From: Naegleria gruberi
Lineage: Eukaryota
Direction: 5' to 3' (one strand)
Length of the DNA: 64,000 nt
Assembly (NCBI GenBank): GCA_000004985.1
Contig: GG738870.1
Shown: positions 1 through 64,000 of the stretch, piece after piece
Numbering within the stretch: position 1 is the first letter of the stretch
Layout: every line of letters starts with the position of its first letter
The notes under the pieces: generated by a model
The model's database searches: none
The model's input: only the letters and a program-made list of their open reading frames with translations
What the model was told of the DNA's origin: nothing
Position numbers and translations under genes: made by a program

Positions 1-431
1 ACCCAAACCCAAACCCAAACCCAAACCCAAACCCAAACCCAAACCCAACCCAAACCCAAACCCAAACCCAAACCCAAACCCAAACCCAAACCCAAACCCA
101 AACCCAAACCCAAACCCAAACCCAAACCCAAACCCAAACCCAAACCCAACCCAAACCCAAACCCAAACCCAAACCCAAACCCAAACCCAAACCCAAACCC
201 AAACCCAAACCCAAACCCAAACCCAAACCCCAACCCAAACCCAAACCCAAACCCAAACCCAAACCCAAACCCAAACCCAAACCCAAACCCAAACCCAACC
301 CAAACCCAAACCCAAACCCAAACCCAAACCCAAACCCAAACCCAAACCCAAACCCAAACCCAAACCCAAACCCAAACCCAAACCCAAACCCAAACCCAAA
401 CCCAAACCCAAACCCAAACCCAAACCCAAAC
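1..431. repeat. Terminal telomeric repeat array (CCCAAA)n on the + strand, G-strand unit TTTGGG, about 70 units with a few variant units (CCCAA, CCCCAA).
   Basis: Direct reading: a perfect hexamer tandem array begins at base 1 and ends abruptly at 431. The C-rich strand reads 5' to 3' into the chromosome, as expected for a left chromosome end. Confidence 0.9.
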
Positions 432-706
432 ACTTTTCACATCAACTTGAATCTATTTTTAACTTTTCCGCGCGTTTTTCGGTTTGATCAACCGGCAAAA
501 ATAATTTTGATCAAGTGATTTTATTGCCACTAGCCACCATCATAACTTGATATATATAAATATTTAACAATTTCACATCAGCCGTATATTGTGCCCCATT
601 ACCATCACCATCTTTTGACATCATTTGTGATATATATTGTTAATGTATTTAAGGAGAAAAGCTTAATAAATAGGGGTTGACATGGGATCCAAACCCATTT
701 TGACAT

Positions 707-977
707 TCATCCATATCATACATGGTACATGGCTGATCCACTTGATACCTACAGGGATGTGACAATGACATCTACTATACAGATCATTATGTAATTGATA
801 CAGTACCTTACTGATGGTGAATAAACACTACTGTATCAGTTTCATGACAACTTGATATCATTCAACATGTCAGGAGTGTAATCATGGGAATAATGAATAT
901 CAAGATAATGAAATCATATTAATTTTGAAATCTTTCAATTATAATATCATTTATAGATCAATTAATCAAGGTATTTC
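707..977. repeat. Subtelomeric repeat A, copy 1 (about 270 bp)
   Basis: About 90% identical by eye to 2011..2280. Shared string: tcatccatatcatacatggtacatggctgatccacttgatacctacagggatgtgacaatgacatctactatacagatcat. Confidence 0.8.
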
Positions 978-1139
978 ATTAATTGGTATTGAATTTCATA
1001 TCAATTCATTTAAACCTTAATGACCTATCCTTAGATGACCAACTCAATTTTTAAACTATCATGAATCAAATAACTATTGATACCATTGTNNNNNNNNNNN
1101 NNNNNNNNNNNNNNNNNNNNNNNNNNNNNNNNNNNNNNN

Positions 1140-1590
1140 AACCCAAACCCAAACCCAAACCCAAACCCAAACCCAAACCCAAACCCAAACCCAAACCGAA
1201 ACCCAAACCCAAACCCAAACCCAAACCCAAACCCAAACCCAAACCCAAACCCAACCCAAACCCAAACCCAAACCCAAACCCAAACCCAAACCCAAACCCA
1301 AACCCAAACCCAAACCCAAACCCAAACCCAAACCCAAACCCAAACCCAAACCCAAACCCAAACCCAACCCAAACCCAAACCCAAACCCAAACCCAAACCC
1401 AAACCCAAACCCAAACCCAAACCCAAACCCAAACCCAAACCCAAACCAACCCAAACCCAAACCCAAACCCAAACCCAAACCCAAACCCAAACCCAAACCC
1501 AAACCCAAACCCAAACCCAAACCCAAACCCAAACCCAAACCCAAACCCAAACCCAAACCCAAACCCAAACCCAAACCCAAACCCAAACCC
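1140..1590. repeat. Second (internal) telomeric array (CCCAAA)n, same orientation as the terminal array
   Basis: A tandem hexamer array begins just after a 50-N gap and ends at ...cccaaacccacgactaagg. Variant units include a CCGAAA. It may be a true interstitial telomeric sequence or an assembly artefact next to the gap. Confidence 0.8.
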
Positions 1591-2010
1591 ACGACTAAGG
1601 TCAGACCCAATATTTTGACTTTTATTCATCTTAATTAATTATCTCAATAAATACTCATTATAAATCAATATATTATATATCAATATACTCCAAATTGAAT
1701 ATATAATCATATTATAACATAATATTACATCATTATAATGACTTATGTAAGTTAATTTCATATAATAGATTAGACAATTAGAATATCAATGAAAACATTT
1801 CAGAATCAATTCAAATCAATATATCATCTTATAAATCATGTTTATAACAATATATATCAATTTCAAATACTTTGGTATCTTTTCAAGAAATTTACTATTC
1901 AACTTGTCAACTGACCTATACTAACATTGAAGATAGAAATATATACCACTTCAATTCACTTCTAATACATCTATACATGATAATTAAATATATATATATG
2001 ATTTAGAAGA

Positions 2011-2280
2011 TCATCCATATCATACATGGTACATGGCTGATCCACTTGATACCTACAGGGATGTGACAATGACATCTACTATACAGATCATCATGAAACT
2101 GGTACAGGACCTTACTAGTGGTGTATAAACACTACTGTATCAGTTTCATGACAATTTGAAATCATTCAACATGCCAGGAGTGTAATCATGAGAATTATGA
2201 ATATCAAGATAATGAAATCATATTAATTTTAAAATCTTTCAATTATAACATCATATATAGATCAATTAATCATGGTATTT
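2011..2280. repeat. Subtelomeric repeat A, copy 2, truncated by a 984-N gap
   Basis: Aligns with 707..977 and runs into the N run at 2281..3264. Confidence 0.8.
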
Positions 2281-3264
2281 NNNNNNNNNNNNNNNNNNNN
2301 NNNNNNNNNNNNNNNNNNNNNNNNNNNNNNNNNNNNNNNNNNNNNNNNNNNNNNNNNNNNNNNNNNNNNNNNNNNNNNNNNNNNNNNNNNNNNNNNNNNN
2401 NNNNNNNNNNNNNNNNNNNNNNNNNNNNNNNNNNNNNNNNNNNNNNNNNNNNNNNNNNNNNNNNNNNNNNNNNNNNNNNNNNNNNNNNNNNNNNNNNNNN
2501 NNNNNNNNNNNNNNNNNNNNNNNNNNNNNNNNNNNNNNNNNNNNNNNNNNNNNNNNNNNNNNNNNNNNNNNNNNNNNNNNNNNNNNNNNNNNNNNNNNNN
2601 NNNNNNNNNNNNNNNNNNNNNNNNNNNNNNNNNNNNNNNNNNNNNNNNNNNNNNNNNNNNNNNNNNNNNNNNNNNNNNNNNNNNNNNNNNNNNNNNNNNN
2701 NNNNNNNNNNNNNNNNNNNNNNNNNNNNNNNNNNNNNNNNNNNNNNNNNNNNNNNNNNNNNNNNNNNNNNNNNNNNNNNNNNNNNNNNNNNNNNNNNNNN
2801 NNNNNNNNNNNNNNNNNNNNNNNNNNNNNNNNNNNNNNNNNNNNNNNNNNNNNNNNNNNNNNNNNNNNNNNNNNNNNNNNNNNNNNNNNNNNNNNNNNNN
2901 NNNNNNNNNNNNNNNNNNNNNNNNNNNNNNNNNNNNNNNNNNNNNNNNNNNNNNNNNNNNNNNNNNNNNNNNNNNNNNNNNNNNNNNNNNNNNNNNNNNN
3001 NNNNNNNNNNNNNNNNNNNNNNNNNNNNNNNNNNNNNNNNNNNNNNNNNNNNNNNNNNNNNNNNNNNNNNNNNNNNNNNNNNNNNNNNNNNNNNNNNNNN
3101 NNNNNNNNNNNNNNNNNNNNNNNNNNNNNNNNNNNNNNNNNNNNNNNNNNNNNNNNNNNNNNNNNNNNNNNNNNNNNNNNNNNNNNNNNNNNNNNNNNNN
3201 NNNNNNNNNNNNNNNNNNNNNNNNNNNNNNNNNNNNNNNNNNNNNNNNNNNNNNNNNNNNNNNN
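2281..3264. other. Assembly gap (N run). Other gaps lie at 1090..1139, 4264..4315, 6017..6066, 10658..10715 and 31802..31851.
   Basis: Runs of n. The poly-X ORFs the track lists across them are artefacts. Confidence 0.99.
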
Positions 3265-3457
3265 AACGTTCTCGTCGCAGAGATAATAGATATACTAGGC
3301 ATTTTTGAGTTGACCATTTTTGATTATCTCAATAACTACGGGGAGTTTTTTCACGTGTATTATAGAATAGATATATTAATGTATTTAATAATACATATAT
3401 AAGAACTGGATAGCCAATATTAGCGGTTCGTTTTATGTGATTAGGTTTTCGCCATAC
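3265..3457. repeat. Subtelomeric repeat B, copy 1 (at least 193 bp; 5' end hidden by the gap)
   Basis: Nearly identical to 7688..7889 (aacgttctcgtcgcagagataatagatatacta...gttttcgccatac). Confidence 0.85.
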
Positions 3458-3472
3458 CCAAACCCAACCCCA
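3457..3472. repeat. Short telomere-like remnant cccaaacccaacccca (about 2.5 units) at the junction of repeat B copy 1 and a 1-kb insertion
   Basis: Direct reading. It is absent from the B2-C2 junction at 7889/7890, where B and C abut. Confidence 0.6.
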
Positions 3473-3474
3473 GA

Positions 3475-4035
3475 ATGCCAAACTTGTTAGAAATCATTAA
3501 GCTATTTCAAAACAAGTTGGAAAGGATACGAAAATCACGAAATGATAATTCTCAATTATCTGTACAAGAAATACATGGGTTGTTTACCAACTTTATTCAT
3601 GGTAAAAGTCTTGCTCATCGTAGAATGACGAAAAGACGTAATCAACTCAAGGTTGGAGGAAGGGACTTGGTTCTTGACACCACCCCTCCCCCAGTGAACC
3701 CTCCAACCAACTACCCAATAGTGAACTCCTTTAACCAATCCAGGTTAAGAAACGAAACTATTGGAATTCATTCCAATATACTAAGTAGAATTACAGAACT
3801 AGGAACAGATCCTAAAAAGAGGAAAGTTCCTGATTCAAATCTGAATTCTAAAGATTCAAAGATCAGTAAAAGGAATGAACCTACTACCTTGAAACGTTCC
3901 CAACAGACTACTCTTCAATTTGGCAAGAAGCCAAAGAAGAATGAACTCAATGAAGGAAGTTCATCGTCAGTTGAAGATGCGAATCTTAACAACGGTCAAG
4001 ATTCGAATCAAGGCAACGTTCACGATTCACAGTAA
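3475..4035 (+). CDS. Hypothetical basic, low-complexity protein (186 aa). ATG sits 2 bp after the telomere-like remnant. No recognisable domain.
   Basis: ORF with ATG at 3475 and TAA stop. Lys/Arg/Ser/Asn-rich. Possibly a subtelomeric orphan gene or a spurious ORF. Confidence 0.3.
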   Translation: MPNLLEIIKLFQNKLERIRKSRNDNSQLSVQEIHGLFTNFIHGKSLAHRRMTKRRNQLKVGGRDLVLDTTPPPVNPPTNYPIVNSFNQSRLRNETIGIHSNILSRITELGTDPKKRKVPDSNLNSKDSKISKRNEPTTLKRSQQTTLQFGKKPKKNELNEGSSSSVEDANLNNGQDSNQGNVHDSQ

Positions 4036-4431
4036 TAAGGTCAAGTGAACTTCCACTTGACTCTATTACAGTAGAGCGAGATTAGTATAAATACTAAGCT
4101 AGCTCAATATATTTTTCAATAAAAATTACAAACACAGCCCTAGATTGGCTCGCAAGTTTTCTGGTTTTTATTGTTTTTTCAAAGGGAATAGTTCAAACTC
4201 ATCATCATCATCTTTCTGAACAAGATATTCATCAGTGGAGCCTTCGGGACCCATAACAACAAANCNNNNNNNNNNNNNNNNNNNNNNNNNNNNNNNNNNN
4301 NNNNNNNNNNNNNNNTTTCACTGAAATTGATTTCATGACATGTAGACACTCTAATTAGTATATGGTATCAATTTCATGAATATTGGTTCAGCAGATGTCG
4401 ACTTGTCAACTCTATCACAATACTATAGACA

Positions 4432-6016
4432 TTTGATATAAAATCAAAGATTATGCTCCAACTCGCTCATTTTATATGAAATTAGTCTGGAACTGATAAC
4501 ACACATTCTATACATCAATTTAATACATCTATATATGTTTAGAAACAATTCGTGATACTTTCATTCAGCTAATCGGAACATGTTCAATGTCATAAGTGAA
4601 TATATTCAAGTGTACACTCTATCTCAGTGAAAGTACATCCAATCATTCTGTAACTTTACCAAATACCTTTAATCACACTATTATACATCTGATATCAATT
4701 TTATAGTGTTAGAATTGAATTCAATATGATAATAATAACAATCTGTCAAATTGTCAGAGTTCAACATATAGAATGTAAACCATCTCAGTCATTTTACAAA
4801 ATATCACACTAGTGTCAAATATGAATACACTTCCCTTCATGAGGAGAACAATATGAGAAAGTTTCACATTGATGGCTCAGTATCTTCAAGTCAACTAAGG
4901 AACATCTAAGGTAATCAATAGGGAAGAATCTTATTTCCAAAATTAAATTTTACCATCATATCAAAATCATTGAATAATGAATTATTTATAATATTCAATT
5001 ATTATATTCATGTCAGTAATCAGTGAAGGTGACACTTCTTCAACCTTAGTATACACATCTCAATATCTAGACTGTCAATTCCACTGAACCTTGAAATACT
5101 ACCTATTTAGATGATGGTATGACGACTCTCCATAGTACCATATATGTGAAATTGAATATTGACACTTTTCATCTAGCTATGTTTATAGAGATGGTATCCA
5201 GCAGAGTCAGTTCATAATATCAAATATTGAAATTAGTTCTTTATGGCATATGCGATGTCTAGAAGTGTTTTTGATTATACCAATCTAGTTTAAAGCACTT
5301 TGGCGGAGTTGACACTGTTTAGTTACAAATACATGACATTTGAACCATAGTTTACATTCCATCTCAGTCATTTCAACGATTTATTGATTAATTCCACCAC
5401 CATTATGTTTCTCATACATTGTAGTACAGTTTATATTTCAAGAGTGATTTCTGTGTAGATTATTATAAATCGTAATACTATTCAATACCATTAAAACTCA
5501 ATAGAAGTCAATTCTTCTCATTTTCAAATAGATTATTCAATATAGAAACACATCTAGATAGTTTCCATATCATAAAAGTCAAGCTACTATATATGGTCTT
5601 TGATTAAATTTAAAAATAGACTGCCGTTGATTACTGGAATATTAATTCAAAGCTTGATGATCAAGTTATTGATTGAAAATCAAACCGATTATTGAATATT
5701 GATTATTGAATTGGTGAATAATCAATATTGATAATGTTACTTATTCATATTGCAAATCAACCAGATTCAATCTACAAAGGTTGGTAGTTGCACCACTACG
5801 TGGCGAAACTACCATTCCACGATCAATCAACATAAGAATCACTTCCATTCAACTCAATTTGACCGTTATAATCAATAAATCAATGAAATGTTCCTTTATT
5901 AGCAATACCTATTCAATCTAATCAGTAGATTCACGTCCCANACATTTGACTTCTAAAAGTCCATAATTCAAAAGTTAGTACTGACCTGACCTTTAAATAT
6001 CTATCAATACAAGAAA
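4432..6016. repeat. Subtelomeric repeat C, copy 1 (about 1.6 kb, non-coding, ends at a gap)
   Basis: About 88-90% identical by eye to 7890..9486 (ctatagacatttgatataaaatcaaagattatgctcc ... ctttaaatatctatcaatacaagaaa). No ORF over 70 codons. Confidence 0.8.
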
Positions 6017-7687
6017 NNNNNNNNNNNNNNNNNNNNNNNNNNNNNNNNNNNNNNNNNNNNNNNNNNTCAATTTTGAAAAACTAAGAGTAGCTATATATAA
6101 TATCTAATAAATCATATTTAAATATCAAAACTGATATCAAAATGCTTCAAATAACATATATAACATGATACAATTGAAATAAATATCATATCTCATATTA
6201 AATATTGAGATAGTCAATTAAGGTACCTCAATAGCGAAGTACCCTAAGGACAATGAGATTCATTACCAAATTGATACAACATGTTATTAACCTCATATAA
6301 TGAGGTTCCTATCAATTTCATATCATTTGGACATCATTCAATATTCATGTCATTCAACCATGTCAGCAACTACTCATGGCAATATGACAAGTCAATATCA
6401 AGAGTTGAAACAAGATAGTATATCATACCACTACTCTTATAAATGATATTTATAACGTTTCTGAGTGGTAGAAATCAATATCTATATAATTGGAATATCT
6501 GTCAAGCTACTGTCCTAATTGACCAAAGGTAACATTCTTACATGTCATGAATGGTAAGAATCACTTCCAATTCATTACTATCATGTTATAATCATCAAAT
6601 ACTACCATAATATCAGTTATGGAATGATTTCAATATCATCTTAGATAGTTGTCATATGACAAAGTTACTACCTTAGTGAACTACCCATGTCATTAAGAAA
6701 TATCAAAGTTGAAAAATTTCAATTATATATTCATATTTACATCAAATAGAGTCTATAATATCAGTTTCATAACATATAATCAATAATTGGTGTTATGGCA
6801 ATAATTCTATTGAGATTAGACATTGCAACATTTCCCAAATTGGAAATATAGAATATTAAATCATGAAACCAATTATCTGTCGATAAAATGCATAGATAAA
6901 CGATATTATCAAATAAAATATATAGGTCCCTATTGAAAGTGTTTACCTGGTAAAAAGTGAGCGTAATTTCCCCTACTTTCATCCTAATTGGTTATCTCCC
7001 TATATATATGATAAATTTCAATTATTTCAATTGAATATCATAAATCATGATAATTAGACATGTATCAATGAGTGGAATTAAGTCATGTAAGATATTCATC
7101 CTTCAATAACCAATATTGTCAATTTCACACAAGTTGACTTCCTACAGTCTGAATATTGATCCAATAATGATTATTTCAATTATATATGATTATATTTGAC
7201 ATTTACTACAATATCTATGAGTTAATATAAATGGGAGAGTATTTCCATAGTATGGCTCAATATCTTGGTCAATTAAGGTAGAATGATTACAGTATACTAA
7301 GGATATCATATATTATACTTCAAACACTTCTAAAAGGTAGATATTATCATAATGCATCATATATATGAGATTGGTGATGATTCTAATAACATTCATATAA
7401 TAGTACAATAAATGTTGAAAAGTTAATTTTTAGACATGTTGTAGTTTATTTAATATACCGATTCAACAAGTTTAATTGATAATGTCATCTATTCATATAT
7501 ATATCTACAATATATCAAAAGTTTCATTCTGGCCCAACTTTGAAATTTTCAACTTTGTCAGACCCAAGGGAGGTTCAACCCATGGGGTCACTTTAGGACT
7601 CAATTATCTCGGGAACGGCGAATTAAAAAAATTAGTATTTTCTATCATTTCTTCCATAACTCGTATAGATTGATATTTGAGTGAATC

Positions 7688-7889
7688 ATAATCCGGAACG
7701 TTCTCGTCGCAGAGATAATAGATATACTAAGAATTTTTGAGTTGACCATTTTTGATTATCTCAATAACTACGGGGAGTTTTTTCACGTGTATTACAGAAT
7801 AGATATATTAATGTATTTAATAATACATATATAAGAACTGGATAGCCAATATTAGCCGTTCGTTTTATGTGATTAGGTTTTCGCCATAC
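7688..7889. repeat. Subtelomeric repeat B, copy 2
   Basis: Matches 3265..3457. Followed directly by repeat C copy 2. Confidence 0.85.
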
Positions 7890-9486
7890 TATAGAACTTT
7901 GACATAAAATCAAAGATTATGCTCCAAATCACTTATTTTATATGTAATTAGTCTAGAATTGATAACACACATTCTATACGCCATGTATATACATCTATAC
8001 AAGTTTAAAAACAATTCATAATACTTTAATTCAGTCAATCAGTAAATGTTCAATGTCAACAGTATATATATCCAAGTGTACGCTCTATCTCAGCGAAAGT
8101 ACATCCAACCATCATGTAACTTTACCAGATACATTTAATCACACTATTATACATATGGTATCAATTACATACTGTTAGAACTGAATTCAGTAGGATAATA
8201 ATAACAATCTGTCAAATTGTCACATTTCAACATATAGATTGTATACCATCTCAGTCAATTTACAAAATATCATACAAGTGTCAAACATGAATACACTTCC
8301 CTTGATGAGGACAACAATCTGAGAAAGTTTCATGTTGATGGCTCAATATCTTCAAGTCAACAAAGGAACATCTAAGGTTGTCAATAGGGAAGAATCATAT
8401 TTCCAAAATTAAATTTTACCATCATATCACAATCATTGAACAATGAATTATTGATACAAGAATCATATGTTCAATTGTTATATTCATGTCACTAATCAGT
8501 GAAGGTGACACTTCTTAAACCTTAGAATACACATCTCAATATGTAGACAGTCAATTCCACCGAAACTTGAAATGCTATCTGTCTAGATGATACAATGATG
8601 ACACTCCATATGTGTAATTGAATGTTGACACTTTTCATCTTGTTATATTTATAGGGATGGTATCCAACAGAGTCAGTTCACAATATTAAATATTGAAACT
8701 CATTCCATAGGACAGGTTTGATGTATAGAACGGTTTATTATTGAATGTATCAGTTTGATATAATTTGATGAAATTGACACTGTCAAGTCACCATTACATG
8801 ACAAATAGACCATAGTTTACATTCCATCTCAGTCATTTCAACGAGTCGTTGAATAATTCTACCACCATTATGTTTCGCATACATTATAGTACAGTTTATA
8901 TTTCAAGAGTGATTTCTGTGTAGATTATTATAATCGTAATACCATGCAATACCAATAAAACTCAATAGAAGAGTTAATTCTTCTCATTTACAAATAGATT
9001 ATTCAATATAGAACACATCTAGATAGTTTCCAGATCATAAAAGTCAAGATACTATATATGGTCTTTGATTAAATTTAAAAATAGACTGCCGTTAATTACT
9101 GGAATATTAATTCAAAGCTTGTTGATCAAGCTATTGATTGAAATCAAACCGATTATTGAATATTGAATATTGAATTGGTGAATAATCACTCTTGATAATG
9201 TTACTTATTCATATTGCATGCAAATCAACCAGATTCAATCTACAAAGGTTGGTAGTTGCACCACTTCGTGGCGAAACTACCCATCCACGATCAATCAACA
9301 TGTGATTCACTTCCATTCAACTCAATTTGACCGTTATATTCAATAAATCAATGAAATGTTCCTTTATTAGCAATACATATTCAATCTAACGAGTAGATTC
9401 ACGTCCCAAACATTTGAATTTTCTCAAAGTCCATAATTCAAAAGTTAGTACTGACCGGACCTTTAAATATCTATCAATATAAGAAA
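7890..9486. repeat. Subtelomeric repeat C, copy 2
   Basis: Collinear with 4432..6016, including the conserved hairpin ggtagttgcaccac(t/a)(a/t)cgtggcgaaactacc. Confidence 0.8.
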
Positions 9487-10032
9487 TGAAAACATCAAAT
9501 TTACATCATTAATAGATGATAAGAATTATAATCAATGATATGAATCTTCACTAAGTAATCTCTTAAATAACCCAAATAAATCAACTCTGAATCCTAACCA
9601 AACCCAATAAAATGAGGAGAGATTCATGCTATGATTAATTGGAAGAGCCACATAGATTTTGGGTACTATCTGAACTGAAATGAGGTAGAAAGAGTACAAT
9701 CTTCAAGAGCAAACAATTTAGGTCCTATTTATGTTGGATTTCTGATGGTTAGGTTCTCCCGGGCAATCCTAAAGTCACCTCACACAATAAAGTAGATGAT
9801 AATATTTCTATTTTGAGGTTGTTCATTTATTTTTTTTGCCAATTAAATATTTTCTAGCTCTCTAATTTCAATCGTTGCCTTCCCCATAACTACTTTACAA
9901 TTTACAAAGATTCAAACACCTGCCCACAAACAAACCATGTAGATTCCTAAAATCAAGTCATTTTTGAAAAATTCATTTAAATTACAGATTTATTTTTACA
10001 GAGCTCGACAGTTGACTATACAAAGTGCCAAT

Positions 10033-10985
10033 TTAGAAACACTTTCTGTGAACGATACCTGGACCGGCATCCTCATATTCTTCCTTTGTGATCCACATCT
10101 GCTGAAAGGTCGAAAGGCTCGCTAAGATGGAACCACCAATCCAGACAGAGTATTTTCTTTCTGGTGGAGCAACAACCTTAATCTTCATAGAGGCTGGAGC
10201 CATAGCAGTCAATTCCTTGGTCATTCTTTCAGCAATACCTTCGAACATGGTAGTACCACCAGACAAGACAACGTTACCGTACAAGTCCTTTCTGATATCA
10301 ATATCACATTTACCAATTGAATTGAAAGTAGTTTCATGAACACCAGCAGCTTCCATACCAATGAAGTTAGGTTGGAACAAGACTTCTGGACATCTGAATC
10401 TTTCATTACCAACAGTAATGACATTACCGTCTGGCAATTCGTATGACTTTTCAACTGATGATGATTCAGCAGCAACCTTCATTTCAGCTTCAAAGTCCAA
10501 AGCAATATAACAGAGCTTTTCCTTAATATCTCTGACAATTTCTCTTTCAGCAGTAGTATTGAATGAGTAACCTCTTTCCATCAAAATCTTCATCAAATAA
10601 TCAGTCAAGTCACGACCAGCCAAATCCAATCTCAAAATAGCGTGTGGCAAAGCATAANNNNNNNNNNNNNNNNNNNNNNNNNNNNNNNNNNNNNNNNNNN
10701 NNNNNNNNNNNNNNNGGTGATGCCAGATCTTTTCATATCATCCCAATTGGTAACAATACCGTGTTCAATTGGATACTTCAAAGTCAAGATACCTCTCTTT
10801 GATTGAGCTTCATCACCAACATAGGCATCCTTGTTACCCATACCAACCATAATTGATTTTTGCTTTGGTCTACCAATAATTGAAGGGAAGACAGCTCTTG
10901 GAGCATCATCACCAGCAAAACCAGCTTTACACATACCAGAACCGTTGTCAACAACGAGGGCTTGAACGTCTTCACAGAAGGACAT
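10033..10985 (-). CDS. Actin (conventional, highly conserved). The CDS is interrupted by a 58-N assembly gap that hides about 60 codons and breaks the frame.
   Basis: N-terminal part [41 protein letters not shown]...[16 protein letters not shown] (ATG at 10983..10985). C-terminal part [20 protein letters not shown]...[37 protein letters not shown]...IVHRKCF, with stop TAA at 10033. The C-terminal track ORF actually starts at a TTG; the real frame continues into the gap. Confidence 0.95.
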
Positions 10986-11199
10986 GTTTAATTATTTGTT
11001 TTTTTTGTTTGTGAATTTTGTCAAGTCATCGGAATGTGAGTTAAATAATAATTGTGTGATGACAGGTTCAATGATTTGTTCAAGTTGGGTTGATGGGTGA
11101 ATGACTTGTTTACAAAACATGAAGGTCAACTAGTCACTTGACTTCAAAAACCTTATTAGAGATACTGTGATTGAGTAGGTATTTCTTGCAATTCGTTTT

Positions 11200-14100
11200 T
11201 TATTTTCTCTTTTTAAATTCTGAAAGCATTGGATTTGAAAGAATATCTTGTGCTTGTGGTCTAGTTAAATTATCCTTCTCAAGCATACTCAATACCAACT
11301 CAATCACTTGTTCAGAATATCTTTCTCCAAGTGTTTTCCGCAATACTTGAACAACCTCTTTCTGATCTTTATGTCCATACAGTTCAGAAATTGAAGTTAC
11401 AACGTCCTTTGTCATTATTTGATATAAAACTACTCCTAAACTGAATATGTCAGTGTTGAAATAATATTTGTAACCAGAAACCATTTCAGGAGATGCAAAT
11501 ATTGGATCAATATTATTCTCAAAACAATTCAGTCCAAAATCTGTGATAACACTTTCAATAGCATCAGTAGTCAAACTCTTGATCAGTAAATTGGATGTTT
11601 TGATGTTGCCGTGAATACTTTTCTCGGTACAATGAGCAAATTCCAAGGCTAAACATAATTGGTAAATTAATTGTTTGATTAAGTTTTCTGATAGATTGAA
11701 ATTTCTATTGGTCAGCTTTGAGAAATCTCCCATTTCAAAGTAATCCATATCAATAAAAAGCTTTGGATCTTCTGTACTAATAAACATTTCATTAATTTTA
11801 GAGATATGAGGATTGTTGGTATTCATAAGATGCACTGCTTCTTTTAGGAATTTGTTCAAGTCATCCTCTGATTTGTAATTGACAATCTTAATGGTTTTTG
11901 GATATGTTTTGACTGTATCAATTACCTTAAATGTTCTTCCACTTCCTATTCTTGCAATATTGGTATATCTCAAATGAGGATTGAAAACCTCACTAATATA
12001 GGCACTGTCTAATTTGAAACTGTATGCACTTGTTGGTTTGACATATTTGGCTTGGGATGGCAAGTTATCATAGAATAGCTCAATATCTCCACTTTTCACA
12101 TTAGCTACACTTGTTGAAGAATCTGCTGCTTTTTTCTTTCTCATCATCCATACAATAATCAACACAACAATAACGATAATGGTAACTATAATTAAAATAC
12201 CCAGAATCGGAACAATAACAGCTGCTGCTATTGCTCCATCATTTGTGCCTTGTTGAGTATTATCAATTTGTCTCAGATCACTGGATTGGCTAGTTGGTGG
12301 TGGATTTGGTGGAATAATTATTGAATTAATATATGGTAACTCTTGGATGGTGAACAAACTTAAATGAGATACTTGACATTCTAAATCAAAATACATCAAA
12401 TCACCCACTCGTTTGGTAATAGAAAGGAATGTTTTGATTCCTGATTGAGACCAATTATTGGAAGAGTCAAGGTAAACACATGATGCATTGATAGAGGTTT
12501 TGTTACTTGTTGATAAACCTTCAAATTTGAAAATGATTGGATTAATCAAGTTATCAACCTTAACCAAATTACTATCCTTGTTAAAAATGGATAATTCCAA
12601 AGAAGGTCTATTACTCATTATATTTCCATTGTCAGTATCATTATTAATCATGGTTAATGCATAGAATATTATAGAATTGTACCCTACAGTTTGAATTTGT
12701 GTTGAAAAATCATTTGGGAATGATATTTTGACATTGATTCCATTTTTAGAAATGTCAAATGTTTTGGAATTGAATTGATTTACAAGAGGTAACACTTGAC
12801 TGAAAATAGATCCATCAGATGATGACTGTCTGGTAAGTTTGTAATATTCGAAATGATATCTTGCCATTTCACTTTGCTTTGTTGCGTTATTAGAATAAAT
12901 ATTGGAAAGCAGAGTTTTCAAATTAGCAATTTCCTCAAAATGATTTGAATCCAAAAGAGTTTTGAAAATACTTGTAGAATAGTATTGTCCTGCATTGCTC
13001 ATTGATGTAAATATCCAATTTAACCACCATTCCAATTCTGAACTTGTTGAAATATTAGAAACGTTATTCAATAATTTGAAAATATTCGAAAGTGAAGGAA
13101 TAATTAATTGAACAACCTTTTCATCAACTTGATAGGTTAGTGAAGGAATATCTTTCATCATTACCAACATGTCAACAAGCAGTGAAACAAATTTGTTAAT
13201 TGTACCACCATTCAAAGTAAGAATGTTTTCACTCACTTGAGTTAATGAACCATTTTGAATAATCAAAGATAGCAAAGCATTCAGTGAGTTAATTGTGTCA
13301 ATAGTGAGTGGCTTGGATTGTTTTAGAATTGTTAATTCATCTCTTACATAATCAATTCTTGAAACTAAATTATTGGAATACCATGAAATTCTTTCTGGTA
13401 AGTTCATTGTTAAATTCCTTGTAAATTCACTGATTGATCCAAACTCATTCACCATTTTGACTCTTAATATTAAATTACCATCATAAAATGGAAATGAGGT
13501 TACAATTGTCTTTTTCAAAGTATTCGAAATAATGAATAACCTTTCATATTGTGGAGTGTCTATTTCCATAACAATAGAGGATACTCTGTCTTGTGGGAGA
13601 TTAATACAATTAATTGCAATTAAACTCTCATAAGCAGTGTTATCTGAATTCTTTAAATTGTCAACTGAACAAGTAAATCTTGGTTTAAAATCAATTCTTG
13701 TGGAAAGAGATAATTTTGATGATCCAACTGAATTTTTAACAGTCAATTCAAATTCATACCATTCTCCTTCTATCAAATATGTTGAATCAATATTCAAATA
13801 AATTTCAAATGAGTTTTCAATAAGAGGTTTGAAACTTGTAAATGATCCAAGACTTGGAATAGCATTTCTCAATTTTCCTGAAGCCAATTTCCATCCATAT
13901 TCCACAACTGCACTGTCAGATTCAACAATACAATGTAAACTTAAAGAACTGCCAGATGGATAAATAGTTGGAATGTAATCTGGTGTTATTTTCGGTGCTG
14001 AAATATCTGAATTCACAAGTTCAATAAAACCAAAGTATGAGTAAACATTTTCTGAAATGGTAACATTAACACCAATCATAAACATTCCTACTGATAATCC

Positions 14101-17100
14101 CATACTGTTAAAATCTACTTGTAATTGATTTAAATTTTGAGCATTACATAAATTTTGTGCAATGATAGTTGACTTGTCCGAACTAGTTCTGTAACAATAC
14201 CAAGAATAAGAAGTAGGTGATAAGGACTTGACAAATGAATCATCACTTTCTAAGCCAATAGTTAATTTGTTCAAGCTCAAGGAATAAGTTCTATTGACAT
14301 TTGTTAATCTAAAATCAATTGTCGGAATTTTGGTTGGAATTGAAAAAGGATAACTGATTTGTACTGTTGATTGAGTGTTAGTTTGAGTAGAAGTTACTTT
14401 CAAATTGGATGATGATGTACTATTTGTAATAATTCTAAACAGCTGCTTATTCAATAATTCTGATCTAATACCACCAAATAATTCAAACGAAAGTGAACTA
14501 TTCACACTAATTGATTGTATTTCAAATAAACAATCATTCTTTCCAACGCAATTCTCTTCTCTTGAAGTCAAAATGTTAAATGAAGGAAGTGATGATTCAC
14601 CTAACTTGATAGTTTTTGAAATTGAAGAAATAGAATTCATATCATTTGAACTTTTCAGTGAAATATCAAATGTGTTAATACCTGTCAAAATTGAACTGTA
14701 AGGAATTCTAATTACTGTCTTGTTTGAGTAATTATTCAACCATGAATTAACAGAACTGGTTGGTGAAGTCCAGTATTGAGATATTCTCTTGAAATGATGA
14801 TAGGTTGAGGGAATGACTGACCTAATTATTAAATCTTGGGATGATGGAATGAATTCAGGTAAATCCATAATTGCTGGGAATGATGCACCTGTCTCTGACA
14901 AGTCAACTCTAATTGAGAAACCAAACTGGGCCTTAATAATAGAACCGTTCGTAATAGAGTGTTCATATCCCAAAAAGAGTTTAAAATTATTTCTTCTCCA
15001 TTGACATTTGGTCAACTCAACTTGTCCAAGCTTAGCAATCTCATTCTTTTCAATTATCTTGTCGCAGCCATCAATCACAGAATCATTCAAATAGGTATTC
15101 AGAACATCAGAATATGAATAAATTAATGCATTTTCAATATCCAAATTAACACTAATTAATTCGCACTCCTTTCCAACATAATCCTTTGCACATTTGCAAT
15201 TATTTGGAGAAACACATTGACCCTTACTTGAACAAACATTTGGATCTGTTTGTATCTTTCCATAACATTCACTGTATTGACATTCATTGCCTGAAGATCC
15301 ATTTTGACAGTTGCATTGATTTGTTCTTAGACAGATTCCTTTTCCTGAACACACACTTGCATTATTTGAAAGAATTCCATAGCATTTGATGAGTGAACAG
15401 TCAAATCCATAATAATCCTTATTACATGTACAATTATTGTATCCTGAACAAACTCCATGACCTGAACAAACAGTGGCATTGTCAAATGTAATGGAATAAC
15501 ATTTCACCTTGTCACATTTATCTCCTCCCCATTCATATGAGCACAAACAACGTCCAGTAGTGGCAGAACATTGATTTCCATTCTTACAAACTGTCTGATT
15601 TCCAGCTCTAGAGCAATTGAATGTCTCACAATTTGATCCAGAGTATCCTAATTGACAAGAACAAATATTTGGAGAAATACAAGAACCAACAGAAGAACAG
15701 ACACTTGCATTCAATCTTGACTTTCCAAAACAATCAAACAATTCACAATTCGATCCATAAAATTCTGATTTACATCCACACTTATTGAACTGAGTACAAT
15801 TTCCTGAACTTGAACAAACAGTTGAGTTGAGTGAACTCACACCAAAGCAATCAAACTTTTCGCATTCCTTACCATAATATCCTTGTGAACAAGTGCAGTT
15901 ATCAATTGAAGAGCAAACACCTCTGGAAGAACAAACATTGGATGAATTAACAGCCTTTCCATAACAATCATAAATTTCACAATTACGTCCATAATAATTT
16001 TTGGTACAGTTGCAAGTGTCAACGTTTGAACAATTACCAACTGAGGAGCAAACATTTTTCAGATCATTCCTTACTCCAAAACAATTATAGTATTGACAAT
16101 TAGTTCCATAAAATCCTGTCTGACAAGTACAATTATTCAATGAACTGCAAACTCCCTTTCCAGAACAAACAAGTGTAGAATTCTTTAACACTCCATAACA
16201 TGAATATTGTTCACAGTCTCTTCCACTATATCCATCTTCACATGAACAATTATTTGGAGCAATACATTGACCATTCGAATTGCAAACTTGATTATTATTT
16301 GCTAAAATATTCGAACATTTTGGAAATTCACAATTAGGTCCTCCATACTGTTGTGGATTTGTGCAATTACAAACATTTGCATCAATGCATGAACCCCTTC
16401 CAGAACAAACTCCATTGCCATTTGCTAAAATGTTTGCACATTTTGGAATGTCACAATATTGACCTCCCCAGGAATTTTGACATGTGCAATTATTTGTGCC
16501 AATACATGCTCCTCTTCCTGAACAAACAGATGAATTACTTGCTAGAATGTTCTTACACATTGGAAATTGACAATTTTCTCCTCCCCACAAAGTATTATTA
16601 AAACATGTGCAATTGTCAGGTGTAAAACAAGATCCTCTACCTGAACAAACATCTGCTTGACCCTGAACCACTCCAAAACAAACAGGAATACACTCATTCA
16701 ATGTTACATTATAGAAATATGTCGAATTACAATAAGGTGTCAACTTTCTAATTCTATTATTTCCACTATCAAGAATAAAAACTTCCTTCTGTGAATTGAC
16801 AGCAACATCAACAGGACTATTCAATCTCAAAGTATCATTTCCTGAAGATTTTGCAATACCTGATATCACAGAAACAGTTCCACTCATTCCAACAAATTCA
16901 ATCATACGAATGACATGATTCATTTTGTCGGCAATGTAAATTTCCTTACTAGGTCCATAAGCAACACCAGTTGGTGAATTAAATTTTGCAATTGTTGTGT
17001 TTCCATCAATATAATCTGCAGTTACACCTCCTATGGTTGTAGAAGTACCAGATACATTCCTGGATAGTCTATGCAAGTCAGTTTCGGATATAAACATTTC

Positions 17101-17703
17101 AGTTGAGGAAAAGACTGCTAATCCATTTGGTTGAGTGGCTGCTATTGGCTGTGTTGTAATTATTCCCGATGAAACTTTTCTAATTTTAAGAAATTCACTA
17201 AAGTAAATGTCACCATTCGAAAGTGTGGAAATATATTTTGGACTGAAAATGTTAGTGGATGTGGCATTAACATTATCTTTGGTAGTACCAGATATTCCAA
17301 CCGTTCCAGCTATTGTCCTAATTATTCCATTGCTGACTTCTCTAATAGCATGATTCGAAGTGTCAGCAATCAATAATTTGCCATCAATTGTGACAGCTAA
17401 ACCACTGGGAGAATAAAGCTTGGCAGATGTTGCATTCGTATTAGTATCAGATCCAAAAGCTCCAGTTCCAGCCACAATTGTTATTGCCCCACTATTCGAA
17501 TCTATTCGTTTTACTAAATGATTTTTCGTATCTGAAACGTAAATTTCACCACTATTTCCCAAAGCAATTCCTTCAGGTTGATTAAACCCTACCAAACTAA
17601 TATGTTTCACAGTATACGAAGGTTGAATCGACAATACGAAACACAAATTCACAACTATTAGAAACAACAATACTAAACTCCTCACACCAACATGTTTCGT
17701 CAT
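11200..17703 (-). CDS. Giant type-I membrane receptor (2167 aa). Signal peptide, then NHL-repeat beta-propeller, then about 20 tenascin/EGF-like Cys repeats, then a long extracellular domain, one TM helix, and a cytoplasmic protein-kinase-like domain predicted to be a pseudokinase.
   Basis: ATG at 17701..17703, N-terminal hydrophobic signal (LVLLFLIVVNLCFVLS). NHL-like repeats (YVSDTKNHLVKRID, LLIADTSNHAIREV, IYIADKMNHVIRMI, VFILDSGNNRIRKL). Repeated CSGRGSC...C.C...G.NC modules. TM segment AIAAAVIVPILGILIIVTIIVIVVLIIVWMM followed by RKKK. Kinase motifs IGSGRTF, KTIKIV, DFG and SPE are present, but the catalytic loop reads HGNIKTSN instead of HRDLKxxN, so the catalytic Asp is absent. Confidence 0.8.
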   Translation of the reverse strand: MTKHVGVRSLVLLFLIVVNLCFVLSIQPSYTVKHISLVGFNQPEGIALGNSGEIYVSDTKNHLVKRIDSNSGAITIVAGTGAFGSDTNTNATSAKLYSPSGLAVTIDGKLLIADTSNHAIREVSNGIIRTIAGTVGISGTTKDNVNATSTNIFSPKYISTLSNGDIYFSEFLKIRKVSSGIITTQPIAATQPNGLAVFSSTEMFISETDLHRLSRNVSGTSTTIGGVTADYIDGNTTIAKFNSPTGVAYGPSKEIYIADKMNHVIRMIEFVGMSGTVSVISGIAKSSGNDTLRLNSPVDVAVNSQKEVFILDSGNNRIRKLTPYCNSTYFYNVTLNECIPVCFGVVQGQADVCSGRGSCFTPDNCTCFNNTLWGGENCQFPMCKNILASNSSVCSGRGACIGTNNCTCQNSWGGQYCDIPKCANILANGNGVCSGRGSCIDANVCNCTNPQQYGGPNCEFPKCSNILANNNQVCNSNGQCIAPNNCSCEDGYSGRDCEQYSCYGVLKNSTLVCSGKGVCSSLNNCTCQTGFYGTNCQYYNCFGVRNDLKNVCSSVGNCSNVDTCNCTKNYYGRNCEIYDCYGKAVNSSNVCSSRGVCSSIDNCTCSQGYYGKECEKFDCFGVSSLNSTVCSSSGNCTQFNKCGCKSEFYGSNCELFDCFGKSRLNASVCSSVGSCISPNICSCQLGYSGSNCETFNCSRAGNQTVCKNGNQCSATTGRCLCSYEWGGDKCDKVKCYSITFDNATVCSGHGVCSGYNNCTCNKDYYGFDCSLIKCYGILSNNASVCSGKGICLRTNQCNCQNGSSGNECQYSECYGKIQTDPNVCSSKGQCVSPNNCKCAKDYVGKECELISVNLDIENALIYSYSDVLNTYLNDSVIDGCDKIIEKNEIAKLGQVELTKCQWRRNNFKLFLGYEHSITNGSIIKAQFGFSIRVDLSETGASFPAIMDLPEFIPSSQDLIIRSVIPSTYHHFKRISQYWTSPTSSVNSWLNNYSNKTVIRIPYSSILTGINTFDISLKSSNDMNSISSISKTIKLGESSLPSFNILTSREENCVGKNDCLFEIQSISVNSSLSFELFGGIRSELLNKQLFRIITNSTSSSNLKVTSTQTNTQSTVQISYPFSIPTKIPTIDFRLTNVNRTYSLSLNKLTIGLESDDSFVKSLSPTSYSWYCYRTSSDKSTIIAQNLCNAQNLNQLQVDFNSMGLSVGMFMIGVNVTISENVYSYFGFIELVNSDISAPKITPDYIPTIYPSGSSLSLHCIVESDSAVVEYGWKLASGKLRNAIPSLGSFTSFKPLIENSFEIYLNIDSTYLIEGEWYEFELTVKNSVGSSKLSLSTRIDFKPRFTCSVDNLKNSDNTAYESLIAINCINLPQDRVSSIVMEIDTPQYERLFIISNTLKKTIVTSFPFYDGNLILRVKMVNEFGSISEFTRNLTMNLPERISWYSNNLVSRIDYVRDELTILKQSKPLTIDTINSLNALLSLIIQNGSLTQVSENILTLNGGTINKFVSLLVDMLVMMKDIPSLTYQVDEKVVQLIIPSLSNIFKLLNNVSNISTSSELEWWLNWIFTSMSNAGQYYSTSIFKTLLDSNHFEEIANLKTLLSNIYSNNATKQSEMARYHFEYYKLTRQSSSDGSIFSQVLPLVNQFNSKTFDISKNGINVKISFPNDFSTQIQTVGYNSIIFYALTMINNDTDNGNIMSNRPSLELSIFNKDSNLVKVDNLINPIIFKFEGLSTSNKTSINASCVYLDSSNNWSQSGIKTFLSITKRVGDLMYFDLECQVSHLSLFTIQELPYINSIIIPPNPPPTSQSSDLRQIDNTQQGTNDGAIAAAVIVPILGILIIVTIIVIVVLIIVWMMRKKKAADSSTSVANVKSGDIELFYDNLPSQAKYVKPTSAYSFKLDSAYISEVFNPHLRYTNIARIGSGRTFKVIDTVKTYPKTIKIVNYKSEDDLNKFLKEAVHLMNTNNPHISKINEMFISTEDPKLFIDMDYFEMGDFSKLTNRNFNLSENLIKQLIYQLCLALEFAHCTEKSIHGNIKTSNLLIKSLTTDAIESVITDFGLNCFENNIDPIFASPEMVSGYKYYFNTDIFSLGVVLYQIMTKDVVTSISELYGHKDQKEVVQVLRKTLGERYSEQVIELVLSMLEKDNLTRPQAQDILSNPMLSEFKKRK

Positions 17704-18097
17704 TTTTTTGTGCTAATCGTAACCACGCTTTCATTGCGACATACGGATCACACCCCTTTCGAATAGTCATCAAGCCTTTCAAGCAACCAATATTCTGTGC
17801 ATTTGGTTTTAACATTTTACGTTTCATGCACAACATTGAAAGATCGTAATGACATTGTGGGCTGGAAGGACCAATAGGATTTTTAAATATTCAAATATGG
17901 CAATAGATGCGCATCGAGATTTACTTTTACAATAGATGTTATTGGTGGATCTGCCCAATTGCAGAGTTGATGAAAATATCTTGCATTGTTGTAAAGTGTT
18001 AAAAAATTGCTATTCGAAACGGGTATTAGAATGTGTGTTGATGACTTCCTTTTGTGAAAATAAGCGATTTTGATTCGTTCATTTATGTTGGAAAAAA

Positions 18098-19195
18098 ATG
18101 CAGCATATTGTAGAGATTCTTCCACTTGAAATAATCGAAACTATTCTTGCCTATTTGCCACTTGTCGAATTGTTATTTTGTGCTTCAAATGTTTGCAAAC
18201 AATTTCGGGAGGCTGCCTTTCCTAGTCTTTCCATCAATTTTCTTCAAGAAATTTCGCTGTTGGCCACAGATGAAACTCTGGAAGAAATTAAAACTTTGCA
18301 ATTGAACGGATTCAATGAATATTCCCAAATATTTACCAACAAGTTTGGAAGAATAATTATCAGAAAAATTATGAGAGAACATGTTTTTGAATTGGCAAAG
18401 ACATTAGTGAAAGCAAATAAGGAATTGTGCAAAATTGCTGATGCGAATTCAGATATCAAGCCGAAAGATAAGGATTTCAGTTCAGTTCTGGCTGATGATC
18501 ATGAATTGATGTCTGAATTCGAAGTGACTTGTCAGTTTTTTACATATTTCAAAGGTGCTGAACCAAAAGAACGTATGGAAACAAATCAAAGCAAAACTTC
18601 AATATTTAGCAAATTCACTTCACTTTTTAAAAAAGAAAATTCTCAAGAAAAATCAACTGTTGTTGCTAGTTCAAAAGAAAGAGAACAATCGTTTAAGTGT
18701 ATTATGCTTGGTGATTCAGCTGTTGGAAAGTCATCTTTAATAGACAATTGTATTTTGAGGAATAGACCAGGTACTGATAGAACTATTGCAAGTGGATTTC
18801 CAACATATACTGAACTTTCGTACAAGTTGAAAGAGAAAGTTGTTTTGAAAATGTGGGAAATTACAGGAATAATGAAAGCTGAAACAATTTCTCTTTATAG
18901 TGCAAAGATTAATTTGCAAATCTTCATGTTTGATTTTGGAACTTATTTCACAAGTTCATTTCCAAAAGTAGAAGAATATTTGAAAATGATGAAAACAGAA
19001 TGTGAAACAATATTGATTGGAAATAAGAAAGATCTTTTGGAGGATGAGAATTGTAGTAAAACAGCTCGTGAATTTGCTTTGAAAAAGATGAAGGGAACTC
19101 TATATGTTGAAATGGATACAATAGATATTCAAATGGCACATAGTGTGATATTATATTCTGCATTGATATTGTTTTTTACGAATAATAAATTGTAA
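18098..19195 (+). CDS. F-box protein with a C-terminal atypical Ras-superfamily small-GTPase-like domain (365 aa)
   Basis: ATG at 18098. N-terminal F-box ILPLEIIETILAYLPLVELLFCASNVCKQFREAA. C-terminal G-domain motifs: G1 LGDSAVGKSS, G4 GNKKDL. G3 is the degenerate WEITG (no DxxGQ) and G5 is non-canonical. Confidence 0.55.
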   Translation: MQHIVEILPLEIIETILAYLPLVELLFCASNVCKQFREAAFPSLSINFLQEISLLATDETLEEIKTLQLNGFNEYSQIFTNKFGRIIIRKIMREHVFELAKTLVKANKELCKIADANSDIKPKDKDFSSVLADDHELMSEFEVTCQFFTYFKGAEPKERMETNQSKTSIFSKFTSLFKKENSQEKSTVVASSKEREQSFKCIMLGDSAVGKSSLIDNCILRNRPGTDRTIASGFPTYTELSYKLKEKVVLKMWEITGIMKAETISLYSAKINLQIFMFDFGTYFTSSFPKVEEYLKMMKTECETILIGNKKDLLEDENCSKTAREFALKKMKGTLYVEMDTIDIQMAHSVILYSALILFFTNNKL

Positions 19196-20078
19196 TTGTA
19201 TTTATTATTGAAGTTAAACAATATGAATTGTTGTTTTATTGTTGTTTGATTTGAAATTGGGCTATGAATCCACTGACTGATGAAATATCGGAACTTGGTA
19301 AATTGACAAAATAATGAAAATATGATAATCAATATGATGTTTATTATCTATTTAAATAGTAGTATTAAGACATGATTAGAGTTGGTGAAGTACATGTTTA
19401 GTTATGGTCCATGTACTTTTGCAAAATTTACATGTACCTATCTCTATCATAACTTGACCAAAATTGCTAAGAGAAATTCCCATACCTACTATTGACCATT
19501 CCGAACAATACTACATTGACAGTTTTCCAACTTGTTCAGTAGATCCAACAGTGATGATGAATTTAGTGAAAATTTTGATATTTCATCAAAATAAAATTAC
19601 TAAAAATTAATTTCCACAAATACTATTATAATATTGATGAAAAACAATTATGATGATGTTGGTGAATGATAGGATGATGACAACACCAGCTTGTAATTTC
19701 CCATCATGAAAAATAAATTCCAATTTCATGATGATAATCCACCAATAAAAACTACTATTATTACTACTATTTAGATGATGTTGAGATGATGATGTGAAAG
19801 TTTGGTGCTTTCATCACGTAAACCCACTCCGAGAACCATCATGCCTGCATAGAATTGTTTGCTGAATATTTTTTATCTCGTTTTTTTTAAAACAAAAAAA
19901 TCATCCAAATCTTTTACTCCAACAAAATCATCATAATTTTTCTTCAATTCACATCATATTTTGATGAGTATCAACAAATCTCGACAAACAACAAAATATT
20001 AATGGAATTATTTTACACCAACATCTTTAAAACATAGCCAACCTCATCATCCGAAGCAAACATATATTAATATTTATT

Positions 20079-20603
20079 TTAAACATTTGCTCCCGAACTC
20101 TTTGATGATGAACCAAACACTTCAGGCATAATTTCCTTCAAATGCCCAACAGCAGTAAATCCATTGAAAACAGCAAGACCCAACAAGACTAGATTGAAAA
20201 TTACAGCAAAACTTGGATTAATATAAGTCAATGCTTGAGCCTGTGTTGTTGTTGTTACAGTTGTGGATCCGATAGTGAGGAGGAAGATGAAGATGTTATG
20301 GGCTGAGAATTCAGTGGTCCATTGAAGGAAGAGCATAAAGCAAATGGCTGGCACACCAAAGAGACTGGCTCCTCCATGGAAGAGAGACCACAATTTCTCG
20401 TTCGCCACCTTTCCAATAGAAAGTAATATTCCTAAAATTCCCACCAACACGATGAAAATATCAGCAAAGAGAAGGAAAATATTGAAGACTCCGTAAGGGA
20501 GCATTCCGTAGACAAACCATGCAACCATGGTGGCAAAGTGAGAGAGAATGAGAAAGGCACCGAAAATAATTAATAATATATTCGAAACCTTGAAGAGAAC
20601 CAT
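20079..20603 (-). CDS. Small polytopic membrane protein (about 174 aa, 4-5 TM helices), function unknown
   Basis: The track ORF starts at a TTG (20664..20666). The first ATG is at 20601..20603 (MVLFKVSNILLIIFGAFLIL...). Hydrophobic segments alternate with short loops. Confidence 0.45.
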   Translation of the reverse strand: MVLFKVSNILLIIFGAFLILSHFATMVAWFVYGMLPYGVFNIFLLFADIFIVLVGILGILLSIGKVANEKLWSLFHGGASLFGVPAICFMLFLQWTTEFSAHNIFIFLLTIGSTTVTTTTQAQALTYINPSFAVIFNLVLLGLAVFNGFTAVGHLKEIMPEVFGSSSKSSGANV

Positions 20604-20861
20604 TGTGAAGAACGTTGAATTTTTTCTGTTTGGACAAAACAAGATTGGGAACGAAACGGTCTTCAATCAACATTCCAATACCTAATCAGTCTTGAAATCT
20701 TATATGGTGACAGCAAGTCAAATATTAGACCATATTGATCCATTTCACCAAGTTGTAAACTTCTCATATTGGCAATTAGAAACATAAACGAAACGATATA
20801 AGGAACAGCTTCCACAATAACTGACCCATTCAAACATGCAAATAATTCGAGTTTATTGTAG

Positions 20862-23800
20862 TTATGGCTGCTGATTTGTTATGTGAAACACAACCCATAT
20901 TATTGGCAGGAATGATAATAGAATGATGCTGAATAAGATTTTAAGGGTGAGATAGAGCTTGTCCCAGAATGAATCCTCCTTTTGTTCAACCCTTCCATCA
21001 TACTCTTTATCTGGTAGTAAGGAGCCGTACTGTTTTGTTGGTTCAACTATGAAAGTTCTGAATGAATAGGGAGCGAGATATACGCTAGATGAATCTGAAA
21101 TAATATTGGAGAGTTGTCTTGAACCAGACAAGTTTGTTTCATTCAATGAAGATCCTCTCAACAATCCATTACTGAACATTTTCTCTAAATTGACAGGATA
21201 TTCCTCATTCTTGATTTCACAATTGGTTAATCCTAAATGTTGAAGCTGAAGCAATAGATGAGGTTTGGAAGACTTGTACTTTCTCATTTCAAAATTTGAC
21301 AAGTGAATACATTTTGATTCTTGAGCTATTCCACTAAATTCCAAGTTTCCTTCTCCTAACTTATCAGCAACTATTGGCACAATCAAAGGTTTAAAATGAT
21401 TGGTGAGAGATTCTCTTGCATGTAGAATTCCTCTTCTCACATTTTCTTCATCCCAGGATCGATCTTGATCTATTCTCACTTTCACATTTACTACGACAGT
21501 CGAAGCATCTCTCAGATTTTCTGCAACACCTCTATTATCATCATGATTGGTTCTTCTGTGCAACATGATTTCAAATTCTCCATTGTGAAGACTTGCAGCT
21601 CCATGAGTTTCTGAAACAAAGAAGGTGACTCTTGTTTGTCGGTGTCTATCTCTGATGAAACAATTGTAAACTATTGGCAAGTAGGAACTTTGTGGACTCT
21701 TTCTAGATCTGAATTTACTAGTTTCCAATCCATTCTTATCACAATAGAACTCTCCATTAGAAGTGATGAAACTGGAAGCATTGAATCTTACAATAATTTC
21801 CTCATTCTCTGGAAGCTCTCCAACTTTGAAAAGGTATTCCAGATCAAAGCCTTGTGATGAAGCAATTTCTGGATTGTATAACCTAACAAATGTGGTTGCA
21901 TAATTATTAATTCGTTGCTCCACTTGTGTGAAAATTTGCATATTCGAATCTTGCATAGAGTGAACTCGGAGCTTTCTCGAAGATTCTTCTTGTTCCAATA
22001 ATTCAGGAGTTGGACTTTGAGGACGGAAAATATAGGCTCCACTGTTTTGTTCTTCAAAACTAGTTGTCTTAAATCCAAAATATCTCATCAAGTGATGTGA
22101 AAATTCATAGTTTTGAGAATTCTTTGTGTAGGAACACAATGTGGTGCCCTTTCCAGTCTCACAGAATGAAACAGAAGTTTTGGAATTGTTGGAAGTAAAA
22201 TTGTCAAAGGCTGAAATTGAATTCAAAGACACTGTACAACTTTCAACCGAAATGGTTGTATATCCAAGTGGAGGAATTATTGGAATTAAAACGTGAATAT
22301 CATAAGCTTCTTTCTTATTCAAGGATGGTACGTATTGAGTTGACAATCTGTTTCTATTCTTGTCAAAAAAGCAAAGTCTTTCAACTTGACTAGTGACAAC
22401 ACCTGATATCTCAATAACATAATTCGTTAATTTCCAAGCCAAGCTATTAAAAACAACCAAACTTCCCTTCATGTTTCCAATCACCTCTTCGACAGAACAT
22501 TTCACATTACTCAAATCATTAGTCTTCATTAAATACGAAAGTGAATGCGAAGCAACAATCATTGACTTGTTCACAGCATTCTCCAACAATCTCAAATACT
22601 CCACATTTACAAAACTCCTCGATGTTCCTGTAATTGCATCGTGATGAGTCAAATCAGCAATGGTCACAGAAAGTTCATCAAGGATTTTCAAATCCTCACC
22701 AATTGAATAATTTCTCAAAGGAGCACTCAATGCAAGAAGTGTTTTTACATTTCTGTACTGAGCTTCTCCTTTTCTAATTGACTGTTTCAAAATTGGATAG
22801 GAAGTGAAGAATCCAGTCCAGAAAGATTCATCATTATCTGAATAAGGCATGAACTCTCTATCAAATATTGGAGAGAATTTCAAATTCTTTGGATTTTTCA
22901 ATTGAGCATAATGATCTTTCCATTCCTTTGGTTTACTTTCTTTGAAAAATTCTCCCAAAGTTGAAAATTTAACCTTGTAAGGATATATTTGAGGATTTTC
23001 ATTGATATATTGCATCGCATTCTCTATCCTTCTAAACCTAATAGAAGCATCCATGAAAGTAAAATCACAACCAGCAGGAATTAGAATATCTTGACTTCCC
23101 ATTCTAATCTCCTCAACGAATTCCCCATTTTCTTTCCACTTTCTTGACTCACTGACATTTCTAAATCCAAGCGAATACTTTACAATCTGTTCATGTAGCA
23201 TCTGAGCTGAAATCTCTGGTGGTGCAATACTAAATTGACTAGAATCGTCAAAGAATAGAGATATGCAATATTGATAATCCAAAATTTGTGAATAGGAAAC
23301 TGTGCCATCAGTCTGTTTCCAGAAGAAGGCTAACTTCTTTTCATATCTCAATTTCTGTTGCAATGAATGTGGAGTTCTCATTACAATTTGGTCAATTAGT
23401 CCACTTTCCTTATAAAGTCTGGTCATGGTTGAAGTACTTCCAAAAGGATCGATACGAAAGGCATTCGTAGGAAGGAAATTAAACTCTCTTTCGTTTAAAT
23501 ATTCATTCACAAATTGATGACCTCTTGTCAATGTGTGAATAATAGACGAATAGGTATTCGAAGCTTCGTCTGACATTGTCATTCCTGCTAAACTTAATTC
23601 TATCTGTGAATTTTTCAATAATTTGATAAATTGTTGACGTTCTTTTTTGGAGGCATCATGTAGAAAGAAATATTCAATAAAACTCATTTCGACGAAAGTA
23701 AATTTTCTATTCGAATCTTGCGAAAGAGCTTTAAGAACCGCACGAATAATTGGCTTTACATCTTCTTGATAGTAATCTTGTTTAGTTTTCAACCAACCAA

Positions 23801-23996
23801 CATCCCAATGACTATGCGGAAGTAAATGAACAGTTTTGAAGAATAAATTGTCGGTGTTAATATTCTTAAATGTCCTCTGTGGTATGTTTAAATTATTACT
23901 ATTTAAATTTGATGGTGTAACTTGTTGATGTGAAGAAGAAAAATGTTGTACGAAGAAGAAAACAAACAAGAATAATATTGTTGATGGACCCTTCAT
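20862..23996 (-). CDS. Alpha-mannosidase, glycoside hydrolase family 38 (lysosomal/class II type), with signal peptide and a C-terminal hydrophobic segment
   Basis: GH38 signatures LLPHSHWDVGWLKT and THHDAITGTS. The track ORF begins at a GTG. The first ATG is at 23994..23996, giving the signal-peptide-like MKGPSTILFLFVFFFVQHFSSS. Confidence 0.85.
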   Translation of the reverse strand: MKGPSTILFLFVFFFVQHFSSSHQQVTPSNLNSNNLNIPQRTFKNINTDNLFFKTVHLLPHSHWDVGWLKTKQDYYQEDVKPIIRAVLKALSQDSNRKFTFVEMSFIEYFFLHDASKKERQQFIKLLKNSQIELSLAGMTMSDEASNTYSSIIHTLTRGHQFVNEYLNEREFNFLPTNAFRIDPFGSTSTMTRLYKESGLIDQIVMRTPHSLQQKLRYEKKLAFFWKQTDGTVSYSQILDYQYCISLFFDDSSQFSIAPPEISAQMLHEQIVKYSLGFRNVSESRKWKENGEFVEEIRMGSQDILIPAGCDFTFMDASIRFRRIENAMQYINENPQIYPYKVKFSTLGEFFKESKPKEWKDHYAQLKNPKNLKFSPIFDREFMPYSDNDESFWTGFFTSYPILKQSIRKGEAQYRNVKTLLALSAPLRNYSIGEDLKILDELSVTIADLTHHDAITGTSRSFVNVEYLRLLENAVNKSMIVASHSLSYLMKTNDLSNVKCSVEEVIGNMKGSLVVFNSLAWKLTNYVIEISGVVTSQVERLCFFDKNRNRLSTQYVPSLNKKEAYDIHVLIPIIPPLGYTTISVESCTVSLNSISAFDNFTSNNSKTSVSFCETGKGTTLCSYTKNSQNYEFSHHLMRYFGFKTTSFEEQNSGAYIFRPQSPTPELLEQEESSRKLRVHSMQDSNMQIFTQVEQRINNYATTFVRLYNPEIASSQGFDLEYLFKVGELPENEEIIVRFNASSFITSNGEFYCDKNGLETSKFRSRKSPQSSYLPIVYNCFIRDRHRQTRVTFFVSETHGAASLHNGEFEIMLHRRTNHDDNRGVAENLRDASTVVVNVKVRIDQDRSWDEENVRRGILHARESLTNHFKPLIVPIVADKLGEGNLEFSGIAQESKCIHLSNFEMRKYKSSKPHLLLQLQHLGLTNCEIKNEEYPVNLEKMFSNGLLRGSSLNETNLSGSRQLSNIISDSSSVYLAPYSFRTFIVEPTKQYGSLLPDKEYDGRVEQKEDSFWDKLYLTLKILFSIILLSFLPIIWVVFHITNQQP

Positions 23997-24187
23997 TGTC
24001 AATGAGATTGGCAGATCACTGACAGCTGGCGTTTTTTTTGAATTTCGTTTTTGATGATTTGAGACATAAGATAAGCATAACACCTCTTAACTAGAAAGAT
24101 GGAAATAGATTACAAAAAAACTTCTTTGTTTTTTTACTTGGCGCCAAAAATGTAATTTAAAATTAAATTAATTTTAAATTAAAAAAA

Positions 24188-25399
24188 ATGCTCAAACTCT
24201 TCCCTCATCATCAGCCACCAACAAATACTCCTCCGAAAAAGCATTATCACTCGGCTTCGTCATTTTACTTGTTATTGCTGGGAACGGTGCGAATTTCTTC
24301 ATCAACAAATATTTATAAACATGATCCGAATATTGGAAGGAGTTTGAACAAATTAAAGCCTTTTTTGTTTGAATCAGAGGTGATTAGGATGGAAATTGAG
24401 AGGATTGGTATTCGGAAGATTGTTGGTGGAAGACAACATTTGTTTTTCTTGTTGAATAATGGAACAGCTTATGGAAATGGTTCAAATGAATATTCACAAT
24501 TAATGAATGGAAAGGTTGGTTGTGAGCAGCAATTGGAAAAAGTTATATTGGAGAATATTTGTGATATTTATTGTGGAGATGCCTTTACATATTGTTTAGT
24601 GAAGGAAAGTGGACAATTTGCCATGTATTCTTCAGGATGTAATAGAAATAATGCTTGTGCACAAGGTTCGAAAATGAATATTGTTCAGAATTTATTCTGT
24701 AATTTGAATAGAGTATTTTATTTTGATTCAGATTCAAACATGGAGCTATCGTTTCCACCACAAAACGAAACAGTTTTGGATGTGAAATGTACCAGCACTA
24801 AAGTAGCAATTCTAACAGTGGATAATTTGAATACTAAATATCTCTATTTTACTGGGATGATAGAAGGTATATCTAATCATAACAACTACTTACACAGAAT
24901 GCTTTTAGCACAATTTCAATTCACTGAATTTACTAATCTTTTCTTTAGAAGGTCACAATTATTCTTTACAACTAGAGATGGGAAAGCTTTTGATATTGGG
25001 TTAAATCAAAGCAAATACAAGATGGTTAGTTATTTATTTGGATTACAAGAGAGTGGACAACTGGTTGCTTTAGATGATCATGCAACGATACCTCTTTTAA
25101 ATGGAGTTTGCTTTGATTCGATAGCGTTGAGAAGAAGAATGATGGCCCTCTCTACCACTGGCGATATTTATGTGGAAAAGGATAGTTCGTTGACTATTGT
25201 CAAGATTGAGTTGGAAAATTATCTCTCTTACATTGACAGAAAGAAATATCTTTCGAATAGAGCAAACTTTAATATTCAGATAGCCTCAACTGATGATATT
25301 GGACTCATACTTGTAACAAGAAACGAAGACCCAACCAAATTTAGGAATTTATTAGCTAAATTTCCAAGTGATTTATCATTTATTTTTCAGGAAGAATAA
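24188..25399 (+). CDS. Protein with degenerate RCC1-like (beta-propeller) repeats, 403 aa
   Basis: ATG at 24188. Motifs such as IVGGRQHLFFLLNNGTAYGNGSNEYSQL and CGDAFTYCLVKESGQFAMYSSGCN resemble RCC1 blades. Weak call. Confidence 0.35.
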   Translation: MLKLFPHHQPPTNTPPKKHYHSASSFYLLLLGTVRISSSTNIYKHDPNIGRSLNKLKPFLFESEVIRMEIERIGIRKIVGGRQHLFFLLNNGTAYGNGSNEYSQLMNGKVGCEQQLEKVILENICDIYCGDAFTYCLVKESGQFAMYSSGCNRNNACAQGSKMNIVQNLFCNLNRVFYFDSDSNMELSFPPQNETVLDVKCTSTKVAILTVDNLNTKYLYFTGMIEGISNHNNYLHRMLLAQFQFTEFTNLFFRRSQLFFTTRDGKAFDIGLNQSKYKMVSYLFGLQESGQLVALDDHATIPLLNGVCFDSIALRRRMMALSTTGDIYVEKDSSLTIVKIELENYLSYIDRKKYLSNRANFNIQIASTDDIGLILVTRNEDPTKFRNLLAKFPSDLSFIFQEE

Positions 25400-25405
25400 G
25401 TTTAT

Positions 25406-27391
25406 TCAAAGGTCCAAAAAAAATGGACTGGCATTTACCTCTGGTTCGAAAAGTCTGTGGAACTTTAGACCTTGTGCAATACTCATAACATCTTGATAAT
25501 ATTGAATGCAATGGAGCATGTGGAAGTGATATAATAGATCCACTTGTTGTGTAGGTCTTTCGTCTTGCCAATCCCTTAAAAATTCAACATATTTCGTTAC
25601 AGAGCTGTTGGAAAAGGAAGCAGTAGAAAGTTCAATAATATGTTCCCTTATGAAGGATTGAACATTCATGATTGTCTTTTCCCATGAAATGTTTTCAAAT
25701 GGATTTGACCTGAATATGCTATTTGGATCTGATTGATGACTGGAAGGAATAATAATATTCGCACTTATTAATAAGGCAAAGAAGTCAGTTGACAAGTCGT
25801 TAGGGAATTTGCATATTCTATGATTAGACTGAGGGTTAATTCTATTTTTCAATAATTTGGTAAAATCAAGGTGAGGAATATTTTCAATGGACGAAAACGT
25901 ATTGTAATAGTTATCCAACAAAACAAAATGTAGCCCCAACATAACATCGTCCGAAACTATATCGAAAGAATGATTTAAGGATTGTTCAATAAAGTATTTT
26001 GCTTTCTCTGCCATTTTTTCAATTACATATTGCAATTCTCTCATTGAGCGTGGATCCAAACTATGAAGGAGATTAATGTTTTTCAACTTAGTAGCTAATA
26101 CACTCAAATATTCCAAATATATTGGAATTCCTTTTTCGAAATTAACAGAAAACTCGCTTCTATTACAACTAATCAGTGGAGCAGAAACAATAGAACGAAT
26201 TACAGATTCAGGGGAAGAGAGGTTTTCAATCTTGTTGGTAACAGTTGCATACATAGAAGCAGATCCAATTGCAATAATTTTCTTTCTTTTTTGATTGATC
26301 AATTGTAGTATAGCTTCATTGGTTACCAGTATTTTTGGATCCAAAATCAAGTATAGCATTTGATACCCAATAAATCGAAAATCGCCACTAGTTTTTTGGG
26401 ATAACTCAAAAACTTGAGATATCTCTTGTTTGAAATTTTCTAAAAAAATCATTCCACTCAACAAGTAAAACTCTAGCCAAGAGTTGCAATGATGGAATTC
26501 CTTGAATTGTAAAATATCTTGATATTCTACTTTCAAATTATGCAATTTACAAAAATTAAAAATTCTTCCTCCATAAATTTGATCTCCTGTTTCTTGATCA
26601 TAAATGAGCAGTTCATGGAAAAGAGGACAAACTGATGCTACAGTGTTGACCAAGGTCAAAGTGTCAATAAACTCAAATATGGTTGCAATTACGTCCTTAT
26701 TCTCCAATAATTTACAACCTCTTTGTGTGGAAGGACTTTGAAGAGTATCCTTTGGTAATTTCGAACAGGGTACAGTGAAATTGTTAATTAATGAGCTAAT
26801 CAAAAGCTGGTGAAAGTATGCATCTCTTTCAGCCTTAGGAATATCATTTTCATACTCTGGAGAATCAAATGGAGTGGAGAGACCATTAAGACCACCAACT
26901 CCATTAATGATGGAATTCAAGTTAATGGTCATTTTTCCAAATTTACCATATAACACTGAACTTCTTTCAGTCTCATTCTTTGCATTATCGAGCAATAGTT
27001 GATCATTTCTACTCAGTCCATTATTGACCGTAATTGCTTGCTGACACTGATCTACGTTAGTAACAGCTCCTCTAGAATTATCAAAATATCTCGGATGGAA
27101 ATTATCATCAAGACGAGGAATAAAACTCATCTGAAGTGGATTTGCTCCTAAGCTATTTAACAAGAATACTCTTCTCAATAATTCTTGATTATCTGCAATA
27201 CTCTTATAAACTCCCAATCTCTCTTTCATTTGCATGGCTTGCACAATTTCCTCACTGCCAGCCATCACAGAGGTATTTTCATGATGCAATCCGAGAATCA
27301 AAGCAAGACCATTCTGAACATCCATTTCCAAGATCTTACTCGATGGGTAATATTTGTAAGTAGAGAAATCAACATCACATCTGCACGGCAT
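25406..27391 (-). CDS. F-box-like protein of unknown function (661 aa). Paralog of the 27737..29366 gene.
   Basis: ATG at 27389..27391. Internal F-box-like motif ATIFEFIDTLTLVNTVASVCPLFHELL. Shares DVMLGLHFVLLDNYYNTF / FIREHIIELS / YHFHMLHCIQYYQDV blocks with its neighbour. Confidence 0.6.
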   Translation of the reverse strand: MPCRCDVDFSTYKYYPSSKILEMDVQNGLALILGLHHENTSVMAGSEEIVQAMQMKERLGVYKSIADNQELLRRVFLLNSLGANPLQMSFIPRLDDNFHPRYFDNSRGAVTNVDQCQQAITVNNGLSRNDQLLLDNAKNETERSSVLYGKFGKMTINLNSIINGVGGLNGLSTPFDSPEYENDIPKAERDAYFHQLLISSLINNFTVPCSKLPKDTLQSPSTQRGCKLLENKDVIATIFEFIDTLTLVNTVASVCPLFHELLIYDQETGDQIYGGRIFNFCKLHNLKVEYQDILQFKEFHHCNSWLEFYLLSGMIFLENFKQEISQVFELSQKTSGDFRFIGYQMLYLILDPKILVTNEAILQLINQKRKKIIAIGSASMYATVTNKIENLSSPESVIRSIVSAPLISCNRSEFSVNFEKGIPIYLEYLSVLATKLKNINLLHSLDPRSMRELQYVIEKMAEKAKYFIEQSLNHSFDIVSDDVMLGLHFVLLDNYYNTFSSIENIPHLDFTKLLKNRINPQSNHRICKFPNDLSTDFFALLISANIIIPSSHQSDPNSIFRSNPFENISWEKTIMNVQSFIREHIIELSTASFSNSSVTKYVEFLRDWQDERPTQQVDLLYHFHMLHCIQYYQDVMSIAQGLKFHRLFEPEVNASPFFLDL

Positions 27392-27736
27392 TTTTTTGTT
27401 ATGTTATTTGGATGTAGTTCATCAAAATACATCAATTCCAATCACTCCGATTTTGTTTTTCATCATTATTATAATAGTGTTTATCAATATTAGTAATTTA
27501 ATTTTTTTGAAAAGTTAAATTCATCATCACTGCTGGAAAACTTTCAATGTTCGGAATGGTCAATAGTAGGAGAACTTTCTCTAATCAATTTTCCAACTTA
27601 TAGAGCTAGGAAAAGGTTCATGTATCTCAACATGACTTTGATTATATTATTATTTAAATAAATATTAAACATCATCAAATGTTTAATTTACCAAGTATTC
27701 CTGTATTTATATTATCTAATATTTGAAAATCAAAAA

Positions 27737-29366
27737 ATGCCATGCACATCAGCAGGTTACGACTTGGACTTTGTCCATCAACAACACAAACACGAGCAAC
27801 AGAAAAACCAAGTTAAATATAATGAAGGTGTTCTATTGAAAAAGATACTTTCCGATAATTTCTTTGCCTTGAATGGAGATACCAATGATGAAACAAATGT
27901 AAAGAAGGAATTGACCAAGTTTGTAATTGGAATGTCTTTTCCGATACATCAGTATACACTGATACCTTTGGAGATGTATTTTGTTTGTAGGAGATTTGTG
28001 AAATTTCCTGTAAAGAGTGTAAAAATTGATTATTTGTATTATGATTTGGAAACAATTCGGAAAGAGGTTGAGATTAATGTTGGACAAAAGTTGGTGGTGG
28101 TGTCTGATTCGTGTGTTGATAAATCGTCATTATCAAATGGGACGAAATAAGGAATTTTACACAAATCATGTAATGATTAGTGTATTTGAATTTTTGGATA
28201 CGAAAACAATTGTTGAATCGTGTTTGAGAACTTGTAAAGATTGGATTAATTTGATATTATTTGATGAGGATTTTGTGTCACGTGTCGTGATTAAAAGAAT
28301 TAGAAAATCCATTGGTTATTCTAACCTTTCAATTGACAATTTGAAAGCAATTTATAGAAATATGACTTGGATTGAGATTTACATTTCGAGTGGCATTTAT
28401 CATTTGGAAATTTGTGAGGAGCATATTAGAAAAATTATTTTTAATGATTCTAACAAATTATTTTCTTTATTGAAATTGAATCCATTACAATTTTTCAATC
28501 TTTCAGAAAATCATATTCTCTACAAGAGATTATCAAATATTTCAAAGAATATAGTGATTACTAACACATATATAATTAAGGATGTTGCAGAGATTACTGG
28601 AATTGTAAAAATGGCAAGTGATAATGATATTTTGGAGATTATTGCCATTCCTATTGATTTTCCAAATAGACCATTAGGATTTTCAATTAATTTCCGAACA
28701 GAATTGAAAAATTACTTGCTATTACTCAAAGAAATTACTGCCGAGCTCTCTCCATTGGTAACTAATGATAATCAGGCCAACACTATTGCTTTCTATTTGG
28801 ATAACATGAGAACCAAGGCAGATCGATTCATCACTAGAAAGCATCCACTTTACGATTATTCACTTGGAAAGGATGTATTAATTGGACTTCATCTCCTACT
28901 ATTGGATTCATTCTACACAAACACCATCACTACTCCAACACCAAATGTTACAATTTCAAGATTATTAGAAACTAGAAATAGTTCCATTGAAATGCCTTCC
29001 AAATTTTATCCAAAAAATTACAGAGCCGATTTTTATAATAATTTAATTGACTCACTTACTGTGGGAAAGAAAATGAAGTGGAATTCATCGTCAACTTTCA
29101 AAAAAGCTTTCAATGGAATTGAATTTCTGAGAGAACATATTTTTGAGCTTTCTCAAGTTGGAGAGAAATTATTGCAAGATGAACGAATTTTATTGGAAAC
29201 CATTCACAAATATCATGAATTTCTCAAAATCAAGGAAGTTTCCTCCCCAAGTAAGGAAATTGACTTTATTTACCACAATCATTTACTTAATCCTCACAAC
29301 TTTATTCAAGATTGTAAACGAATTTCAGGTTTCATCAAAGTTCACAATTTCAACTTTCAACCTTAA
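27737..29366 (+). CDS. Second F-box-like paralog, divergently oriented to the first. The reading frame switches between the 27737..28150 and 28026..29366 track ORFs.
   Basis: Both paralogs start MPC... (ATG at 27737). F-box ISVFEFLDTKTIVESCLRTCKDWINLI sits in the second frame. The first frame is open only to 28150. Joining the two needs a short intron (for example 28126..28180 or 28115..28151, both of length 3n+1) or a 1-bp indel. Confidence 0.5.
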
Positions 29367-29465
29367 CATTATTTCTCAATAAATATATATTGAAGAAATA
29401 ATAAATTGTAATTTTATTATAGTCTCTTTTATCATAACGACCTTAGAGACTAGCTGTTCAACCAT

Positions 29466-32337
29466 CTAGTTCTGTTCAGTGTTTGGACGAGTTTGGTTCG
29501 GGCTAAGTGGTTGGGACAGCTGTTGCCTTTGGTAAGCAGAAGTGTATTTTTTGTTTTTGATGAAGGAGTCGGTGGGACGATTGTACCATGATGAATTTTT
29601 GTAGCAGTTACTAACATATACTGCGAGAGCTTTGTAGATATCTAGGGCCACAGCCTTGGGGAGTCGTTTGTGATTGGCCCAAATGGACCAATTATGCTTT
29701 GTGCATCGACCGTCATATTCAATGTTAAGGCAATTTGGAATGGAAGATTCAGGTGGGAAACGGATCTTGCTTAGGTTGTATTTATGAGAGATATCGTCCC
29801 AAGTGGCATATAGTTCTTGCTTTTCAGGTAAGCATTTTGGACAGGATTGGAAGACATGGGTCCAGGTTTCTTCCTTGTGACATATGTCACATTCACTATT
29901 AATGCCTAGATATATGGCATGGTGTAGGTTGTAAAATAGTAGACGTTGTTGGTAGTACGAGAGTTGGTGGTTTCTCCAAAGAGACAACACACAGTGGTGC
30001 CAGTTGAACTCGTTGTCAAGTTGGCCCATTATTGTTATTTCTTTTTTTTTACGTTCATTGTTTAGAACGAGTTGTCTGATGTTTTGGACAGGTTTGTGAC
30101 TATTGCGGTGGCACAACACCCATCCACTTTCGGTGGATTTGAAGTATAAATTCAATTCTTTCATAGTAATACTAGTTTGTTTCCATAAAGAATCTGTTGC
30201 ATCATTGTTGGGTTGTTTCATCATGTTTCTAGCTATATTTCTGGTTAAGGGAGATGTAGAATTAACAAATCTGCATACAGCTGCCATTCTCTCAACGCTA
30301 GAGATGTCTACAGGAGACATCAGCCCCATTCCTCCTTGCTGTACATCACCATAGATGATAGCCTTGGATAGTTTGAGGTTGCATCCTATTTTGGATTTAA
30401 TTGTTACACTAATTTTAGTTTCTAAACTCTGTAAAGTGGATTGAGAGACAGCATCTACACTGGAGAGGTATCTGGGTACGGAAAGTACCTTTGATAACAA
30501 TACAGTTCTAACTGTATTGAGTCTGAGATGTCTGGGTCTGAAATTATTAAGTCGGGAGTTAATCTTATCTATCAATTTATCTTGAGAGGGCGACCATTTC
30601 AGGTTATTAAGAAGTCTGGAACCAAGATATTCGAGGGTATCTTTAGGGTTGTTGATATTGACGTTATTAAGGAATACTTTGGCGGTAGACTTTTTACCAG
30701 ATGCAGTGACACCAAATACTTTGCATTTATGAGTAGCAAAGTGCATGCCTAATTGGTTGGCAGTTGAGTTGAGTTTGTGGAGGATGTTTGTCATTTCGTT
30801 GGATGATTCTGAAAGGACAATGATGTCATCTGCATACAACAACATTACAATTTTGTCTCCTAATAGAGAGACTCCTTTAAAGCCATCAACGATACTCGTG
30901 ATGGCATTGAAATAAATATTGAACACAAGTGGACTCAATGGGTCTCCTTGTGGGACTCCAAAAGTAGCATCAAACGCCGGTGATGTGGAACCATTAGCAA
31001 ACACTTTCACAGAATGTTCACTAATCATATTCATGATTAAATCGCATACTGATTGATTGAAACCTTGATATTTCAAGATTTCTTTCAGTTTGCTATGGAC
31101 AACGCTGCCATATGCATTTTTAATATCAAGGGTGCACATAAATAAAGGTTTCTTTTTGTGCCTGTAGTTGGCAACGACTGATTTCACTATCACGAGCTGG
31201 TCTGTCGTGGATGCTAGTCTTCTGAAGCCTCTTTGGGCTGGATGAATTAAATTATCCTTTTCCACCCTTTCCATGAGGTGGTAATTGACGTACGAAGAAA
31301 AAATTCTGTAAATAATTGGTAGAACTACTATAGGTCTAAAATCTGATAGACGTTTAGGGCAATTGGTTTTAGGTAAGGGAAGTAATAACCCCTCTTTCCA
31401 AGAGGACGGAATGGGATTTCCATCCACAAGGATCTTGTTGAAAGCTTGGCAGACTATGTCTAATGCCTCATCATTCATGCTCTTAAATACCAACATTGGG
31501 ATTTTGTCCCATCCGGGCATTGTATGTTTCATCTTTCCAATAATATTGGAGAGAGAACTTACACAGGCAGGTGGGATTTTGAACCCATTAAGGGAATCTA
31601 TGGATTGATAGTTTTGTAGGTTTAGTTTGGTAGATCCTAGATCAGTATTGAACATTTTGTTGAAATGTTCAAACACATTATCTGGGACGGATTCAACATC
31701 AAACACTGAACTTGAGTTCCTTTCTTTTTTAAATGCATATCTATAGGGAGTGTTGAGTTTGAGGTTGTTAACTGCAATTTTGAATGCTTCTTTTCTTTGT
31801 TNNNNNNNNNNNNNNNNNNNNNNNNNNNNNNNNNNNNNNNNNNNNNNNNNNCCCAAAATACAAATTAATATTGAGATCTCCAAGTATGAAAATGTGCTCC
31901 GAGTGAAACATGCATTCTGTAACTAGATCTGTAACTTTTGAAAGGATCTTGTGAAATTCACTTGAGACTCGGTGGACACCATACCAGTTGATTATATTGA
32001 TGATACCATCACTTGTTTCCAATTTTAGGCATGTCAATCTGCCTTGATAGAGTTCTTCAAATGATAGTACCTTTCTTTGAAGAGTACCTTTGATAATCGT
32101 AATGACACCGGCTGCTTTATCATCCTTATTACAGTGTGATCCAAATATGGAGCACGGTTGAAAGAATTTGGCAGCTTTTGAAACTTGATCCTTGAATTCA
32201 TTGTGTGACCAATGAGTTTCTTGGACATTCACTACATTAAGTCCTTCTCTATTAATGTGTTGGAGTAGAATGGCTTGTTTGTCTAGAGAGAAGGACGACA
32301 GATTACAAGAGGCCATTCTAATGCGAGGGGAGACCAT
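29466..32337 (-). CDS. LINE ORF2 protein (APE endonuclease, RT, zinc knuckle; about 960 aa, split in the track by the 31802..31851 gap)
   Basis: See the mobile_element entry. The frames of the two track ORFs differ only because of the arbitrary gap length. Confidence 0.8.
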
Positions 32338-33800
32338 TATTGTTGGTCGGAAGCTCCGTTCATATCCGTATCATCGTCGGATAGAGTGAGAGCTTCTTTG
32401 CCTTGTTTTCTTTGTTTTCTAGGCTTGTGACTTGAGCCAGAAGGTAAAAAGGTTTGCACATCTGTTGACAATTCAGTCAACTTATCGTCTAATGCACCAA
32501 TCATAGTATAAGTATTTTCATAGTCCGTATCTAGTTCGGCAAGCATTTCTTGTACTTGAGTATTCCTTTTGTTGCTATCTTCACTGAGTGTATTAATTTT
32601 AGTTTCAGTGGTAGTGAAGGAGGATTGCAACTGACTGAGTTGGATTTGGAGGGAAGTAATTTCATCCAAAAGACCGTCAATTTTAGCAACTTTAACTTTC
32701 ATTTCATTATTTTCTTTAGAGTGGTTGCTAAGAGTAACTGATTTGTCCAAGACGTTCTTATCGAGGTTAGTGTAGTGGGTTCTAATATTATTAATACTAG
32801 TATTGAGTTCCTTAAAATCATTTGTGTGTATAGTATTGATATTTGTAATGGATTTTTCTAACTCATCATTCTTAGTCTTCAGAGCCTGATTTTCTTTGAC
32901 TAATGAATCAACCCGAGATTGCAGCTCAGTGTATGCACTGGCAAGAACAAATCTGGTAGGATCTACGAGGGAAGCTTCTGAGATGGCGTGTTGAACCAAC
33001 TCCTTCACTTTGGTGATGAGGGAAGGTTTGTTGAGTCTAGGATTGAAGGAGAGATTTGTGACAACGACATCTCCAACGTAGATAATTTTGGTGAGTGTGC
33101 TTTTTTTCAGCTCTTCACGTTTGACTTTAACATAAGCGGTGTTGTTGTTAATGTCAAGTTCAGGATTAAGTTTCCACGCACTAATAATGACCTTTTTGAG
33201 TGCATCGATTTGTAGTTTTCTATCCGAATCCCAAGTGAGACGTAGAGTAGTGGTACTGACGTCTATTTCAGATAGAAAGTTGGGTTTATTATCTAATAGA
33301 TTTTCAACATTAACAGCCCAGAAATTATTCGAAGGGGAATAATTCATGCTAACAACTGACTTCACCTCACCGATCACCTTTTTAAGGTTTGGAATATTGA
33401 ATGGAAGGTCTACCTTATAGCGATACAGAGTGGAGACTCTTTGAAGAAACATAAATGAGTCTGTACCTTTCCACTCCTTAACAGCATTAAGTGCCATTTC
33501 ATGGCTCACAAAGTAAGCAAAGGCTACTCCTTTGAGGCCCAATGGAATGTGAACACCATTAACCCAACTCAGGTTAATGTTGTAGTGTTCTAAAATTTGT
33601 TGCTGGCTGCTGTTATCAGGATGACCCGCAAGAAGGACCCTGAATCTACGCTTATAAGATGGGAAGATGTGGCGTACCTGTCTACCATCTTTAGCTTCTG
33701 CTTTGGATGTGGCAGGTGTGTTGGCCTTCCTTGCTGATGTGTTGTTGTTGCTTGGAGACTGGTCAAGTTTTCCTCCGGGAGTCGGAGGAGTTTTGCCCAT
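32337..33800 (-). CDS. LINE ORF1 protein (about 487 aa from the first ATG): RRM-like domain followed by a long coiled-coil region
   Basis: The track ORF starts at a TTG (33857). The first ATG is at 33798..33800 (MGKTPPTPGG...). RNP1-like KGVAFAYF. Heptad-rich C-terminal half (LVKENQALKTKNDELEKSITNINT...). Confidence 0.7.
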   Translation of the reverse strand: MGKTPPTPGGKLDQSPSNNNTSARKANTPATSKAEAKDGRQVRHIFPSYKRRFRVLLAGHPDNSSQQQILEHYNINLSWVNGVHIPLGLKGVAFAYFVSHEMALNAVKEWKGTDSFMFLQRVSTLYRYKVDLPFNIPNLKKVIGEVKSVVSMNYSPSNNFWAVNVENLLDNKPNFLSEIDVSTTTLRLTWDSDRKLQIDALKKVIISAWKLNPELDINNNTAYVKVKREELKKSTLTKIIYVGDVVVTNLSFNPRLNKPSLITKVKELVQHAISEASLVDPTRFVLASAYTELQSRVDSLVKENQALKTKNDELEKSITNINTIHTNDFKELNTSINNIRTHYTNLDKNVLDKSVTLSNHSKENNEMKVKVAKIDGLLDEITSLQIQLSQLQSSFTTTETKINTLSEDSNKRNTQVQEMLAELDTDYENTYTMIGALDDKLTELSTDVQTFLPSGSSHKPRKQRKQGKEALTLSDDDTDMNGASDQQ

Positions 33801-33945
33801 TTTTTTTGAACCCCATATATATTGAAGAAAACCCAATCTCAATATCTTTTGACTCAAATTCTTCCCTCAAACTACTGTAAGGACATTAAATTTCCAAAAT
33901 AGTATTAAAAAACGCCAATTTTTCAAGTTCATTTAAGGCACGCTA

Positions 33946-35055
33946 ATGTGCGATCGGATGAATAAGAAAAACAACAATAAAAAAATGGAAACAATCACAG
34001 CGCTTATTCCCTCCTCCGTGAAGGATCATTTTGAAACTCTGTTATCTTGCACGGTGAAGAGTAGTGATAAGATGAATAGGGTGATCTCTTACGGATTTTT
34101 GGGAAGTTTAATGTTGTACTTGGGGCGAAGATTTTTCAGAGGAACTTTCGTTTCTTCCGAATTGATGAATAAGAAGGATTTGAGTGGACAAGTTGTGCTG
34201 GTTACTGGATGTAGTAGAGGAGGAATTGGTTATGAAACTGTAAAGGCTTTGTATTTAAGAGGAGCTCAAGTTGTTGTTGCTGTTAGAGATAAAGCAAGAA
34301 GTGAGAAGGAATTCTTTGAATTGTTGAATCAACATAAGGGAGAACAGAGAGGATTTATTGTTGTAATGAAGGTGGATTTGGATGATTTGGAAAGTGTTAG
34401 AGAATTTGCAAAGGAATTTTTACAGAGATTTAATCGATTGGATATTTTGATTAATAATGCTGGATTGGGAGGAGCTGATGGTGTTTCTAAACAGGGATAC
34501 GAAACTCATTTTGCTGTAAATCACTTGAGCCACTTTTTATTGGTTCATTATTTGAGACAATTGATTTTGGATACTAGTGTTAAATATTATAAGGAATGTA
34601 AAATTATCAATGTTGGATCGGCTGCTCACATGTTTGTTAGAAAGGAGGAACACTTGAATTTTACAAAGGAAAGAATTAGTAAGGCTGACCCTACCATGTT
34701 TGCTTATGGTCAATCCAAGCTCTGTAACTTGTTATTTACAAAATCCCTTGCTAGACAATTACAAGATTCAAAGGTTGGAGTATATGTTATACATCCAGGA
34801 GCTGTGCAAACAAACTTTTTCCGCAGAATGCCAATCATGTCCATTTTGAATTGGATTGTTTGGTACTTTTTCAAGACTCCAGAAGGAGGTGCTCAAACTC
34901 AAATCCATGTTGCCTTGGAAAGTATGGATAAGTTACGTAGTGGAGGATATTATTCAGATTGTGGACTGGCTAGAGAAACCTCTCTTGCAAATAATGTCGA
35001 CATTCAAGACAAGTTATGGAACTTCAGTGAAGAATTGTGCAAGGATTATATGTAA
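33946..35055 (+). CDS. Short-chain dehydrogenase/reductase, retinol-dehydrogenase-like (RDH11/12/WWOX-type), 369 aa
   Basis: Rossmann motif VVLVTGCSRGGIGYET. NNAG motif ILINNAGLGG. Catalytic YGQSKLCN. The true start may be a later Met (MNKKNN.. or METITA..). Confidence 0.8.
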   Translation: MCDRMNKKNNNKKMETITALIPSSVKDHFETLLSCTVKSSDKMNRVISYGFLGSLMLYLGRRFFRGTFVSSELMNKKDLSGQVVLVTGCSRGGIGYETVKALYLRGAQVVVAVRDKARSEKEFFELLNQHKGEQRGFIVVMKVDLDDLESVREFAKEFLQRFNRLDILINNAGLGGADGVSKQGYETHFAVNHLSHFLLVHYLRQLILDTSVKYYKECKIINVGSAAHMFVRKEEHLNFTKERISKADPTMFAYGQSKLCNLLFTKSLARQLQDSKVGVYVIHPGAVQTNFFRRMPIMSILNWIVWYFFKTPEGGAQTQIHVALESMDKLRSGGYYSDCGLARETSLANNVDIQDKLWNFSEELCKDYM

Positions 35056-35554
35056 TGAATGTCATTTCAGAATTTACATTAAAATAATTACAATTAAATG
35101 TTCAAGATAGAAATTTGAAGTCTCTTCGAAACTATTAGGTTAATAATTTATTCATTCCATTTATTTAGAGTGTGAAATATAAGGAATATCCTTTAACTAT
35201 TAAGGAACTTTGAACGGATGTGTATATTAATAAACAGTGCAGCCCCTACCAATTTCTGACCTTCCTCCTTCACTACTGGGTGTATAATCTTAACACAATT
35301 AAATTAGCACATGTCCACCTTGTTAAGGCAGGCACATTTTGTATTACTGGGGATTTATGTTAGGCAAAATCGCCTTATCAGAATGGAAGGAACCTATTTT
35401 GTCTCCTCCTTGGTCTTCTAGAACCACTAAAACACTAGACACAGCACCAGATCGCGTTTCATCAACAACTTCAAATCGTTGTTTAACATCCATGGAACCT
35501 TCTCTCAACAACCACACGAAAAAAAAACAGATGATTCTTCATCGTCATCATTCC

Positions 35555-38500
35555 ATGAAAAACCTCTGCGCATTGCCACTGCTACTAATATTATGCTTTC
35601 AAACAGTATTGCTATTCTTCCATTCATCATGCATTCAGCCAGTCAGAGGTGAAACATGTTTTGGAATTGCATCGAGCAGTTCAAAAACTTGTTCTGGAAG
35701 AGGTGTTTGCACACCAGATAATTTGTGCACATGTAATGTGGATTCATCATTGGGTTCTTCCTCTCCCTATTCTGGATTGAACTGTGAAGTAGATTTGTGT
35801 TTTCCTAATGCAATTATTTCTTATAATTGCAATGGAAATGGACAGTGTGAAAATGGTGTTTGTAAATGTAAGGAGGGAACTTCTGGATTCATGTGCCATT
35901 TGAATAGTACCAAATTGATGTGTTTTGGTGTGAGTGGAGGTGATTCAAGAGTTTGTTCTGGTCATGGAAAATGTTTGGACACGAACGTGTGCTCATGCCA
36001 AGATGGTTATACAGGAACTGAATGTCAAATTCCACTATGTTATGGTATTCCATCAACTTTGACATCAAGCGTTTGCTCTGGTAAAGGTACATGCAAGGGA
36101 CAAGATACATGCGAATGTCAATCAGGTTTTTCTGGAGCTAATTGTGAAGTACTTGGTTCAGTATCTTCGCAAGGCTCATCTATTGCAATTCCAGCATCAT
36201 TTTGTGGATCAATAATTGATAGTGATAACAGAACATGTAATGGAAGAGGAAAATGTATTGCCAATGACACATGTCTATGTATGGAAGGTTACAATGACCA
36301 TGACATGTGTCAGAGTACATTCTGCTTTTCAATTCCACAATATGATGCACTGGTTTGCAGTGGACATGGCAACTGCATCGATTACAATACATGTAATTGT
36401 ACTTCTTCTGGAAATTCTTCATTGAACTTTATTGGAAATGAATGTGAAATAGTTCAATGTTTAGGAAGAAATTTCCATTTTTACAATAGCACAGATTCAA
36501 ATGTTTGCAATGGAAATGGTTTCTGTTCCTCTACCAATGATGGTTGCATTTGTAAGGATGGTTATTACGGAGATGCATGTGAACAATTTTCCTGTTTTGG
36601 TATTTCATCAACAAGTGAAATTTCTTGTTCTGGAAATGGACAATGTTTAGATATTGACACTTGCTCATGCTACTCAAATTTACAACAAGGTTATTGGAGT
36701 GGAGAAAATTGTGATATCTGTGATGAAAATTACTCTGGAACGCATTGTAACGAAACAGTAACTTGTCAATCTGAAACTTTTTGTAATCTTTTAGGATCTT
36801 GCTTTAACAATACATGTCAATGTGAAGAACAATACTCGGGACCATCCTGTAGTTTGTGTCAGGGTGGTTTCTATGGTCCATTCTGTAACCATAGCTGTTC
36901 CAGAGTGGACACATGTCATGGACATGGAGAATGTTCAAGAGATGGAATTTTCTGTGAATGTGATCAATCTAATGAGGATGGTTATTGGGATGATTTGTCA
37001 ATGTGTCAAAAATGTAAGAATGGATATTTTGGATCAAGCTGTTTATTGAGAATCGGTGAAAGTTTCGGTTTAAATTCATTGGGAAATGAAATTGTAATTC
37101 CATTAGTGATTCGTCCAAATAATTTGCAGAATTTACTGAATTGCTCTTTGATATTGGTTTTGGAAAGTAGAAGAATGCTTGGATCCTTCCCTGAATGCTG
37201 GATTGATTCGAATAATATGTTGAGAATTACCATTCCAAAAGATTCGACATTTTCTCCAATTCTTAATTCTGATAGAATTGTTATAATTCCAAGTGGTTTT
37301 GAAAATGGTATTCAGAAAAACGAAACCATTTCCCTTCCTTTTGATTCTATCAATACGAAACTTGTCCTTCCAGTTGCCAAAATCTATTCGAATTCAACTT
37401 ATATTCTTCCAAATAGTGATTTAACTTTAATTGGTTCAAATTTACTAAGAATTGAAAGAGAAAGAAATCTGACATTTGAATGGTCTTTGAAGAGTAGTGA
37501 TTCTGATTTTGCCTTATTTCAATCGAATTTGAATTCAAGAATTTCGAGTGGAAAATTTGGTCAACTGACAATTACAAAATCTGACATTCCATCAACTGTT
37601 ACTACATTCCAGATCCAATTGATTGTTAGAAATCAAATTAATAATATTTCCAGTAATCCTACTCATATGACATTCACTGTATTGAAATCTACAACTTTAC
37701 AACAAGTTTACAATGGAGCTTACAATTTGAAATTCAATTTACCAACTCAAATTCTTTATGTACATAATGACATGTTACCATACAAGTTAAAATACTCTCT
37801 ATTACAAGATAATTCACCTATTTCACTTCCAAACTCTAGTTATTCCATTCAATTTTCAATTAGTCCAACACCTTCGGATAACACTTTCGTTACTTTACAG
37901 AATTCGAATGGTATTTTAACAATTTCCTCAGCGTATAACTATGACAATCAGAATAATGTTTATGAAGGATTCGATGGTCAAGTGTTTAACTCTTCCAAGT
38001 TTTATCAAATTATTGGAACTGTCACTCATGTGCCAAGTGGAAAAATTGTCACTCAAAAATCAATCAAATCATTCTTTATTAACAGAAATAGTGGAGCGAG
38101 ACCTGATTTTGATACTGGTAGTCTAAATCCTCTTCCAACACAAGCAGGTCCCGCAGCCATAACCATCCTAACCAATGGACACACTTTTGATTCAGTTGAC
38201 TGGGATTGTTTCGAATGGTCTGGAGTTGGTGGAAAGTGCAGTAATGAATGGATGGCAGCAATTGCAGCATCCAAAGATTCCAACATCCTAAACGTTCCAC
38301 TCGACACTTTTTTCCTTGCTAAGAATCCTCTTTACGTCAGAGCTAAGGTTGTGATTGCTGGCATTCCCTATTATCTCCAAAGCTCAGTAACCCCATCTCA
38401 GGGATTTGGTTTCAAGACTTTGAATGGAGCAACTTTGTACAGTATCATTGCTGGAATGCAGTTGGCCAAAATTGATCGAACCAATTCTCACACAGCTGTC

Positions 38501-39202
38501 TATTCTTGGATGGATTACCAATTTAAGGATACTGTGAATGGAGCCACACTTACTTATGAAGTTAGAGATCAAGATAATAACTTATTAACGCCAACATCGT
38601 CATATATTACACTGGATACTAATCAGAGAAAGTTTACAATTTCTGGTTCAAATATTCCAACAAGTGTTAAAGTATTGAAAATCTCAGTTCGTTTTACAGT
38701 TCCTAATTTTACCAATTTTAAATATAGAGCTTATCTTTATTTGGTTCCAGATGCAATTACCCAACCTAGTCCAACATCAGTGTTGAATTATACTGTTTTG
38801 GAAAATGGATTGAGAAAGTATACGTTAAATTATCAATTGACCAAAACATATGTTGCTGCCATGTCATCCATTTCATTAAAAATTGGAAGTCATAAGATTA
38901 GTATTGCCAATGTCGGTCCAAGTCAACTTGTGAAATTTATACTTCCACCCCTCTTGGATGCCAGCTCAATAATTGCTGATGTGACATATGTCGATAATAG
39001 ATATGTCGGTGGTGCTAGCTCCATTACACAACAATTCACATTACATTCTCTACCTGCCGAAAGTCAATCATCTGATTCTTTTATTCGTTCCATGCAAGAA
39101 TCCATTCGAACAGATGCCACAACTTATTTAGGTACTAATTTTGTAATGTTAATAATGAATATTAGATATTTGGGTGAGGAATATGATTTCCCTACCATGT
39201 AA
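35555..39202 (+). CDS. Secreted or surface EGF/tenascin-repeat protein (about 1215 aa from the signal-peptide Met). About 15 Cys-rich EGF-like modules plus a large Cys-poor C-terminal domain.
   Basis: The track ORF starts at a TTG (35339). Signal peptide MKNLCALPLLLILCFQTVLLFFHSSC begins at the ATG at 35555..35557 (an alternative ATG lies at 35531). Repeated CSGRGVC..C.C..G..G..C modules are like those of the 11200..17703 receptor. No kinase, and no clear TM. Confidence 0.75.
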   Translation: MKNLCALPLLLILCFQTVLLFFHSSCIQPVRGETCFGIASSSSKTCSGRGVCTPDNLCTCNVDSSLGSSSPYSGLNCEVDLCFPNAIISYNCNGNGQCENGVCKCKEGTSGFMCHLNSTKLMCFGVSGGDSRVCSGHGKCLDTNVCSCQDGYTGTECQIPLCYGIPSTLTSSVCSGKGTCKGQDTCECQSGFSGANCEVLGSVSSQGSSIAIPASFCGSIIDSDNRTCNGRGKCIANDTCLCMEGYNDHDMCQSTFCFSIPQYDALVCSGHGNCIDYNTCNCTSSGNSSLNFIGNECEIVQCLGRNFHFYNSTDSNVCNGNGFCSSTNDGCICKDGYYGDACEQFSCFGISSTSEISCSGNGQCLDIDTCSCYSNLQQGYWSGENCDICDENYSGTHCNETVTCQSETFCNLLGSCFNNTCQCEEQYSGPSCSLCQGGFYGPFCNHSCSRVDTCHGHGECSRDGIFCECDQSNEDGYWDDLSMCQKCKNGYFGSSCLLRIGESFGLNSLGNEIVIPLVIRPNNLQNLLNCSLILVLESRRMLGSFPECWIDSNNMLRITIPKDSTFSPILNSDRIVIIPSGFENGIQKNETISLPFDSINTKLVLPVAKIYSNSTYILPNSDLTLIGSNLLRIERERNLTFEWSLKSSDSDFALFQSNLNSRISSGKFGQLTITKSDIPSTVTTFQIQLIVRNQINNISSNPTHMTFTVLKSTTLQQVYNGAYNLKFNLPTQILYVHNDMLPYKLKYSLLQDNSPISLPNSSYSIQFSISPTPSDNTFVTLQNSNGILTISSAYNYDNQNNVYEGFDGQVFNSSKFYQIIGTVTHVPSGKIVTQKSIKSFFINRNSGARPDFDTGSLNPLPTQAGPAAITILTNGHTFDSVDWDCFEWSGVGGKCSNEWMAAIAASKDSNILNVPLDTFFLAKNPLYVRAKVVIAGIPYYLQSSVTPSQGFGFKTLNGATLYSIIAGMQLAKIDRTNSHTAVYSWMDYQFKDTVNGATLTYEVRDQDNNLLTPTSSYITLDTNQRKFTISGSNIPTSVKVLKISVRFTVPNFTNFKYRAYLYLVPDAITQPSPTSVLNYTVLENGLRKYTLNYQLTKTYVAAMSSISLKIGSHKISIANVGPSQLVKFILPPLLDASSIIADVTYVDNRYVGGASSITQQFTLHSLPAESQSSDSFIRSMQESIRTDATTYLGTNFVMLIMNIRYLGEEYDFPTM

Positions 39203-39796
39203 AAATATCATCAACTACATACCTTTAAATCCTCATGAGGATATGAAACAAATTCATTCTTTGGTGTTTCTTCCGAATAAATCAAAATTATGGAAATGTT
39301 CAGGTGTTTGTTTACAACATCAACATCAGTCAACCAAGATTTCTACCTCTACATTATCAGATGGGTGTTCAATCCATGTACTATTCAGCTCCTGTATACG
39401 AAAGAAAGATTGAAGTGATGAATATATCAAAAATCAACACCATTCATCTATGTTTACAGAGATTAGAAATATTTATAACAGCTTGACAGATACAGTTCAG
39501 TGGTTGAATGAGTTTTAAACAATTTCTTGGCTGAGAGCATTTCTTAATCATTTCCTCAGAAATGCTCTCAGCCAAGAAACGATTATTCGAAAGTTTAACC
39601 AACTATCACTCAACCATTGGCATTACCACCAAATCCTTTCTCTCCTTTAACTCAATCCATCCTGCACATTGTCACCTCGCACATTTGCTTACAAAATATT
39701 TAAATTCCACCAAAATCCAGAACATCTGCAACAATAAAAAATTCAAAACTTGTTCGATAGAAGAAAAGTATTCGGAAAATTAAAACACATTAAACA

Positions 39797-40498
39797 ATGC
39801 ATCGCTACGTTCTACTCTTGAGAGGAATCAATGTCGGAGGAAGTAAATCCATCAAAATGGCTGATTTGAAAAAGACGCTGAGTAATATTAAATTTAAGCC
39901 TTCTGATGATAATAATAAGTCATCATCAAATAATTCATCAAATACTTCATCATTGAATAATTCTAATAATTCTGATGATTCTGCTGGTGCGGTTGATAAT
40001 ATTCAAAAATTGCAAAATATTAAAAGTTATTTAGCGAGTGGCAATGTAATTTTCGATTTGAATTTAAAATTGCTTTCCAATGATGAGAGAAGACTGGAGG
40101 AGGAAATTACCAATATTCTGATGAAGGAATTTACCTTTGATGTACCAGTAATGATTAGACATGCCACAGAATTTCATCAAATTATTGCCAATAATCCATT
40201 CTACTCGGTGAAGGAGAAGAAGATTGATGATTTGTACATTTGCCTGTTGATTTCAAAACCACAAGGTGAATTGGTGGAGAACATGATGAAGGATAATAAG
40301 GATTCCTATTCACCTGATGAATTTGAAATTGTGGATTCAACAGATGCTGCTGATGCTACTTGTTGCATTTACCTTCGATTGAAAAGTGGTGCTGCAAAAA
40401 CTAAATTGACCAATAACATGTTGGAGAAAAAGTTCAAAGTGAATGCAACAAGTAGGAACTGGAAAACAATGTTGGAATTGAAGAAGTTACTACAGTAA
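39797..40498 (+). CDS. DUF1697-family protein (a bacterial-type domain) with an inserted Asn/Ser-rich low-complexity loop, 233 aa
   Basis: N-terminus MHRYVLLLRGINVGGSKSIKMADLKK matches the DUF1697 hallmark (Y.ALLRGVNVGG.NK..MAEL). An internal SGNVIF and a C-terminal ATSRNWKTMLELKKLL also fit the family. The NNKSSSNNSSNTSSLNNSNNSDD insert looks eukaryotic in style. Confidence 0.6.
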   Translation: MHRYVLLLRGINVGGSKSIKMADLKKTLSNIKFKPSDDNNKSSSNNSSNTSSLNNSNNSDDSAGAVDNIQKLQNIKSYLASGNVIFDLNLKLLSNDERRLEEEITNILMKEFTFDVPVMIRHATEFHQIIANNPFYSVKEKKIDDLYICLLISKPQGELVENMMKDNKDSYSPDEFEIVDSTDAADATCCIYLRLKSGAAKTKLTNNMLEKKFKVNATSRNWKTMLELKKLLQ

Positions 40499-40699
40499 TT
40501 AACTACAGTTACAAGTCGGCAACAATTTGCATTGTGTTTGATGTCCTTAGTTCACATCGGCTGGTGGTTATATACATAATTGGACAACTTTAAAGCAAAA
40601 AGAGTCGAGTACGAAAGAGGAAAGGTTTTTCGCATTAACACTTGGGGTTTTTATTGAAATAAGATTTCAAGAGTCTTCTGTTTTTGGGGGTGATGTAGT

Positions 40700-41680
40700 T
40701 TATTTGAAAATGATAAACTTTCCTTTTGGATTGGACTTTTTAAACTCAATTTCCTCGAACTTGTTGTGTGAAAACCTTACTCGATAGTTTGGCATGTTAT
40801 TATTGCTGCTTGATGAAGATCTCCTTTTCTTTGAAACCTTCTTGTCATCATTATATGATGTAAAGTTAGAAAAACTAGATTCTGGTTGATGGAAAGATAT
40901 GCAATATGATAATTCTTCATTATTCGAAACTAATTGTTTCTTCATTGGAGAAGAGGAAGCTTTCATTTTCTGCTTTTTAGCAATTTTGCTAGGACTGCCA
41001 GTATACGATAATGAACCATTGAATGGTTTCATACCGTTGCTGTTATTGCATTGGAGGTGTAAATCAGGTTGTTGTGAATTTTCCAAACTAGGAAGGATAA
41101 CGAAATTGGAGGAATCAGGAACAGATGTAATCGGTGTGCTGGATGGTTCCCACACGTTATTGCCGGCAAGAAGTGGAGAGGTTGTTGTGGTTGAGTATTG
41201 ATTCTCATTGTTTGATGAGAAACTATTGAATAATGTATTAGAATTGCTACATGCACTAGTTGTGGTAGTAGTAGTAGGGGAAGATGAAGTTGAAGATTGG
41301 GTGATGGTTCTAGCATTGAATTGAAATTCATTGGTAGTGGAGGAAAGTTTACTCCAAACTAAACCTAATGTGGATGGCACATTTCTCAACTCGAGATCAA
41401 TGAGTTGATGAATATAACTTTCATCGAGAGTGATCATGTCTGATGGTGAAGAGATGGTGGATTGGATCATTTGGCATTCTTGAGGTTTTTGAGGATGAAA
41501 AGTACATGAATTATTGGAAGAATTGAAAGGTTTAGTCGAGGAATCTTCAACAACTTGATCGAGCAAAGACATGAAATCATGTCTGTTCATCAAGTCAATT
41601 AGCACTTCATTGGTCACTTCATCAACAATACTATTACTAGCACTATGATTAGCGAACAACATCAAGTTGGCAGCTGACAT
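40700..41680 (-). CDS. Ser/Thr/Asn-rich low-complexity protein (326 aa), unknown function
   Basis: ATG at 41678..41680. Long S/T/N tracts. No recognisable domain. Confidence 0.4.
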   Translation of the reverse strand: MSAANLMLFANHSASNSIVDEVTNEVLIDLMNRHDFMSLLDQVVEDSSTKPFNSSNNSCTFHPQKPQECQMIQSTISSPSDMITLDESYIHQLIDLELRNVPSTLGLVWSKLSSTTNEFQFNARTITQSSTSSSPTTTTTTSACSNSNTLFNSFSSNNENQYSTTTTSPLLAGNNVWEPSSTPITSVPDSSNFVILPSLENSQQPDLHLQCNNSNGMKPFNGSLSYTGSPSKIAKKQKMKASSSPMKKQLVSNNEELSYCISFHQPESSFSNFTSYNDDKKVSKKRRSSSSSNNNMPNYRVRFSHNKFEEIEFKKSNPKGKFIIFK

Positions 41681-43065
41681 TCTATTTTACGTTATTTTTT
41701 TTTGCTTGGTTGGTGTAGACTGGACAAATGGGAGCATGTTTTATAATCCTCTTCAATATTTGGTGGGTTTGACTCAAAGATGTCAAGAAAGATTGTGGCG
41801 ACAATATATATGGAAACAAACCATTGTAGCTAGACACCCAACAACAACATTGGTATTCGTATTGCCGTTAGGTTGTCAGATTGTCGTAATGAAATTGTCA
41901 TGAACAAAGAGAACGCCCATTGATCCTTGTAATGAAAAAAATCATTGAAAATTGACAAATTGTTTAACTGGGGGATTTGATCCTGATTTATGTTGATGCC
42001 AAACAATTAATTTCAATGAATTTGGTAGTTACAAATTGCATATCAGCATTATCTTGCGCAATCAAAAGATTGATATAGTGAGAGTTGTTGCCATAAAATC
42101 TGTGGAGATATTGAAGTAAGTTACAGGAACAGACTAGAATTGACAATTTTTAAAAGACACGTAACACAATTTTGATTTGCAATCAATCTTATGGAAAGGT
42201 TGTTCACTGGTTTTGAATTATTGTTGTCTTCAGTAAGAGAACAACAATCGATAGAGAACTAGAGTATCCGAAATTTACAATTTACTACGACAATTTAGAG
42301 CATCTGAAAAAGAATGGAAACAATTACAACATGTTCCATTTTCGAATGTTGAAACCAAATCCTTTGACCTTAGTCGTAATCCATTCACACAAATCCTAAA
42401 ACATGTTTTTATTGGCGGAAAGTCAATTGTAAAGTCTTCAAAGATACCGATATGAAATCGTACTTTCAAACGCATTTTCAATGTCTAAAACCAATGGGAG
42501 ACATCTTTGAAAATGATGTTTACAACGGTAGTGTGTATTTATTGACAGATTTGAATAACACTTGACAGTAGTGCACTATGATATGCGTTGATGGTAAATT
42601 ATTTGTCACCATTTCAATCAAAACAACAAATCTAGAGCGAAAACGAACTAATTTGCTACTTTCCTTCATTGTGTAATTTGCCCCTGATTGTTCATAGCTC
42701 TTTATCCTGAGTTTCGTACAAAAACTGGTTTCGCATATAGGACAAGTACACGATGACAGTGAAAGTTGGGGAATTTGATTTAGCCTCTCAAGAATCTAAT
42801 AACATATTCGATTAGATGTTGCTATTTTATGGTTGAAACACATCTCTTTGAGTTATTCCTGTGTAATCATTTCACATAATGGAAAGTTGGATGTTTAGAG
42901 GATCATCCTAATCAAATTACAATAAGTTTTTGATCATCTACAATTAATTATCGTCATGGTTCACTATTAATACCTCAAAAACAATCTACAGTTTTTTTTC
43001 TGAAACAAACTCTAAGATGTTGGACGACGTCAAAAATCAAACTGTCAAAAATTAACAGCAAAAAA

Positions 43066-45474
43066 ATGAAGAATTTATTCAAAAGAAAGAAGGACTCATC
43101 ACAAAGTGGTCAGTCATCTGCTTCATCATCTACATCAACGCTGGAAATTAGTGGTCCTTTCAATGTCAGATTAGAACATCACGTTGACTTTGACAGAGAA
43201 TTTGGTCTGTCAGGTGTTCCTAAAGATTGGGATTTATCAAATATTCAAGGAATTAACTATACTGTTGATGATGTTAATTCTGAACAGCAACAACAACAAC
43301 AACAATCATTAGATAGAACTATGAGTGAACCTGTCATGGTGTCAACATCAACAACAAATAATAATTCATCAAATTCTACAAGTGTTGCTACTCCTAGTAC
43401 TTCTGCATCATCATTATTTTTCAACAAACTCAGGAATAGAAACAAGGCTGCTCATCAATCCCTTTCAACCTCACCTGTCAATATTTCAACAAATTCTACA
43501 CCAACTTTGACACCAGAAATTGATTCAACAAGTCCAACAACACCTACAAGCACTTCCATTGGTGCTAATTCTAATAATTTAGCAAATTCAAATGTTACAG
43601 AAATGACAATTTCTACCAATTCAGTTTCAACTCCTCAACATGATCGTCAACATTCGCAAAGTTTCTTTTCTAAAATATTTACAAAAAAGAATAGTACAGC
43701 TACACCTCAATCAAATGATGAATCATCAGTTAAAAATGGTCAATTTGTTATGGGATTTACAAATATGAAAAAAACTCAAGCTGGTTACTATGTAGAAGTT
43801 TCACAATTAGAAAATTCAAATCAAAATTCGAAATTTAAAAAGGACAAGTTGTTAATTGATTTGATTAGTCCAGAAAATCCATTTCGTCTATTCACCAAAA
43901 TGAAGAAAATTGGTACAGGAAGTACAGCTGATGTTTACAAGGCAATTCACGTACCAAGTGGAAAGAAAGTTGCCATCAAAGTCATGCCACTGACAAGTGT
44001 GAAAAACACCAATTTTGACATGATTGAAAATGAAATTTTCATGATGAAACATGCCTGCAAATCTTATAATAACATTTTTGAATATGATATTACAAGTGAC
44101 AAGACGTTGATGGTTCAGTATTTTGGAACTTACATGACAGTGAATAATGGAATTTATGAACATATTGGAAGATATTTGGCAGCTTCAAAGAGAAAGAATT
44201 ATCATGATTCAGCTGCTAACAAACCAAACAAGCAAAACGAGAAACCAACACAAGCAAATAATCCATACATGCAACAACAAGTGATTAACAATTCACCGGC
44301 AGCTAAGGAATTGGAAAATATGGCAGAACATCAAAGAAAATCAAATGATGAATTGTGGGTCACTATGGAATACGTTTCTGGGGGTAAATTAACTGATTTA
44401 CTCCACACTAGATTTATGGAAAGTGAAATTGCTGCAATGTTACAACCAATTTTGAAGGGTTTACACATGCTTCATGTAAAATATGGCGTCATTCACAGAG
44501 ATGTCAAATCAGACAATGTACTCATTACAAAAGATGGTAAAATCAAGTTGGCCGACTTTGGTTTTTGTGCTGAAAATACTGGAAGAAGAAGATCAGTTGT
44601 GGGAACACCTTATTGGATGAGTCCTGAAGTTGTTTCTGGAGCTGAATATGATGAAAAGTCAGATGTTTGGTCATTGGGTATTTTAACATTGGAACTGGCA
44701 GATGGTGAAGTGCCACTCATTGAACATCCACCAATCAAGGCACTCTTCTTGATTCGTTCACAAGATCCACCAACCTTTAAGAGTTCATCAGAGTGGTCTG
44801 ATGTATTCCATGATTTCTTGAAGAGATGTTTAGAAAAGGATCCAACCAAACGTGCCACCATTGATGAATTATTGGAACATGAATTTATCAAGAAGGCCTG
44901 TAAATTAGATTTCCTAGCTCCACTCTTGACTAAGATTAGAGCTGAAAAGAAGAAGAAGAATATTAAGGAGAGTGATATTGGTCTCCAAGTGATAAAGCTC
45001 AGAACAGAGGAAGAGCAAGAGGAAGAAGAATATCAGGAACAAAAGAAAAAGAAGAAGGGTATTGGTATTATGGGATTGGTGACATCCTTCTCTGAAATGC
45101 AATCATCTTCATCGAATAATAATGCGGATGATGCTGATAATGCTGAACAAGGTGATTATGATTTGGGAGGTGGAGGTGGTAATTCAGGAATTGATGCCTA
45201 TGATCCAGATTTAATTGATGATCCAGACATGTATTGTGGAGGAGGTGATTATGGTGGATATGATTATGATCAACCACCACAAGAAGAACAACAACAGGAA
45301 GAAGGAGAAGGAAATGAAAATAATGGAGATTGGAATCATGAAGATGCAGTTATAATTGATGACCAAGATCAGAAAGATGAACATCCAGAACAAGAAGGAG
45401 AACATGCTGAAGAAGAGGATGACCATTATGGATCTGGACAATACTATGATAATGATGATGAAATGTTGGTATAA
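43066..45474 (+). CDS. p21-activated kinase (PAK/STE20 family). N-terminal CRIB/PBD motif, then a Ser/Thr/Asn-rich linker, then a kinase domain with a roughly 75-aa insertion, then an acidic Gly/Asp/Tyr-rich tail.
   Basis: ATG at 43066. CRIB ISGPFNVRLEHHVDFDREFGLSGVPKDW. Kinase motifs IGTGSTADVYKA, VAIKVM, HRDVKSDNVLI, DFGFCA, GTPYWMSPEV. Poly-Q run near the CRIB. Confidence 0.85.
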   Translation: MKNLFKRKKDSSQSGQSSASSSTSTLEISGPFNVRLEHHVDFDREFGLSGVPKDWDLSNIQGINYTVDDVNSEQQQQQQQSLDRTMSEPVMVSTSTTNNNSSNSTSVATPSTSASSLFFNKLRNRNKAAHQSLSTSPVNISTNSTPTLTPEIDSTSPTTPTSTSIGANSNNLANSNVTEMTISTNSVSTPQHDRQHSQSFFSKIFTKKNSTATPQSNDESSVKNGQFVMGFTNMKKTQAGYYVEVSQLENSNQNSKFKKDKLLIDLISPENPFRLFTKMKKIGTGSTADVYKAIHVPSGKKVAIKVMPLTSVKNTNFDMIENEIFMMKHACKSYNNIFEYDITSDKTLMVQYFGTYMTVNNGIYEHIGRYLAASKRKNYHDSAANKPNKQNEKPTQANNPYMQQQVINNSPAAKELENMAEHQRKSNDELWVTMEYVSGGKLTDLLHTRFMESEIAAMLQPILKGLHMLHVKYGVIHRDVKSDNVLITKDGKIKLADFGFCAENTGRRRSVVGTPYWMSPEVVSGAEYDEKSDVWSLGILTLELADGEVPLIEHPPIKALFLIRSQDPPTFKSSSEWSDVFHDFLKRCLEKDPTKRATIDELLEHEFIKKACKLDFLAPLLTKIRAEKKKKNIKESDIGLQVIKLRTEEEQEEEEYQEQKKKKKGIGIMGLVTSFSEMQSSSSNNNADDADNAEQGDYDLGGGGGNSGIDAYDPDLIDDPDMYCGGGDYGGYDYDQPPQEEQQQEEGEGNENNGDWNHEDAVIIDDQDQKDEHPEQEGEHAEEEDDHYGSGQYYDNDDEMLV

Positions 45475-45687
45475 ACAGTAAACAGAACTCTTCTCGGTAA
45501 TCTTGGGATGTTCATCTTTCTGATCTTGTTTTGGCCTATTCCAACGTAGATCTCTCCTTGTTTCAGATCTCATATCAGCTATTAAGCACATGTGTATTAT
45601 ATACACATGTATTTATTTGTAATATAATTTGAAAACACGAGTTTATCTAACAGATCACAATTTTAGCAATCCTAGTTGATTTATTAA

Positions 45688-46866
45688 TCATTGCTTTTTA
45701 TTCCGTTGTTTACGAAAGTATTTCTGTGCATGACTAGCAATTTGAGTTCTCGATCTCGAAGGCACATATTCATCAGCAATCTTTGACCAATTCTTTCCAC
45801 ATTCCTCATATCCCAACATGAAGAGATCATGTTCTTCCTCAGTCCATGGTCCTTCGCTCACATTCACCTTCTTTGGTTTTGGTTTTCTTCCACGATTTGA
45901 TTTTCTCTTTGGTGTTACAAATTCAACATTCTCAAATGATGGATTTTTCTTACATGTCGTTGTAAGAGATGAGTTTGTTAATGACCTTTCCAGTGCTTCA
46001 TCATCTTCCTCATCTTCATGTGAAAAATTTGATGATTCAGTCGAACTACAACTATGATTATTTACAGAATGCGATCCATTATTATTAGGCTGCAGCATGG
46101 ATGCATCCATCATGGATGTGATAACTATTTGCTCATCCGTACTCGTTGATGTTTGCAATGTTGTAGGTGAACTTAATGCACCATTTTCACTACAACATGT
46201 AAGCAGTGGAACCACATGTAAAATAGTAGCATTAGCACCTGACCTCGTATTTGGCAATTTAAGAGTTCCCCTTTCAGCCAACAACAAATTATCATCATCT
46301 GTTTCCAATTGATCTTCACGTTGTTTTTTACATGGTGATATTGGCCTTGCACATTTCCTTTTTAAATTTGATTCGCTTGATTCAATTTCACCAAACAAAT
46401 CAAGAGACCCATTTCTAGTCTTTTTTTCGATCATTGTTTTGTATTGCATCTCAGTATGATGTTCATTGTCTTGATTATTTTGTACATTGTTCTTTAATTC
46501 GGACGATAATGCCTCTTTAAGATGTTGGTGATGAAGGTGATGCTGTTTGAATGTTATTTGTTGTCTTGGAAGTGAATCATTATTTAAATATAATTGATGA
46601 TGAGCAAGTGAAGAAGTTGAAGAACAAACATCATTTGTACATGAACAGTAAGGTTTTCTTCTATTGTTGGGAGAAGATATCTTCACCTTGTTGTTATGGA
46701 GTGGGAATAATTCATTCGTATTGGAGAAGGGTTCCAAACATATCGAAGGTTCCATCAATACATGATGTTGTTGCTGATGATGATGAAACCCATTATTCTT
46801 TCTATTTGATGCATCATTATTAGAAAACTTGTTGTTTGCATACTGATGATGATGCTGACCATACAT
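45688..46866 (-). CDS. Single-repeat Myb/SANT transcription factor of the SHAQKYF class (392 aa)
   Basis: ATG at 46864..46866. C-terminal [48 protein letters not shown]-terminal His/Gln-rich low complexity. Confidence 0.7.
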
Positions 46867-48109
46867 TTTCTGAATAACACTATTTCCACTTTTTCCAATA
46901 TGTCAACACTCAAAAGAATTGGAGAATGGTTGCCCAGTGAGAAGAGTTGGTTTGTTTTTTTCTAATTGTACAGTTTCATTATGGCCGATTTTGAATATGG
47001 TGAGCCAGGTGTGAATAAGTGTTGCTGATGTGTTCGGTTGCTGGTGGAGTTCTTAATTGATTCACACTAAACATTTGATCCTCTATAGGATGTTGTGGGA
47101 CCTATACGATGAATGCTAGTCTGATATTTCATCATGTTGGTGGAGGAGGTGTTGAGGAGTCTCATATGAAACTGATATAATTCGCTTGCAGATATGGAAG
47201 TGATCTTAAGAAAACGACAGTTTTTCAGAGCGCATAGTCCTGTAATGGAGTTGCTTTAGTGGATCTTGATATTAAGGAAATAAGAGACAGATTTTGGAAA
47301 TTGGTAGCTACACTACAAATTAGCCCCTCATTTCTGTGAGGTCGTGCTTTTGTATCACTCAATAATTGAGGTGGATCCTTAATTGATCTCGATTTATTTT
47401 TAAGGCGATTAGGAACGAACAGAAAATGGTGCTGGAAAATGTGTTATTGAGTTTATAAGAAAAAAAAGGAGGATTGATCTGCGTGCTTGCTCATCGTTTT
47501 TCTATATACTGCGCACTTGTAAAAGCAGATGCTGCGAAATGTTATGGGTATTATCCCTTCATCATGTGAAAAACAATTGAGGACTCACAATATCAACAAC
47601 AAGATGTGAATCAACAATTGAAATATTAAGGAAAGATTGAGAGAGATGTTTTCACATACATTTCATGGCTGGCTTACACGTTTGCTTATAACATGCCAAA
47701 AGACAACAAGATAACATTAATCGCACAAACCATATACATGTGAGAAGGACCTCTCATCATAGAATAGACCAAACCCGTGGCATGTCCATACAACAGAATC
47801 CCAATCTCTTCTCTCTCCCTTACATGTGGTTCTCTCTCACCATAATATTCACATGTGGTTGAATCACTAAACACACAACATGGAATCAATGAGAATATAG
47901 TACTGGAGAGTTCTCAAGAAGAATTAAAAAGAAATACTGAGGTATATAATATCAAAATCCATCTTCATCTAACATGTTACTTCCTTACTACATGTTCAAT
48001 CAGACCACATCAACAACAACAACATTACATGTTTTCCATGTTTTCCTTACTTCTCATTCAATGTGATCTCATTCACAACATGTTCAACCAAAATAACAAA
48101 TTTTAAAAA

Positions 48110-49807
48110 ATGAAAAGAAAACAAGATGAAAATATTGTTGAAAATGATGAAGAAGAAACATTAGAATTGACAAATCAAGAGGAGGAATACCATGAGGGAG
48201 AAGAGGAGGCAAATAATCAACAACGAGAATTTACTCCTATTGAATTTTCTGCTTCCGAATTGATGCAAGATATGAAGAAGAAAAAGAAGAGAAGGAAAAA
48301 GCAGCAACAACAGAAAAATTCAGATGACGATGAACAAGCAGGACAAGCTAGCACTACACAAAAACCATTCTTTGTGGTTGATAAAAAGACAATAGAAAAG
48401 ATTGATTGGAAACCTCCTTCCGATAAGAATTGGTTGAAAGGCTTTTTCCATTCATCGAATGAACAACAACATGACAATCATCATGCTTCATCATCAACAG
48501 GACAACAAATAGCAGAAGAAACAGCATCCACAACATCAGAATTGGACAATGAATATATGGACGATTTGGATGTGGAAGCTCAAAAGTACTTGTTGAATGT
48601 AAGATTTGAGGCACAAAACTTTTGTGTAGGAACTGTTGTTGCTTCCAACATTGATTCCAAGGATTTTGAGAGTAATAGATCGAGCATGAGGGACATGGAT
48701 CAATCCTTGTATAGTACCATACATTTATTTGATGAAAGTAGTGGTAGTATTAATGTGAGCTCGAGTTGGGAAGAGAGTTTCATGAGAAGTTTCAAATCTC
48801 AAAGAAATACTGTACAGACAGATATTGATAAAAGATTGAGAGGATACACAACTGCATCAGCCAGTAGTGGAAATGCAAAGAAATTTCAACATGCCTATCC
48901 ACCATTGAATGGACATTTTGATAAGTGGAAACATGCATGTCTTGGAGAGGAGAATGTATACATCTTGTGGGAACAATACATTAATAAGCAAAATGCTGCA
49001 GATGCATCCAATAAGGAACATCATGTTAAAGATCAAGATCAGAATGAAATTGAGACTACATCTTTGCATGACACTCCTCCGATCGATGAAACAACACATG
49101 CTCCTTCCTCTTCATCATCAACAGCCAACAGCAACAACAGCAGCATGGATGAAACAAGTGATAATCAAACCAATGATACCACCTGTAATACTACAAAAAA
49201 GAAGAATAGGAGAGGAGGTAGAAAGAGACAAAAAAAGGATGCATCCGAAAAAGATGCATCATTAATGGATACTACCTTAGATACTAAAATACCAACTTAT
49301 GCACTCTTGACTGATTATTTGGATTATTTGACGATTCATGCATTGTTCAGCAAGATGATCCATTGGACTGTCAGTAATTTCCACAATAATTCAATTTTGA
49401 GAAGAAAGCCCTCTCTGGTGGCCTCTCTTTTCAATTCCAATAGTGATGATGAAGAAGAGGAGAATGAGGACAAGTCAGAACAATCCACAAACAAGGAAAA
49501 GTGGATTACCAATTATCTCATTAATGAATCAGCCAACTCTGATAATATTTCTCGTTGTAATTGGTTATATCACTTATTCTTGGCAATTGACAAGCCACCA
49601 AATGATACCATCGGTGCCAATATGAATCAACTTTTAGTTTGGATATTGGAACACTTTTCCACATTTACACCAGAAGAAAAGGAAGAATTTAAGAAATTGG
49701 TAATCATTATTATCAAATATTTTGGTCAAGGAAGTCCATCCATAATCAAATATCAAGATGAGACAAATTCCTCTGGTAATCATACAAAAACTTCTCTACT
49801 TGTTTAA
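48110..49807 (+). CDS. Acidic, Lys-rich nuclear-type protein of unknown function (565 aa)
   Basis: ATG at 48110. Long ORF with acidic, K/R and Ser-rich tracts. No recognisable domain. Confidence 0.45.
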   Translation: MKRKQDENIVENDEEETLELTNQEEEYHEGEEEANNQQREFTPIEFSASELMQDMKKKKKRRKKQQQQKNSDDDEQAGQASTTQKPFFVVDKKTIEKIDWKPPSDKNWLKGFFHSSNEQQHDNHHASSSTGQQIAEETASTTSELDNEYMDDLDVEAQKYLLNVRFEAQNFCVGTVVASNIDSKDFESNRSSMRDMDQSLYSTIHLFDESSGSINVSSSWEESFMRSFKSQRNTVQTDIDKRLRGYTTASASSGNAKKFQHAYPPLNGHFDKWKHACLGEENVYILWEQYINKQNAADASNKEHHVKDQDQNEIETTSLHDTPPIDETTHAPSSSSSTANSNNSSMDETSDNQTNDTTCNTTKKKNRRGGRKRQKKDASEKDASLMDTTLDTKIPTYALLTDYLDYLTIHALFSKMIHWTVSNFHNNSILRRKPSLVASLFNSNSDDEEEENEDKSEQSTNKEKWITNYLINESANSDNISRCNWLYHLFLAIDKPPNDTIGANMNQLLVWILEHFSTFTPEEKEEFKKLVIIIIKYFGQGSPSIIKYQDETNSSGNHTKTSLLV

Positions 49808-50625
49808 TTAAAATTACATCGAGTAAGGTAAAATTTATCTTTGTTGTGAATTGGAAATTATCGAAGCAGCATCTAAATAATTTGAAACACAATTTTCGAT
49901 ACAAATCTTGTCATCTATAATGTTTCATGTCAATAAATTATAAATTCATCATTTTCATCAATAATTAATAGTTCCGATAATTATCCAAAGTAATAATATG
50001 AATTCATTCCGATAAACAAAATTCCGAAGAAATTAAAATTTCATCCTCACCATCATAATACTAACATTTAACTAATCCTTTAGTATTTGGATTTGCAACG
50101 CAAGCTTCAAAGCATTTTTTAGTCAAATCAATAATTTGTTTAGTGACTTGAGTTTTCATCACCAATTCCAATTCTTGTCTTTGCGCTTCCGACATTTTTT
50201 TTTCAAGTTGGGTTTAATTTCTAACATCATAAATAATATTTAATAAGTATTAAATTAATAATCAATTTAATAATAATTAATATTAAGCAACACATTAGTC
50301 AATACGTTCATGATTGAATTCATTTATTTCATCATCAAATCCAAAAAAAGATTACAAAAAAATTTAAAACTAACGCCTCTTTGCATCGTTATAAAATTTT
50401 TATTACATGCTCTTTTCATATTATCACCAAATAATTTAACTACAAACACCATTATTTAAATATCAACAAAGCATTAATTCAATATATCAACAAGATAAAC
50501 GTTAAATATCGGTGATTGGCGCCATTTTAAAAAAACATTTTGAAAAAAAAGAAAATAAGATTCTTTTTTTTTCTTTTGCAATAACATCATATATTATTAA
50601 TTTAAACAACCTCTAAGTGAGCATT

Positions 50626-52725
50626 ATGCTACAAAAGAATAGTCATCAACAACAGCTGCAGCAGCAACATACACATACAACAAATCCAACACCTTCCATT
50701 CTTAGGAGGGTTAATAATCCCCTACGTCCACCATCAACACCACCAAATAACAATAATAATAATAGGTTTTCCTCTCCTTCCTCATCTATAACTACACCAC
50801 CACCTCCTTCTCTAAATTCACCACGAGTTGCAAATTCTTCAATAACACCTCCTCCTCCACCTAGAAGTGGAGTCACACCTTCCCCTCCTAATCCAAATTT
50901 ATTACTTCCAGGAGAAACAAAAATTAATAATAATATTGTCGTTAAAAGGAAGAGGAATAGACGTAGTAAAAATTTCGATACAGTCACAACACCCTCCCCT
51001 ACGAGGTACATCTATCCACAGCCAACATTTCCGACATGTTATTATCCAATTCCTCAAATACCTGTTCATCCAATTCCATCACTTCCTCTAGGTATTAAGG
51101 GACTTTATTCAAATCCCTACTCTGCAACAAATTATTATCCTACTCATCCTTCTTTTCCTCTTCAACAACAACAACTTCAACAACAGCAACAACCTAGGTA
51201 CAATACCACAATACCAGCAACACCACCATCAAAACAAGACTCACATAATAAAACCTCAGCAAGCAAAGAGGAAGTTCTGGCAGAGGGTAACTGTATAATA
51301 GACGATGAAAATGGTTTTAATACTTCCGATATTTGTATGTCTAACGATTCGGAAAATTCAGGGCATAAGAGGAGAAGTATTGTGACCAAGTTGAGGCACC
51401 TTGTCAACAAGACAGGTGAATGTTTGACAAAAACAAGACTTAAGGAAATAGAGAATAGAGAAAAAGAGGAAAAGGAAGAAATACTTGCTTACTTTAAAGA
51501 TGACTCGCCAAAACCAATTCCCGAGAAGGCCCTACTGCCAGAAAATAAGGATAGAAAGAAAATTTTGGATTTGGAATTTTCTCAATTAGTATCCATCTCT
51601 AGGTCAGCATTTTCCCATCTTGCAAGAGAGTATTCAAAAATTGGGATTGATATTTCAATGAATAGATTTGTAAAACCAGAAAAATCATCGGAATCTACCA
51701 TTCCAAGTCTCTTAAGTGATACATCCCACTTCTTCTCAATGGTAGAGTCTTTGGTGGAGGCAAGTAGGAAGGAAATACCACAACAAGATCAAATGGGATC
51801 GACAGTTTTAAATGTTCTTAAAACAATGGAGTCTGTATTGTTGGACGATACAGACACGAGAATACTTTTAAGCCATCCTTCAACATCTGTCTATCCAATT
51901 GAAAATGATTCGGAGGTATATTATGAAGATATTGTACCACAATATCTCTTTTATAATAATAATAATAGTAATGGAATTAAGGAAACAGACTCATTGAATA
52001 GCAGTTTAATTGCAGTAGAAAGATCAGATTTTGCCCAACAAGCAGACGTGAATTGTAGCTCAATAACTATTCAAACAGATGATAAGTCTGTTGAGGAGGT
52101 TTCCCTACAGACCTCACCTATTGAATCAAGTTCTGTCGATATTCAAACAGATGAAGAGCACACGACTAGATCATCAATAGATATTCAAACAGAACATGCT
52201 GTGAATCAGTTATTATCGACTGATGTTCAAACAGAACCAGTTAATTTTGCTGCCCCTAGGAAGCAACATGTCACTATTGAGACCCAAACTGATAGTGTGG
52301 AGAAGATTTGTATTTCTACAATGACTGATGAATTACCAGTTGAAAAATCAGTAATTGAAAAACCAGTAATTGAAACACCAGTCGTTACACCAGAGGTAGA
52401 ACAGGAATCCAACTCTTCAAAAAAGAGGAAAAAGGATGATACCTCTTCATCTTCATCATCAAGCTCGGAAGACTCAGAATCGGAGGAAGAACAAACAAAA
52501 CCAAAACGAAAACTCAGGAAACGAACTATCATCACAACCAAAACAACAACTAAGAAGAAAGATGAACCTGTCTATTTCGTTGAAAAAGTTGTCAAACATG
52601 ACAATATTGATGGCAAGCATTGGTTCTATGTGAAATGGGAAGGTTTTTCTTCTAGGTTTAACTCTTGGGTTGAAGAACATGATATTCTTGATAAGTCCTT
52701 AATACGGAAATATATTAAAAAATAA
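50626..52725 (+). CDS. Chromodomain protein (about 699 aa). Pro/Asn/Gln-rich N-terminus, repeated ...IQTD/IQTE motifs, and a C-terminal chromo domain.
   Basis: The track start at 50617 is a GTG. The first ATG is at 50626. C-terminus EPVYFVEKVVKHDNIDGKHWFYVKWEGFSSRFNSWVEEHDILDKSLIRKYI fits the chromo-domain consensus (Y.VEKI...Y.VKWKG....TWEPE..L). Confidence 0.65.
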   Translation: MLQKNSHQQQLQQQHTHTTNPTPSILRRVNNPLRPPSTPPNNNNNNRFSSPSSSITTPPPPSLNSPRVANSSITPPPPPRSGVTPSPPNPNLLLPGETKINNNIVVKRKRNRRSKNFDTVTTPSPTRYIYPQPTFPTCYYPIPQIPVHPIPSLPLGIKGLYSNPYSATNYYPTHPSFPLQQQQLQQQQQPRYNTTIPATPPSKQDSHNKTSASKEEVLAEGNCIIDDENGFNTSDICMSNDSENSGHKRRSIVTKLRHLVNKTGECLTKTRLKEIENREKEEKEEILAYFKDDSPKPIPEKALLPENKDRKKILDLEFSQLVSISRSAFSHLAREYSKIGIDISMNRFVKPEKSSESTIPSLLSDTSHFFSMVESLVEASRKEIPQQDQMGSTVLNVLKTMESVLLDDTDTRILLSHPSTSVYPIENDSEVYYEDIVPQYLFYNNNNSNGIKETDSLNSSLIAVERSDFAQQADVNCSSITIQTDDKSVEEVSLQTSPIESSSVDIQTDEEHTTRSSIDIQTEHAVNQLLSTDVQTEPVNFAAPRKQHVTIETQTDSVEKICISTMTDELPVEKSVIEKPVIETPVVTPEVEQESNSSKKRKKDDTSSSSSSSSEDSESEEEQTKPKRKLRKRTIITTKTTTKKKDEPVYFVEKVVKHDNIDGKHWFYVKWEGFSSRFNSWVEEHDILDKSLIRKYIKK

Positions 52726-52893
52726 TTTTCTCCCCAACCCTTTTCTCATTATAATTTGCATAGCAAATCTGTACTTTACAATCAATTTAGTTTATTAACA
52801 AAATAAATTGAATGGTAGAAGATAGAGAATCATTTCCCGCCTTCTCTGTGGTTGGCGCCAATTAATTTGTTAAAAACAAGCAAATTAAAAAAA

Positions 52894-54141
52894 ATGTCCA
52901 ACTCTCACGACGAAGAACTTGCTGATTTCGAAGAAGATATCGAAGAAACAACAACAACAACAGCTACTGCTACTGCTGCGGAAGTAGATGGTGAAGAAGA
53001 TATCGAAGATGAAGAAGAACATGAAGAAGGTTCTGCTTCTGCCACTCACGATGAAGTCCCATTAGAAGAACATCTCGTTATGAATCAAGATGATATCGTA
53101 AAGGCAATCGGATACTATGAAGAATATAAAACTAGAAAGAATGCTTCAGCCATTGAATTAGTAGGTGAAGAATTACAAGAAGCCTTGTCATTGCTCGATG
53201 AAGGAATTGAATTGTTGGGCAATAACGTTGTGAGGGATAGAGAAGAACAATACGGAGAATCATCCATTGAATGTGCTGAAGTTTTAATTGTCTATGCTGA
53301 AATGTTAATTGAAAGAGGACGTTATCAAGTTGATAATATTATTTCCGGAAGCTTGAAAAAGGCTATTAAAAAGAACATGGATATGCGTAATGAAGAGGAA
53401 GTTGGAGAAGAAGAAGAGGAAGAAGATGAAGATTGTTTTGAACTTGCTTGGGGAGTTTTGGAATTGGCCAGAGTTGCATTTGTTAGAATCCTTGTTTCTG
53501 GAAAGGTATTGTCACCAAGTGAATTGCAATTGAATTATAGATTGAAATTGGCTCGTGTTCATACCTTGTTGGCTGTCTTGAATTCTGAAAATGATAACTT
53601 TAATTCTGCAGTTGTTGAATATCAAAATGCTTTAAAGCTTTATGATATTGTTCTTAAGGATTCTGATAATTTGTGTCTTGGTCTATTTAGAGTTGCTGCC
53701 AATATTTTCCATAAGAGAGATGACTTGAAGGTTGACTTGTTACAAAAGATTGCTGAAACACATCTCGAAATTGCCACATGTCTTTCGATGGGTGGTTCTG
53801 ATGTTCCACCAGTTTTGGAAGCATACAAATTGGCAGAAACTGCTCTCGAAAACTCTGTCAAACTCAGAGAAAAGGCCATTGATAATGACAAGTCAATCAT
53901 TGTTGACTTGAAGGAAAGAATAGCTGAACTTAATGGACCATCAGTGCCTCAGGAAGAAGTTAGCAGAGTCATTAATCAAGTTGTAACCAACAGAATGGGT
54001 TCAGTACAATCAGGATTTGCACCATCTTCTTCTGAACCAACTAAGGAAGTTCACATTCTTCAACCAAGAAAGAGAAAGATTGAACAAAGCACCATCCAAA
54101 ATGCCAACTCTTCTGAAACCAAAAAGACCAAAGAAGAATAA
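52894..54141 (+). CDS. NASP/Sim3/Hif1-family (SHNi-TPR) histone H3-H4 chaperone-like protein
   Basis: The track start at 52852 is a TTG. The first ATG is at 52894 (MSNSHDEEL...). Acidic N-terminus, TPR-like helices interrupted by an acidic EEEEEEDED stretch, then FELAWGVLELARVAF (NASP hallmark DLQLAWEMLELAK-like), and a C-terminal basic KRK tail. Confidence 0.55.
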   Translation: MSNSHDEELADFEEDIEETTTTTATATAAEVDGEEDIEDEEEHEEGSASATHDEVPLEEHLVMNQDDIVKAIGYYEEYKTRKNASAIELVGEELQEALSLLDEGIELLGNNVVRDREEQYGESSIECAEVLIVYAEMLIERGRYQVDNIISGSLKKAIKKNMDMRNEEEVGEEEEEEDEDCFELAWGVLELARVAFVRILVSGKVLSPSELQLNYRLKLARVHTLLAVLNSENDNFNSAVVEYQNALKLYDIVLKDSDNLCLGLFRVAANIFHKRDDLKVDLLQKIAETHLEIATCLSMGGSDVPPVLEAYKLAETALENSVKLREKAIDNDKSIIVDLKERIAELNGPSVPQEEVSRVINQVVTNRMGSVQSGFAPSSSEPTKEVHILQPRKRKIEQSTIQNANSSETKKTKEE

Positions 54142-54471
54142 TTTTGTACAAACACCATCCAAACAACCAACACTAAGATAATCTTTATTGTCACTCTCTA
54201 AGAGGATGTGAAAAAAGATTCTAATTATATTATTTCAATAACAACATTATTTATTATCCAAACTAAACATCCATCAAGATATTAAATATGATGTGTTACT
54301 ATTTGATATCAAGCCAAGGGACCAAATATCCTTGTGTTGATGGTTAAATTCAACCTTCCAAATTGCAAAACCATCACCACATCAACTCATTAAATTTCAC
54401 GTGTTAAAAAATCCCGATATTCTTCTTGATCAAATATCACATCATCAACTCGAACAGAAGAATTACTCACA

Positions 54472-57156
54472 ATGAAATATCGACAAGAACGATCGTTGAT
54501 ATCATCACCAACATGGACTTTATCCCTTCTTCTATTATTTATTGTAATTTTATACTATTGTAAACATGATGTTTCATCAACGACAATTATCACAGATGAT
54601 TACCAAAGGATGTTGAATATTAATGATGATGATCAATTGGGAAGTATTGGATCGGGGAAAACAAATCCTACCAACATTAAAACTGTTGGTGAATATTCAC
54701 AACCATTTTCAAGTCATCAATCATTAGATTTGACACGACTTGTTGAGGATGATGATGCATCAACAAATCAAGTTGCAGCATCAAACAGTTCTCAGCACGT
54801 TTGTCCTTTCATATTATATGGAAAACATTGGGATGAATATAAAACAAATTCAAAGAATAGAAATACGAAATTTAATTCCGAAAGAGAACGAATGTTTAAT
54901 GAGAGAGTTTTTCTGTTTAATCAGACAGAGTGGACTTTTAAATTTCCAGAACAGAAAAATCCACTAACATGCCCAAAGTTTACATTAAACAAGTGGAGAA
55001 GATATGTGCCAATGGTCAACCCAGATGAAAATATTCTTTACTATTTAGGAAAGGAGGTTGAATTTTGTAAATCATATGATAAATGGACCTATGAACAAAA
55101 ATTTCTAATTAATGGAACAATAGTTGTGAAGAATGTGACTGAATATTTCAATTTTGGGCAAGTTTGTGATAAATTGTTTTGCTTTCCACAGAATTTACTA
55201 GATTTAGTAAGAAATGACAATTTTAGATATGGATTGAATTTTACAGAACTCATTACCAATTCTACCATTTTCTTGAACATGTTTCCACAACGTGTAGTGT
55301 TACAATTTTTAGAAAAATGGGCCATCAGTTATGATGACAATTTGGAACACGATTTTGATCCTCAAACATTGGAAGTTTCACAACAATTGAACAAGATAAT
55401 GCATCAAATCGTTCCATTCCTACCTTTTAATTTTACAAATTTGAATCAAATTGCAGAATATTATACTGCTTGTAATACTTGCAGAGATTACAACAAGTAT
55501 CCAGTTTTGCCATCGAGAGATGTTTGTATTGCTATAGATTTTCCATTTGAATGTAATTATGGAAATCGAAATTCGACCAATCATTTAAGAGATGGATATC
55601 CACTCATTGAAATGGTCTCTAGAAGAAATAGTATTTTCAGAAATGTCATGAACATGACAGCAGAACCTTTGTGTTATTGTCCAAGGCCTGGCTCTGTAAA
55701 AGTGAATGCTTTAGGAAATGATGTAATATTCTCTGAAGTAAGCTTCTTTTCCACAAAGGTTGCTTCACAATGTGATGTTTTTACTCAATTTTGGTATCCA
55801 TTGCATGATTCAAAATTCTTGAGTATTATTCTGGTCATGTTGGAAATACTTTTGAATTTTCTCTTATTTGGAATTGTATTGGTTCCATTGTTGATTCAAT
55901 TTACTAAGGAAGTATTCATGAAATTGAGAGGAAAACCTTTCAAAATTCCAAAACTGAGGTCAATCCTGTCAAATCATGATAAAACATTTGCCAAAATTAT
56001 TGAGAAGAATAGTCAAGCAAGAAATGCCAACAAGTCAACTGAATTTTCCAATACTCTATTCATGTTCACTACCTCTGCATATAATAAGAGATCTTGGAAG
56101 AGAATTTTGTTTGATTTGAGACTCTACTCTGCATTGGCATTGCAAATGGGCTATTTGTGCTTTTTGGCATCTGACATTCTTGGAACTTCTTCCACCATTG
56201 AAAGTCCTACTGAAATTAATACATCAGAATCAGTCATGTTCTTAACAGGATCTGGATTTACACTTATTGGAACCATGCCAATCCTAGCCATGTGGGTCGA
56301 TGTAATGAAAAAGACTGAAAACAATTCTGAAAGAATTTCACTCAAGATTAGTATTCCTCTCTTTCTATTCATGACATTTGGAGTTGCTGGAGTGGTTGCC
56401 TATGCCATTACTGATTATTTCAGTTCATTCTTCTCCTCTGCTGTTTTCATGTTGTGTTTGGTTGTAATTTTTGTTTGCGTAATTATTGGACTTTTCATTT
56501 ATGGATTTAAAATTTATTGGAATTTGAGAAAGGTTTCGAGAATTAATTTTTTCCAATTCAGATTTACTAGATTTTTGGTGGCTTCCTCATTCTTTGTAAT
56601 CTTTCCAGCATTTTACATGGTTTTTGATATTGCCACAAGTATTTATCAGAGTGAGAGTGGTCTGTATCCAAGTAATCGATTCTATTACTTGTATTCTCCA
56701 TTTATTACAAGTATTTTCCTTCTAGCTTATGGATCTTCATTGATTTATGTTTTGTTTCCATCAATGAAATTATTAATGGAAAGTTACCGATTGTTTGTGT
56801 ATTGTACATTGTGTTGTTGTGGAAAATCACCAAGAGTTAAGGCATTTATGAAGAAACATCAAGAATATAGAGATGAATATGAAGGTTCTTGGGATAATTT
56901 GTCTGAAAATGGAAGTGTACAAGTTGGAAGATTACCTTATTTAGTAACTAAGAGTCAAAAATCCTTAAAATCAGTTGAAGGAACAACATTTGACGATCTG
57001 AGCATTAATTTGAATCATTCCAGTATTACAATTAATGGAGAAAATTTACAAAATTTGGATGCCATTCCAGTAGATGATTCAATTTATTATGAAAATCAAA
57101 TTGATTCATCTCCAAAAACTGAAAAACAAAAAGAACTTTCACAACCACTTCTCTAA
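54472..57156 (+). CDS. Seven-transmembrane receptor-like protein (894 aa) with a large Cys-containing N-terminal ectodomain
   Basis: ATG at 54472. N-terminal signal/anchor, then about 430 aa extracellular with many Cys and N-glycosylation sites, then seven hydrophobic helices (FLSIILVMLEILLNFLLFGIVLV ... YYLYSPFITSIFLLAYGSSLIYVLF) and a cytoplasmic tail. The family is not identifiable by eye. Confidence 0.55.
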   Translation: MKYRQERSLISSPTWTLSLLLLFIVILYYCKHDVSSTTIITDDYQRMLNINDDDQLGSIGSGKTNPTNIKTVGEYSQPFSSHQSLDLTRLVEDDDASTNQVAASNSSQHVCPFILYGKHWDEYKTNSKNRNTKFNSERERMFNERVFLFNQTEWTFKFPEQKNPLTCPKFTLNKWRRYVPMVNPDENILYYLGKEVEFCKSYDKWTYEQKFLINGTIVVKNVTEYFNFGQVCDKLFCFPQNLLDLVRNDNFRYGLNFTELITNSTIFLNMFPQRVVLQFLEKWAISYDDNLEHDFDPQTLEVSQQLNKIMHQIVPFLPFNFTNLNQIAEYYTACNTCRDYNKYPVLPSRDVCIAIDFPFECNYGNRNSTNHLRDGYPLIEMVSRRNSIFRNVMNMTAEPLCYCPRPGSVKVNALGNDVIFSEVSFFSTKVASQCDVFTQFWYPLHDSKFLSIILVMLEILLNFLLFGIVLVPLLIQFTKEVFMKLRGKPFKIPKLRSILSNHDKTFAKIIEKNSQARNANKSTEFSNTLFMFTTSAYNKRSWKRILFDLRLYSALALQMGYLCFLASDILGTSSTIESPTEINTSESVMFLTGSGFTLIGTMPILAMWVDVMKKTENNSERISLKISIPLFLFMTFGVAGVVAYAITDYFSSFFSSAVFMLCLVVIFVCVIIGLFIYGFKIYWNLRKVSRINFFQFRFTRFLVASSFFVIFPAFYMVFDIATSIYQSESGLYPSNRFYYLYSPFITSIFLLAYGSSLIYVLFPSMKLLMESYRLFVYCTLCCCGKSPRVKAFMKKHQEYRDEYEGSWDNLSENGSVQVGRLPYLVTKSQKSLKSVEGTTFDDLSINLNHSSITINGENLQNLDAIPVDDSIYYENQIDSSPKTEKQKELSQPLL

Positions 57157-57369
57157 TATTTACTTTTTTGATAAAAAAGGCAATAAATATATTAGAAATT
57201 AGAAAATTATTAAAAAAATTCAAATAATTAAATAATTTTAAAATCATCAAATCTTCAAAAAATCAATAATTTTATAACAGTAAAATATTACACAATAATT
57301 ACTTGTTAAATATTCCTTCAATATCAGTGGAAATGGCCACATTTAGTAAAAAACAAAATCTAAAAAAAA

Positions 57370-57819
57370 ATGCAGCAAGACAATCAACATGACGATGAAG
57401 TGGATCCATTCGCTCCTCCACCACCTCCACCATCATCAACACCAACACCAACAAACGGAAGACAACAACATCAAGAAATTGATGACGATGGACCAATGGA
57501 AGTTTTAGTAGAATATTCGTTTAGAGACTTTGAACGTTTTACTCATGTTACTCCGAATGATATGATTTCTTATCAATCGGGTAAAAAGAGTTTTTATGAT
57601 GTGTTGTATGATATCAAGACACCTTGTGGAGAAATTTATAATAACATGATGAATTATGTTCATAATATGGCCATTGCACAACAAAAGGATATTTCTGTGG
57701 ATGATATTAGAGATTCTGTTGAGAGAAAAACATTTTTGGAATGTATTGATTTCCATTCCCATTTATATGAAGTTCGTACAAAGAATTTGGTTCTCAATAT
57801 TGAAGGTAATTCAAAATAA
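57370..57819 (+). CDS. Small hypothetical protein (149 aa) with an N-terminal poly-Pro stretch
   Basis: ATG at 57370. No domain recognised. The stop falls inside an aggtaat string. Confidence 0.35.
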   Translation: MQQDNQHDDEVDPFAPPPPPPSSTPTPTNGRQQHQEIDDDGPMEVLVEYSFRDFERFTHVTPNDMISYQSGKKSFYDVLYDIKTPCGEIYNNMMNYVHNMAIAQQKDISVDDIRDSVERKTFLECIDFHSHLYEVRTKNLVLNIEGNSK

Positions 57820-58025
57820 GTGTTGTAATGTTTGATATTGTGTTAATACGTGGATAATTTCATCTTGTTGTATTTATATTGAAACGACAATATTAAAGTG
57901 TCAATTAGGATTTGTTTTTTTAATTATTACCATTTCAGCATTGTTTTATATATTATTAATTAATTATTTTTGTCATTCCTCAATATTTTAAATTCAAGAA
58001 TATTCGAATTAGTGTGAAATTAAAA

Positions 58026-59113
58026 ATGCTTCAACAACAATTGGTTACTTCATCATCGTATCATTCCATTCAACAATTAAATCATCAAGCTCTTTTGAAT
58101 ATTTGCCAATATTTTGTCGATTTATCATCTTTATATTCCTTCCGATTGTCATGTAAATATATTCATGAGGAAATTTCCAATAACATTGAAGAGGAATTTT
58201 ACAAGTTTTATATTCAACACACCCTTTCAAAATTCCACTTTTCCAAAATTACTTCTCTATTCGATGAGGAAGAAGATAGGACGTTCGGAATCGAGTTGAA
58301 AAATTGTAGGAAATTACTGCAGGATTTTCTGAGAGAACCATTCATTAATGTTCAATATGATGAAAATGATTCTGATTTTAAAAGATATTTGGGATTGGGA
58401 GGTGTTGTTAGAGTGAGCATGTTTAAACCATGTGAATTGTTACAGATATTGATGAGAAATTTACACATCAAGGAGTGTGAGAAAATTCACAAAGTGCCAT
58501 TCCACAAGTATTTACTCATTTCTTCTCTATTTCCAGTATTGGATTGTCATGGGATTCAAATCAGAATGGATTGAGTGAATGGAATCAAGCTTATTCCAAT
58601 TCTAATAATTGTAATAGTGAAATTGAAAATGAAATTGCAGAGCTAAAAGTTTCACCTGGAAAATTACTCCTCTGGATGTGTAATCGTCCAGTGCATCCAA
58701 ATGATGAATTGGAGGGATCTAGCGATGAGGAGGAAATTTACATAGATGGAGAGTATGAGAGTAGTAGCAGTGATGATGAGGAATATGCCTATGTGGAGAC
58801 TATCGAGAATATCAAATATAATCCTCCATGTGAAATATCTTTCAAACTAAAAGATGCTAAATGGAATCCATATGGAGAGAAATCATTGAAATACCACTTG
58901 ATTTCCAATAAGCCACATGAGGAAAGAGTGGAAGATTACAAAATGTGTGACATTTTTACATTTTGCTCAAGACCTCCAAGTAGTAACTATGTTAGGAAGG
59001 GTCATGAAAAGAATTTTGAATTGGCTGTCAAGAAATTGAGAAGTAACTTGTTCAATAACTTTGAGAATATCTATACTCTCGATTGGTCTGGTACTATTTC
59101 AAGAAATAGGTAA
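58026..59113 (+). CDS. F-box-like protein encoded by two exons joined by a candidate 29-nt intron (58508..58536). Spliced product is about 350 aa.
   Basis: Track ORFs 58014..58574 and 58544..59113 overlap in different frames. Removing gtatttactcatttcttctctatttccag (GT...polypyrimidine...AG, length 3n+2) fuses them in frame (...KVPFHN|IGLSWDSNQNG...). N-terminal F-box-like LLNICQYFVDLSSLYSFRLSCKYIHEEI. The first ATG is 58026 (58014 is a GTG). Confidence 0.5.
58508..58536 (+). other. Candidate ultra-short spliceosomal intron (29 nt; the alternative is a frameshift)
   Basis: GTATTT donor, pyrimidine tract, CAG acceptor. It restores a single reading frame across the 58014/58544 ORF overlap. Confidence 0.45.
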
Positions 59114-59162
59114 GTTGCATTGTATTATTTCAATGTCATACAAAGTACATTTCTAATATATT

Positions 59163-59633
59163 TTGGAATGTTTTGGAATAGATGCTGGAGTATCTTTTGG
59201 CAAAAAGGATTGGAATGGTGGGGTTGTTTTGCCTTTACCTTATACAATATTGAAAAGGGTGTATTCATTGTTACTCTTGCATCAGAATCTGACTAAGTTT
59301 TCAATTCAATTTGGATCTATTATTTCCAACCTTGCCAAGTTCATTCCCATCTCAGATTTGATATTCTTATTTAAGGAAACCATCTACGGACGGTATTATC
59401 TCAACAAGCATTTGCATCTCTCATATTCGAAATTTGTATTCAAATGTAAATCTTACTCAACCCAATTTACAATCATTCCATTCAAATATAATTCCATTCC
59501 TTCCAATATTAACTCTCCACTAGTGCTAGTATTGAACTTGCTCCAACGACTATCTGATATCAGACGATTCTACGTATGTGTTGACTTGATTAAAAGAGCA
59601 GTCGTCAACCATCATATGATACATGAACAGTAG
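59163..59633 (+). CDS. Hypothetical ORF (156 aa; TTG in the track, first ATG at 59168). It may be a 3' exon of the upstream gene or spurious.
   Basis: Open frame only. The upstream gene's stop lies within a perfect AG|GTAAGT donor-like string at 59108..59115, but I found no in-phase acceptor. Confidence 0.2.
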   Translation: MECFGIDAGVSFGKKDWNGGVVLPLPYTILKRVYSLLLLHQNLTKFSIQFGSIISNLAKFIPISDLIFLFKETIYGRYYLNKHLHLSYSKFVFKCKSYSTQFTIIPFKYNSIPSNINSPLVLVLNLLQRLSDIRRFYVCVDLIKRAVVNHHMIHEQ

Positions 59634-60413
59634 ACTCACCAACATCAACTAATAACACCTTTCAAAACAATAAAACAACATCAGTACAAGTAGGCTTGTT
59701 GTCTTTGTGGTTACAAGCAAGCCTTGGTTTTGGATTCTTCATCATATTATCGACATTCCTTTTTCTTCCAATTCCTTCAAAAAGCATTAATTTGCCATCT
59801 ATTATCATTCTCGGTCGGTTCATTCTCTATCCATCGATTACTAGTAGGCTTTCTGAAAAACAATCATCAAAGCCTTTTCCCATTCATTGAACTTATAATA
59901 TTCAAAAAGGCTTTTTCTCTCTTTTTCTATTATTATTATTATTAATTAATCTAATATTTAAATATTTATATTATTCATCCTTAATTCTCATCATCGGCTC
60001 AAAAAGCTTCCATCAAATAACTACAAAAACAACGTTGAGAGTTTTTTTCCTTTTGTTTGTTGTTGGCCCGACCTCTGTTTTCAACAAACTTTAAAAAAAA
60101 CCAAGAAATTATTATTCAGCAATACAACTCTTCGGCTTTGTGTTCAGAAAAACAGCGAAGAAGAATATTCAGAGAGTAGTACATTATTCCATATTATTAT
60201 TATATAATTTGAGGAGGATAACAAAGATATCGTATTGTTGTGGTGTACTGAACAATTATTGGCGAAATAGATCGTTTTTAATAATCAATACATATTTAAA
60301 CATTAATAGGAGATAAATATCATCATCATCAGTAAAGAAAATAATAACAAACTTCATCATCAAAATATAATACCTATTACTAATAATAATAGTAACACAA
60401 AAGACAAAATATA

Positions 60414-61951
60414 ATGGGCAATCATAATTCTAGCCACAAAGGAGCACCTCCAAATAATGCCAATCGACAGGATAATAACATACCCAGACCTGGTTCATCA
60501 CACGCTTTTCCAATCGTTATTGATGATTCTGGTAAGTTTTCAAAATAACAAGTATTGACAGCAAACAATAATAATATTAATATTTTCTTCTTCTTTTAAT
60601 ACAATGATAATGATGAACTAATTATACAGGACAAAGAAGGAGTACAATAGCGTCTGGTGGAAACTTGATGGCAACATCTCAAGGCAGGTCTCACTCACTT
60701 GTCAATACAGGACAAAATGGTAGTTTACCAAACAATTCTTTCCACTTGCAAATTAATAATAACACTAATGGAGCTCAAGGTAACTCTGCCGGTACACCTC
60801 ATTCTCCAACAACACCAAATCAAACAATACCTACAACTACAAATAATACAACAACAGCAACACAACCATCAACAAATCCAACTGGTCCTTATCCTGTGGG
60901 ATTGGTGATATCTGGAAAGTATAGATTGATGAGTAAAATAGGAAATGGAGCTTTTGGAGAAGTGTTTTTAGCTGTAAATTCACAAACATCAGACCAACAA
61001 CAAACAACAACAGAATACTATGCTGTCAAATTGGAATTAATGCCAACACGTAACCAACAAAATATGGCAGGAAAACAACAATTGATCTATGAAGCTAAGG
61101 TTATTAATTATTTATTCGGAACACACAGTAGTAATAACAGTAGCAATATGCCACAAACACCAGTTGTGGGAATACCGAGAGTCTATTGGTATGGATCTGA
61201 AGGAGCATACAATATCATGGTTATGGATCTTTTAGGACCATCTCTTGAAAGTCTTTTCAAGAAATGTAATCGTAAATTCTCCTTAAAGACTGTACTCATG
61301 TTAGCTGACCAAATGATTCAACGAGTTGAATTTACACACCGTAGGAATTTTGTCCATCGTGATATTAAACCAGATAACTTTTTAATGGGAAGAAAACCAT
61401 CATCTAGCGGACAAGTTTCTTCATCCACCAGCACGACAGCAAATGGAAACTTGTCAAGTGATAACACTGTGTATATGATAGACTTTGGATTATCTAAAAT
61501 GTACATTAGCGATAAAGGACACATTCCTTTAAGGAAAGATAAACACCTCACAGGTACTGCTCGTTATGCTAGTTTGAATAATCACAAAGGATATGAACAA
61601 TCAAGAAGAGACGATTTGGAATCACTGGGATATGTATTATTGTATTTCCTCCGAGGAACACTTCCATGGCAAGGTTTGACAGGAAAGACTAAAGAAGATC
61701 ACTATAACAATATTTATAACAAGAAGAAGAATATCAAGGTTGTTTCTCTTTGTAAGGGTTTACCTATTGAGTTTGCTACTTATTTGAATTATACCAGAGG
61801 TTTGAAGTTTTTCCAAGAACCTGACTATTTGTATCTGAGGAATTTATTCCTTAATTTATTCGTGAGAGAAAGATACTCATTGGATTATGAATGGGATTGG
61901 ATAGTTCAAGAACGAAAGCAACGCACGGAACAACAATCACAACAAAGATAA
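60414..61951 (+). CDS. Casein kinase 1 family Ser/Thr kinase, two exons (60414..60531 and 60630..61951). Exon 1 supplies an N-myristoylation-type N-terminus.
   Basis: Kinase motifs [32 protein letters not shown] and CK1-specific [29 protein letters not shown]. Upstream ATG at 60414 encodes [13 protein letters not shown]... The donor GTAAGT at 60532 and acceptor ATACAG ending at 60629 join in phase with the track ORF (...VIDDSG|[17 protein letters not shown]...). Confidence 0.8.
60532..60629 (+). other. Spliceosomal intron (98 nt, GTAAGT...CAG, about 80% AT)
   Basis: Canonical splice signals, with exon phases matching (phase 1). Confidence 0.65.
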
Positions 61952-63022
61952 TTGAATAATGCTATGGCTGTAAATATAGTTCTTAATGCGCGTTATATTC
62001 TCCATGACAATCAAACCCCTAAATCCCTTCCTTTCTCCCCTTTACCACCTTATTGTAATATCAATATAACTCACTTTGTGTTTTGTATTTTATTGTAAAA
62101 TTAAGCTAATTGCTTCTACAGTTCAAGTTGACTGAATCAATTTTGTTTGGTGAGATTGACATGTAATCTTCGACAAGATTTCAGTGATGAATTGACATGA
62201 TAACCTTCCAAACGAATCAACCTTTTGACATGTTTAGTTTATCATCTCGGATTGGATGGAGAACATTTCTTCCTGCTTCTCCGTTGGCTTTTTATAGTAT
62301 CTCATGCTTTGACTTTGTAAAATTAAGCGCAAAACTAATTTGTCCTTAGATTACCAAGATATTCGTTCTCAATCTAGAAAAAGTTGGTGCGAAAGGATTC
62401 GTGAACTTCTAATATGTAAATGTAAATGTAATACAATTACAATTTATTCGAATATTTTGTAATAATTTACAACTATTGAAAAAAGGCCACTTTATATCAT
62501 TATCGATTTTCTATTGCCCCATTTGAACCTGTAAAAACAGGAAATATTTACAGAACCAACCCTATCTCATTAATTTTTTGACACTTTCGTATTTGTGTTG
62601 AGTTTCGGCAACCTCTCTTACCACTAAAACATTTCTCATGCTCATCCATCATTTCCAATATTATCGTAAGAATCGAAAAGCGCCCAAACGTTTAAATCGT
62701 GGTTTCTAAAGGCAGTCCTTTATTCGAAATGGAAGAAACCCTACAATATTAGAGAACAATTTTCGATAACATTCACCAGTCCCGAGTGCACTATTGAAAA
62801 AAAACGAGCTAACTGATCCATCACCACCACATTATCCTCTTCTATTCGAAACTAATTCTCTCTGATTCAATAGAAGAAGAAAAAATCACAAGGTATTTTC
62901 CTACTCCGAGAAGAACAATTATACAGTTTGCCTTGTTTTCCAAATTCACTCTTCATCCCATACAAACATAGTACCGTATTGTGTTTCACCGTAAAGTCTC
63001 CAACTTCATACAAAATCACACA

Positions 63023-64000
63023 ATGAGCATCACCATCGACACGCTGCCTCAACAGCAACAACCTCATCATCAAATCGGCAGCACAAACACTCCAACAACA
63101 CCACAAGCACAAATAACTCCCGCCATTATTACAACACCCACAAACAACGAATCACACCAACAACAACAAACAAACAACTCGACGCCAAATGGTAATACAA
63201 CAAATAACAACAAACATCATCATCACTATACAAGTAGTGGGGGTGGAAATGGTGGATTACTTTCAGTGGCTACTCTGACAACAAATAGTTTCATGTTGAA
63301 TAATACACCATGTACGCCTTCGGTGGTTTCATCAGTGAATACATTGAGTAAGTCTCAATCGAATGGAAATTTGGGCATGTCGACGGCTATTGGTGGAAAT
63401 AGTAATATTGGAATGATGAATATTGGAAATGGTATTCATAATGGTCAACCTCCTGCTTCTACCAATAATCCACAAATGAATTTATGTGGATTTTTACTGA
63501 AAAACAGATGGAAAATTCAAGGTTTATTGGGACAAGGTAGTTTTGGAAGTATTTATTCGGCACACGATTTGGTGACTTCTGAGGAGGTTGCTATTAAAAT
63601 TGAGAAGGTTCAGTCAACGAGTAATCAACCACAAAATGGTCAACCAGTTACACCACAGGCTTCTTCACTGAAGGTTGAAGTTTGTGCATTGAAAAATTTA
63701 CAAAATTGTCGTTATGTTGTCACTTATATTCACAGTGGAAGACAGTACATTACTTATGGCAGTGAAAATGTAGCTCTCAACTTTTTGGTAATGGAAAGAT
63801 TGGGAGAAAATTTAGCAGAATTGAGAAGAAAAAACGCTAATGGTGTTTTTAATCTTGCCACAACAATGAGATGTGGTGTTCAAATGATTGATTGTATAGA
63901 GGAAATTCACAAGTCAGGATTTTTGCACAGAGATGTTAAACCTGCTAATTTTGTTACTGGTAGAACAAGAAATGCGAGAGGAAGAATATTCGTTATTGAT
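63023..64000 (+). CDS. Second CK1-superfamily kinase (CK1/TTBK-like), 5'-complete and running off the window end. It is absent from the ORF track because no stop lies within the window.
   Basis: ATG at 63023 (MSITIDTLPQQQQPHH...). Open frame to base 64000. Asn/Thr/Gln-rich N-terminus, then a kinase domain with LGQGSFGSIYSA, VAIKIEK and LHRDVKPANFV. Confidence 0.75.
   Translation, partial: MSITIDTLPQQQQPHHQIGSTNTPTTPQAQITPAIITTPTNNESHQQQQTNNSTPNGNTTNNNKHHHHYTSSGGGNGGLLSVATLTTNSFMLNNTPCTPSVVSSVNTLSKSQSNGNLGMSTAIGGNSNIGMMNIGNGIHNGQPPASTNNPQMNLCGFLLKNRWKIQGLLGQGSFGSIYSAHDLVTSEEVAIKIEKVQSTSNQPQNGQPVTPQASSLKVEVCALKNLQNCRYVVTYIHSGRQYITYGSENVALNFLVMERLGENLAELRRKNANGVFNLATTMRCGVQMIDCIEEIHKSGFLHRDVKPANFVTGRTRNARGRIFVID

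Follow-up and report, generated by a model that had tools for sequence, protein, structure and literature searches.

The 64-kb stretch of Naegleria gruberi DNA analysed here, referred to below as the window, opens with two long arrays of the hexamer CCCAAA/TTTGGG, the first at its very end and the second a short distance inside. We read TTTGGG as the telomere unit of N. gruberi and the second array as a scaffolding artefact in which two chromosome termini were placed in series; to this joint reading we assign a probability of about two in three (0.66). The unit is real and diagnostic of the taxon, but it is already known for N. gruberi. An artefactual origin of the doubled array is the most likely explanation suggested by the anatomy of the assembly.

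Two telomere-type arrays at the start of the window

The terminal array (array 1) occupies positions 1–431 and the second, seemingly internal one (array 2) positions 1140–1591, as delimited by Tandem Repeats Finder and by a count of units. Both have the same polarity, with the C-rich (CCCAAA)n on the plus strand and the G-strand, TTTGGG, on the minus strand, running 5' to 3' toward the left end. Tandem Repeats Finder describes array 1 as 72.3 copies of a period of 6 (98% matches, score 834) and array 2 as 76.0 copies of the same period (97% matches, score 869). Counted unit by unit, the 72 units of array 1 comprise 68 CCCAAA, three CCCAA and a single CCCCAA, and those of array 2 comprise 71 CCCAAA, two CCCAA, one CCGAAA and one CCAA. 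Both arrays are near-pure, with about 94% exact units. The terminal array had been described in an earlier note on this DNA as a pure (CCCAAA)n; the array is indeed there, but strict purity does not hold.

The two arrays are alike in length (431 bp and 452 bp) and are spaced 709 bp apart. Measured from the proximal junction, the variant units of array 1 and array 2 do not occupy the same positions, so neither array was copied from the other. With at most one mismatch allowed, CCCAAACCCAA has 142 matches in the window against 1.24 expected from shuffles. Runs of (TTTGGG)n, (CCCTAA)n or (CCCCAA)n were not found outside the two arrays anywhere in the 64-kb window.

These are the properties of telomerase-type repeats: a short, G/T-rich tandem unit, a G-strand oriented 5' to 3' toward the left end and 97–98% matches. 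Furthermore, array 1 reaches window position 1, and the gene-poor repeats that come after it, about 10 kb in all, fit a subtelomere. From the orientation of the array, this gene-poor stretch and the published terminal location of the hexamer, we infer that the window starts at an N. gruberi chromosome end.

Contig anatomy around the arrays

Each array belongs to a small contig of its own. Contig 1 spans positions 1–1089 (1089 bp) and contig 2 positions 1140–2280 (1141 bp), and a scaffold gap of 50 N (1090–1139, by N-run count) separates them. In contig 1, array 1 is followed by a unique telomere-adjacent sequence, U1 (432–696, 265 bp), by the first copy of a repeat designated A (697–976, plus strand) and by further unique sequence up to 1089, so that the right end of the contig is non-telomeric. 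In contig 2, array 2 begins at the first base, directly after the 50-N gap, and is followed by another unique telomere-adjacent sequence, U2 (1592–2000, 409 bp), and by the second copy of repeat A (2001–2280, plus strand), which is ended by a gap of 984 N (2281–3264). The unique sequences were delimited by alignment and self-BLAST, and the copies of repeat A by alignment. The earlier account of the second array, as about 450 bp long, in the same orientation, some 0.7 kb inside and bordering a 50-N gap, is confirmed by this layout, in which array 2 abuts the gap at 1090–1139.

The two copies of repeat A are 93% identical over 280 nt (697–976 versus 2001–2280), and their core (707–976 versus 2011–2280) reaches 93.7% over 270 nt in self-BLAST. 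Homology between the two contigs begins abruptly at TCATCCATATCATACATGG and ends where contig 2 meets the 984-N gap. Repeat A sets in 266 bp past array 1 and 410 bp past array 2, close to the 300–420 bp that had been noted before. No similarity between the 265 bp of U1 and the 409 bp of U2 was detected by alignment or self-BLAST; when the window was compared with itself by sensitive BLAST, U1, U2 and repeat A gave no additional copies. The proposal of a tandemly duplicated telomere-adjacent unit is not supported, since the stretches at 432–696 and 1592–2000 are unrelated to each other; what aligns between the two modules is repeat A only (270–280 bp, 93–94%).

Closest to the evidence is another option raised in the same note, that of an unresolved chromosome end, as array 2 stands at a contig boundary behind a placeholder gap of 50 N. 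The N. gruberi reference is a gapped draft of 1977 contigs in 784 scaffolds, and the eight N-runs in the window fit such a draft. Since five of the eight are exactly 50 N long, this length suggests a default or floor value, a placeholder and not a measured distance. In the sequenced contigs, no non-telomeric sequence is joined to the left (distal) side of array 2. A contiguous arrangement with non-telomeric DNA on both sides, as befits an interstitial array, was found only for three relics of 9–15 nt (at 689, 3457 and 9597) and not for 1140–1591. Array 2 is probably not interstitial, because a contig boundary directly behind a placeholder gap marks its start and its distal junction is unseen.

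The features to be expected of a scaffolding artefact occur here together: an array at a contig boundary, a small neighbouring contig, a placeholder gap and a common diverged repeat (93%). Contigs 1 and 2 would each represent a small terminal contig, made up of a telomere, a distinct unique stretch and a diverged copy of repeat A, and would derive from two different termini, either paralogous chromosome ends or diverged homologues. Mate pairs of both contigs would lead into shared or collapsed subtelomeric repeats, and a scaffolder unable to merge sequences that are 93% identical may have placed them serially, with a placeholder of 50 N in between. Contigs of about 1.1 kb that carry arrays of about 430–450 bp are what would be expected if a few unique-anchored reads reached out into the telomere.

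The serialisation of paralogues or haplotypes is a known artefact of scaffolded draft assemblies, and an order of small contigs with paralogous blocks that are 81–98% identical, as found in this scaffold, is the setting in which scaffolders serialise paralogous ends. The likeness to such cases lies in the small contigs, the diverged repeat copies, the placeholder gaps and a telomere array that stands first in each contig, and it is read here from assembly anatomy rather than from read pairs.

Subtelomeric blocks and short telomere-like tracts

The region behind the two terminal contigs is a mosaic of duplicated blocks that extends over several small contigs to about 10.6 kb. A block at 3265–3457 (plus strand) is 98% identical to 7697–7889, and a repeat of about 1.6 kb, with its first copy at 4415–6016 (plus strand), is 81–96% identical to 7881–9486 (87.6% over 1615 bp). 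The second copies of both blocks are contiguous and together occupy 7697–9486 (plus strand), as delimited by alignment and self-BLAST. The roughly 10 kb after array 1 are almost free of ORFs and internally duplicated; dense long ORFs start at an actin-like gene.

Short telomere-like tracts are scattered through this mosaic. The tract CCAAACCCA (about 687–697, 9–10 nt) lies in U1 just before repeat A and was recognised by a match of k = 9 to telomere-derived sequence at 689. The tract CCCAAACCCAACCCC (3457–3471) is in telomere orientation and stands exactly where the 98% block homology stops, and a further one at 9597–9607, in the same orientation, lies about 110 bp inside the end of the 7697–9486 block. 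Telomere-derived 9-mers occur at 689, 3456–3459 and 9598 within 8.7 kb of subtelomere, all in C-strand orientation, where about 0.15 sites would be expected on one strand; the remaining 53 kb of the window contain none on either strand. The tracts are possibly relics of old internalised telomeres, and telomere internalisation seems to have shaped these subtelomeres.

Subtelomeres of yeast, with their X and Y' elements, and of humans are mosaics of duplicated blocks split by interstitial telomere-like tracts. The N. gruberi subtelomere resembles them in its 81–98% identical duplicated blocks and in its short, telomere-oriented tracts, one of them exactly on a block boundary. It differs in that its tracts are just 9–15 nt long and its one long internal array is only putatively interstitial. 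Moreover, no coding element of the Y' type was found in the N. gruberi subtelomere, which has almost no ORFs.

An environmental metagenome contig of 893 bp (L124; ENA ERZ929261 k127_12646) is 100% identical to window positions 3713–4263 (551 bp) and diverges on both sides. Its right part runs past 4263 into what is a gap in the window (4264–4315) and carries further telomere-like tracts such as AACAAACCCAAACCCAATT. On the left, it breaks off inside an ORF of 186 aa (EFC43936.1, 3475–4035), at a TGGGATCCAAACCCA motif that is also present at window positions 682–696. These comparisons suggest that the 186-aa "gene" EFC43936.1 is not a conserved gene but a mosaic of subtelomeric sequence.

The TTTGGG unit in Naegleria gruberi and in other organisms

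An in-silico scan of a public assembly has already put TTTGGG forward as the candidate telomere of N. gruberi (Fulneckova et al. 2013, Genome Biol Evol 5:468, PMC3622300). For that survey, 143 genome assemblies were searched for minisatellites in terminal position and correct orientation, and N. gruberi was counted among those with a "convincing pattern" of repeats at their ends (PMC3622300). Organism, hexamer and kind of evidence (terminal position and orientation) are the same as here, and in what the survey reports of this candidate nothing essential differs. Its main text, as far as we found, does not discuss a doubled array or the structure of the subtelomere (PMC3622300).

Accordingly, because the unit was published in 2013, its description as non-canonical is true though already known: correct, but not new. 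The suggestion that the repeat unit could help to identify the taxon was sound, the window being from N. gruberi and the published candidate telomere of this species being TTTGGG. The placing of a TTTGGG G-strand at a chromosome end likewise agrees with a polarity that is canonical for a left end and with the hexamer published for N. gruberi.

We read the (CCCAAA)n/(TTTGGG)n arrays as the telomeres of N. gruberi, with the TTTGGG strand running 5' to 3' toward the terminus. By analogy with the general mechanism of telomerase, the enzyme presumably copies an RNA template that contains CCCAAA. An Rfam scan of the window matched no family. The literature searched contained no report of an experimental test of TTTGGG telomere function in Naegleria, the support being in silico, and on Naegleria telomerase RNA, subtelomeres and chromosome-scale telomeres it gave nothing beyond the 2013 survey. 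For N. gruberi, a nanopore (ONT) dataset and a Flye assembly are available (PMC12695648).

The hexamer is also used elsewhere. Paramecium telomerase makes TTTGGG as a variant mixed with TTGGGG, both from one template. The likeness to the present arrays lies in the TTTGGG hexamers; the difference is that TTTGGG is a mixed variant there, whereas here 94% of the units are TTTGGG, TTGGGG accounts for 1 of 72, and the arrays belong to a heterolobosean that uses the standard code.

A metagenome scan for (CCCAAA)6 returned at least 120 loci. Among the matches listed, 26 were terminal in telomere orientation versus 8 in the wrong orientation, and none of the at least 120 loci listed showed DNA or translated similarity to the window, so that these loci added no other Naegleria subtelomere. 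At least 13 contigs of JAESGV01, a metagenome-derived assembly, end in correctly oriented TTTGGG arrays (L007, L029, L031, L042, L054, L077, L078, L082, L083, L084, L102, L115 and L120) and have 22–39% G+C. Long standard-code ORFs were present in all five large JAESGV01 contigs that were checked, and L084 encodes two proteins of the PPR-DYW deaminase type, for which no relative was found closer than plant PPRs (22–24% identity). Judging from these contig ends, at least one other low-GC eukaryote, represented in JAESGV01, appears to use a TTTGGG telomere unit.

Origin of the window and its genes

Homology search tied the window to the reference of the organism. The proteins EFC43936.1 (186 aa), EFC44040.1 (2167 aa) and EFC44042.1 (1044 aa) match window ORFs exactly and come from one N. 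gruberi scaffold of 418,085 bp, and an alpha-mannosidase ORF of the window is 100% identical to a predicted N. gruberi protein on the same 418,085-bp scaffold. The mannosidase relatives in N. lovaniensis and N. fowleri lie far inside their contigs, so they give no telomere information. At 33.7% G+C, the window is dense in long ORFs that use the standard code. Its longest ORF measures 2170 aa, and reading with the ciliate code lengthens it hardly at all.

The first Pfam-recognisable gene inside the subtelomere is the actin-like gene at 10033–10985 (minus strand), which we take to be actin from its translation, read by eye. It is split by a 58-N gap (10658–10715), owing to which the annotated model is probably incomplete. 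The 186-aa ORF at 3475–4035, which has no domain, precedes it.

Two very large EGF-repeat proteins are encoded at 11200–17703 (minus strand) and 35327–39199 (plus strand). The first of these (2167 aa) combines NHL repeats and many teneurin-like EGF repeats with a C-terminal protein kinase domain, and by this predicted domain order it is built like a receptor kinase. The DNA at 15185–16658 has internal periodic repeats of 117 nt. At 18074–19192 (plus strand), an ORF joins an N-terminal F-box to a GTPase domain of the Ras/Roc type, an unusual pairing. The EGF/NHL receptor kinase and the F-box/Roc domains had hinted at a dictyostelid source, a possibility dismissed by the homology search.

In the ENA metagenome PRJEB11402, from which L124 also comes, one contig (L001) is 97.3% identical in DNA to window positions 41988–46727 and another (L125) is 98.2% identical to 10918–18348. 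Given these identities, a strain closely related to the N. gruberi that was sequenced is present in the environmental sample.

Alternative readings of the doubled array

The most serious alternative takes the scaffold at its word. Array 2 would be a real and recent interstitial array, formed when an end with the order telomere, U2 and repeat A captured another with the order telomere, U1 and repeat A by recombination or break-induced replication; the outcome would be tandem telomere-associated modules split by telomeric repeats, as with the Y' elements of yeast. The order in the scaffold itself supports it, as does the presence of repeat A after both arrays. The short relics in telomere orientation at 689, 3456 and 9598, with none in the other 53 kb, point to telomere internalisation and make a recent, still-long interstitial array plausible; the relic at 3457 lies exactly on a block boundary, that at 689 just before repeat A, and more such tracts follow past 4263 in the metagenome contig L124. 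Against this, the distal junction of array 2 is missing and the right end of contig 1 has no telomeric repeats. A 452-bp array that is 97% pure would need a very recent event, yet the copies of repeat A differ by 6–7%, and the known relics are merely 9–15 nt long. We consider such a capture unlikely. Its generalised form is slightly less likely still: N. gruberi ends would be stacked modules (telomere, variable segment and repeat A) split by genuine interstitial TTTGGG arrays, each module having been gained through telomere capture or through break-induced replication, with the 9–15 nt tracts as decayed older rounds and the 452-bp array as a very recent one.

Heterogeneous ends in the culture could also bring two arrays into one assembly, if some copies of the chromosome had been cut short and healed at 1592, where a telomere was added de novo, others reached the telomere at 431, and the assembly contained both. 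U1 and U2 do abut telomere repeats without a common junction sequence, as expected for healing at arbitrary sites. The longer version, however, needs non-telomeric DNA before U2, and the window offers no such contig or junction; it also requires a long version with two copies of repeat A spaced by 1.3 kb, which nothing supports directly. Healing of this kind is therefore improbable. A last reading, that the arrays are ordinary hexanucleotide microsatellites or that the window is ciliate DNA, for instance from Paramecium, touches the telomere identity itself. Metagenome contigs from many organisms commonly contain (CCCAAA)6 runs in their interior, and Paramecium mixes TTTGGG with TTGGGG. Here, however, CCCCAA makes up just 1 unit in 72, both arrays have one polarity and each opens a contig, and for N. 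gruberi a terminal location of the repeat has been published. The exact N. gruberi protein matches and the long standard-code ORFs, up to 2170 aa, led us to reject an origin from Paramecium or another ciliate, and we regard the reading as a whole as very improbable.

Conclusions

The reading of two N. gruberi termini, each capped by TTTGGG repeats and joined in series by the scaffolder, has its main relevance for curation. The taxon is confirmed by the hexamer, which also points to a probable true N. gruberi chromosome end at this end of the scaffold. Given the doubled array, order and copy number in the first ~10 kb of the scaffold should be treated as unreliable in work on subtelomeres or synteny. 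If the internal array were real, it would give a first view of how a heterolobosean subtelomere is built, though the mechanisms would be ones familiar from yeast and humans.

What the first reader, a model, noticed from the sequence alone, without database searches (positions are those of the whole stretch)
3265..9486. Subtelomeric segmental duplication B-C with a 1-kb insertion in one copy, marked by a telomere-like remnant
Repeats B (about 200 bp) and C (about 1.6 kb) occur twice. In copy 2 (7688..9486) they abut directly. In copy 1 they are separated by about 960 bp, beginning with cccaaacccaacccca and containing a 186-codon ORF (3475..4035). That pattern is what an insertion at an internal telomeric seed, or an old telomere-healing or telomere-capture event, would leave. 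The region is otherwise gene-free.
Basis: seen in the sequence. Interest (0 to 1): 0.5.

Follow-up and report, generated by a model that had tools for sequence, protein, structure and literature searches.

The report
Telomere-associated element in Naegleria subtelomere
At the end of a Naegleria gruberi chromosome scaffold, the "1-kb insertion" between two repeated blocks is a copy of a conserved, protein-coding element bracketed by short telomere repeats, which suggests this chromosome end grew by pieces being added onto old telomeres, although assembly gaps leave the exact layout unproven.

Summary
The window is the left end of a 418-kb Naegleria gruberi scaffold whose telomere repeat is TTTGGG. 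B (3265-3457 / 7697-7889, 98% identical) and C (4420-6016 / 7886-9486, 88%) each occur twice. In copy 1 they are separated by a segment that starts with a 12-16-nt telomere-like motif and carries a 186-codon ORF.

The interpretation needs revising in three ways.
- ORF186 is an annotated gene (XP_002676680.1). It has full-length homologues in metagenome contigs, where the unit sits in head-to-tail arrays. Every junction there carries C-strand telomere repeats, the 3' end is a conserved hairpin plus telomeric tail, and 5' ends vary. This is the architecture of telomere-attaching elements (Athena/Coprina-like, or yeast Y'-like) and points to terminal addition, not internal insertion.
- B is much younger than C (p = 2.5e-5), and identity drops exactly at the B|C junction. 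That junction carries a 4-nt microhomology (ATAC), so copy 2's junction is probably the derived one.
- Copy 1 lies on two small contigs bounded by gaps, and the scaffold carries two independent telomere arrays. The in-cis duplication is therefore unproven.

No reverse transcriptase and no hammerhead ribozyme was found, so membership of a retroelement family remains untested.

The parts
1..430 (+). Terminal telomere array T1, (CCCAAA)n C-strand, about 73 units
   Evidence: TTTGGG is the published candidate N. gruberi telomere repeat (PMC3622300)
689..697 (+). Short interstitial telomere-like motif CCAAACCCA, preceded by GGGATCC, at the left boundary of block A
   Evidence: the 15-mer TGGGATCCAAACCCA is identical to the 5' junction of the truncated element in L001
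697..976 (+). Block A, with paralogue A' at 2001-2280 (93% identical); A' ends at a contig end
1140..1590 (+). Second telomere array T2, same orientation as T1, about 76 units, with a different variant-repeat fingerprint from T1
3265..3457 (+). Repeat B, copy 1; it begins at the first base after a 984-N gap
   Evidence: 4 differences in 193 nt vs copy 2
3456..3472 (+). Telomere-repeat remnant ACCCAAACCCAACCCCA in C-strand orientation; it forms the distal (5') junction of the ORF186 element and overlaps the last 2 nt of B
3475..4035 (+). ORF186 = N. gruberi gene model XP_002676680.1 / NAEGRDRAFT_67922; conserved family with an N-terminal helical hairpin and a disordered basic tail
4036..4263 (+). 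3' region of the element. It ends in a small UUCG-loop hairpin (about 4235-4254) followed by AUAACAAC and the start of a telomeric tail (AAAC...). The contig breaks here.
   Evidence: L001 continues ...ACAACAAACCCAACC
4264..4315 (.). Scaffold gap (N-run) of unknown true size between the B1/element contig and the C1 contig
   Evidence: L001 extends 175 nt beyond 4263 with sequence not found after the gap
4316..4419 (+). About 100 nt upstream of C1 with no counterpart at the copy 2 junction; ends in ATAC (4420-4423)
4420..6016 (+). Repeat C, copy 1; it ends at the last base before a 50-N gap
7697..7889 (+). Repeat B, copy 2, inside the continuous contig 6067-10657
7886..7889 (+). ATAC microhomology at the copy 2 B|C junction; it aligns both to the last 4 nt of B1 (3454-3457) and to the 4 nt before C1 (4420-4423)
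   Evidence: chance of a 4-nt match is about 0.008
7886..9486 (+). Repeat C, copy 2; mosaic identity to C1 (67-92% in the left 1 kb, 94-97% in the right 0.6 kb)
9598..9607 (+). Interstitial telomere-like motif CCAAACCCAA in C-strand orientation, 112 nt beyond the visible end of C2 and about 430 nt from the first gene (actin, stop at 10033)

Best explanation
The first ~9.6 kb of this N. gruberi chromosome-end scaffold is a layered subtelomere. Its blocks are separated by short fossil telomere repeats, all in the orientation of the terminal array.

The ~0.8-kb segment between B1 and C1 (3456 to about 4268) is one unit of a conserved telomere-associated element. Reading along the strand, the unit consists of a C-strand telomere remnant, ORF186, a ~230-nt 3' region, a small hairpin, and a C-strand telomeric tail.

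The most likely mechanism is terminal addition, not internal insertion:
1. The unit was joined to a former chromosome end through its telomere-complementary 3' tail. This most probably happened by endonuclease-independent reverse transcription primed from the G-rich overhang, as proposed for Athena/Coprina Penelope-like elements.
2. Telomerase then re-capped the unit's 5' end, leaving the CCCAAACCCAACCCCA remnant.
3. B and further DNA were later added distally.

The direct B|C junction of copy 2 is a secondary junction made at a 4-nt microhomology (ATAC). It arose either by microhomology-mediated break-induced replication (telomere capture) that copied B onto a broken C2 end, or by deletion.

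Shown: the repeats, both junctions, the motif statistics, the ORF family, and the array architecture in related contigs.
Inferred: the RNA intermediate, the order of events, and the in-cis layout.
For: - ORF186 is a real conserved gene. It is 100% identical to XP_002676680.1. Full-length homologues P0012/P0014 share 35% identity and the same Met-Pro start. The ORF length is unreachable by chance.
- L002 carries two head-to-tail units, 86.6% identical. Each 3' end reads ...CCTTCGGCCCTTGTTTCGTTTCGGT|AAACCCAAACCC(AAA) and is followed by the next unit or by further telomere-like fragments.
- L003 has the same ORF continuing upstream in frame for at least 153 aa, with no telomere motif. This indicates a longer form of the element. 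The 3' end is the same, followed by AAACCCAA and then unrelated DNA.
- L001 is 100% identical to window 3713-4263 but carries the unit truncated 240 nt further in. It is joined to unrelated DNA through CCAAACCCAA and followed by AAACCCAACC and a second ...GGGACCCATAACAAC|AAACCCAAACCCAA end. This gives variable 5' ends, a constant 3' end, and at least two genomic contexts.
- All 9 telomere-like motifs in L001-L003 and all 3 motifs of 9 nt or more in the window's non-array DNA are in C-strand orientation relative to the ORF and the terminal array. In the window they occur only in the first 10 kb. The ORF's sense strand is the C-rich strand with its 3' end toward the centromere, as expected for priming on the G-overhang (mechanism per PMC8557442 and PMC13159263).
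- B differs from its copy at 2%, C at 10.6%, with the step exactly at the junction. The junction carries a 4-nt microhomology.
Against: - No reverse transcriptase was seen. The window, L001 and L002 contain only the ORF186 module. The 153-aa upstream extension in L003 has no Pfam hit (only a precomputed 'weak' PF26215), no PDB match, and no usable structure model (pLDDT 45).
- No hammerhead ribozyme or other Rfam family was found.
- In both N. gruberi and the distant relative, the unit's 5' boundary lies within 2-17 nt of the same ATG. Random 5' truncation does not predict this; a fixed-boundary unit (Y'-like) or a discrete short form fits better.
- The annotated N. gruberi proteome holds only one ORF186 copy.
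- L001-L003 are short metagenome contigs from organisms that were not identified.
- The 3' hairpins are small and not statistically distinctive (z from -2.1 to +0.6).
- The order of events cannot be read directly, because copy 1 is split by gaps.
Confidence: 0.5

Rival explanations
1. Assembly artefact. Copy 1 (contigs 3265-4263 and 4316-6016) and one of the two telomere-bearing contigs belong to the other haplotype or to another chromosome end that shares subtelomeric repeats, and the scaffolder stacked them in front of the main contig. On this view there is no tandem B-C duplication on one chromosome. This rival concerns the layout only and is compatible with the best explanation of what the element is.
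For: - There are five small contigs (1.0-1.7 kb) in the first 6 kb, separated by N-runs of 50, 984, 50 and 50.
- Homology of B1, C1 and A' ends exactly at contig ends (3265, 6016, 2280).
- Two independent telomere arrays with different variant fingerprints lie 700 nt apart in the same orientation.
- Single-N calls at 4264 and 5941 suggest low coverage.
- L001 shows that the element exists in another context.
- Copy 2 alone is contiguous with unique genes.
Against: - 12% divergence in C is far above ordinary allelic divergence, so copy 1 would have to be a paralogue rather than an allele.
- A buried telomere array with a new array distal to it is exactly what terminal additions produce, so T2 could be real.
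- Both copy 1 breakpoints lie inside contigs.
Confidence: 0.45
2. Y'-like recombinational element. The ORF186 unit is a fixed-boundary subtelomeric repeat bounded by internal telomere tracts. It spreads and forms tandem arrays by homologous recombination or break-induced replication through those tracts, as yeast Y' elements do, with no RNA intermediate. Truncated copies arise from breakage followed by telomerase healing.
For: - The 5' boundary is the same (2-17 nt upstream of the ATG) in N. gruberi and in the distant L002 lineage.
- Head-to-tail copies are separated by 12-15 nt of telomere repeat.
- No RT and no ribozyme were detected.
- The truncated L001 copy is joined at a pre-existing ACCCAA seed within the ORF, a natural telomerase healing site.
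Against: - L003 shows the ORF continuing upstream in frame without any telomere tract, so the boundary is not fixed.
- Adjacent L002 copies are 13% diverged and have telomere tracts of different length, which is unlike recent unequal exchange.
- The 3' end is conserved as a hairpin plus tail across 65% protein divergence, which suggests a recognition signal.
Confidence: 0.25
3. A single B-C unit was duplicated, and later about 1 kb was inserted into copy 1 at the B|C junction, at an internal telomeric seed or with a 4-bp target-site duplication (ATAC).
For: ATAC flanks the extra DNA in copy 1 and occurs once in copy 2, which is formally the footprint of a 4-bp target-site duplication. A telomere-like motif lies at the left edge.
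Against: - B and C have significantly different divergence, with the step at the junction.
- Copy 2 has no telomeric seed at the junction.
- The extra DNA has no terminal repeats.
- It includes about 100 nt (4316-4419) and a gap that are not part of the element as defined by L001.
- Relatives of the unit lie at telomere-repeat junctions rather than at ATAC sites.
Confidence: 0.1
4. Ordinary host gene. ORF186 is a normal single-copy gene that happens to lie near the chromosome end, and the telomere-like motif just upstream of its ATG is a conserved cis-regulatory box comparable to plant telo-boxes.
For: The motif lies 2-17 nt upstream of the ATG in both N. gruberi and L002. It is an annotated single gene model. 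The ORF is intact.
Against: - The same motif also follows each 3' end.
- Copies are tandem (L002) and truncated (L001).
- L003 lacks the motif upstream of the ATG and instead extends the reading frame.
- All the motifs share the orientation of the terminal telomere.
Confidence: 0.08

Closest known systems
Endonuclease-deficient Penelope-like elements (Athena in bdelloid rotifers; Coprina in fungi, a diatom and a clubmoss)
   Same: Located at chromosome ends. Carry short reverse-complement telomeric repeats at the 3' end. Have telomeric repeats on both sides, 5'-truncated copies, head-to-tail orientation with the 3' end toward the centromere, and no poly(A) (literature: PMC8557442, PMC5537684, PMC13159263; observed here).
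   Different: No PLE-type RT has been seen for this family. No hammerhead ribozyme motif was found. The conserved module is a 186-aa helical-hairpin-plus-disordered protein with no known domain. PLEs have not been reported in Naegleria in the searchable literature.
Saccharomyces cerevisiae Y' subtelomeric elements (from my own knowledge of the yeast literature; also mentioned in PMC11042809, listed)
   Same: An ORF-bearing subtelomeric repeat found as single or tandem head-to-tail copies separated by short internal telomere-repeat tracts, in fixed orientation relative to the telomere.
   Different: Y' is 5-7 kb, encodes a helicase and spreads by recombination. Here the unit is about 0.8 kb, the protein is unrelated, and one relative (L003) continues upstream without a telomere tract.
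Telomere-specific non-LTR retrotransposons (Drosophila HeT-A/TART/TAHRE; Bombyx SART/TRAS; Giardia GilT)
   Same: Head-to-tail arrays at chromosome ends, variable 5' truncation, and orientation set by priming at the chromosome end (PMC5537684).
   Different: Those elements end in poly(A) and, where autonomous, encode LINE-type RT. Here the 3' end is a hairpin plus a C-strand telomeric tail with no poly(A). The LINE-like element in this window (29.4-33.9 kb) is unrelated.
Subtelomeric segmental duplications with interstitial telomere sequences (human, yeast and Plasmodium chromosome ends; general knowledge)
   Same: Mosaic paralogous blocks with heterogeneous divergence. Short telomere-like tracts at block boundaries in the telomere's orientation. 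Microhomology junctions consistent with break-induced replication or end joining.
   Different: Nothing essential differs. This part of the finding is ordinary for a eukaryotic subtelomere, apart from being undescribed in Naegleria.

Membership tests
EN(-) Penelope-like elements (Athena/Coprina) | Encodes a PLE-type reverse transcriptase (DKN motif, RT motifs 1-7, thumb) | tested here: inconclusive
   There is no RT in the window copy, L001 or L002. L003 provides only 153 aa upstream of the ORF186 module. That stretch has no Pfam hit, no PDB hit and a model at pLDDT 45; the only signal is a precomputed weak PF26215. No relatives were retrievable in genome contigs or viral contigs.
EN(-) Penelope-like elements (Athena/Coprina) | No GIY-YIG endonuclease at the C-terminus of the ORF | tested here: met
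   P0014 and P0015 run to their stop codons and have no GIY-YIG or any other Pfam domain. This carries weight only if the element is a PLE at all.
EN(-) Penelope-like elements (Athena/Coprina) | Short stretch of reverse-complement (C-strand) telomeric repeats at the element's 3' end | tested here: met
   L002 twice and L003 once read ...GGT|AAACCCAA(ACCC...). N. gruberi L001 twice reads ...ATAACAAC|AAACCCAA. The window contig ends in ...acaacaaaNc at 4263-4265.
EN(-) Penelope-like elements (Athena/Coprina) | Hammerhead ribozyme motif next to the 3' telomeric repeats | tested here: not met
   Rfam cmscan found no hammerhead family at E <= 10 on L001-L003 or at E <= 1 on window 1-11000. Only a small UUCG-type hairpin is present.
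EN(-) Penelope-like elements (Athena/Coprina) | Sits at or near the chromosome terminus, flanked by telomeric repeats on both sides, 5' end outward, often 5'-truncated | tested here: met
   The window copy lies 3 kb from the scaffold-terminal array, on the C-strand. A telomere remnant lies at 3456-3472 and a tail starts at 4260. L001's copy is truncated 240 nt further in.
Telomeric non-LTR retrotransposons (HeT-A/TART, SART/TRAS) | Poly(A) or A-rich tail at the 3' junction; LINE-type RT in autonomous members | tested here: not met
   The 3' junctions read AAC|AAACCC or GGT|AAACCC with no poly(A). P0014 is unrelated to the window's RVT_1 element.
Yeast Y'-like recombinational subtelomeric repeat | Fixed unit boundaries abutting internal telomere tracts; tandem head-to-tail copies | tested here: inconclusive
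   Tandem copies with internal tracts are present in L002. The 5' boundary is similar in the window and L002. However, L003 continues upstream without a tract and L001 is truncated.
Subtelomeric segmental duplication (in cis) | Two collinear paralogous copies on the same chromosome arm | not testable with these tools
   Collinear B and C copies exist. Copy 1 lies on two contigs bounded by gaps on all sides, and the scaffold has two telomere arrays.
Transposon insertion with target-site duplication | Defined element termini flanked by a short direct duplication of the target | tested here: inconclusive
   ATAC flanks the extra DNA, but the same footprint arises from microhomology-mediated deletion or BIR. 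The segment has no terminal direct or inverted repeats, and it contains a gap.

The most novel reading that the evidence does not exclude
Naegleria and related heteroloboseans harbour a previously undescribed family of telomere-attaching retroelements. These would be hammerhead-less, with a hairpin-plus-telomeric-tail 3' end and a conserved 186-aa C-terminal module or ORF. They would build subtelomeres by successive endonuclease-independent additions onto chromosome ends. That would extend the 'telomerase-relative retroelements at telomeres' theme to the Discoba, a deep eukaryotic branch where neither telomere biology nor Penelope-like elements have been characterised.
Probability: 0.3. Interest if true: 0.65.

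Novelty: new member of a known kind. Interest (0 to 1): 0.45.

Why it matters
N. gruberi telomeres are known only from a candidate repeat (TTTGGG). No description of its subtelomeres, or of Penelope-like elements in Naegleria, turned up in my literature searches.

If the ORF186 unit is a terminal-addition element, it gives a concrete, testable case of chromosome-end growth by element capture in a deep-branching eukaryote. It also bears on how widespread telomere-attaching elements related to telomerase are.

There is a practical point as well. The end of this reference scaffold carries two telomere arrays and duplicated small contigs, so gene model XP_002676680.1 and the apparent duplication should be used with caution until they are checked against a long-read assembly.

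Tried and rejected
- Other copies of B, C or the junctions: two exact-pattern scans of JGI metagenome contigs (the B end, and the element's 3' end) found nothing. A concatenated six-frame query of all subtelomeric frames of 38 aa or more, plus the L001 flanks, found nothing in the 5.8-billion-protein index. Genome-wide copy number therefore could not be measured.
- Internal tandem structure of C: none. Family D10's 327-nt spacing is only weak AT-rich similarity.
- ncRNA or tRNA in B, C or the element: none.
- RT identity of the L003 extension: Pfam run twice, PDB, AlphaFold2 (pLDDT 45), and comparison with the window's LINE RT were all negative or unusable. No fold search was run, because the models were either too poor or too simple (a two-helix hairpin).
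- A tblastn hit of P0014 to 57.5 kb on the minus strand (E = 0.018) is antisense to a real gene and was rejected.
- The idea that B is the 3' end of a related element: an alignment of all junction-proximal sequences shows no homology beyond the short terminal motifs. Dropped.
- A larger A...B...C duplicated unit: similarity of contigs a and b to 6067-7696 is only borderline (z about 4). Not relied upon.
- Exact look-ups of ORF186, P0015, P0002 and the 2167-aa neighbour in the contig index returned nothing.
- The project accession of L001 (PRJEB11402) is not mentioned in any held paper.

Full report
**Origin of the window.** A gene at 33946-35055 is 100% identical to a predicted protein of Naegleria gruberi on a 418,085-bp NCBI scaffold. 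The window therefore starts at a scaffold end. It opens with a (CCCAAA)n array (1-430) and has a second array in the same orientation at 1140-1590. TTTGGG is the published candidate telomere repeat of N. gruberi (PMC3622300). N-runs lie at 1090-1139, 2281-3264, 4264-4315, 6017-6066, 10658-10715 and 31802-31851. The first 6 kb therefore consists of four small contigs (1-1089, 1140-2280, 3265-4263, 4316-6016), followed by a long contig (6067-10657) that runs into the first gene, actin.

**Check of the observation.** Self-BLAST and the repeat finder confirm B (3265-3457 vs 7697-7889, 97.9%) and C (4420-6016 vs 7886-9486, 87.6%), with no other copies in the 64 kb. In copy 2 the two blocks overlap by 4 nt. 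In copy 1 they are 962 scaffold positions apart. The intervening DNA starts with cccaaacccaacccca (3457-3472) and contains ORF 3475-4035. The motif is not chance: telomere matches of 10 nt or more outside the arrays occur at only two loci in 62 kb (3456-3467 and 9598-9607), against 0.44 expected from shuffles. The ORF is not chance either: 0 of 500 simulated subtelomeres reached 186 codons, and the next-longest real ORF there is 71 codons. C has no internal tandem structure.

**The junctions and the age of the blocks.** ATAC is the last 4 nt of B1. It also lies immediately before C1, and it occurs once at the copy 2 junction; the chance of such a 4-nt match is about 0.008. This footprint fits a 4-bp target-site duplication, a microhomology-mediated deletion, or microhomology-primed break-induced replication equally well. 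The divergence profile helps to discriminate. B differs at 4/193 sites and C at 167/1578 (Fisher p = 2.5e-5). Identity drops from 97-98% to 82-87% in the first 300 nt to the right of the junction, then rises to 94-97% in the last 600 nt of C. B and the adjacent part of C therefore do not share a duplication date, which contradicts a one-step B-C duplication followed by an insertion.

**What the extra DNA is.** ORF186 has no Pfam domain, but it is the annotated N. gruberi model XP_002676680.1 / NAEGRDRAFT_67922. An exhaustive HMMER search found a full-length homologue, P0012 (187 aa, E = 3e-12, 35% identity, same Met-Pro start). Its cluster mate P0014 (340 aa) comes, like P0012, from a JGI metagenome. 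AlphaFold2 on the three-sequence alignment gives a confident N-terminal two-helix hairpin (pLDDT 82-94) followed by a disordered, basic tail.

The contigs that encode these proteins are the informative part.
- L002 holds two head-to-tail units that are 86.6% identical. Each reads: ORF end, a ~170-nt 3' region, the hairpin ACAAGGACCUUCGGCCCUUGU, GGT, then AAACCCAAACCC(AAA). This is followed by the next unit or by further telomere-like fragments.
- In L003 the same ORF (99.5% identical) continues upstream in frame for at least 153 aa without any telomere motif. Its 3' end is followed by AAACCCAA and then unrelated DNA.
- L001 is an ENA metagenome contig that is 100% identical to window 3713-4263. 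It carries the unit truncated 240 nt further in and joined to unrelated DNA through CCAAACCCAA. It continues past the window's contig end as ...GGAGCCTTCGGGACCCATAACAAC|AAACCCAACC. About 100 nt later there is a second ...GGGACCCATAACAAC|AAACCCAAACCCAA end.

The unit thus has a constant 3' end (a small hairpin plus a C-strand telomeric tail) and variable 5' ends capped by telomere repeat. It occurs in at least two contexts in N. gruberi-type DNA and forms arrays in a distant relative. All nine telomere-like motifs in L001-L003 are C-strand relative to the ORF. In the window the ORF lies on the C-rich strand of a left chromosome end.

**Mechanism.** This architecture matches what the literature describes for endonuclease-deficient Penelope-like elements. 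They attach to exposed G-rich overhangs through reverse-complement telomeric repeats at their 3' ends. They are found with telomeric repeats on both sides and are often 5'-truncated. Telomerase then re-caps them (PMC8557442; PMC5537684; PMC13159263). I therefore favour terminal addition of the unit onto a former chromosome end, followed by re-capping (which left the 3456-3472 remnant) and later distal addition of B.

Because such units are added at ends rather than inserted internally, copy 1 is the more ancestral arrangement. The copy 2 B|C junction is then derived. Microhomology-primed BIR from a broken C2 end into a B...ATAC template would explain both the ATAC junction and the young age of B; a deletion is the alternative.

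Short telomere-like motifs in the same orientation also lie at 689-697, the left boundary of block A. That motif is preceded by the same GGGATCC that precedes the L001 junction, giving a shared 15-mer. Another lies at 9598-9607, 112 nt beyond the visible end of C2 and about 430 nt from actin. This fits a layered subtelomere in which the original end lay just beyond actin.

**Limits.**
- No reverse transcriptase was found. The L003 extension could not be classified. My impression that it resembles the post-RT linker of PLEs rests on memory and on a precomputed weak PF26215 hit, so it is only a lead.
- No hammerhead ribozyme is present, so one defining PLE feature is not met.
- The unit's 5' boundary lies within 2-17 nt of the same ATG in two distant lineages. 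A fixed-boundary unit, such as a yeast Y'-like element spreading by recombination, fits this better, so I keep that as a serious rival.
- The hairpins are small and statistically unremarkable.

**Assembly caveat.** Both breakpoints of copy 1 lie inside contigs and are real, but B1 and C1 are linked only across a gap. L001 shows at least 175 nt beyond 4263 that do not reappear after the gap. The outer limits of B1, C1 and A' coincide with contig ends. The two telomere arrays have different variant-repeat fingerprints. Either T2 is a genuine buried telomere, which terminal additions would produce, or contigs from another haplotype or chromosome end were stacked onto this scaffold. I put the chance that the in-cis B-C duplication is an artefact at roughly one half. 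This does not affect the identification of the element.

**Verdict.** The telomere-like motif really is a relic of a former chromosome end. However, the '1-kb insertion' is a telomere-associated ORF element added terminally, the B|C junction of copy 2 is the secondary event, and the layout needs long-read confirmation. The duplication itself is ordinary subtelomere biology. The element family is undescribed in Naegleria as far as my literature searches show, and it is worth a targeted follow-up.

Noticed in passing
window 29466-33857 (minus strand): A LINE-like non-LTR retrotransposon about 30 kb from the chromosome end. It has an RT ORF (RVT_1, E = 1e-33) and an upstream coiled-coil ORF1 (32337-33857), and is interrupted by the gap at 31802-31851. 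It is unrelated to the ORF186 family.
   Followed up: partly
window 1-430 and 1140-1590: Two telomere arrays of similar length (about 73 and 76 units) lie in the same orientation, 700 nt apart, with different variant-repeat fingerprints. Either T2 is a buried fossil telomere or contigs from two chromosome ends or haplotypes have been stacked.
   Followed up: partly
window 683-697 and L001 158-172: An identical 15-mer, TGGGATCCAAACCCA, occurs at the left boundary of block A (697-976, paralogue at 2001-2280) and at the 5' junction of the truncated element in L001. It may be a recurrent junction or 3'-terminal motif of another end-added sequence.
   Followed up: partly
window 9569-9607: Telomere-like motifs AACCCAAA (9569-9576) and CCAAACCCAA (9598-9607) lie in C-strand orientation between the end of C2 and the actin gene. 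Because C1 is cut off by a contig end, C may really extend to this motif, which could mark the original chromosome end.
   Followed up: no
window 10033-10985 (minus strand): The actin gene is the first conserved gene next to the subtelomere. Its coding sequence is interrupted by the assembly gap at 10658-10715.
   Followed up: no
window 3475-4035; P0012, P0014: The ORF186 family has conserved motifs: MPxLxEIIxxFQxK, SxILxRITxLGT, and QTT[L/M]xF followed by a basic cluster (loosely PIP-box-like but one residue short), plus a KKRK-type nuclear localisation signal. Its function is unknown.
   Followed up: no
window 4150-4263 (minus strand); L001 626-805 (minus strand): A 58-60-codon ORF antisense to the element's 3' region (...GPEGSTDEYLVQKDDDDEFELFPLKKQ*) spans the hairpin and tail. 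It has no homologues and is probably fortuitous.
   Followed up: partly
window 431-2280 vs 6067-7696; 4316-4419 vs 8131-8170: Borderline similarities (z about 4 against shuffles) among AT-rich subtelomeric segments hint at old, degenerate repeat families. A'-to-B1 spacing (984-N gap estimate) and the spacing from the A-like match at 6748 to B2 (949 nt) are similar.
   Followed up: partly
L003 1150-1296 (minus strand): A partial gene on the opposite strand begins about 50 nt after the element's 8-nt telomeric tail. In that organism the element therefore abuts non-telomeric, possibly genic DNA.
   Followed up: no

What the first reader, a model, noticed from the sequence alone, without database searches (positions are those of the whole stretch)
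11200..17703. 2167-aa NHL-propeller, EGF-array, TM receptor whose kinase domain lacks the catalytic aspartate
The domain order is signal peptide, NHL repeats, about 20 tenascin-type EGF modules, a roughly 900-aa Cys-poor ectodomain, one TM helix, then a kinase fold. In the kinase the HRD motif is HGN (Arg to Gly, Asp to Asn), while the GxGxxG, VAIK-like Lys, DFG and APE-like motifs are retained. This predicts a receptor pseudokinase, functionally analogous to receptor guanylyl-cyclase kinase-homology domains or HER3-like signalling. Such a receptor encoded in a single exon right next to a chromosome end is unusual.
Basis: partly seen in the sequence, partly recalled or inferred. Interest (0 to 1): 0.6.

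Follow-up and report, generated by a model that had tools for sequence, protein, structure and literature searches.

The report
Naegleria GAIN-domain receptor with dead kinase
This is an intact, already annotated but uncharacterised Naegleria gruberi gene for a large cell-surface receptor whose kinase domain has lost its catalytic residues yet is strongly conserved, and whose outer part ends in a self-cleaving GAIN domain of the kind otherwise known from adhesion GPCRs.

Summary
The ORF (11200-17703, minus strand, 2167 aa) is real. It is identical to Naegleria gruberi XP_002676784.1 (NAEGRDRAFT_49308, 'predicted protein').

The domain order is confirmed: signal peptide, six-blade NHL propeller, EGF array, Cys-poor ectodomain, one TM helix, kinase fold. 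The catalytic loop is IHGNIKTSN, so the HRD Asp is Asn in three independent alignments.

- There are 13 EGF modules, not about 20.
- The Gly-rich loop is not retained. It carries a 3-residue deletion, and the activation segment has a 7-residue deletion.

A second N. gruberi paralog (NAEGRDRAFT_73188, HAN) shares all three kinase lesions. At least five other paralogs keep HRD and GxGxFG. The dead kinase is the best-conserved domain between the two pseudokinase paralogs (72% against 52-65%).

Best reading: an adhesion-type, probably autoproteolytic, type I receptor pseudokinase that signals as a scaffold or allosteric partner, probably of its active paralogs.

Being single-exon and subtelomeric is not remarkable. 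Novelty is moderate: I found no description of a GAIN, single-TM, (pseudo)kinase architecture.

The parts
11200..17703 (-). Complete single-exon CDS, 2167 aa plus stop. Identical to N. gruberi XP_002676784.1 / NAEGRDRAFT_49308 / UniProt D2VGC0.
   Evidence: ORF list and translation. Exact-sequence look-up. An independent 98%-identical allele lies on metagenome contig L001, with dN/dS 0.24.
17629..17703 (-). Signal peptide (aa 1-25, MTKHVGVRSLVLLFLIVVNLCFVLS).
   Evidence: N-terminal hydrophobic stretch read directly. No dedicated predictor was run.
16729..17625 (-). NHL beta-propeller, six blades (aa ~27-325).
   Evidence: Pfam NHL E=3.9e-27 with 4 stretches passing, and TEN_NHL 30.2 bits. Six P-x-G-[IV]-A...[IV]-[AS]-D..N..[IV]-R repeats were read by eye.
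15160..16692 (-). Array of 13 teneurin/tenascin-type EGF modules (aa 338-848, 39-aa period).
   Evidence: Pfam EGF_TEN 119.9 bits, EGF_2, EGF_Teneurin. 13 regex modules and 80 Cys.
13396..15159 (-). Beta-strand-rich, Cys-poor middle ectodomain (aa 849-1436), probably a string of Ig/FN3/PKD-like sandwiches. Lineage-restricted at sequence level.
   Evidence: AF2 model is all-beta but of low confidence (pLDDT 58). Foldseek gives only generic Ig/FN3/MG arrays. There is a weak Pfam PKD hit, E=0.078. Only 7 representatives were found in 1.84 billion proteins.
12334..13395 (-). GAIN domain (aa 1437-1790): helical subdomain A (9 helices) plus beta-sandwich subdomain B ending in the GPS motif.
12352..12480 (-). 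GPS motif C1742...W1751...C1776-x3-H1780-L1781-S1782-x-F1784. The predicted autoproteolysis site is between L1781 and S1782 (HLS codons at 12358-12366).
   Evidence: Pfam GPS covers 2-43/45 of the profile at 16.8 bits, E=0.01, below the 22.5 cut-off. Paralog P0016 scores 25.2-30.4 bits, above it. C, W, C, H and F are invariant in 15 aligned heterolobosean sequences. In the model HLS sits in the turn between the last two strands.
12142..12237 (-). Single transmembrane helix (aa 1823-1854), followed by RKKK.
   Evidence: It is the only long hydrophobic segment after the signal peptide.
11968..12141 (-). Cytoplasmic juxtamembrane segment (aa 1855-1912) with Tyr/Ser-rich motifs (DIELxYDNLPxQAxYxKPxSxYSF) shared with the pseudokinase paralog only.
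   Evidence: Read from the sequences and the alignment. That these are docking sites is inference.
11227..11967 (-). Protein-kinase fold, Ser/Thr type, predicted catalytically inactive (pseudokinase).
   Evidence: Pfam Pkinase E=6.9e-30. Best solved relatives are MST3/STK24 (E=2.6e-15), STK25 and NEK. It is 72% identical to the pseudokinase paralog, the highest of any domain.
11923..11946 (-). Degenerate Gly-rich loop GSGRTFKV (aa 1920-1927), 3 residues shorter than in active relatives.
   Evidence: Alignments to MST3 and to the paralogs.
11590..11616 (-). Catalytic loop IHGNIKTSN (aa 2030-2038). HGN (codons CAC GGC AAC at 11605-11613) replaces HRD.
   Evidence: The codons are identical in the independent contig L001.
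11533..11541 (-). Retained DFG (aa 2055-2057), followed by an activation segment shortened by 7 residues.

Best explanation
The gene encodes a type I cell-surface receptor of Naegleria gruberi.

Its ectodomain is built like that of an adhesion receptor. It has a six-blade NHL propeller and 13 EGF modules at the tip, a stalk of beta-sandwich domains, and a membrane-proximal GAIN domain. The GAIN domain has an intact His-Leu|Ser motif, so it probably cleaves itself and leaves the large N-terminal fragment non-covalently held on the membrane-anchored stub.

Inside the cell the only domain is a Ser/Thr-type kinase fold that can no longer catalyse normal phosphotransfer. The catalytic base Asp is Asn, the HRD Arg is Gly, the Gly-rich loop lost three residues and the activation segment lost seven.

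The dead kinase is nevertheless the most conserved part of the protein. It therefore most likely works as a binding module, either an allosteric partner or scaffold for the catalytically intact paralogs of the same receptor family, or a docking platform phosphorylated in trans. Binding or pulling on the ectodomain (ligand, prey or substrate contact, possibly shedding of the N-terminal fragment at the GAIN site) would change receptor pairing.

Shown: domain architecture, loss of catalytic residues, GAIN fold, paralog pattern, purifying selection. Inferred: cleavage, mechanosensing, heterodimerisation with active paralogs.
For: - Architecture: Pfam; TM, signal peptide and EGF count.
- Dead kinase: D to N, R to G, the 3-aa Gly-loop deletion and the 7-aa activation-segment deletion are seen against MST3 and against six paralogs. 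The HGN codons are identical in an independent metagenome allele.
- Not a decaying gene: the 6.5-kb ORF is intact in two alleles, with 47 synonymous against 43 non-synonymous differences over 1381 and 5117 sites, dN/dS 0.24.
- The paralog NAEGRDRAFT_73188 (HAN) shares all three lesions, so the losses predate the duplication. The kinase domain is 72% identical between the two, against 52-65% for the other domains.
- Active partners exist in the same genome: P0003, P0004, P0005, P0016 and P0063 are N. gruberi proteins with HRD[IV]K and GQGxFGSVF. Four of them have the same NHL-EGF-GAIN-TM layout.
- H, L, S/T and F of the cleavage motif and the flanking C/W/C are conserved.
Against: - No biochemical or expression data exist for this gene (one search found no paper naming it).
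- Some kinases lacking canonical residues still bind ATP or have weak activity. Lys, Glu, Asn and DFG are retained here, so residual or atypical activity cannot be excluded.
- For this protein alone the Pfam GPS score is below threshold (16.8 against 22.5). A profile of the kinase-bearing family alone reaches GAIN structures only marginally (E=0.067). The GAIN call therefore rests mainly on the predicted structure, whose alignment included canonical GPS proteins.
- Only one of the two GPS disulfides is present.
- The cleavage site is 41 residues from the membrane, and there is no 7TM bundle to receive a tethered agonist. The aGPCR activation mechanism cannot apply as such.
- Heterodimerisation with active paralogs is pure inference.
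- The dN/dS count within the kinase domain itself is tiny (3 synonymous, 1 non-synonymous).
Confidence: 0.6

Rival explanations
1. The kinase domain is an atypical but active kinase. Asn replaces the catalytic base but phosphotransfer still occurs, weakly or with unusual cofactor or substrate. Examples from my own knowledge are the HGN-bearing JAK2 JH2 domain and HRN-bearing HER3. On this reading the receptor signals by its own activity.
For: The beta3 Lys, alphaC Glu, catalytic-loop Lys and Asn, DFG Asp and SPE are all retained. The domain is under strong constraint, 72% identical between the paralogs.
Against: Three separate lesions hit the catalytic machinery together: loss of the base Asp and of the HRD Arg, a 3-residue deletion in the nucleotide-clamping Gly loop, and a 7-residue deletion removing the substrate-positioning part of the activation segment. 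Close paralogs in the same genome keep all of these, so the changes are derived losses and not a family-wide atypical mechanism.
Confidence: 0.15
2. The gene is a decaying subtelomeric paralog on its way to becoming a pseudogene. The HGN change would simply be early neutral decay.
For: It lies 9.6 kb from a telomeric array, in a gap-rich scaffold end next to repeats and a reverse-transcriptase ORF further in. It belongs to a multi-copy family.
Against: A 6.5-kb ORF is intact in a 33% G+C genome. A second allele from a metagenome is also intact, with dN/dS 0.24. The lesions are shared with a 57%-identical paralog, so they are old, and the kinase domain is the best-conserved domain between the two.
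Confidence: 0.03
3. The receptor functions purely as an adhesion or shedding molecule. GAIN cleavage serves to release the NHL-EGF fragment from the surface, as proposed for microbial GAIN-like domains, and the cytoplasmic pseudokinase is only a cytoskeletal or trafficking anchor with no signalling role.
For: The GAIN fold has an intact HL|S motif. GAIN-like domains that release surface proteins are described in bacteria and archaea (bioRxiv 10.64898/2026.05.12.724683). There is no 7TM for a tethered agonist.
Against: The cytoplasmic domain is the most conserved part of the protein. The juxtamembrane Tyr/Ser motifs are conserved between the two pseudokinase paralogs. Sister receptors carry active kinases. 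All this points to a signalling output.
Confidence: 0.17

Closest known systems
HER3/ErbB3 and JAK JH2-type pseudokinase domains (animal receptor-associated pseudokinases)
   Same: A kinase fold attached to a receptor, with the catalytic Asp replaced by Asn while the beta3 Lys and DFG are kept. From my own knowledge the loops are HRN in HER3 and HGN in JAK2 JH2. They function through allosteric pairing with active relatives. Here too active paralogs coexist in the genome.
   Different: This is a Ser/Thr-type catalytic loop (HxNIKxxN), closest to STE20/NEK kinases, not a tyrosine kinase. It has additional Gly-loop and activation-segment deletions and an unrelated ectodomain in a discoban protist, so the loss is independent. 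Pairing with active paralogs is not shown.
Adhesion GPCRs and polycystin-1 family (GAIN-domain receptors)
   Different: One TM helix instead of 7 or 11, and a kinase fold as output. Only one of the two GPS disulfides is present. The helical subdomain has 9 helices. The cleavage site is 41 residues from the membrane. A tethered-agonist mechanism has no obvious target.
Naegleria 7TM-RGS receptors with EGF repeats and GPS motifs (Bosch et al., J Biol Chem 2022, PMC9283941)
   Same: Same genus and the same ectodomain toolkit (NHL and/or EGF arrays plus a GPS motif before the membrane). Examples appear among the homologs here: P0011, P0029, P0093.
   Different: Those have seven TM helices and an RGS box. 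This family has one TM and a kinase or pseudokinase. The ~940-aa region between EGF and TM is not detectably similar to them by HMM.
Teneurins
   Same: Pfam's teneurin-derived EGF (EGF_TEN, 119.9 bits) and NHL (TEN_NHL, 30.2 bits) models match.
   Different: From my own knowledge, teneurins are type II proteins with EGF before NHL, a YD-repeat shell and a toxin-like C-terminus. None of these is present. The orientation and domain order are reversed, and the output is a kinase fold.
Plant receptor-like pseudokinases and Entamoeba transmembrane kinases (protist and plant receptor Ser/Thr kinase families containing inactive members)
   Same: A lineage-specific expansion of single-pass receptor Ser/Thr kinases in which some members have lost catalytic residues and are thought to act as co-receptors or scaffolds (own knowledge).
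   Different: Unrelated ectodomains (LRR, or CXXC repeats) and no GAIN domain. No direct homology was tested here.

Membership tests
Eukaryotic protein kinase fold (Pfam Pkinase PF00069) | Significant full-length match to the kinase-domain profile | tested here: met
   E=6.9e-30, 104.7 bits against a cut-off of 31.7, profile positions 1-262/263. 808 PDB kinase sequences match at E<=0.001, best MST3 at 2.6e-15.
Catalytically competent protein kinase | Catalytic base Asp in the HRD motif | tested here: not met
   IHGNIKTSN aligns to IHRDIKAAN (MST3) and IHRDIKPSN (paralogs), so Asp is Asn2033 and Arg is Gly2032.
Catalytically competent protein kinase | Gly-rich loop GxGxxG of normal length | tested here: not met
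   IGS---GRTF against IGQGAFGSVF and KIGKGSFGEVF. A 3-residue deletion removes the third Gly.
Catalytically competent protein kinase | Beta3 Lys, alphaC Glu, DFG Asp | tested here: met
   KTIKI (aa 1936-1940), FLKEA (aa 1952-1956) and DFG (2055-2057) are aligned with the paralog and MST3 equivalents.
Pseudokinase (kinase fold lacking at least one of beta3 Lys, HRD Asp, DFG Asp) | Loss of a canonical catalytic residue in a conserved, selected domain | tested here: met
   The HRD Asp is lost. The domain is 72% identical to paralog P0002, which has HAN. Whole-gene dN/dS is 0.24. Absence of activity itself is not testable with these tools.
GAIN domain | Two-subdomain fold: helical subdomain A plus a beta-sandwich subdomain B that ends in the GPS strands | tested here: met
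GAIN domain | GPS motif recognised by Pfam PF01825 | tested here: inconclusive
   Window protein: 16.8 bits, E=0.01, below the 22.5 cut-off, over profile positions 2-43/45. Paralog P0016: 25.2 bits in context and 30.4 isolated, above the cut-off. Family-only profile against PDB: E=0.067. The broader heterolobosean profile gives E=2e-15.
GAIN domain | Catalytic His-Leu|Ser/Thr at the turn between the last two strands | tested here: met
   H1780-L1781-S1782 then F1784. H and F are invariant in 15 sequences. HL[ST]xF is present in all seven kinase-family members. The site lies between strands E361-370 and E375-380 of the model.
GAIN domain | Actual autoproteolysis with the fragments staying associated | not testable with these tools
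   Needs expression and immunoblot or Edman analysis of wild type against H1780A and S1782A.
Adhesion GPCR | Seven-transmembrane domain directly after the GAIN domain | tested here: not met
   A single hydrophobic segment at aa 1823-1854, then a kinase fold to the C-terminus.
Teneurin | Type II topology with EGF, then NHL, then a YD shell and toxin-like C-terminus | tested here: not met
   An N-terminal signal peptide, NHL before EGF, a C-terminal TM plus kinase, and no YD or Tox-GHH hit.
Receptor tyrosine kinase (HER3-like) | Tyrosine-kinase-type catalytic loop (HRDLAARN or HRDLRAAN) and closest relatives among TKs | tested here: not met
   The loop is H-G-N-I-K-T-S-N (Ser/Thr type). The best solved relatives are STE20-family MST3/STK25/MST4 and NEK. 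PK_Tyr_Ser-Thr scores lower than Pkinase (60.5 against 104.7 bits).
Receptor guanylyl cyclase (kinase-homology domain) | Cyclase catalytic domain C-terminal to the kinase-homology domain | tested here: not met
   The protein ends 8 residues after the kinase domain, and no cyclase hit was found.
NHL beta-propeller | Six NHL blades | tested here: met
   Pfam NHL 93.3 bits with 4 stretches passing on their own. Six repeats of about 45 aa were read in the sequence, at aa 39-78, 96-133, 152-186, 189-226, 241-282 and 294-323. The fold itself was not modelled.

The most novel reading that the evidence does not exclude
N. gruberi possesses a class of 'adhesion receptor kinases'. These are single-pass receptors in which an autoproteolytic GAIN domain is coupled not to a 7TM/11TM channel or GPCR but to a cytoplasmic Ser/Thr kinase. 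Two dedicated pseudokinase members (this gene and NAEGRDRAFT_73188) would act as obligate allosteric co-receptors of the active members. Force- or ligand-induced dissociation at the GAIN site would then control kinase pairing. That would be a GAIN-based mechanosensing route independent of tethered-agonist or G-protein signalling, evolved outside the animal lineage.
Probability: 0.25. Interest if true: 0.7.

Novelty: new variant of a known kind. Interest (0 to 1): 0.45.

Why it matters
Receptor pseudokinases and GAIN-domain receptors are each well known, mostly from animals.

What this locus adds is their combination in a free-living discoban amoeba. It belongs to a small family of NHL-EGF-GAIN single-pass receptors with kinase outputs. 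One old sub-branch of that family has lost catalysis but kept the domain under the strongest constraint in the protein.

If cleavage and pairing were shown, two things would follow. First, the GAIN module can feed signalling outputs other than 7TM/11TM bundles. Second, the 'dead kinase as allosteric co-receptor' solution arose independently far from animals and plants.

Practically, this is an uncharacterised 'predicted protein' (NAEGRDRAFT_49308) that can now be annotated domain by domain.

Tried and rejected
1. The search for homologous proteins with the 945-aa ectodomain and with the 272-aa kinase region, both given as letters, returned no hit at all. Identical sequences are in that database. 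I treat these as tool false negatives, not as absence.

2. Two scans of metagenome contigs, one with the kinase domain and one with a two-sequence alignment, found no further relatives.

It did not hit the REJ-annotated EGF proteins, so I did not call the middle region a REJ module.

4. The AF2 model of the middle ectodomain (aa 874-1441, 7-sequence alignment) was poor (pLDDT 58, pTM 0.37). Its Foldseek matches are generic Ig/FN3/macroglobulin arrays at TM about 0.15. I use it only to say 'beta-sandwich-rich'.

5. I first took P0002 (57% identity) for an ortholog in another species. The exact look-up showed that the window itself is N. gruberi, so P0002 is a paralog, and I reframed the argument accordingly.

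6. Pseudogene and sequencing-error readings were rejected.

7. Literature searches for Naegleria pseudokinases, GAIN plus Naegleria, GAIN plus receptor kinase, and the gene's accession numbers gave nothing specific. The library is incomplete, so this is not proof of novelty.

Full report
**What is there.** The window holds an uninterrupted ORF at 11200-17703 on the minus strand, 2167 codons. An exact-sequence look-up shows it is Naegleria gruberi XP_002676784.1 / EFC44040.1 / NAEGRDRAFT_49308 (UniProt D2VGC0), annotated only as 'predicted protein'. The window is therefore a scaffold end of the published N. gruberi genome. A 98%-identical allele sits on an unrelated metagenome contig (L001, ERZ929261).

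**Architecture.**
- Pfam gives NHL (E=3.9e-27), teneurin-type EGF (EGF_TEN E=1.7e-34, EGF_2, EGF_Teneurin) and Pkinase at aa 1913-2159 (E=6.9e-30, full-length profile match).
- By direct reading, aa 1-25 are a signal peptide.
- aa ~27-325 contain six NHL blades.
- aa 338-848 contain 13 EGF modules with a 39-aa period (80 Cys).
- One TM helix at aa 1823-1854 is followed by RKKK, and the ectodomain has 45 N-glycosylation sequons. The protein is therefore type I.

**The kinase domain.** Three independent alignments put IHGNIKTSN (aa 2030-2038) on the catalytic loop: phmmer against MST3/STK24 and STK25 (IHRDIKAAN), MAFFT with six paralogs (IHRD[IV]KPSN), and the Pfam full-length match. The catalytic Asp is Asn2033 and the HRD Arg is Gly2032. 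The codons (CAC GGC AAC) are identical in the independent allele, so this is not a sequencing error.

It reads IGS---GRTF against IGQGAFGSVF, a 3-residue deletion that removes the third Gly. The activation segment is also 7 residues shorter and lacks the SYAGTP stretch.

The beta3 Lys (KTIKI), alphaC Glu (FLKEA), catalytic-loop Lys and Asn, DFG and SPE are kept. The loop type (HxNIKxxN) and the nearest solved relatives (STE20-family MST3/STK25/MST4, NEK) mark it as Ser/Thr-type, not a tyrosine kinase.

**Paralogs.** N. gruberi P0003, P0004, P0005, P0016 and P0063, N. lovaniensis P0036, and P0121 (source unknown) all have HRD[IV]K and a canonical GQGxFGSVF loop. One further N. gruberi protein, P0002 (NAEGRDRAFT_73188, 2520 aa, 57% identical), has HAN and shares both deletions. 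The three lesions therefore arose once, before these two genes diverged.

**Selection.**
- Between the two pseudokinase paralogs the kinase domain is the best-conserved domain: 72% identity, against 52% for NHL, 65% for EGF, 54% for the middle region, 63% for GAIN and 53% for stalk/TM/juxtamembrane.
- Between the two alleles there are 47 synonymous and 43 non-synonymous differences over 1381 and 5117 sites, dN/dS 0.24. The kinase domain has 3 synonymous and 1 non-synonymous difference, too few to stand alone.
- Together these exclude a decaying pseudogene and show that the inactive domain is functionally constrained.

**The 'Cys-poor ectodomain'.** Just before the membrane the sequence reads C1742-VYLDSSNN-W1751...E-C1776-QVS-H-L-S-L-F. 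This is the pattern of a GPCR proteolysis site.
- Pfam GPS matches it over the whole profile, but below threshold (16.8 bits, E=0.01). The same position in paralog P0016 (CETNHLTAF) scores 25.2-30.4 bits, above the 22.5 cut-off.
- All seven family members then in hand have HL[ST]xF.
- In an alignment with more distant heterolobosean EGF/NHL receptors that have canonical CxCxH[LT]T motifs, the C, W, C, H and F columns are invariant.
- An AlphaFold2 model of aa 1409-1793 from that 15-sequence alignment is confident (pLDDT 84.2, pTM 0.80). It shows nine helices followed by a beta-sandwich, with HLS in the turn between the last two strands.
- In Foldseek the only hit at E<=0.001 is BAI3 GAIN (E=1.4e-7). 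The global TM-score is low (0.28-0.31), presumably because the helical subdomain is larger and differently oriented.
- A profile of the 15-sequence alignment hits 19 aGPCR GAIN sequences in the PDB, best ADGRL3 at E=2e-15.

There are three caveats. A profile of the kinase-bearing family alone reaches GAIN structures only marginally (GPR56, E=0.067). Only one of the two GPS disulfide pairs is present. The cleavage site lies 41 residues from the TM helix.

I conclude that aa ~1437-1790 are a GAIN domain with a cleavage-competent motif. Cleavage itself is not shown.

**The remaining aa 849-1436.** This region is beta-rich. The model is poor (pLDDT 58), and it matches only generic Ig/FN3/macroglobulin arrays, plus a weak PKD hit (E=0.078). 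The whole 945-aa region is lineage-restricted at sequence level, with 7 representatives among 1.84 billion proteins.

**Mechanism (inference).** The ectodomain has the logic of an adhesion receptor: interaction modules held on a stalk above an autoproteolytic GAIN hinge. The cytoplasmic domain cannot perform normal phosphotransfer but is the most constrained part. The two pseudokinase paralogs also share a juxtamembrane stretch rich in Tyr/Ser (DIELxYDNLPxQAxYxKPxSxYSF) that the active paralogs lack.

The most economical model has three parts. The protein is a co-receptor or scaffold that pairs with catalytically active members of the same family, as HER3 does with other ErbBs. It may be phosphorylated in trans. 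Engagement or shedding of the N-terminal fragment modulates pairing.

The rivals are an atypical but active kinase, a purely adhesive or shedding molecule, and a decaying paralog. Each is listed with its test.

**Comparison with what is known.**
- Receptor pseudokinases with Asp to Asn in the catalytic loop are well known. From my own knowledge, HER3 has HRN and JAK2 JH2 has HGN.
- GAIN domains are known from aGPCRs and polycystin-1-like proteins, and recently from bacterial and archaeal surface proteins (bioRxiv 10.64898/2026.05.12.724683).
- In Naegleria, GPS motifs with EGF repeats have been described in 7TM-RGS proteins (PMC9283941). Such proteins also appear among my homologs (P0011, P0029, P0093).
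- I found no description of a GAIN domain followed by a single TM helix and a kinase or pseudokinase, nor any paper naming this gene. The searchable library is incomplete and I could not query InterPro architectures.
- The protein is not a teneurin, aGPCR, RTK or receptor guanylyl cyclase by their defining features (see the membership table).

**Location.** CCCAAA arrays occupy 1-430 and 1139-1590, separated by unique sequence and an N gap. The gene's stop codon is 9.6 kb from the inner array. Nothing I could test makes the position or the lack of introns functionally meaningful.

**Verdict.** The pseudokinase interpretation holds. The gene is already in public databases but uncharacterised. 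The GAIN, single-TM, (pseudo)kinase combination is a moderately interesting new variant of known kinds.

Noticed in passing
window 1-2280: There are two CCCAAA telomeric arrays, at 1-430 (68 units) and 1139-1590 (71 units), each followed by a related subtelomeric element. The stretches 697-976 and 2001-2280 are 92.5% identical over 280 bp without gaps. N gaps lie at 1090-1139 and 2281-3264. This is either a tandem telomere-plus-subtelomere duplication or two chromosome-end contigs joined by scaffolding.
   Followed up: partly
window 10033-10985 (-): An actin gene lies directly downstream of the receptor gene. Its ORF is split and frame-shifted only by an assembly gap (N run at 10658-10715). 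The ORF list therefore shows just the C-terminal 205 aa (Pfam Actin E=4.4e-72).
   Followed up: partly
window 18098-19195 (+): A 365-aa ORF combines an N-terminal F-box with a Ras/Roc-type small GTPase domain. It is divergently oriented from the receptor gene.
   Followed up: no
window 29466-31883 (-): An 805-aa ORF has a reverse-transcriptase domain (RVT_1, E=1.2e-33) and ends at an N gap (31802-31851). It is probably a retroelement in the subtelomeric region.
   Followed up: no
window 35339-39202 (+): A 1287-aa ORF has teneurin-type EGF modules followed by a long Cys-poor beta-looking region. It has no TM helix and no GPS motif inside the ORF. It is either another member of the EGF-receptor superfamily whose 3' part lies in another exon, or a secreted form.
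   Followed up: partly
window 43066-45474 (+): An 802-aa soluble kinase has an intact HRD/DFG and an N-terminal CRIB-like motif (ISGPFNVRLEHHVDFD), so it looks PAK/STE20-like. Its kinase domain contains a long insert.
   Followed up: no
N. gruberi proteins P0003 and P0004 (alignment): The public gene models of these two active paralogs end abruptly inside the kinase domain with unrelated residues after the P+1 loop. These are likely mis-called introns or frameshifts in the annotation.
   Followed up: no
Homologs P0011, P0029, P0093 (Naegleria) and P0020, P0050 (metagenomic): These are large EGF and/or NHL ectodomains with canonical CxCxH[LT]T GPS motifs, followed by multi-pass membrane regions. 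In the Naegleria proteins P0011, P0029 and P0093, and in P0020, an RGS domain follows; P0050 instead carries PF00620. GAIN-multi-TM linkage therefore exists in Heterolobosea (known for N. fowleri, PMC9283941). A 2025 eLife analysis (PMC12716839) places the origin of the GAIN-7TM module in stem holozoans. Whether the Naegleria 7TM is homologous to the adhesion-GPCR 7TM was not examined.
   Followed up: partly
(tool behaviour): the search for homologous proteins returned zero hits for sub-sequences of the window protein given as letters. The full protein given as a DNA reference found identical and near-identical entries. 'No hits' from that tool should not be read as absence.
   Followed up: no

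Follow-up and report, generated by a model that had tools for sequence, protein, structure and literature searches.

An intact Naegleria gruberi gene joining an F-box to a divergent Rab-like GTPase domain

The gene and its surroundings

The stretch of Naegleria gruberi DNA analysed here (GG738870.1; 64 kb, hereafter the window) opens with (CCCAAA)n telomere-type repeats and is the telomeric end of a 418-kb NEG-M scaffold. Five of the nine neighbouring ORFs are annotated N. gruberi NEG-M proteins. At positions 18098–19195 of the + strand lies a complete single-exon gene of 365 codons plus TAA, running from an ATG at 18098 to the stop at 19193–19195 with no internal stops. An exact-sequence look-up identified its product as XP_002676681.1 (EFC43937.1, UniProt D2VGC1); the public gene model consists of that same exon and carries the title 'Ras_like_GTPase domain-containing protein'. 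Given the base composition of the ORF itself, a random codon would be a stop 8.6% of the time, which gives 365 consecutive stop-free codons a probability of ~6e-15, and in 30 shuffles of the window the longest ATG-ORF was 160 aa, versus the 365 aa observed.

The flanking genes are unrelated. Upstream, on the opposite strand, is a 2167-aa NHL/EGF/kinase receptor, and downstream are a small ORF without a Pfam match and a GH38 alpha-mannosidase. A tblastn search of the 64-kb window found no paralogue of the gene. We confirm D2VGC1 as an intact N. gruberi gene that joins an F-box to a divergent Rab-like GTPase domain. The motifs quoted in the initial annotation of this locus, LPLEIIETILAYLPLVELLFCASNVCKQF, G205-DSAVGKS212, W253-EITGI258 and N309-KKD312, were all found where it had placed them.

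F-box, linker and tether

The F-box spans residues 7–45 (ILPLEIIETILAYLPLVELLFCASNVCKQFREAAFPSLS; 18116–18232, + strand), supported by Pfam and by the N-terminal profile of the family described below. Both Pfam profiles scored above their curated cut-offs, PF00646 (F-box) at 27.0 bits against 20.5 over residues 8–39 and PF12937 (F-box-like) at 26.6 bits against 24.3, bearing out the N-terminal F-box first proposed from the sequence alone. Compared with solved structures, the family N-terminal profile matched the F-boxes of FBH1 (1e-6), FBXL17, FBXW7, SKP2 and FBXL3, and beyond solved F-boxes it gave no other convincing match. The core positions LP, E, I/L and VCKx[WF]R are conserved in the family, and by sequence the F-box is of the Skp1-binding class. 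Across the 11 aligned members it is conserved better than any other region, with a majority-residue fraction of 0.53.

Residues 46–151 (18233–18550, + strand) form a family-specific helical linker, recognized from the family alignment and from AlphaFold helices at pLDDT 67–95; neither Pfam nor the PDB gave a match to it. It carries two motifs, GRxFxKxxLRxxVxExA (in D2VGC1, GRIIIRKIMREHVFELA) and ELxxxxxYFxxF (in D2VGC1, EFEVTCQFFTYF), and in the family alignment its residues R93, Y147, F148 and F151 are all but invariant. It is followed by a low-complexity tether rich in S, K and E, residues 152–195 (18551–18682, + strand; AlphaFold pLDDT <55, family alignment), whose only short helix in the model is at residues 170–176. 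A short patch of the tether, SIFSKFTSLF, is kept among the paralogues as the pattern F..L.S.F.

The G domain

The Rab-like G domain covers residues 196–362 (18683–19183, + strand), as placed by Pfam, phmmer against the PDB, AlphaFold and Foldseek. At ~167 aa it is longer than the ~140 aa initially estimated. In the profile search suggested earlier as a check, the C-terminal region did score as a G domain: PF00071 (Ras) matched residues 200–339 at 41.9 bits against a cut-off of 21.6, followed by Roc (39.3 bits against 27) and Arf (24.1 bits against 22.3). The best PDB chains by phmmer were Rab11A (5e-8) and Rab25 (1e-7), then Rab35, Rab5, Rab3 and Rab6. Assignment to the Ras superfamily thus stood by Pfam, by PDB comparison and by the structure model with Foldseek, and needed correction in one respect, the domain being Rab-like specifically rather than generically Ras-like.

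Nucleotide-binding motifs are a mixture of canonical and degenerate. The G1/P-loop G205-DSAVGKS212 (18710–18733, + strand) is canonical, with G205 and G210 invariant and K211 nearly so in the family alignment. The switch-I Thr of G2 is present (T229, in RTIASGF versus STIGVEF of Rab11), and G4, N309-KKD312 (19022–19033, + strand), is the canonical guanine-specificity motif, with D312 invariant and K310 nearly so in the family. G3, at the start of switch II, is W253-E-I-T-G-I258 (18854–18871, + strand). Alignment to Rab11A upheld the earlier description of it as a degenerate WEITG without DxxGQ, putting Glu254 at the position of the Mg2+-water Asp and Ile258 at that of the catalytic Gln, although the Rab11A chain aligned there (WDTAGL versus WEITGI) itself has Leu at the catalytic-Gln position. 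G5 is also degenerate, EMDTID versus the Rab ETSALD, without SA[KL]; the family consensus is EITNT. The G domain of D2VGC1 is probably GTPase-impaired and still nucleotide-binding, in keeping with the initial prediction: Ile258 stands in for the catalytic Gln and Glu254 for the G3 Asp, but P-loop, switch-I Thr and NKxD remain intact.

Rabs are marked by the RabF signatures IGxDF, KLQIWD, RFRSIT, YYRGA and LVYDIT. The family consensus keeps such stretches (TIGxDF, LQLWD, GPERFRSIT, YYRGAS, FDLT), and in D2VGC1 they are reduced to remnants (IASGF, LKMWE, FMFDFG). With canonical Rabs D2VGC1 has in common the G-domain fold, a GDSxVGKS P-loop, the switch-I Thr and NKxD, but it is only ~20–25% identical, has ExxGI for DxxGQ and MDT for SAK/SAL, lacks the hypervariable tail, and bears an extra N-terminal extension of 195 residues. 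Its C-terminus, ...LILFFTNNKL, falls three residues past helix alpha5 and contains no Cys prenylation motif of the CC, CxC or CaaX type. We considered a C-terminal transmembrane tail-anchor and rejected it: the candidate segment SVILYSALILFF is helix alpha5 in the model and is not the protein's hydropathy maximum.

Structure model

An AlphaFold model of D2VGC1 built from an alignment of 114 sequences (the family plus Rabs) reached pLDDT 81.4 and pTM 0.82, the latter being a measure of confidence in the overall arrangement and not a reading of the domain–domain interface; a single-sequence model had a pLDDT of only 34. In the alignment-based model residues 2–151 are helices (F-box and linker), residues 156–188 are disordered, and residues 196–362 form an alpha/beta G domain with pLDDT ~85–97. 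The top Foldseek matches of this G domain were Rab33, Rab11, RabA1a and Rab35, at a target-normalised TM-score of ~0.75, a test of fold that is not fully independent because Rabs were present in the AlphaFold input alignment.

A family of F-box–Rab-like paralogues

Relatives with the same architecture, which the initial annotation had recommended looking for, do exist: at least 10 collinear paralogues were found, in the two species N. gruberi and N. fowleri and in metagenomes. Searched exhaustively with HMMER, 1.84 billion representative proteins gave 273 matches, mostly ordinary Rabs at ~37–50 bits, and among them ~10 proteins of 360–415 aa matched D2VGC1 over its full length. These are D2VLL9 (91 bits), D2VGZ7, D2VFW7, D2VM38, D2VTJ2 and D2VDW1 of N. 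gruberi, A0A6A5BUG7 and A0A6A5BY04 of N. fowleri, and two metagenome proteins. Pfam found Ras in all of these full-length relatives and an F-box above cut-off in most. No paralogue exceeds 30% identity to D2VGC1, and the HMMER search found no close N. fowleri counterpart, the best being 27% identical.

A single-sequence word-index homologue search returned only a 206-aa metagenome fragment and generic Rabs; with profiles, word-index searches returned one protein (N-terminal profile) or generic Rabs without the profile's own members (full-length profile). They are therefore uninformative on FYVE–F-box–GTPase relatives; it was the exhaustive HMMER search that revealed the family.

Aligned, the 11 family members are collinear end to end, conserved linker included. 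The linker motifs recur in the 'Ran + F-box' protein XP_002672613. By the alignment of the 11 members the fusion is old and constrained, because the members are collinear and because the P-loop G/G/K, the G4 K/D and the linker residues are invariant or nearly so. D2VGC1 retains all of the family-invariant residues (P9, V32, R37, K200, G205, G210, E303 and D312).

The catalytic Gln has fared differently. It is Pro in five members (WDxxGPERF) and Ile in D2VGC1, and four members have lost it along with most of their G3, so that it is replaced or lost in 10 of 11 and retained only in D2VTJ2. Some members also lack the P-loop Lys or Ser/Thr. Replacement or loss of the Gln in 10 of 11, together with an invariant guanine-binding Asp, fits a protein that binds nucleotide and does not cycle fast. 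The pattern suggests that the family retains guanine-nucleotide binding more than hydrolysis, with some members apparently becoming pseudo-GTPases. The family would also supply a natural series, its G domains standing at different stages toward pseudo-GTPase.

An environmental allele

A metagenome contig (ENA ERZ929261, k127_56076) is 97–98% identical to the window over positions 18371–19407. Across 18533–19192, the tether and G domain, the two differ by three non-synonymous and three synonymous substitutions (pN/pS ~0.24); in the linker the counts are four and one (pN/pS ~0.9). The overall pN/pS is ~0.42, from just 11 substitutions. The lower ratio hints that the G domain is under constraint, although the counts are too few for firmness.

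At window position 18533 the same contig has an insertion of 180 nt that introduces in-frame stops and is absent from the window. Its reverse complement is an open frame of 60 codons. There is no target-site duplication around it and no copy of it inside the window. We rejected the idea that it is an intron, because GT..AG boundaries are missing on either strand at either possible junction. The insertion is either an assembly chimera or, in that strain, a real disruption of the gene. The linker ratio of ~0.9 and the presence of the insertion in the sole near-identical environmental copy are compatible with relaxed constraint.

Relation to earlier work

In their re-annotation of the N. gruberi and N. 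fowleri Ras superfamily, Herman et al. 2021 (BMC Biol 19:142, PMC8296547) list XP_002676681.1 in Table S8 as a 'Rab' with the additional domain 'F-box', its gene model uncorrected and not flagged as a pseudogene, and without an orthologue outside Heterolobosea. Because of this listing, the F-box–Rab architecture of D2VGC1 is already known at the catalogue level. The same study described three Naegleria-specific F-box–Rab-like expansions, in each of which the conserved N-terminal extension can be recognized as an F-box; these subgroups evolve by birth and death and include disrupted members, and one has a CaaX motif. It found the F-box to be the commonest additional domain on GTPases of Naegleria (Rab, Rho, Ran, along with G-alpha), and noted that RhoBTB also occurs in Naegleria. 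The combination, which had struck the initial annotation as uncommon, is so across eukaryotes, but as that published survey showed it involves the commonest extra domain on Naegleria GTPases. The authors proposed 'GTPase-dependent ubiquitination' and deemed a specific functional prediction impossible (PMC8296547), so that, of the two hypothetical roles suggested in the initial annotation, SCF coupling and a substrate trap, the first had already been voiced for the F-box–GTPase family.

D2VGC1 is a member of this family, its N-terminal extension collinear with those of its paralogues, and belongs to the subgroup of XP_002675157, XP_002676638, XP_002677004 and XP_002677810. It is the most divergent of the family in switch II (WEITGIMKAE versus WDxxGPERF), has NKKD where most members have TKxD, and lacks CaaX, unlike one of the three Naegleria subgroups. 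Our additions are the family-wide change of Gln to Pro or its loss at G3 with the guanine-binding Asp retained, the conserved linker motifs, the confident full-length model, and a negative result on kinship with another F-box–GTPase, FRP. Taken alone, D2VGC1 is of modest value: a divergent paralogue, lineage-specific and already catalogued.

Discoba unites Euglenozoa and Heterolobosea. TbFRP is a FYVE–F-box–GTPase of Euglenozoa whose describers found no orthologue in N. gruberi (Abbasi & Field 2013, PMC3593210). Like D2VGC1, FRP has an F-box N-terminal to a divergent Ras-superfamily G domain without the catalytic Gln (DISGHPRF/DISGEPRF in FRP); it has lost NKxD, whereas D2VGC1 keeps NKKD. Pfam found no FYVE domain in D2VGC1 even at E<=10, and the F-box begins at residue 7. 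An hhalign comparison of the Naegleria family with FRP, rough in that six FRP sequences had to be rebuilt from the machine-read (OCR) supplement of PMC3593210, aligned nothing but the G domains (probability 97.9%, 149 columns), leaving out F-box and linker. This rough test, with its alignment confined to the G domain, does not support a common ancestral fusion, and independent fusions in Naegleria and FRP would be the simpler reading.

Two other groups of proteins tie small GTPases to cullin ligases. Rab40 combines a Rab G domain with a SOCS box in a Cullin5 ligase whose GTPase recruits ubiquitination substrates (PMC8129794, PMC10509765). Its adaptor is a C-terminal SOCS box that binds ElonginB/C–Cul5, whereas that of D2VGC1 is an N-terminal F-box; Pfam found no SOCS box in D2VGC1, which has no sequence beyond the G domain to hold one. 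Rab40 retains canonical G motifs and prenylation. RhoBTB joins a G domain that is atypical and hydrolysis-deficient to a Cullin3 adaptor module (PMC4931677, PMC3812982). There the G domain is N-terminal and of Rho type, with a C-terminal tandem BTB serving CRL3, whereas the G domain of D2VGC1 is closest to Rabs; Pfam found no BTB domain in D2VGC1. Because the SOCS box and the BTB domain are both absent, D2VGC1 belongs to neither the Rab40 nor the RhoBTB family. By analogy, we infer that D2VGC1 may be an F-box/CRL1 counterpart of Rab40 (SOCS box, CRL5) and RhoBTB (BTB, CRL3).

Proposed function and alternatives

We favour, at about an even chance, the reading that D2VGC1 is a soluble SCF substrate receptor with a nucleotide-binding, hydrolysis-impaired, unprenylated Rab-like binding module. 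The F-box would dock on Skp1–Cul1–Rbx1, and the Rab-like domain would act as the substrate-binding part, where a WD40, LRR or Kelch module is usual. With hydrolysis crippled, this domain would most likely be held in one nucleotide state, serving either as a slow switch independent of GEF and GAP or as a constitutive 'effector-binding' surface, and partners that recognize its Rab-like face would be brought to the E2 and ubiquitinated. If this mechanism holds, Naegleria would have independently built many CRL1 substrate receptors from GTPase domains (Rab-like, Rho, Ran and G-alpha), giving a third independent solution beside Rab40–CRL5 and RhoBTB–CRL3, and ubiquitination there would hinge directly on small-GTPase surfaces or be targeted by them. 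A counterpoint to the receptor reading is that D2VGC1 is the family member most deviant in switch II and, as given above, no more than 30% identical to its paralogues, with no close counterpart in N. fowleri; the signs of relaxed constraint in the linker and the environmental copy weigh the same way.

The F-box could instead be a turnover handle: the Rab-like GTPase would do the signalling, and SCF auto-ubiquitination would keep the protein short-lived, making a rapidly resettable switch. Auto-ubiquitination is common among F-box proteins. The same role was proposed for TbFRP, which is rapidly processed (Abbasi & Field 2013, PMC3593210). We nevertheless consider this rather unlikely for D2VGC1, which, with catalytic Gln and membrane anchor absent and with switch II and G5 degenerate, would make a poor signalling switch. 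Moreover, several paralogues without P-loop or G3 residues still keep the F-box and linker, which argues for the G domain as a binding surface.

Somewhat less probable again is that D2VGC1 is a recently born, decaying paralogue without a function of its own, drifting within a birth-and-death family while its ORF is still open. Such dynamics, with disrupted members, have been described in these clades (PMC8296547). D2VGC1 also has the family's most degenerate G3 and its low identity to relatives, the pN/pS values of ~0.42 overall and ~0.9 in the linker fit drift as far as only 11 substitutions go, and the environmental allele has the insertion with in-frame stops. Yet the 365 codons are intact (P ~6e-15) and every family-invariant residue is present, Table S8 of PMC8296547 carries no pseudogene flag, pN/pS is ~0.24 across tether and G domain, and the insertion may be an assembly chimera.

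A third alternative keeps the Skp1 binding of the receptor reading and drops the cullin. In such a non-SCF complex of membrane traffic, the F-box would bind Skp1 and the Rab-like domain would engage the trafficking machinery. Cullin-independent Skp1–F-box complexes exist (Rcy1, RAVE); in yeast, Rcy1–Skp1 acts with the Rab11-type Ypt31/32 without a cullin, and the closest solved relatives of the D2VGC1 G domain are Rab11A and Rab25. With no prenylation motif or other membrane anchor in D2VGC1, however, and its Rab-family signature motifs mostly gone, we regard this as improbable.

That two adjacent genes, one for an F-box protein and one for a small GTPase, were read as one is hardly credible: a prokaryotic gene caller did split the metagenome contig, calling only the C-terminal 206 aa from Met160, but that split is due to the 180-nt insertion missing from the window, while 18098–19195 is a single stop-free frame with an identical GenBank model, and at least 10 paralogues from two species share the collinear layout and linker motifs, the conserved sequence between F-box and G domain excluding such an artefact. 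The fusion, which the initial annotation had flagged as a possible artefact, is genuine.

One further reading concerns the family as a whole, and we offer it as a long shot. The Naegleria F-box–Rab-like proteins might be 'integrated decoys', non-catalytic, unanchored and fast-evolving Rab mimics wired to SCF. The targets captured and ubiquitinated could be Rab-grabbing effectors of Legionella and other intracellular bacteria or of amoeba giant viruses, and the proteins could form a cell-autonomous immune trap, comparable with the decoy domains integrated in plant NLRs. Compatible with a decoy role are the birth-and-death evolution of the family, the loss of catalytic residues while the F-box is retained, and the remark of Herman et al. 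on the 'organism-environment interface' (PMC8296547).

Fusions of F-box, RING and zinc-ribbon domains to GTPases

N. gruberi XP_002672613.1 (P0050), a member of the Naegleria F-box–Rab-like family encoded outside the window, is catalogued as ‘Ran + F-box’ in Table S8 of Herman et al. (PMC8296547). Its entire sequence, linker motif YFSHF included, can be aligned with the ‘Rab + F-box’ subgroup, and it alone among the aligned members has kept the catalytic Gln (GQEKF). This suggests either that the G domain diverged after a single ancestral fusion, or that there is an issue with the classification.

The full-length family profile also matched further GTPase fusions with an E3-ligase or zinc-finger domain, all outside the window (P0227, P0233, P0176 and P0178). 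RING and Ras domains were combined in one animal protein (from Allacma fusca) and one Logan assembly protein among these matches, and a zinc-ribbon was joined to Ras in two more clusters.

An insertion in a metagenomic relative

Metagenome contig L001 (ENA ERZ929261), 97–98% identical to the F-box gene, carries a 180-nt insertion (L001 164–343) that enters at window position 18533 and brings in-frame stops. The insertion lacks GT..AG boundaries, and no target-site duplication accompanies it. Read as its reverse complement, it forms an open frame of 60 codons, beginning YGALRNEGIIFLKKLVESISVEE. Either this is an assembly chimera, or a related Naegleria strain has a disrupted allele.

Genomic surroundings

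Across a 394-bp intergenic region, the F-box gene is divergently transcribed from a gene for a predicted receptor of 2167 aa (11200–17703, minus strand). This receptor combines NHL repeats and about 20 EGF repeats of the teneurin type with a transmembrane segment, and has a protein kinase at its C-terminus. A second EGF-rich ORF, of 1287 aa, lies at 35339–39202.

The window starts with a (CCCAAA)n telomere-type repeat tract (1–430), followed by another in the same orientation (1140–1590); subtelomeric DNA and runs of N lie between them. A 270-bp subtelomeric segment is present twice (707–976 and 2011–2280, 93.7% identity). This layout looks like either a scaffold end with two stacked chromosome-end copies or a genuine interstitial telomere tract.

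Two sets of ORFs that neighbour or overlap each other on the same strand, one of 805, 189 and 506 aa (29466–33857, minus strand) and one of 186, 189 and 156 aa (58014–59633, plus strand), look like putative single genes broken by short introns or frame changes.

What the first reader, a model, noticed from the sequence alone, without database searches (positions are those of the whole stretch)
29400..33900. Apparently intact, potentially active LINE wedged between two host genes
Both ORFs are complete. ORF1 has an RRM plus a coiled coil. ORF2 has APE, RT and a CCHC knuckle, and is interrupted only by an assembly gap. The two ORFs are joined by the classic overlapping TAATG. The element starts within about 90-150 bp of the ATG of the divergent SDR gene and ends within about 100 bp of the stop of the F-box paralog. 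Such a tight insertion in a gene-dense genome argues for recent activity. An RRM-type ORF1 suggests an L1/Tx1- or Tad-like clade.
Basis: partly seen in the sequence, partly recalled or inferred. Interest (0 to 1): 0.55.

Follow-up and report, generated by a model that had tools for sequence, protein, structure and literature searches.

The report
Young full-length LINE in Naegleria gruberi
This is a genuine, recently inserted LINE retrotransposon in the amoeba Naegleria gruberi, from a Naegleria-specific family that still looks mobile (also in N. fowleri), but an assembly gap and a small deletion mean this copy cannot be called intact.

Summary
The LINE is real and sits on the minus strand. 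A perfect 16-bp target-site duplication (TTTCTTCAATATATAT) fixes its ends at 33814 and 29399. The window is N. gruberi: ORF1 equals XP_002676789. ORF2 has the N-terminal two-thirds of an APE nuclease, an RT (Pfam 1e-33) and a C-x2-C-x7-H-x4-C knuckle.

"Both ORFs complete" cannot be shown. The 50-N gap replaces about 598 nt (about 200 codons). That length would join the two reading frames in frame. ORF1 also lacks 26 N-terminal codons that a near-identical copy has.

Recent mobility is supported. A metagenome contig carries a copy with 5 mismatches in about 1.93 kb and a different 5' flank. Three N. fowleri relatives are about 99.8% identical to each other, each with a perfect 18-22-bp duplication starting ATTTTT.

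Family traits are a conserved 14-nt 5' leader (GGGGTTCAAAAAAA), no poly(A) tail, and an ORF1 with an RRM-like fold followed by a coiled coil. The L1/Tx1/Tad guess is not supported: no poly(A), no RNase H, and the RT scores higher against R2 than against L1. The family is an isolated lineage whose clade is unresolved.

Verdict: a new member of a known kind, of moderate interest.

The parts
33815..33830 (-). 5' target-site duplication, TTTCTTCAATATATAT
   Evidence: It is a perfect 16-bp direct repeat with 29383-29398. In 2000 shuffles of the two flanks the longest shared word never exceeded 13.
29399..33814 (-). The LINE proper. 4416 bp as assembled (50 of them N), about 4.96 kb if the gap holds about 598 nt
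   Evidence: TSDs abut both ends. Homology to L075, L001 and L074 begins exactly at GGG(G)TTCAAAAAAAATGG. Homology to L076 ends about 3 nt before 29399. There are no internal long repeats, LTRs or TIRs: the self-BLAST gives only the identity match.
33801..33814 (-). 14-nt 5' leader GGGGTTCAAAAAAA, directly before the ORF1 ATG
   Evidence: The leader is identical in L001 and L074, whose ORF1 is only 35% and 55% identical. L075 has one G fewer. N. fowleri has GGGTCTTCGAAAAA. The A-run before the ATG matches the host start-codon context, seen at 9 of 18 long ORFs in the window.
32337..33800 (-). ORF1, 487 aa plus stop. Equals N. gruberi XP_002676789.1 (NAEGRDRAFT_67931)
   Evidence: It is homologous to ORF1 of the N. 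fowleri and L004 elements. Only 19 representatives out of 1.84 billion match its N-terminal profile.
33791..33792 (-). Site of a 78-bp (26-codon) in-frame deletion relative to the 99.7%-identical copy L075. The missing peptide is QPRGKKANKPSSNQQLSTPAKQQPLL
   Evidence: The relatives P0122 and P0123 also carry a basic N-terminal stretch here.
33435..33647 (-). RRM-like domain of ORF1 (aa 52-122)
   Evidence: AlphaFold gives beta-alpha-beta-beta-alpha-beta with pLDDT 60-83. The top Foldseek PDB hits are all RRMs (E 7e-3, probability 1.0). phmmer hits to hnRNP H qRRMs are weak (E about 1). Pfam gives no hit.
32451..32942 (-). C-terminal coiled coil of ORF1 (aa 287-450)
   Evidence: The model shows long helices. 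Many sub-threshold Pfam hits are to coiled-coil families.
32335..32339 (-). TAATG: the ORF1 stop overlaps the first in-frame ORF2 ATG
   Evidence: The same overlap is present in N. fowleri. L001, L074 and L076 instead have TAG followed by a 14-20-nt spacer.
32314..32316 (-). Second in-frame ATG (MASCNLSS...), the ORF2 start that is conserved in relatives
   Evidence: P0002, P0003 and the L076 ORF2 all begin MASCNLSSFS.
31852..32337 (-). ORF2 N-terminal part: the first two-thirds of the APE endonuclease (162 aa)
   Evidence: Pfam Exo_endo_phos is below threshold (0.003). The motifs SCNLSS, VQETHW, INWYG and GDLNIN are present. The family APE profile hits L1 endonuclease structures at 7e-11. The full APE of N. 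fowleri passes the Pfam cut-off.
31802..31851 (.). Assembly gap of 50 N, standing in for about 598 nt of ORF2
   Evidence: The flanks map to L076 positions 1660 and 2259, so 598 nt lie between them. 598 = 3k+1, which is exactly what is needed to join the two frames. Filling the gap with the L076 sequence gives one 1139-codon ORF.
29466..31801 (-). ORF2 C-terminal part (777 aa plus stop): RT, thumb/C-terminal domain and zinc knuckle
   Evidence: RVT_1 at 1.1e-33 covers aa 148-394 (30618-31358). The motifs FRPIVVLP, TLDIKNAYGSV, GVPQGDPLSP, LLYADDIIVL, HKCKVFG and LEYLGSRL are all present. There is no internal stop.
29841..29891 (-). CCHC knuckle CDICHKEETWTHVFQSC
   Evidence: The Cys and His columns are conserved across the family.
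29399..29465 (-). 67-nt 3' UTR ending ...ACAATTTATTA, with no poly(A) and no microsatellite. It contains the hairpin AGTCTCT(17 nt)AGAGACT at 29421-29451
   Evidence: The fold has z = -2.2. The stem GTCTCT/AGAGAC is conserved in L076 but is absent in N. fowleri.
29383..29398 (-). 3' target-site duplication, TTTCTTCAATATATAT

Best explanation
This is a full-length copy, with both ends intact, of an APE-type non-LTR retrotransposon (LINE) that belongs to a Naegleria-specific family.

It inserted by target-primed reverse transcription into the 147-bp spacer between the stop of an upstream host gene and the SDR gene. It is antisense to both genes. The insertion duplicated 16 bp of T-rich target.

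Inferred mechanism:
1. A short-leader bicistronic RNA is made, starting at or near the conserved GGGGTTCAAAAAAA.
2. ORF1 gives an RNA-binding protein that multimerises through its coiled coil and has an RRM-like fold.
3. ORF2 is translated by termination-reinitiation at the TAATG overlap or at the ATG 21 nt downstream.
4. The APE domain of ORF2 nicks the target strand complementary to the element just before a T-rich stretch as read on the element strand (TTTCTT here, ATTTTT in N. fowleri).
5. The RT primes on that nick and copies the RNA from a specific 3' UTR that has no poly(A).
6. A second nick 16-22 bp away produces the duplication.

The insertion is shown to be recent. It is not shown whether this copy is still autonomous, because about 200 codons of ORF2 are unassembled and ORF1 lacks 26 N-terminal codons.
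For: - TSD and ends.
- Domains.
- Host identity.
- A second copy lies at another site, with 5 mismatches in about 1.93 kb (4 synonymous, 1 non-synonymous).
- Three N. fowleri copies are 99.75-99.79% identical, with perfect 18-, 20- and 22-bp TSDs that all start ATTTTT.
- The frames on the two sides of the gap are compatible with a 598-nt fill.
- No poly(A) tail or tandem repeat is present.
- ORF1 is homologous across the family.
Against: - The part of ORF2 hidden in the gap could carry stops or a deletion. The gap is written as 50 N, and a truly short gap would mean an internal deletion of about 550 bp.
- ORF1 has a 78-bp deletion relative to L075.
- No other copy of this subfamily is annotated in N. 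gruberi.
- The 14-nt leader leaves no obvious room for an internal promoter.
- Every step after the DNA anatomy (transcription, reinitiation, nick specificity, 3' UTR recognition) is inferred, not shown.
- The 3' hairpin is not conserved in N. fowleri.
Confidence: 0.85

Rival explanations
1. The copy is a dead relic. The gap hides an internal deletion or stop codons, and together with the ORF1 N-terminal deletion the element can no longer move, or can move only in trans.
For: - The gap is only 50 N, while other gaps in the window are given sizes of 58 and 984 N, so the true gap might be short.
- ORF1 has a 78-bp deletion relative to L075.
- This subfamily is a singleton among annotated N. gruberi proteins.
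- The near-identical L075 copy is itself broken by a 31-bp deletion.
Against: - The two flanks of the gap are in exactly the phase expected for an intact 598-nt segment.
- No stop or frameshift occurs in the 939 visible ORF2 codons or in ORF1.
- The ORF1 deletion is in frame and lies in a disordered, low-complexity region (pLDDT below 35).
- The TSD is perfect.
Confidence: 0.35
2. Promoter capture: the family has no promoter of its own. Its nuclease prefers C|ATTTTT, which is the reverse complement of the Naegleria start context AAAAAATG. New copies therefore land head-to-head with host gene starts and are transcribed from bidirectional host promoters.
For: - The leader is only 14 nt.
- The N. 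fowleri copy L078 sits exactly on the synaptobrevin ATG, inside a spacer of about 57 bp between two divergent genes.
- The window copy faces the SDR gene divergently, 115 bp from its ATG.
- In L003 the element's ORF1 ATG is 44 bp from a divergent host ATG.
- All three N. fowleri TSDs start ATTTTT.
Against: - The L077 and L079 targets are not at real gene starts.
- The window TSD is not at an ATG.
- In such a compact genome any intergenic insertion is close to a gene start.
- The strict conservation of the leader also fits an initiator or internal promoter of the element's own.
- Only 5 insertion sites have been examined.
Confidence: 0.15
3. The ORFs are domesticated host genes (ORF1 is annotated as an ordinary predicted protein) rather than a mobile element.
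For: ORF1 is annotated in N. gruberi and is apparently single-copy.
Against: - A TSD flanks the unit.
- A near-identical copy lies at another site.
- The copies in N. fowleri are multicopy and near-identical, each with its own TSD.
- N. fowleri has no orthologous locus; its elements sit at unrelated sites.
Confidence: 0.03

Closest known systems
Human/mammalian LINE-1 (L1 clade)
   Same: - Two ORFs.
- ORF2 is collinear with L1 ORF2p over APE, linker and RT (profile positions 5-857 against residues 9-870).
- The APE profile's best solved relative is the L1 endonuclease (7e-11).
- There is a C-terminal CCHC knuckle.
- ORF1 combines an RRM-type fold with a coiled coil.
- TSDs are variable, 16-22 bp.
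- Extra 5' G residues are present.
   Different: - No poly(A) tail.
- The leader is 14 nt instead of a 5' UTR promoter of about 900 nt.
- The coiled coil is C-terminal to the RRM-like domain rather than N-terminal.
- The RT scores about half as well against L1 as against R2.
- The target is T-rich at the start of the TSD, where L1 has an A-rich one.
- No supported grouping with plant L1-type (zf-RVT) RTs was found.
R2 (RLE-type, rDNA-specific LINE)
   Same: The RT, including its N-terminal extension and thumb, is the best solved match (183 bits, 5.8e-53). There is a CCHC knuckle after the RT, no poly(A), and probably recognition of a specific 3' UTR.
   Different: - R2 has a C-terminal restriction-like endonuclease, N-terminal zinc-finger/Myb domains, a single ORF and one fixed 28S target.
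- This element has an N-terminal APE, two ORFs and many different targets.
- No PD-(D/E)xK motif is conserved after the knuckle.
Stringent-type LINEs without poly(A) (CR1/L2 group; comparison from general knowledge)
   Same: No poly(A), a short 3' UTR with a hairpin, and APE plus RT.
   Different: Those elements end in short microsatellite-like repeats, and many have esterase-type or other ORF1 proteins. Here there is no terminal repeat, and the hairpin is not conserved in N. fowleri.
Protist LINEs of compact genomes: Dictyostelium TRE5/TRE3, trypanosome ingi/L1Tc (general knowledge)
   Same: They persist at low copy number in gene-dense genomes by inserting into short intergenic regions. L1Tc has a very short functional 5' end.
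   Different: - There is no tRNA-gene association in the window or in N. fowleri.
- There is no RNase H or C2H2 finger as in ingi/L1Tc.
- No trypanosomatid protein appeared among the listed homologues (the best 120, all 33).

Membership tests
Non-LTR retrotransposon (APE-type LINE) | LINE-type reverse transcriptase with the catalytic YADD motif and motifs A-E | tested here: met
   RVT_1 at 1.1e-33. All motifs are present. The best solved relatives are R2 and L1 ORF2p.
Non-LTR retrotransposon (APE-type LINE) | N-terminal apurinic/apyrimidinic-like endonuclease | tested here: met
   Two-thirds of the domain is visible with the N, E, Y and D/N motifs. The family profile hits L1-EN at 7e-11. The C-terminal third is hidden in the gap.
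Non-LTR retrotransposon (APE-type LINE) | Flanking target-site duplications, with no LTRs or TIRs | tested here: met
   Perfect 16-bp TSD. Perfect 18-22-bp TSDs in three N. fowleri copies. No internal long repeat.
Non-LTR retrotransposon (APE-type LINE) | Several copies at different sites, some of them 5'-truncated | tested here: met
   L075 lies at a different site. N. fowleri has three or more loci. L003 keeps only the coiled-coil part of ORF1.
L1 clade | The RT groups with L1 in a phylogeny | tested here: inconclusive
   In the neighbour-joining tree the family is monophyletic (200/200) with no supported sister (111/200 or less). It is equidistant from zf-RVT (plant L1-type), RNase H-bearing and PF14529-bearing RTs. 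The RT scores R2 183 bits against L1 about 92 bits. No clade-labelled reference set could be obtained.
L1 clade | 3' poly(A) tail | tested here: not met
   The element ends ...ACAATTTATTA directly before the TSD. The same holds in N. fowleri and L076.
L1 clade | ORF1p built as N-terminal coiled coil, then RRM, then CTD | tested here: not met
   The order here is disordered basic N-terminus, RRM-like domain (52-122), a further beta-rich region, then a C-terminal coiled coil (287-450).
Tx1 clade | Site-specific insertion into a particular repeat or gene family | tested here: not met
   Five insertion sites are unrelated apart from a T-rich start.
Tad1 / I / ingi-type clades | RNase H domain downstream of the RT | tested here: not met
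   Pfam finds no RNase H in the window ORF2 or in the full-length relatives P0004, P0005 and P0008.
R2 group | C-terminal restriction-like endonuclease, no APE, and a single rDNA target | tested here: not met
   An APE is present at the N-terminus. No PD-(D/E)xK motif is conserved after the CCHC knuckle. Several non-rDNA targets are used.
RRM-type ORF1p (Khazina and Weichenrieder classes; from general knowledge) | An RRM fold in ORF1 | tested here: inconclusive
   The models have low confidence (mean pLDDT 51), with a locally confident beta-alpha-beta-beta-alpha-beta fold. The Foldseek top hits are RRMs, but none reaches E <= 1e-3. Pfam gives no hit.

The most novel reading that the evidence does not exclude
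The Naegleria LINEs form a previously unclassified, deep-branching APE-LINE clade with an R2-like RT, an L1-like APE and a rare ORF1 type. They have given up an internal 5' UTR promoter. Their nuclease target (C|ATTTTT) mirrors the host start-codon context AAAAAATG. New copies are therefore placed head-to-head with host genes and borrow bidirectional promoters, which is how the family persists at very low copy number in genomes with about 0.3% transposable elements.
Probability: 0.12. Interest if true: 0.7.

Novelty: new member of a known kind. Interest (0 to 1): 0.4.

Why it matters
Naegleria genomes are reported to hold only 0.13-0.28% transposable elements (bioRxiv 10.64898/2026.06.24.734286). 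I found no paper in the held library that describes this family.

A LINE with defined ends and evidence of very recent movement could be useful in three ways:
- It is a candidate natural insertional mutagen or vector backbone for organisms that are hard to transform. The evidence for recent movement is copies about 99.7-99.8% identical, with perfect duplications, in N. gruberi-like strains and in the pathogen N. fowleri.
- It is a source of polymorphic markers for strain typing.
- Its R2-like RT combined with an L1-like APE, and its 14-nt conserved leader, are useful data points for how APE-LINEs arose and how a LINE can be transcribed with almost no 5' UTR.

Tried and rejected
1. tRNA-gene targeting, as in Dictyostelium TREs. 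There is no tRNA and no Rfam hit in the window. Among the relatives, only L004 has one tRNA-Gln nearby.
2. A second copy inside the window. None was found.
3. Exact-protein look-ups of the window ORF1, the SDR protein and P0003. None is on record.
4. Scans of metagenome contigs. The scan with the ORF2 alignment found no relative. The scan with the 18-nt leader gave 69 matches, and none of those contigs encodes a relative.
5. A clade-labelled RT reference set from the supplements of PMC10294476. The table and trees are held, but the alignment file is cut and lacks the references, so this was a dead end.
6. Ranking of PDB scores as a clade test. Calibration with P0066 (zf-RVT type) and P0014 (PF14529 type) showed that R2 and L1 score about equally for both, so the ranking alone does not discriminate.
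7. A Biopython bootstrap run timed out. It was redone with numpy.
8. A conserved 3' UTR structure. Hairpins are seen in the window, L076 and L003 but not in N. fowleri, and there is no covariation, so this remains an inference only.
9. TSDs for L003 and L001. Nothing above chance was found.
10. The AFDB fold library was not available.


Full report
**What is in the window.** On the minus strand there is an ORF of 487 codons, from ATG 33800 to TAA 32339-32337. It is followed by a second reading frame whose first ATG (32337-32335) overlaps that stop as TAATG. The second frame runs 162 codons to 31852. There it meets a run of 50 N (31802-31851). It resumes in another phase as a 777-codon open frame ending at TAG 29468-29466. 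GC content is about 38-42% inside the element and about 27-33% in the flanks.

**Host.** The ORF1 product is 100% identical over its whole length to the N. gruberi predicted protein EFC44045.1/XP_002676789.1 (NAEGRDRAFT_67931), on a 418-kb scaffold. The window is therefore N. gruberi NEG-M.

**Domains of ORF2.**
- Pfam finds RVT_1 at 1.1e-33 in the C-terminal part. In the N-terminal part it finds only a sub-threshold Exo_endo_phos match.
- Full-length relatives of 1117-1158 aa exist in N. fowleri, in an unidentified NCBI assembly (GCA_050043615.1), in a Logan assembly and in metagenomes. They align along the whole ORF2.
- The APE of the N. fowleri relative passes the Pfam threshold.
- A profile of the family APE hits human L1 endonuclease structures at 7e-11.
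- The visible APE part keeps the N, E, Y and D..N motifs. All RT motifs, including YADD, are intact. A C-x2-C-x7-H-x4-C knuckle lies at 29841-29891.
- No RNase H is detected.

**Domains of ORF1.** There is no Pfam domain, only weak matches to coiled-coil families. AlphaFold models are poor overall (mean pLDDT about 51). Even so, residues 52-122 form a beta-alpha-beta-beta-alpha-beta unit at pLDDT 60-83, and residues 287-450 form long helices. Foldseek against the PDB returns RRMs as the top hits (E 7e-3, probability 1.0, TM about 0.6 on the target), but none is below 1e-3. The RRM is therefore plausible but not established.

**The gap.** Aligning the flanks of the gap to the 75%-identical element L076 puts them at L076 positions 1660 and 2259. 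That means 598 nt are missing. 598 equals 3k+1, which is exactly what is needed to bring the two window frames into phase. Filling the gap with the L076 segment gives a single ORF of 1139 codons. The hidden part would encode the last third of the APE (the RPDH and final His motifs) and the linker. This is compatible with an intact ORF2 but does not prove it. If the 50 N stand for a truly short gap, the copy carries a deletion of about 550 bp.

**The ends.** The 16-mer TTTCTTCAATATATAT occurs on the element strand at 33830-33815 and again at 29398-29383. In 2000 shuffles of the two flanks the longest shared word never exceeded 13. Among 1440 real-sequence control pairs taken from the window, 6 reached 16. 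Three independent lines confirm these boundaries:
- Homology to the near-identical copy L075, and to the distant copies L001 and L074, starts exactly at GGG(G)TTCAAAAAAAATGG, and everything upstream is unrelated.
- Homology to L076 ends within about 3 nt of 29399.
- The N. fowleri relatives have the same architecture, with their own TSDs.

The element is therefore 29399-33814. It has a 14-nt leader and a 67-nt 3' UTR, with no poly(A) tail and no terminal microsatellite. Before the insertion, the stop of the upstream host gene (29366) and the SDR ATG (33946) were 147 bp apart.

**Age and copy number.**
- L075 comes from an environmental metagenome (ERZ929261). It differs from the window copy by 5 substitutions in about 1.93 kb (4 synonymous and 1 non-synonymous, all in ORF1). 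It also differs by one 5' G, by 78 bp that L075 has and the window lacks, and by 31 bp that the window has and L075 lacks. Its 5' flank is different, so it lies at another site.
- The window's ORF1 therefore lacks 26 N-terminal codons (QPRGKKANKPSSNQQLSTPAKQQPLL). More distant relatives also carry a basic stretch at this position.
- In the annotated N. gruberi proteome this subfamily appears only once. Two other, divergent subfamilies (55-60% identity) are present on other scaffolds: P0003 (NAEGRDRAFT_68513) and P0125. P0125 is 97-99% identical to the ORF1 and ORF2 of L001.
- In N. fowleri three copies are 99.75-99.79% identical. Each has a perfect TSD of 18, 20 or 22 bp. Further fragments lie on other contigs and in N. 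lovaniensis.
- The family is therefore recently active in the genus.

**Target sites.** All three N. fowleri TSDs begin ATTTTT. The window TSD begins TTTCTT, and the downstream flank of L076 begins TTTAC. One N. fowleri copy (L078) sits exactly on the start codon of a synaptobrevin gene, inside a spacer of about 57 bp between two divergent genes. The other two are not at real gene starts. Host genes in the window often have AAAAAA directly before the ATG (9 of 18 long ORFs). The element's leader ends the same way.

**ORF1-ORF2 junction.** TAATG is found in the window copy, in L075 and in N. fowleri. L001, L074 and L076 instead have TAG followed by a 14-20-nt spacer, and they start ORF2 at MASCNL. 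The window has that same ATG at 32316-32314. What is conserved is close coupling of the two ORFs, not the overlap itself.

**Classification.**
- Among solved structures, the RT of the window copy and of N. fowleri score higher against R2 proteins than against L1 ORF2p. With a family profile the scores are 183 bits for R2 and 129 bits for full-length L1 ORF2p, of which about 92 bits come from the L1 fragment that lacks the endonuclease (8c8j).
- The APE is most like L1-EN and does not hit the R1/TRAS endonucleases.
- Calibration shows that this PDB ranking is not a reliable clade test.
- In a neighbour-joining tree of 48 RT cores the Naegleria sequences are monophyletic (200/200). They have no supported sister group and lie about 2 substitutions per site from every other group.
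- A clade-labelled reference set could not be obtained.
- The ORF1 N-terminal profile finds only 19 representatives among 1.84 billion.
- I conclude that this is an isolated lineage of unresolved clade. Membership of L1, Tx1 or Tad1 is not supported: there is no poly(A), the ORF1 domain order is reversed, there is no site specificity, and there is no RNase H.

**Mechanism.**
- Shown: the DNA anatomy, the TSDs, the conserved termini and near-identical copies at different sites.
- Inferred from established LINE biology: target-primed reverse transcription started by an APE nick before the T-rich start of the TSD; a second nick 16-22 bp away; coupled translation of ORF2; and recognition of a specific 3' UTR, given the absence of poly(A). 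A hairpin at 29421-29451 is shared with L076 but not with N. fowleri.
- Open: how an RNA with a 14-nt leader is transcribed. The leader's strict conservation across copies whose ORF1 is only 35% identical argues for a function. That function could be an initiator or internal promoter, or a requirement at the 5' end. Use of host bidirectional promoters is a less likely alternative.

**Literature.** The held library has no description of this family. Recent surveys report 0.13-0.28% transposable elements in Naegleria genomes and note that only a small fraction of N. gruberi repeats can be classified (PMC12344493). Whether Repbase already holds a consensus for the family could not be checked.

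**Verdict.** This is a real, young, end-to-end LINE insertion. The word "intact" is unproven, and the clade guess is not supported. It is a new member of a known kind, of moderate interest.

Noticed in passing
L077 6966-11761, L078 6967-11765, L079 6966-11767 (N. fowleri GCA_008403515.1): Three copies of the N. fowleri relative are 99.75-99.79% identical. Each has a perfect TSD of 18, 20 or 22 bp, and all three TSDs begin ATTTTT. This points to very recent activity in the pathogen and to a defined nick-site preference.
   Followed up: partly
L078 about 7877-7900, and the same position in L077 and L079: ORF1 of all three N. fowleri copies changes frame (0 to -1) near ATT AAA AAG ATC AAA TTA CC. 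The downstream frame is the one homologous to N. gruberi ORF1 (NLSF..R motif, coiled coil), and it ends in TAATG at the ORF2 start. This could be programmed frameshifting, a tolerated mutation in the master copy, or a systematic homopolymer error in the assembly.
   Followed up: partly
L077 6935-6965: Directly upstream of the 5' TSD of this N. fowleri copy lies a degraded 3' end of an older copy (AATAAACCCATCCCTGA, compared with AATAAACCCATTCCTGT). This suggests repeated use of the same target site.
   Followed up: no
L075 about 2175-2410: About 66 nt after the point where the window's gap begins, the metagenome contig L075 stops being homologous. It then encodes a signal-peptide-like stretch (LVVLLLALVGCGN...). 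The contig is probably a chimeric assembly. It is curious that both assemblies break in the same region.
   Followed up: no
L004 5006-5078 and about 4730-4810: The distant relative from a Logan assembly has a tRNA-Gln gene, and a second tRNA-like sequence, within about 500 bp downstream of its ORF2. No tRNA association is seen in the Naegleria copies.
   Followed up: no
   Followed up: partly
window 33946 and about 33985 (+): The first ATG of the SDR ORF has a poor context. A second in-frame ATG 13 codons downstream is preceded by AAAAAAA, like most host genes here, and may be the real start. If so, the element's 5' end is about 170 bp from the SDR start, not 132 bp.
   Followed up: no
window 1090-10715: There are seven further assembly gaps (1, 50, 58 and 984 N) in the first 11 kb of the window, so that region is poorly assembled.
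   Followed up: no
window 35339-39202 (+): A 1287-codon ORF is rich in EGF-like cysteine repeats (CxxxGxCxxxxxCxC). It is probably a large secreted or surface protein, and it lies immediately downstream of the SDR gene.
   Followed up: no
N. gruberi proteins P0003 (NAEGRDRAFT_68513) and P0125, on other scaffolds: The gene models of two other LINE subfamilies in N. gruberi are artefactual. P0003 skips the RT core. P0125 fuses the C-terminal part of ORF1 to the N-terminal part of ORF2. Both are annotated only as 'predicted protein'.
   Followed up: partly
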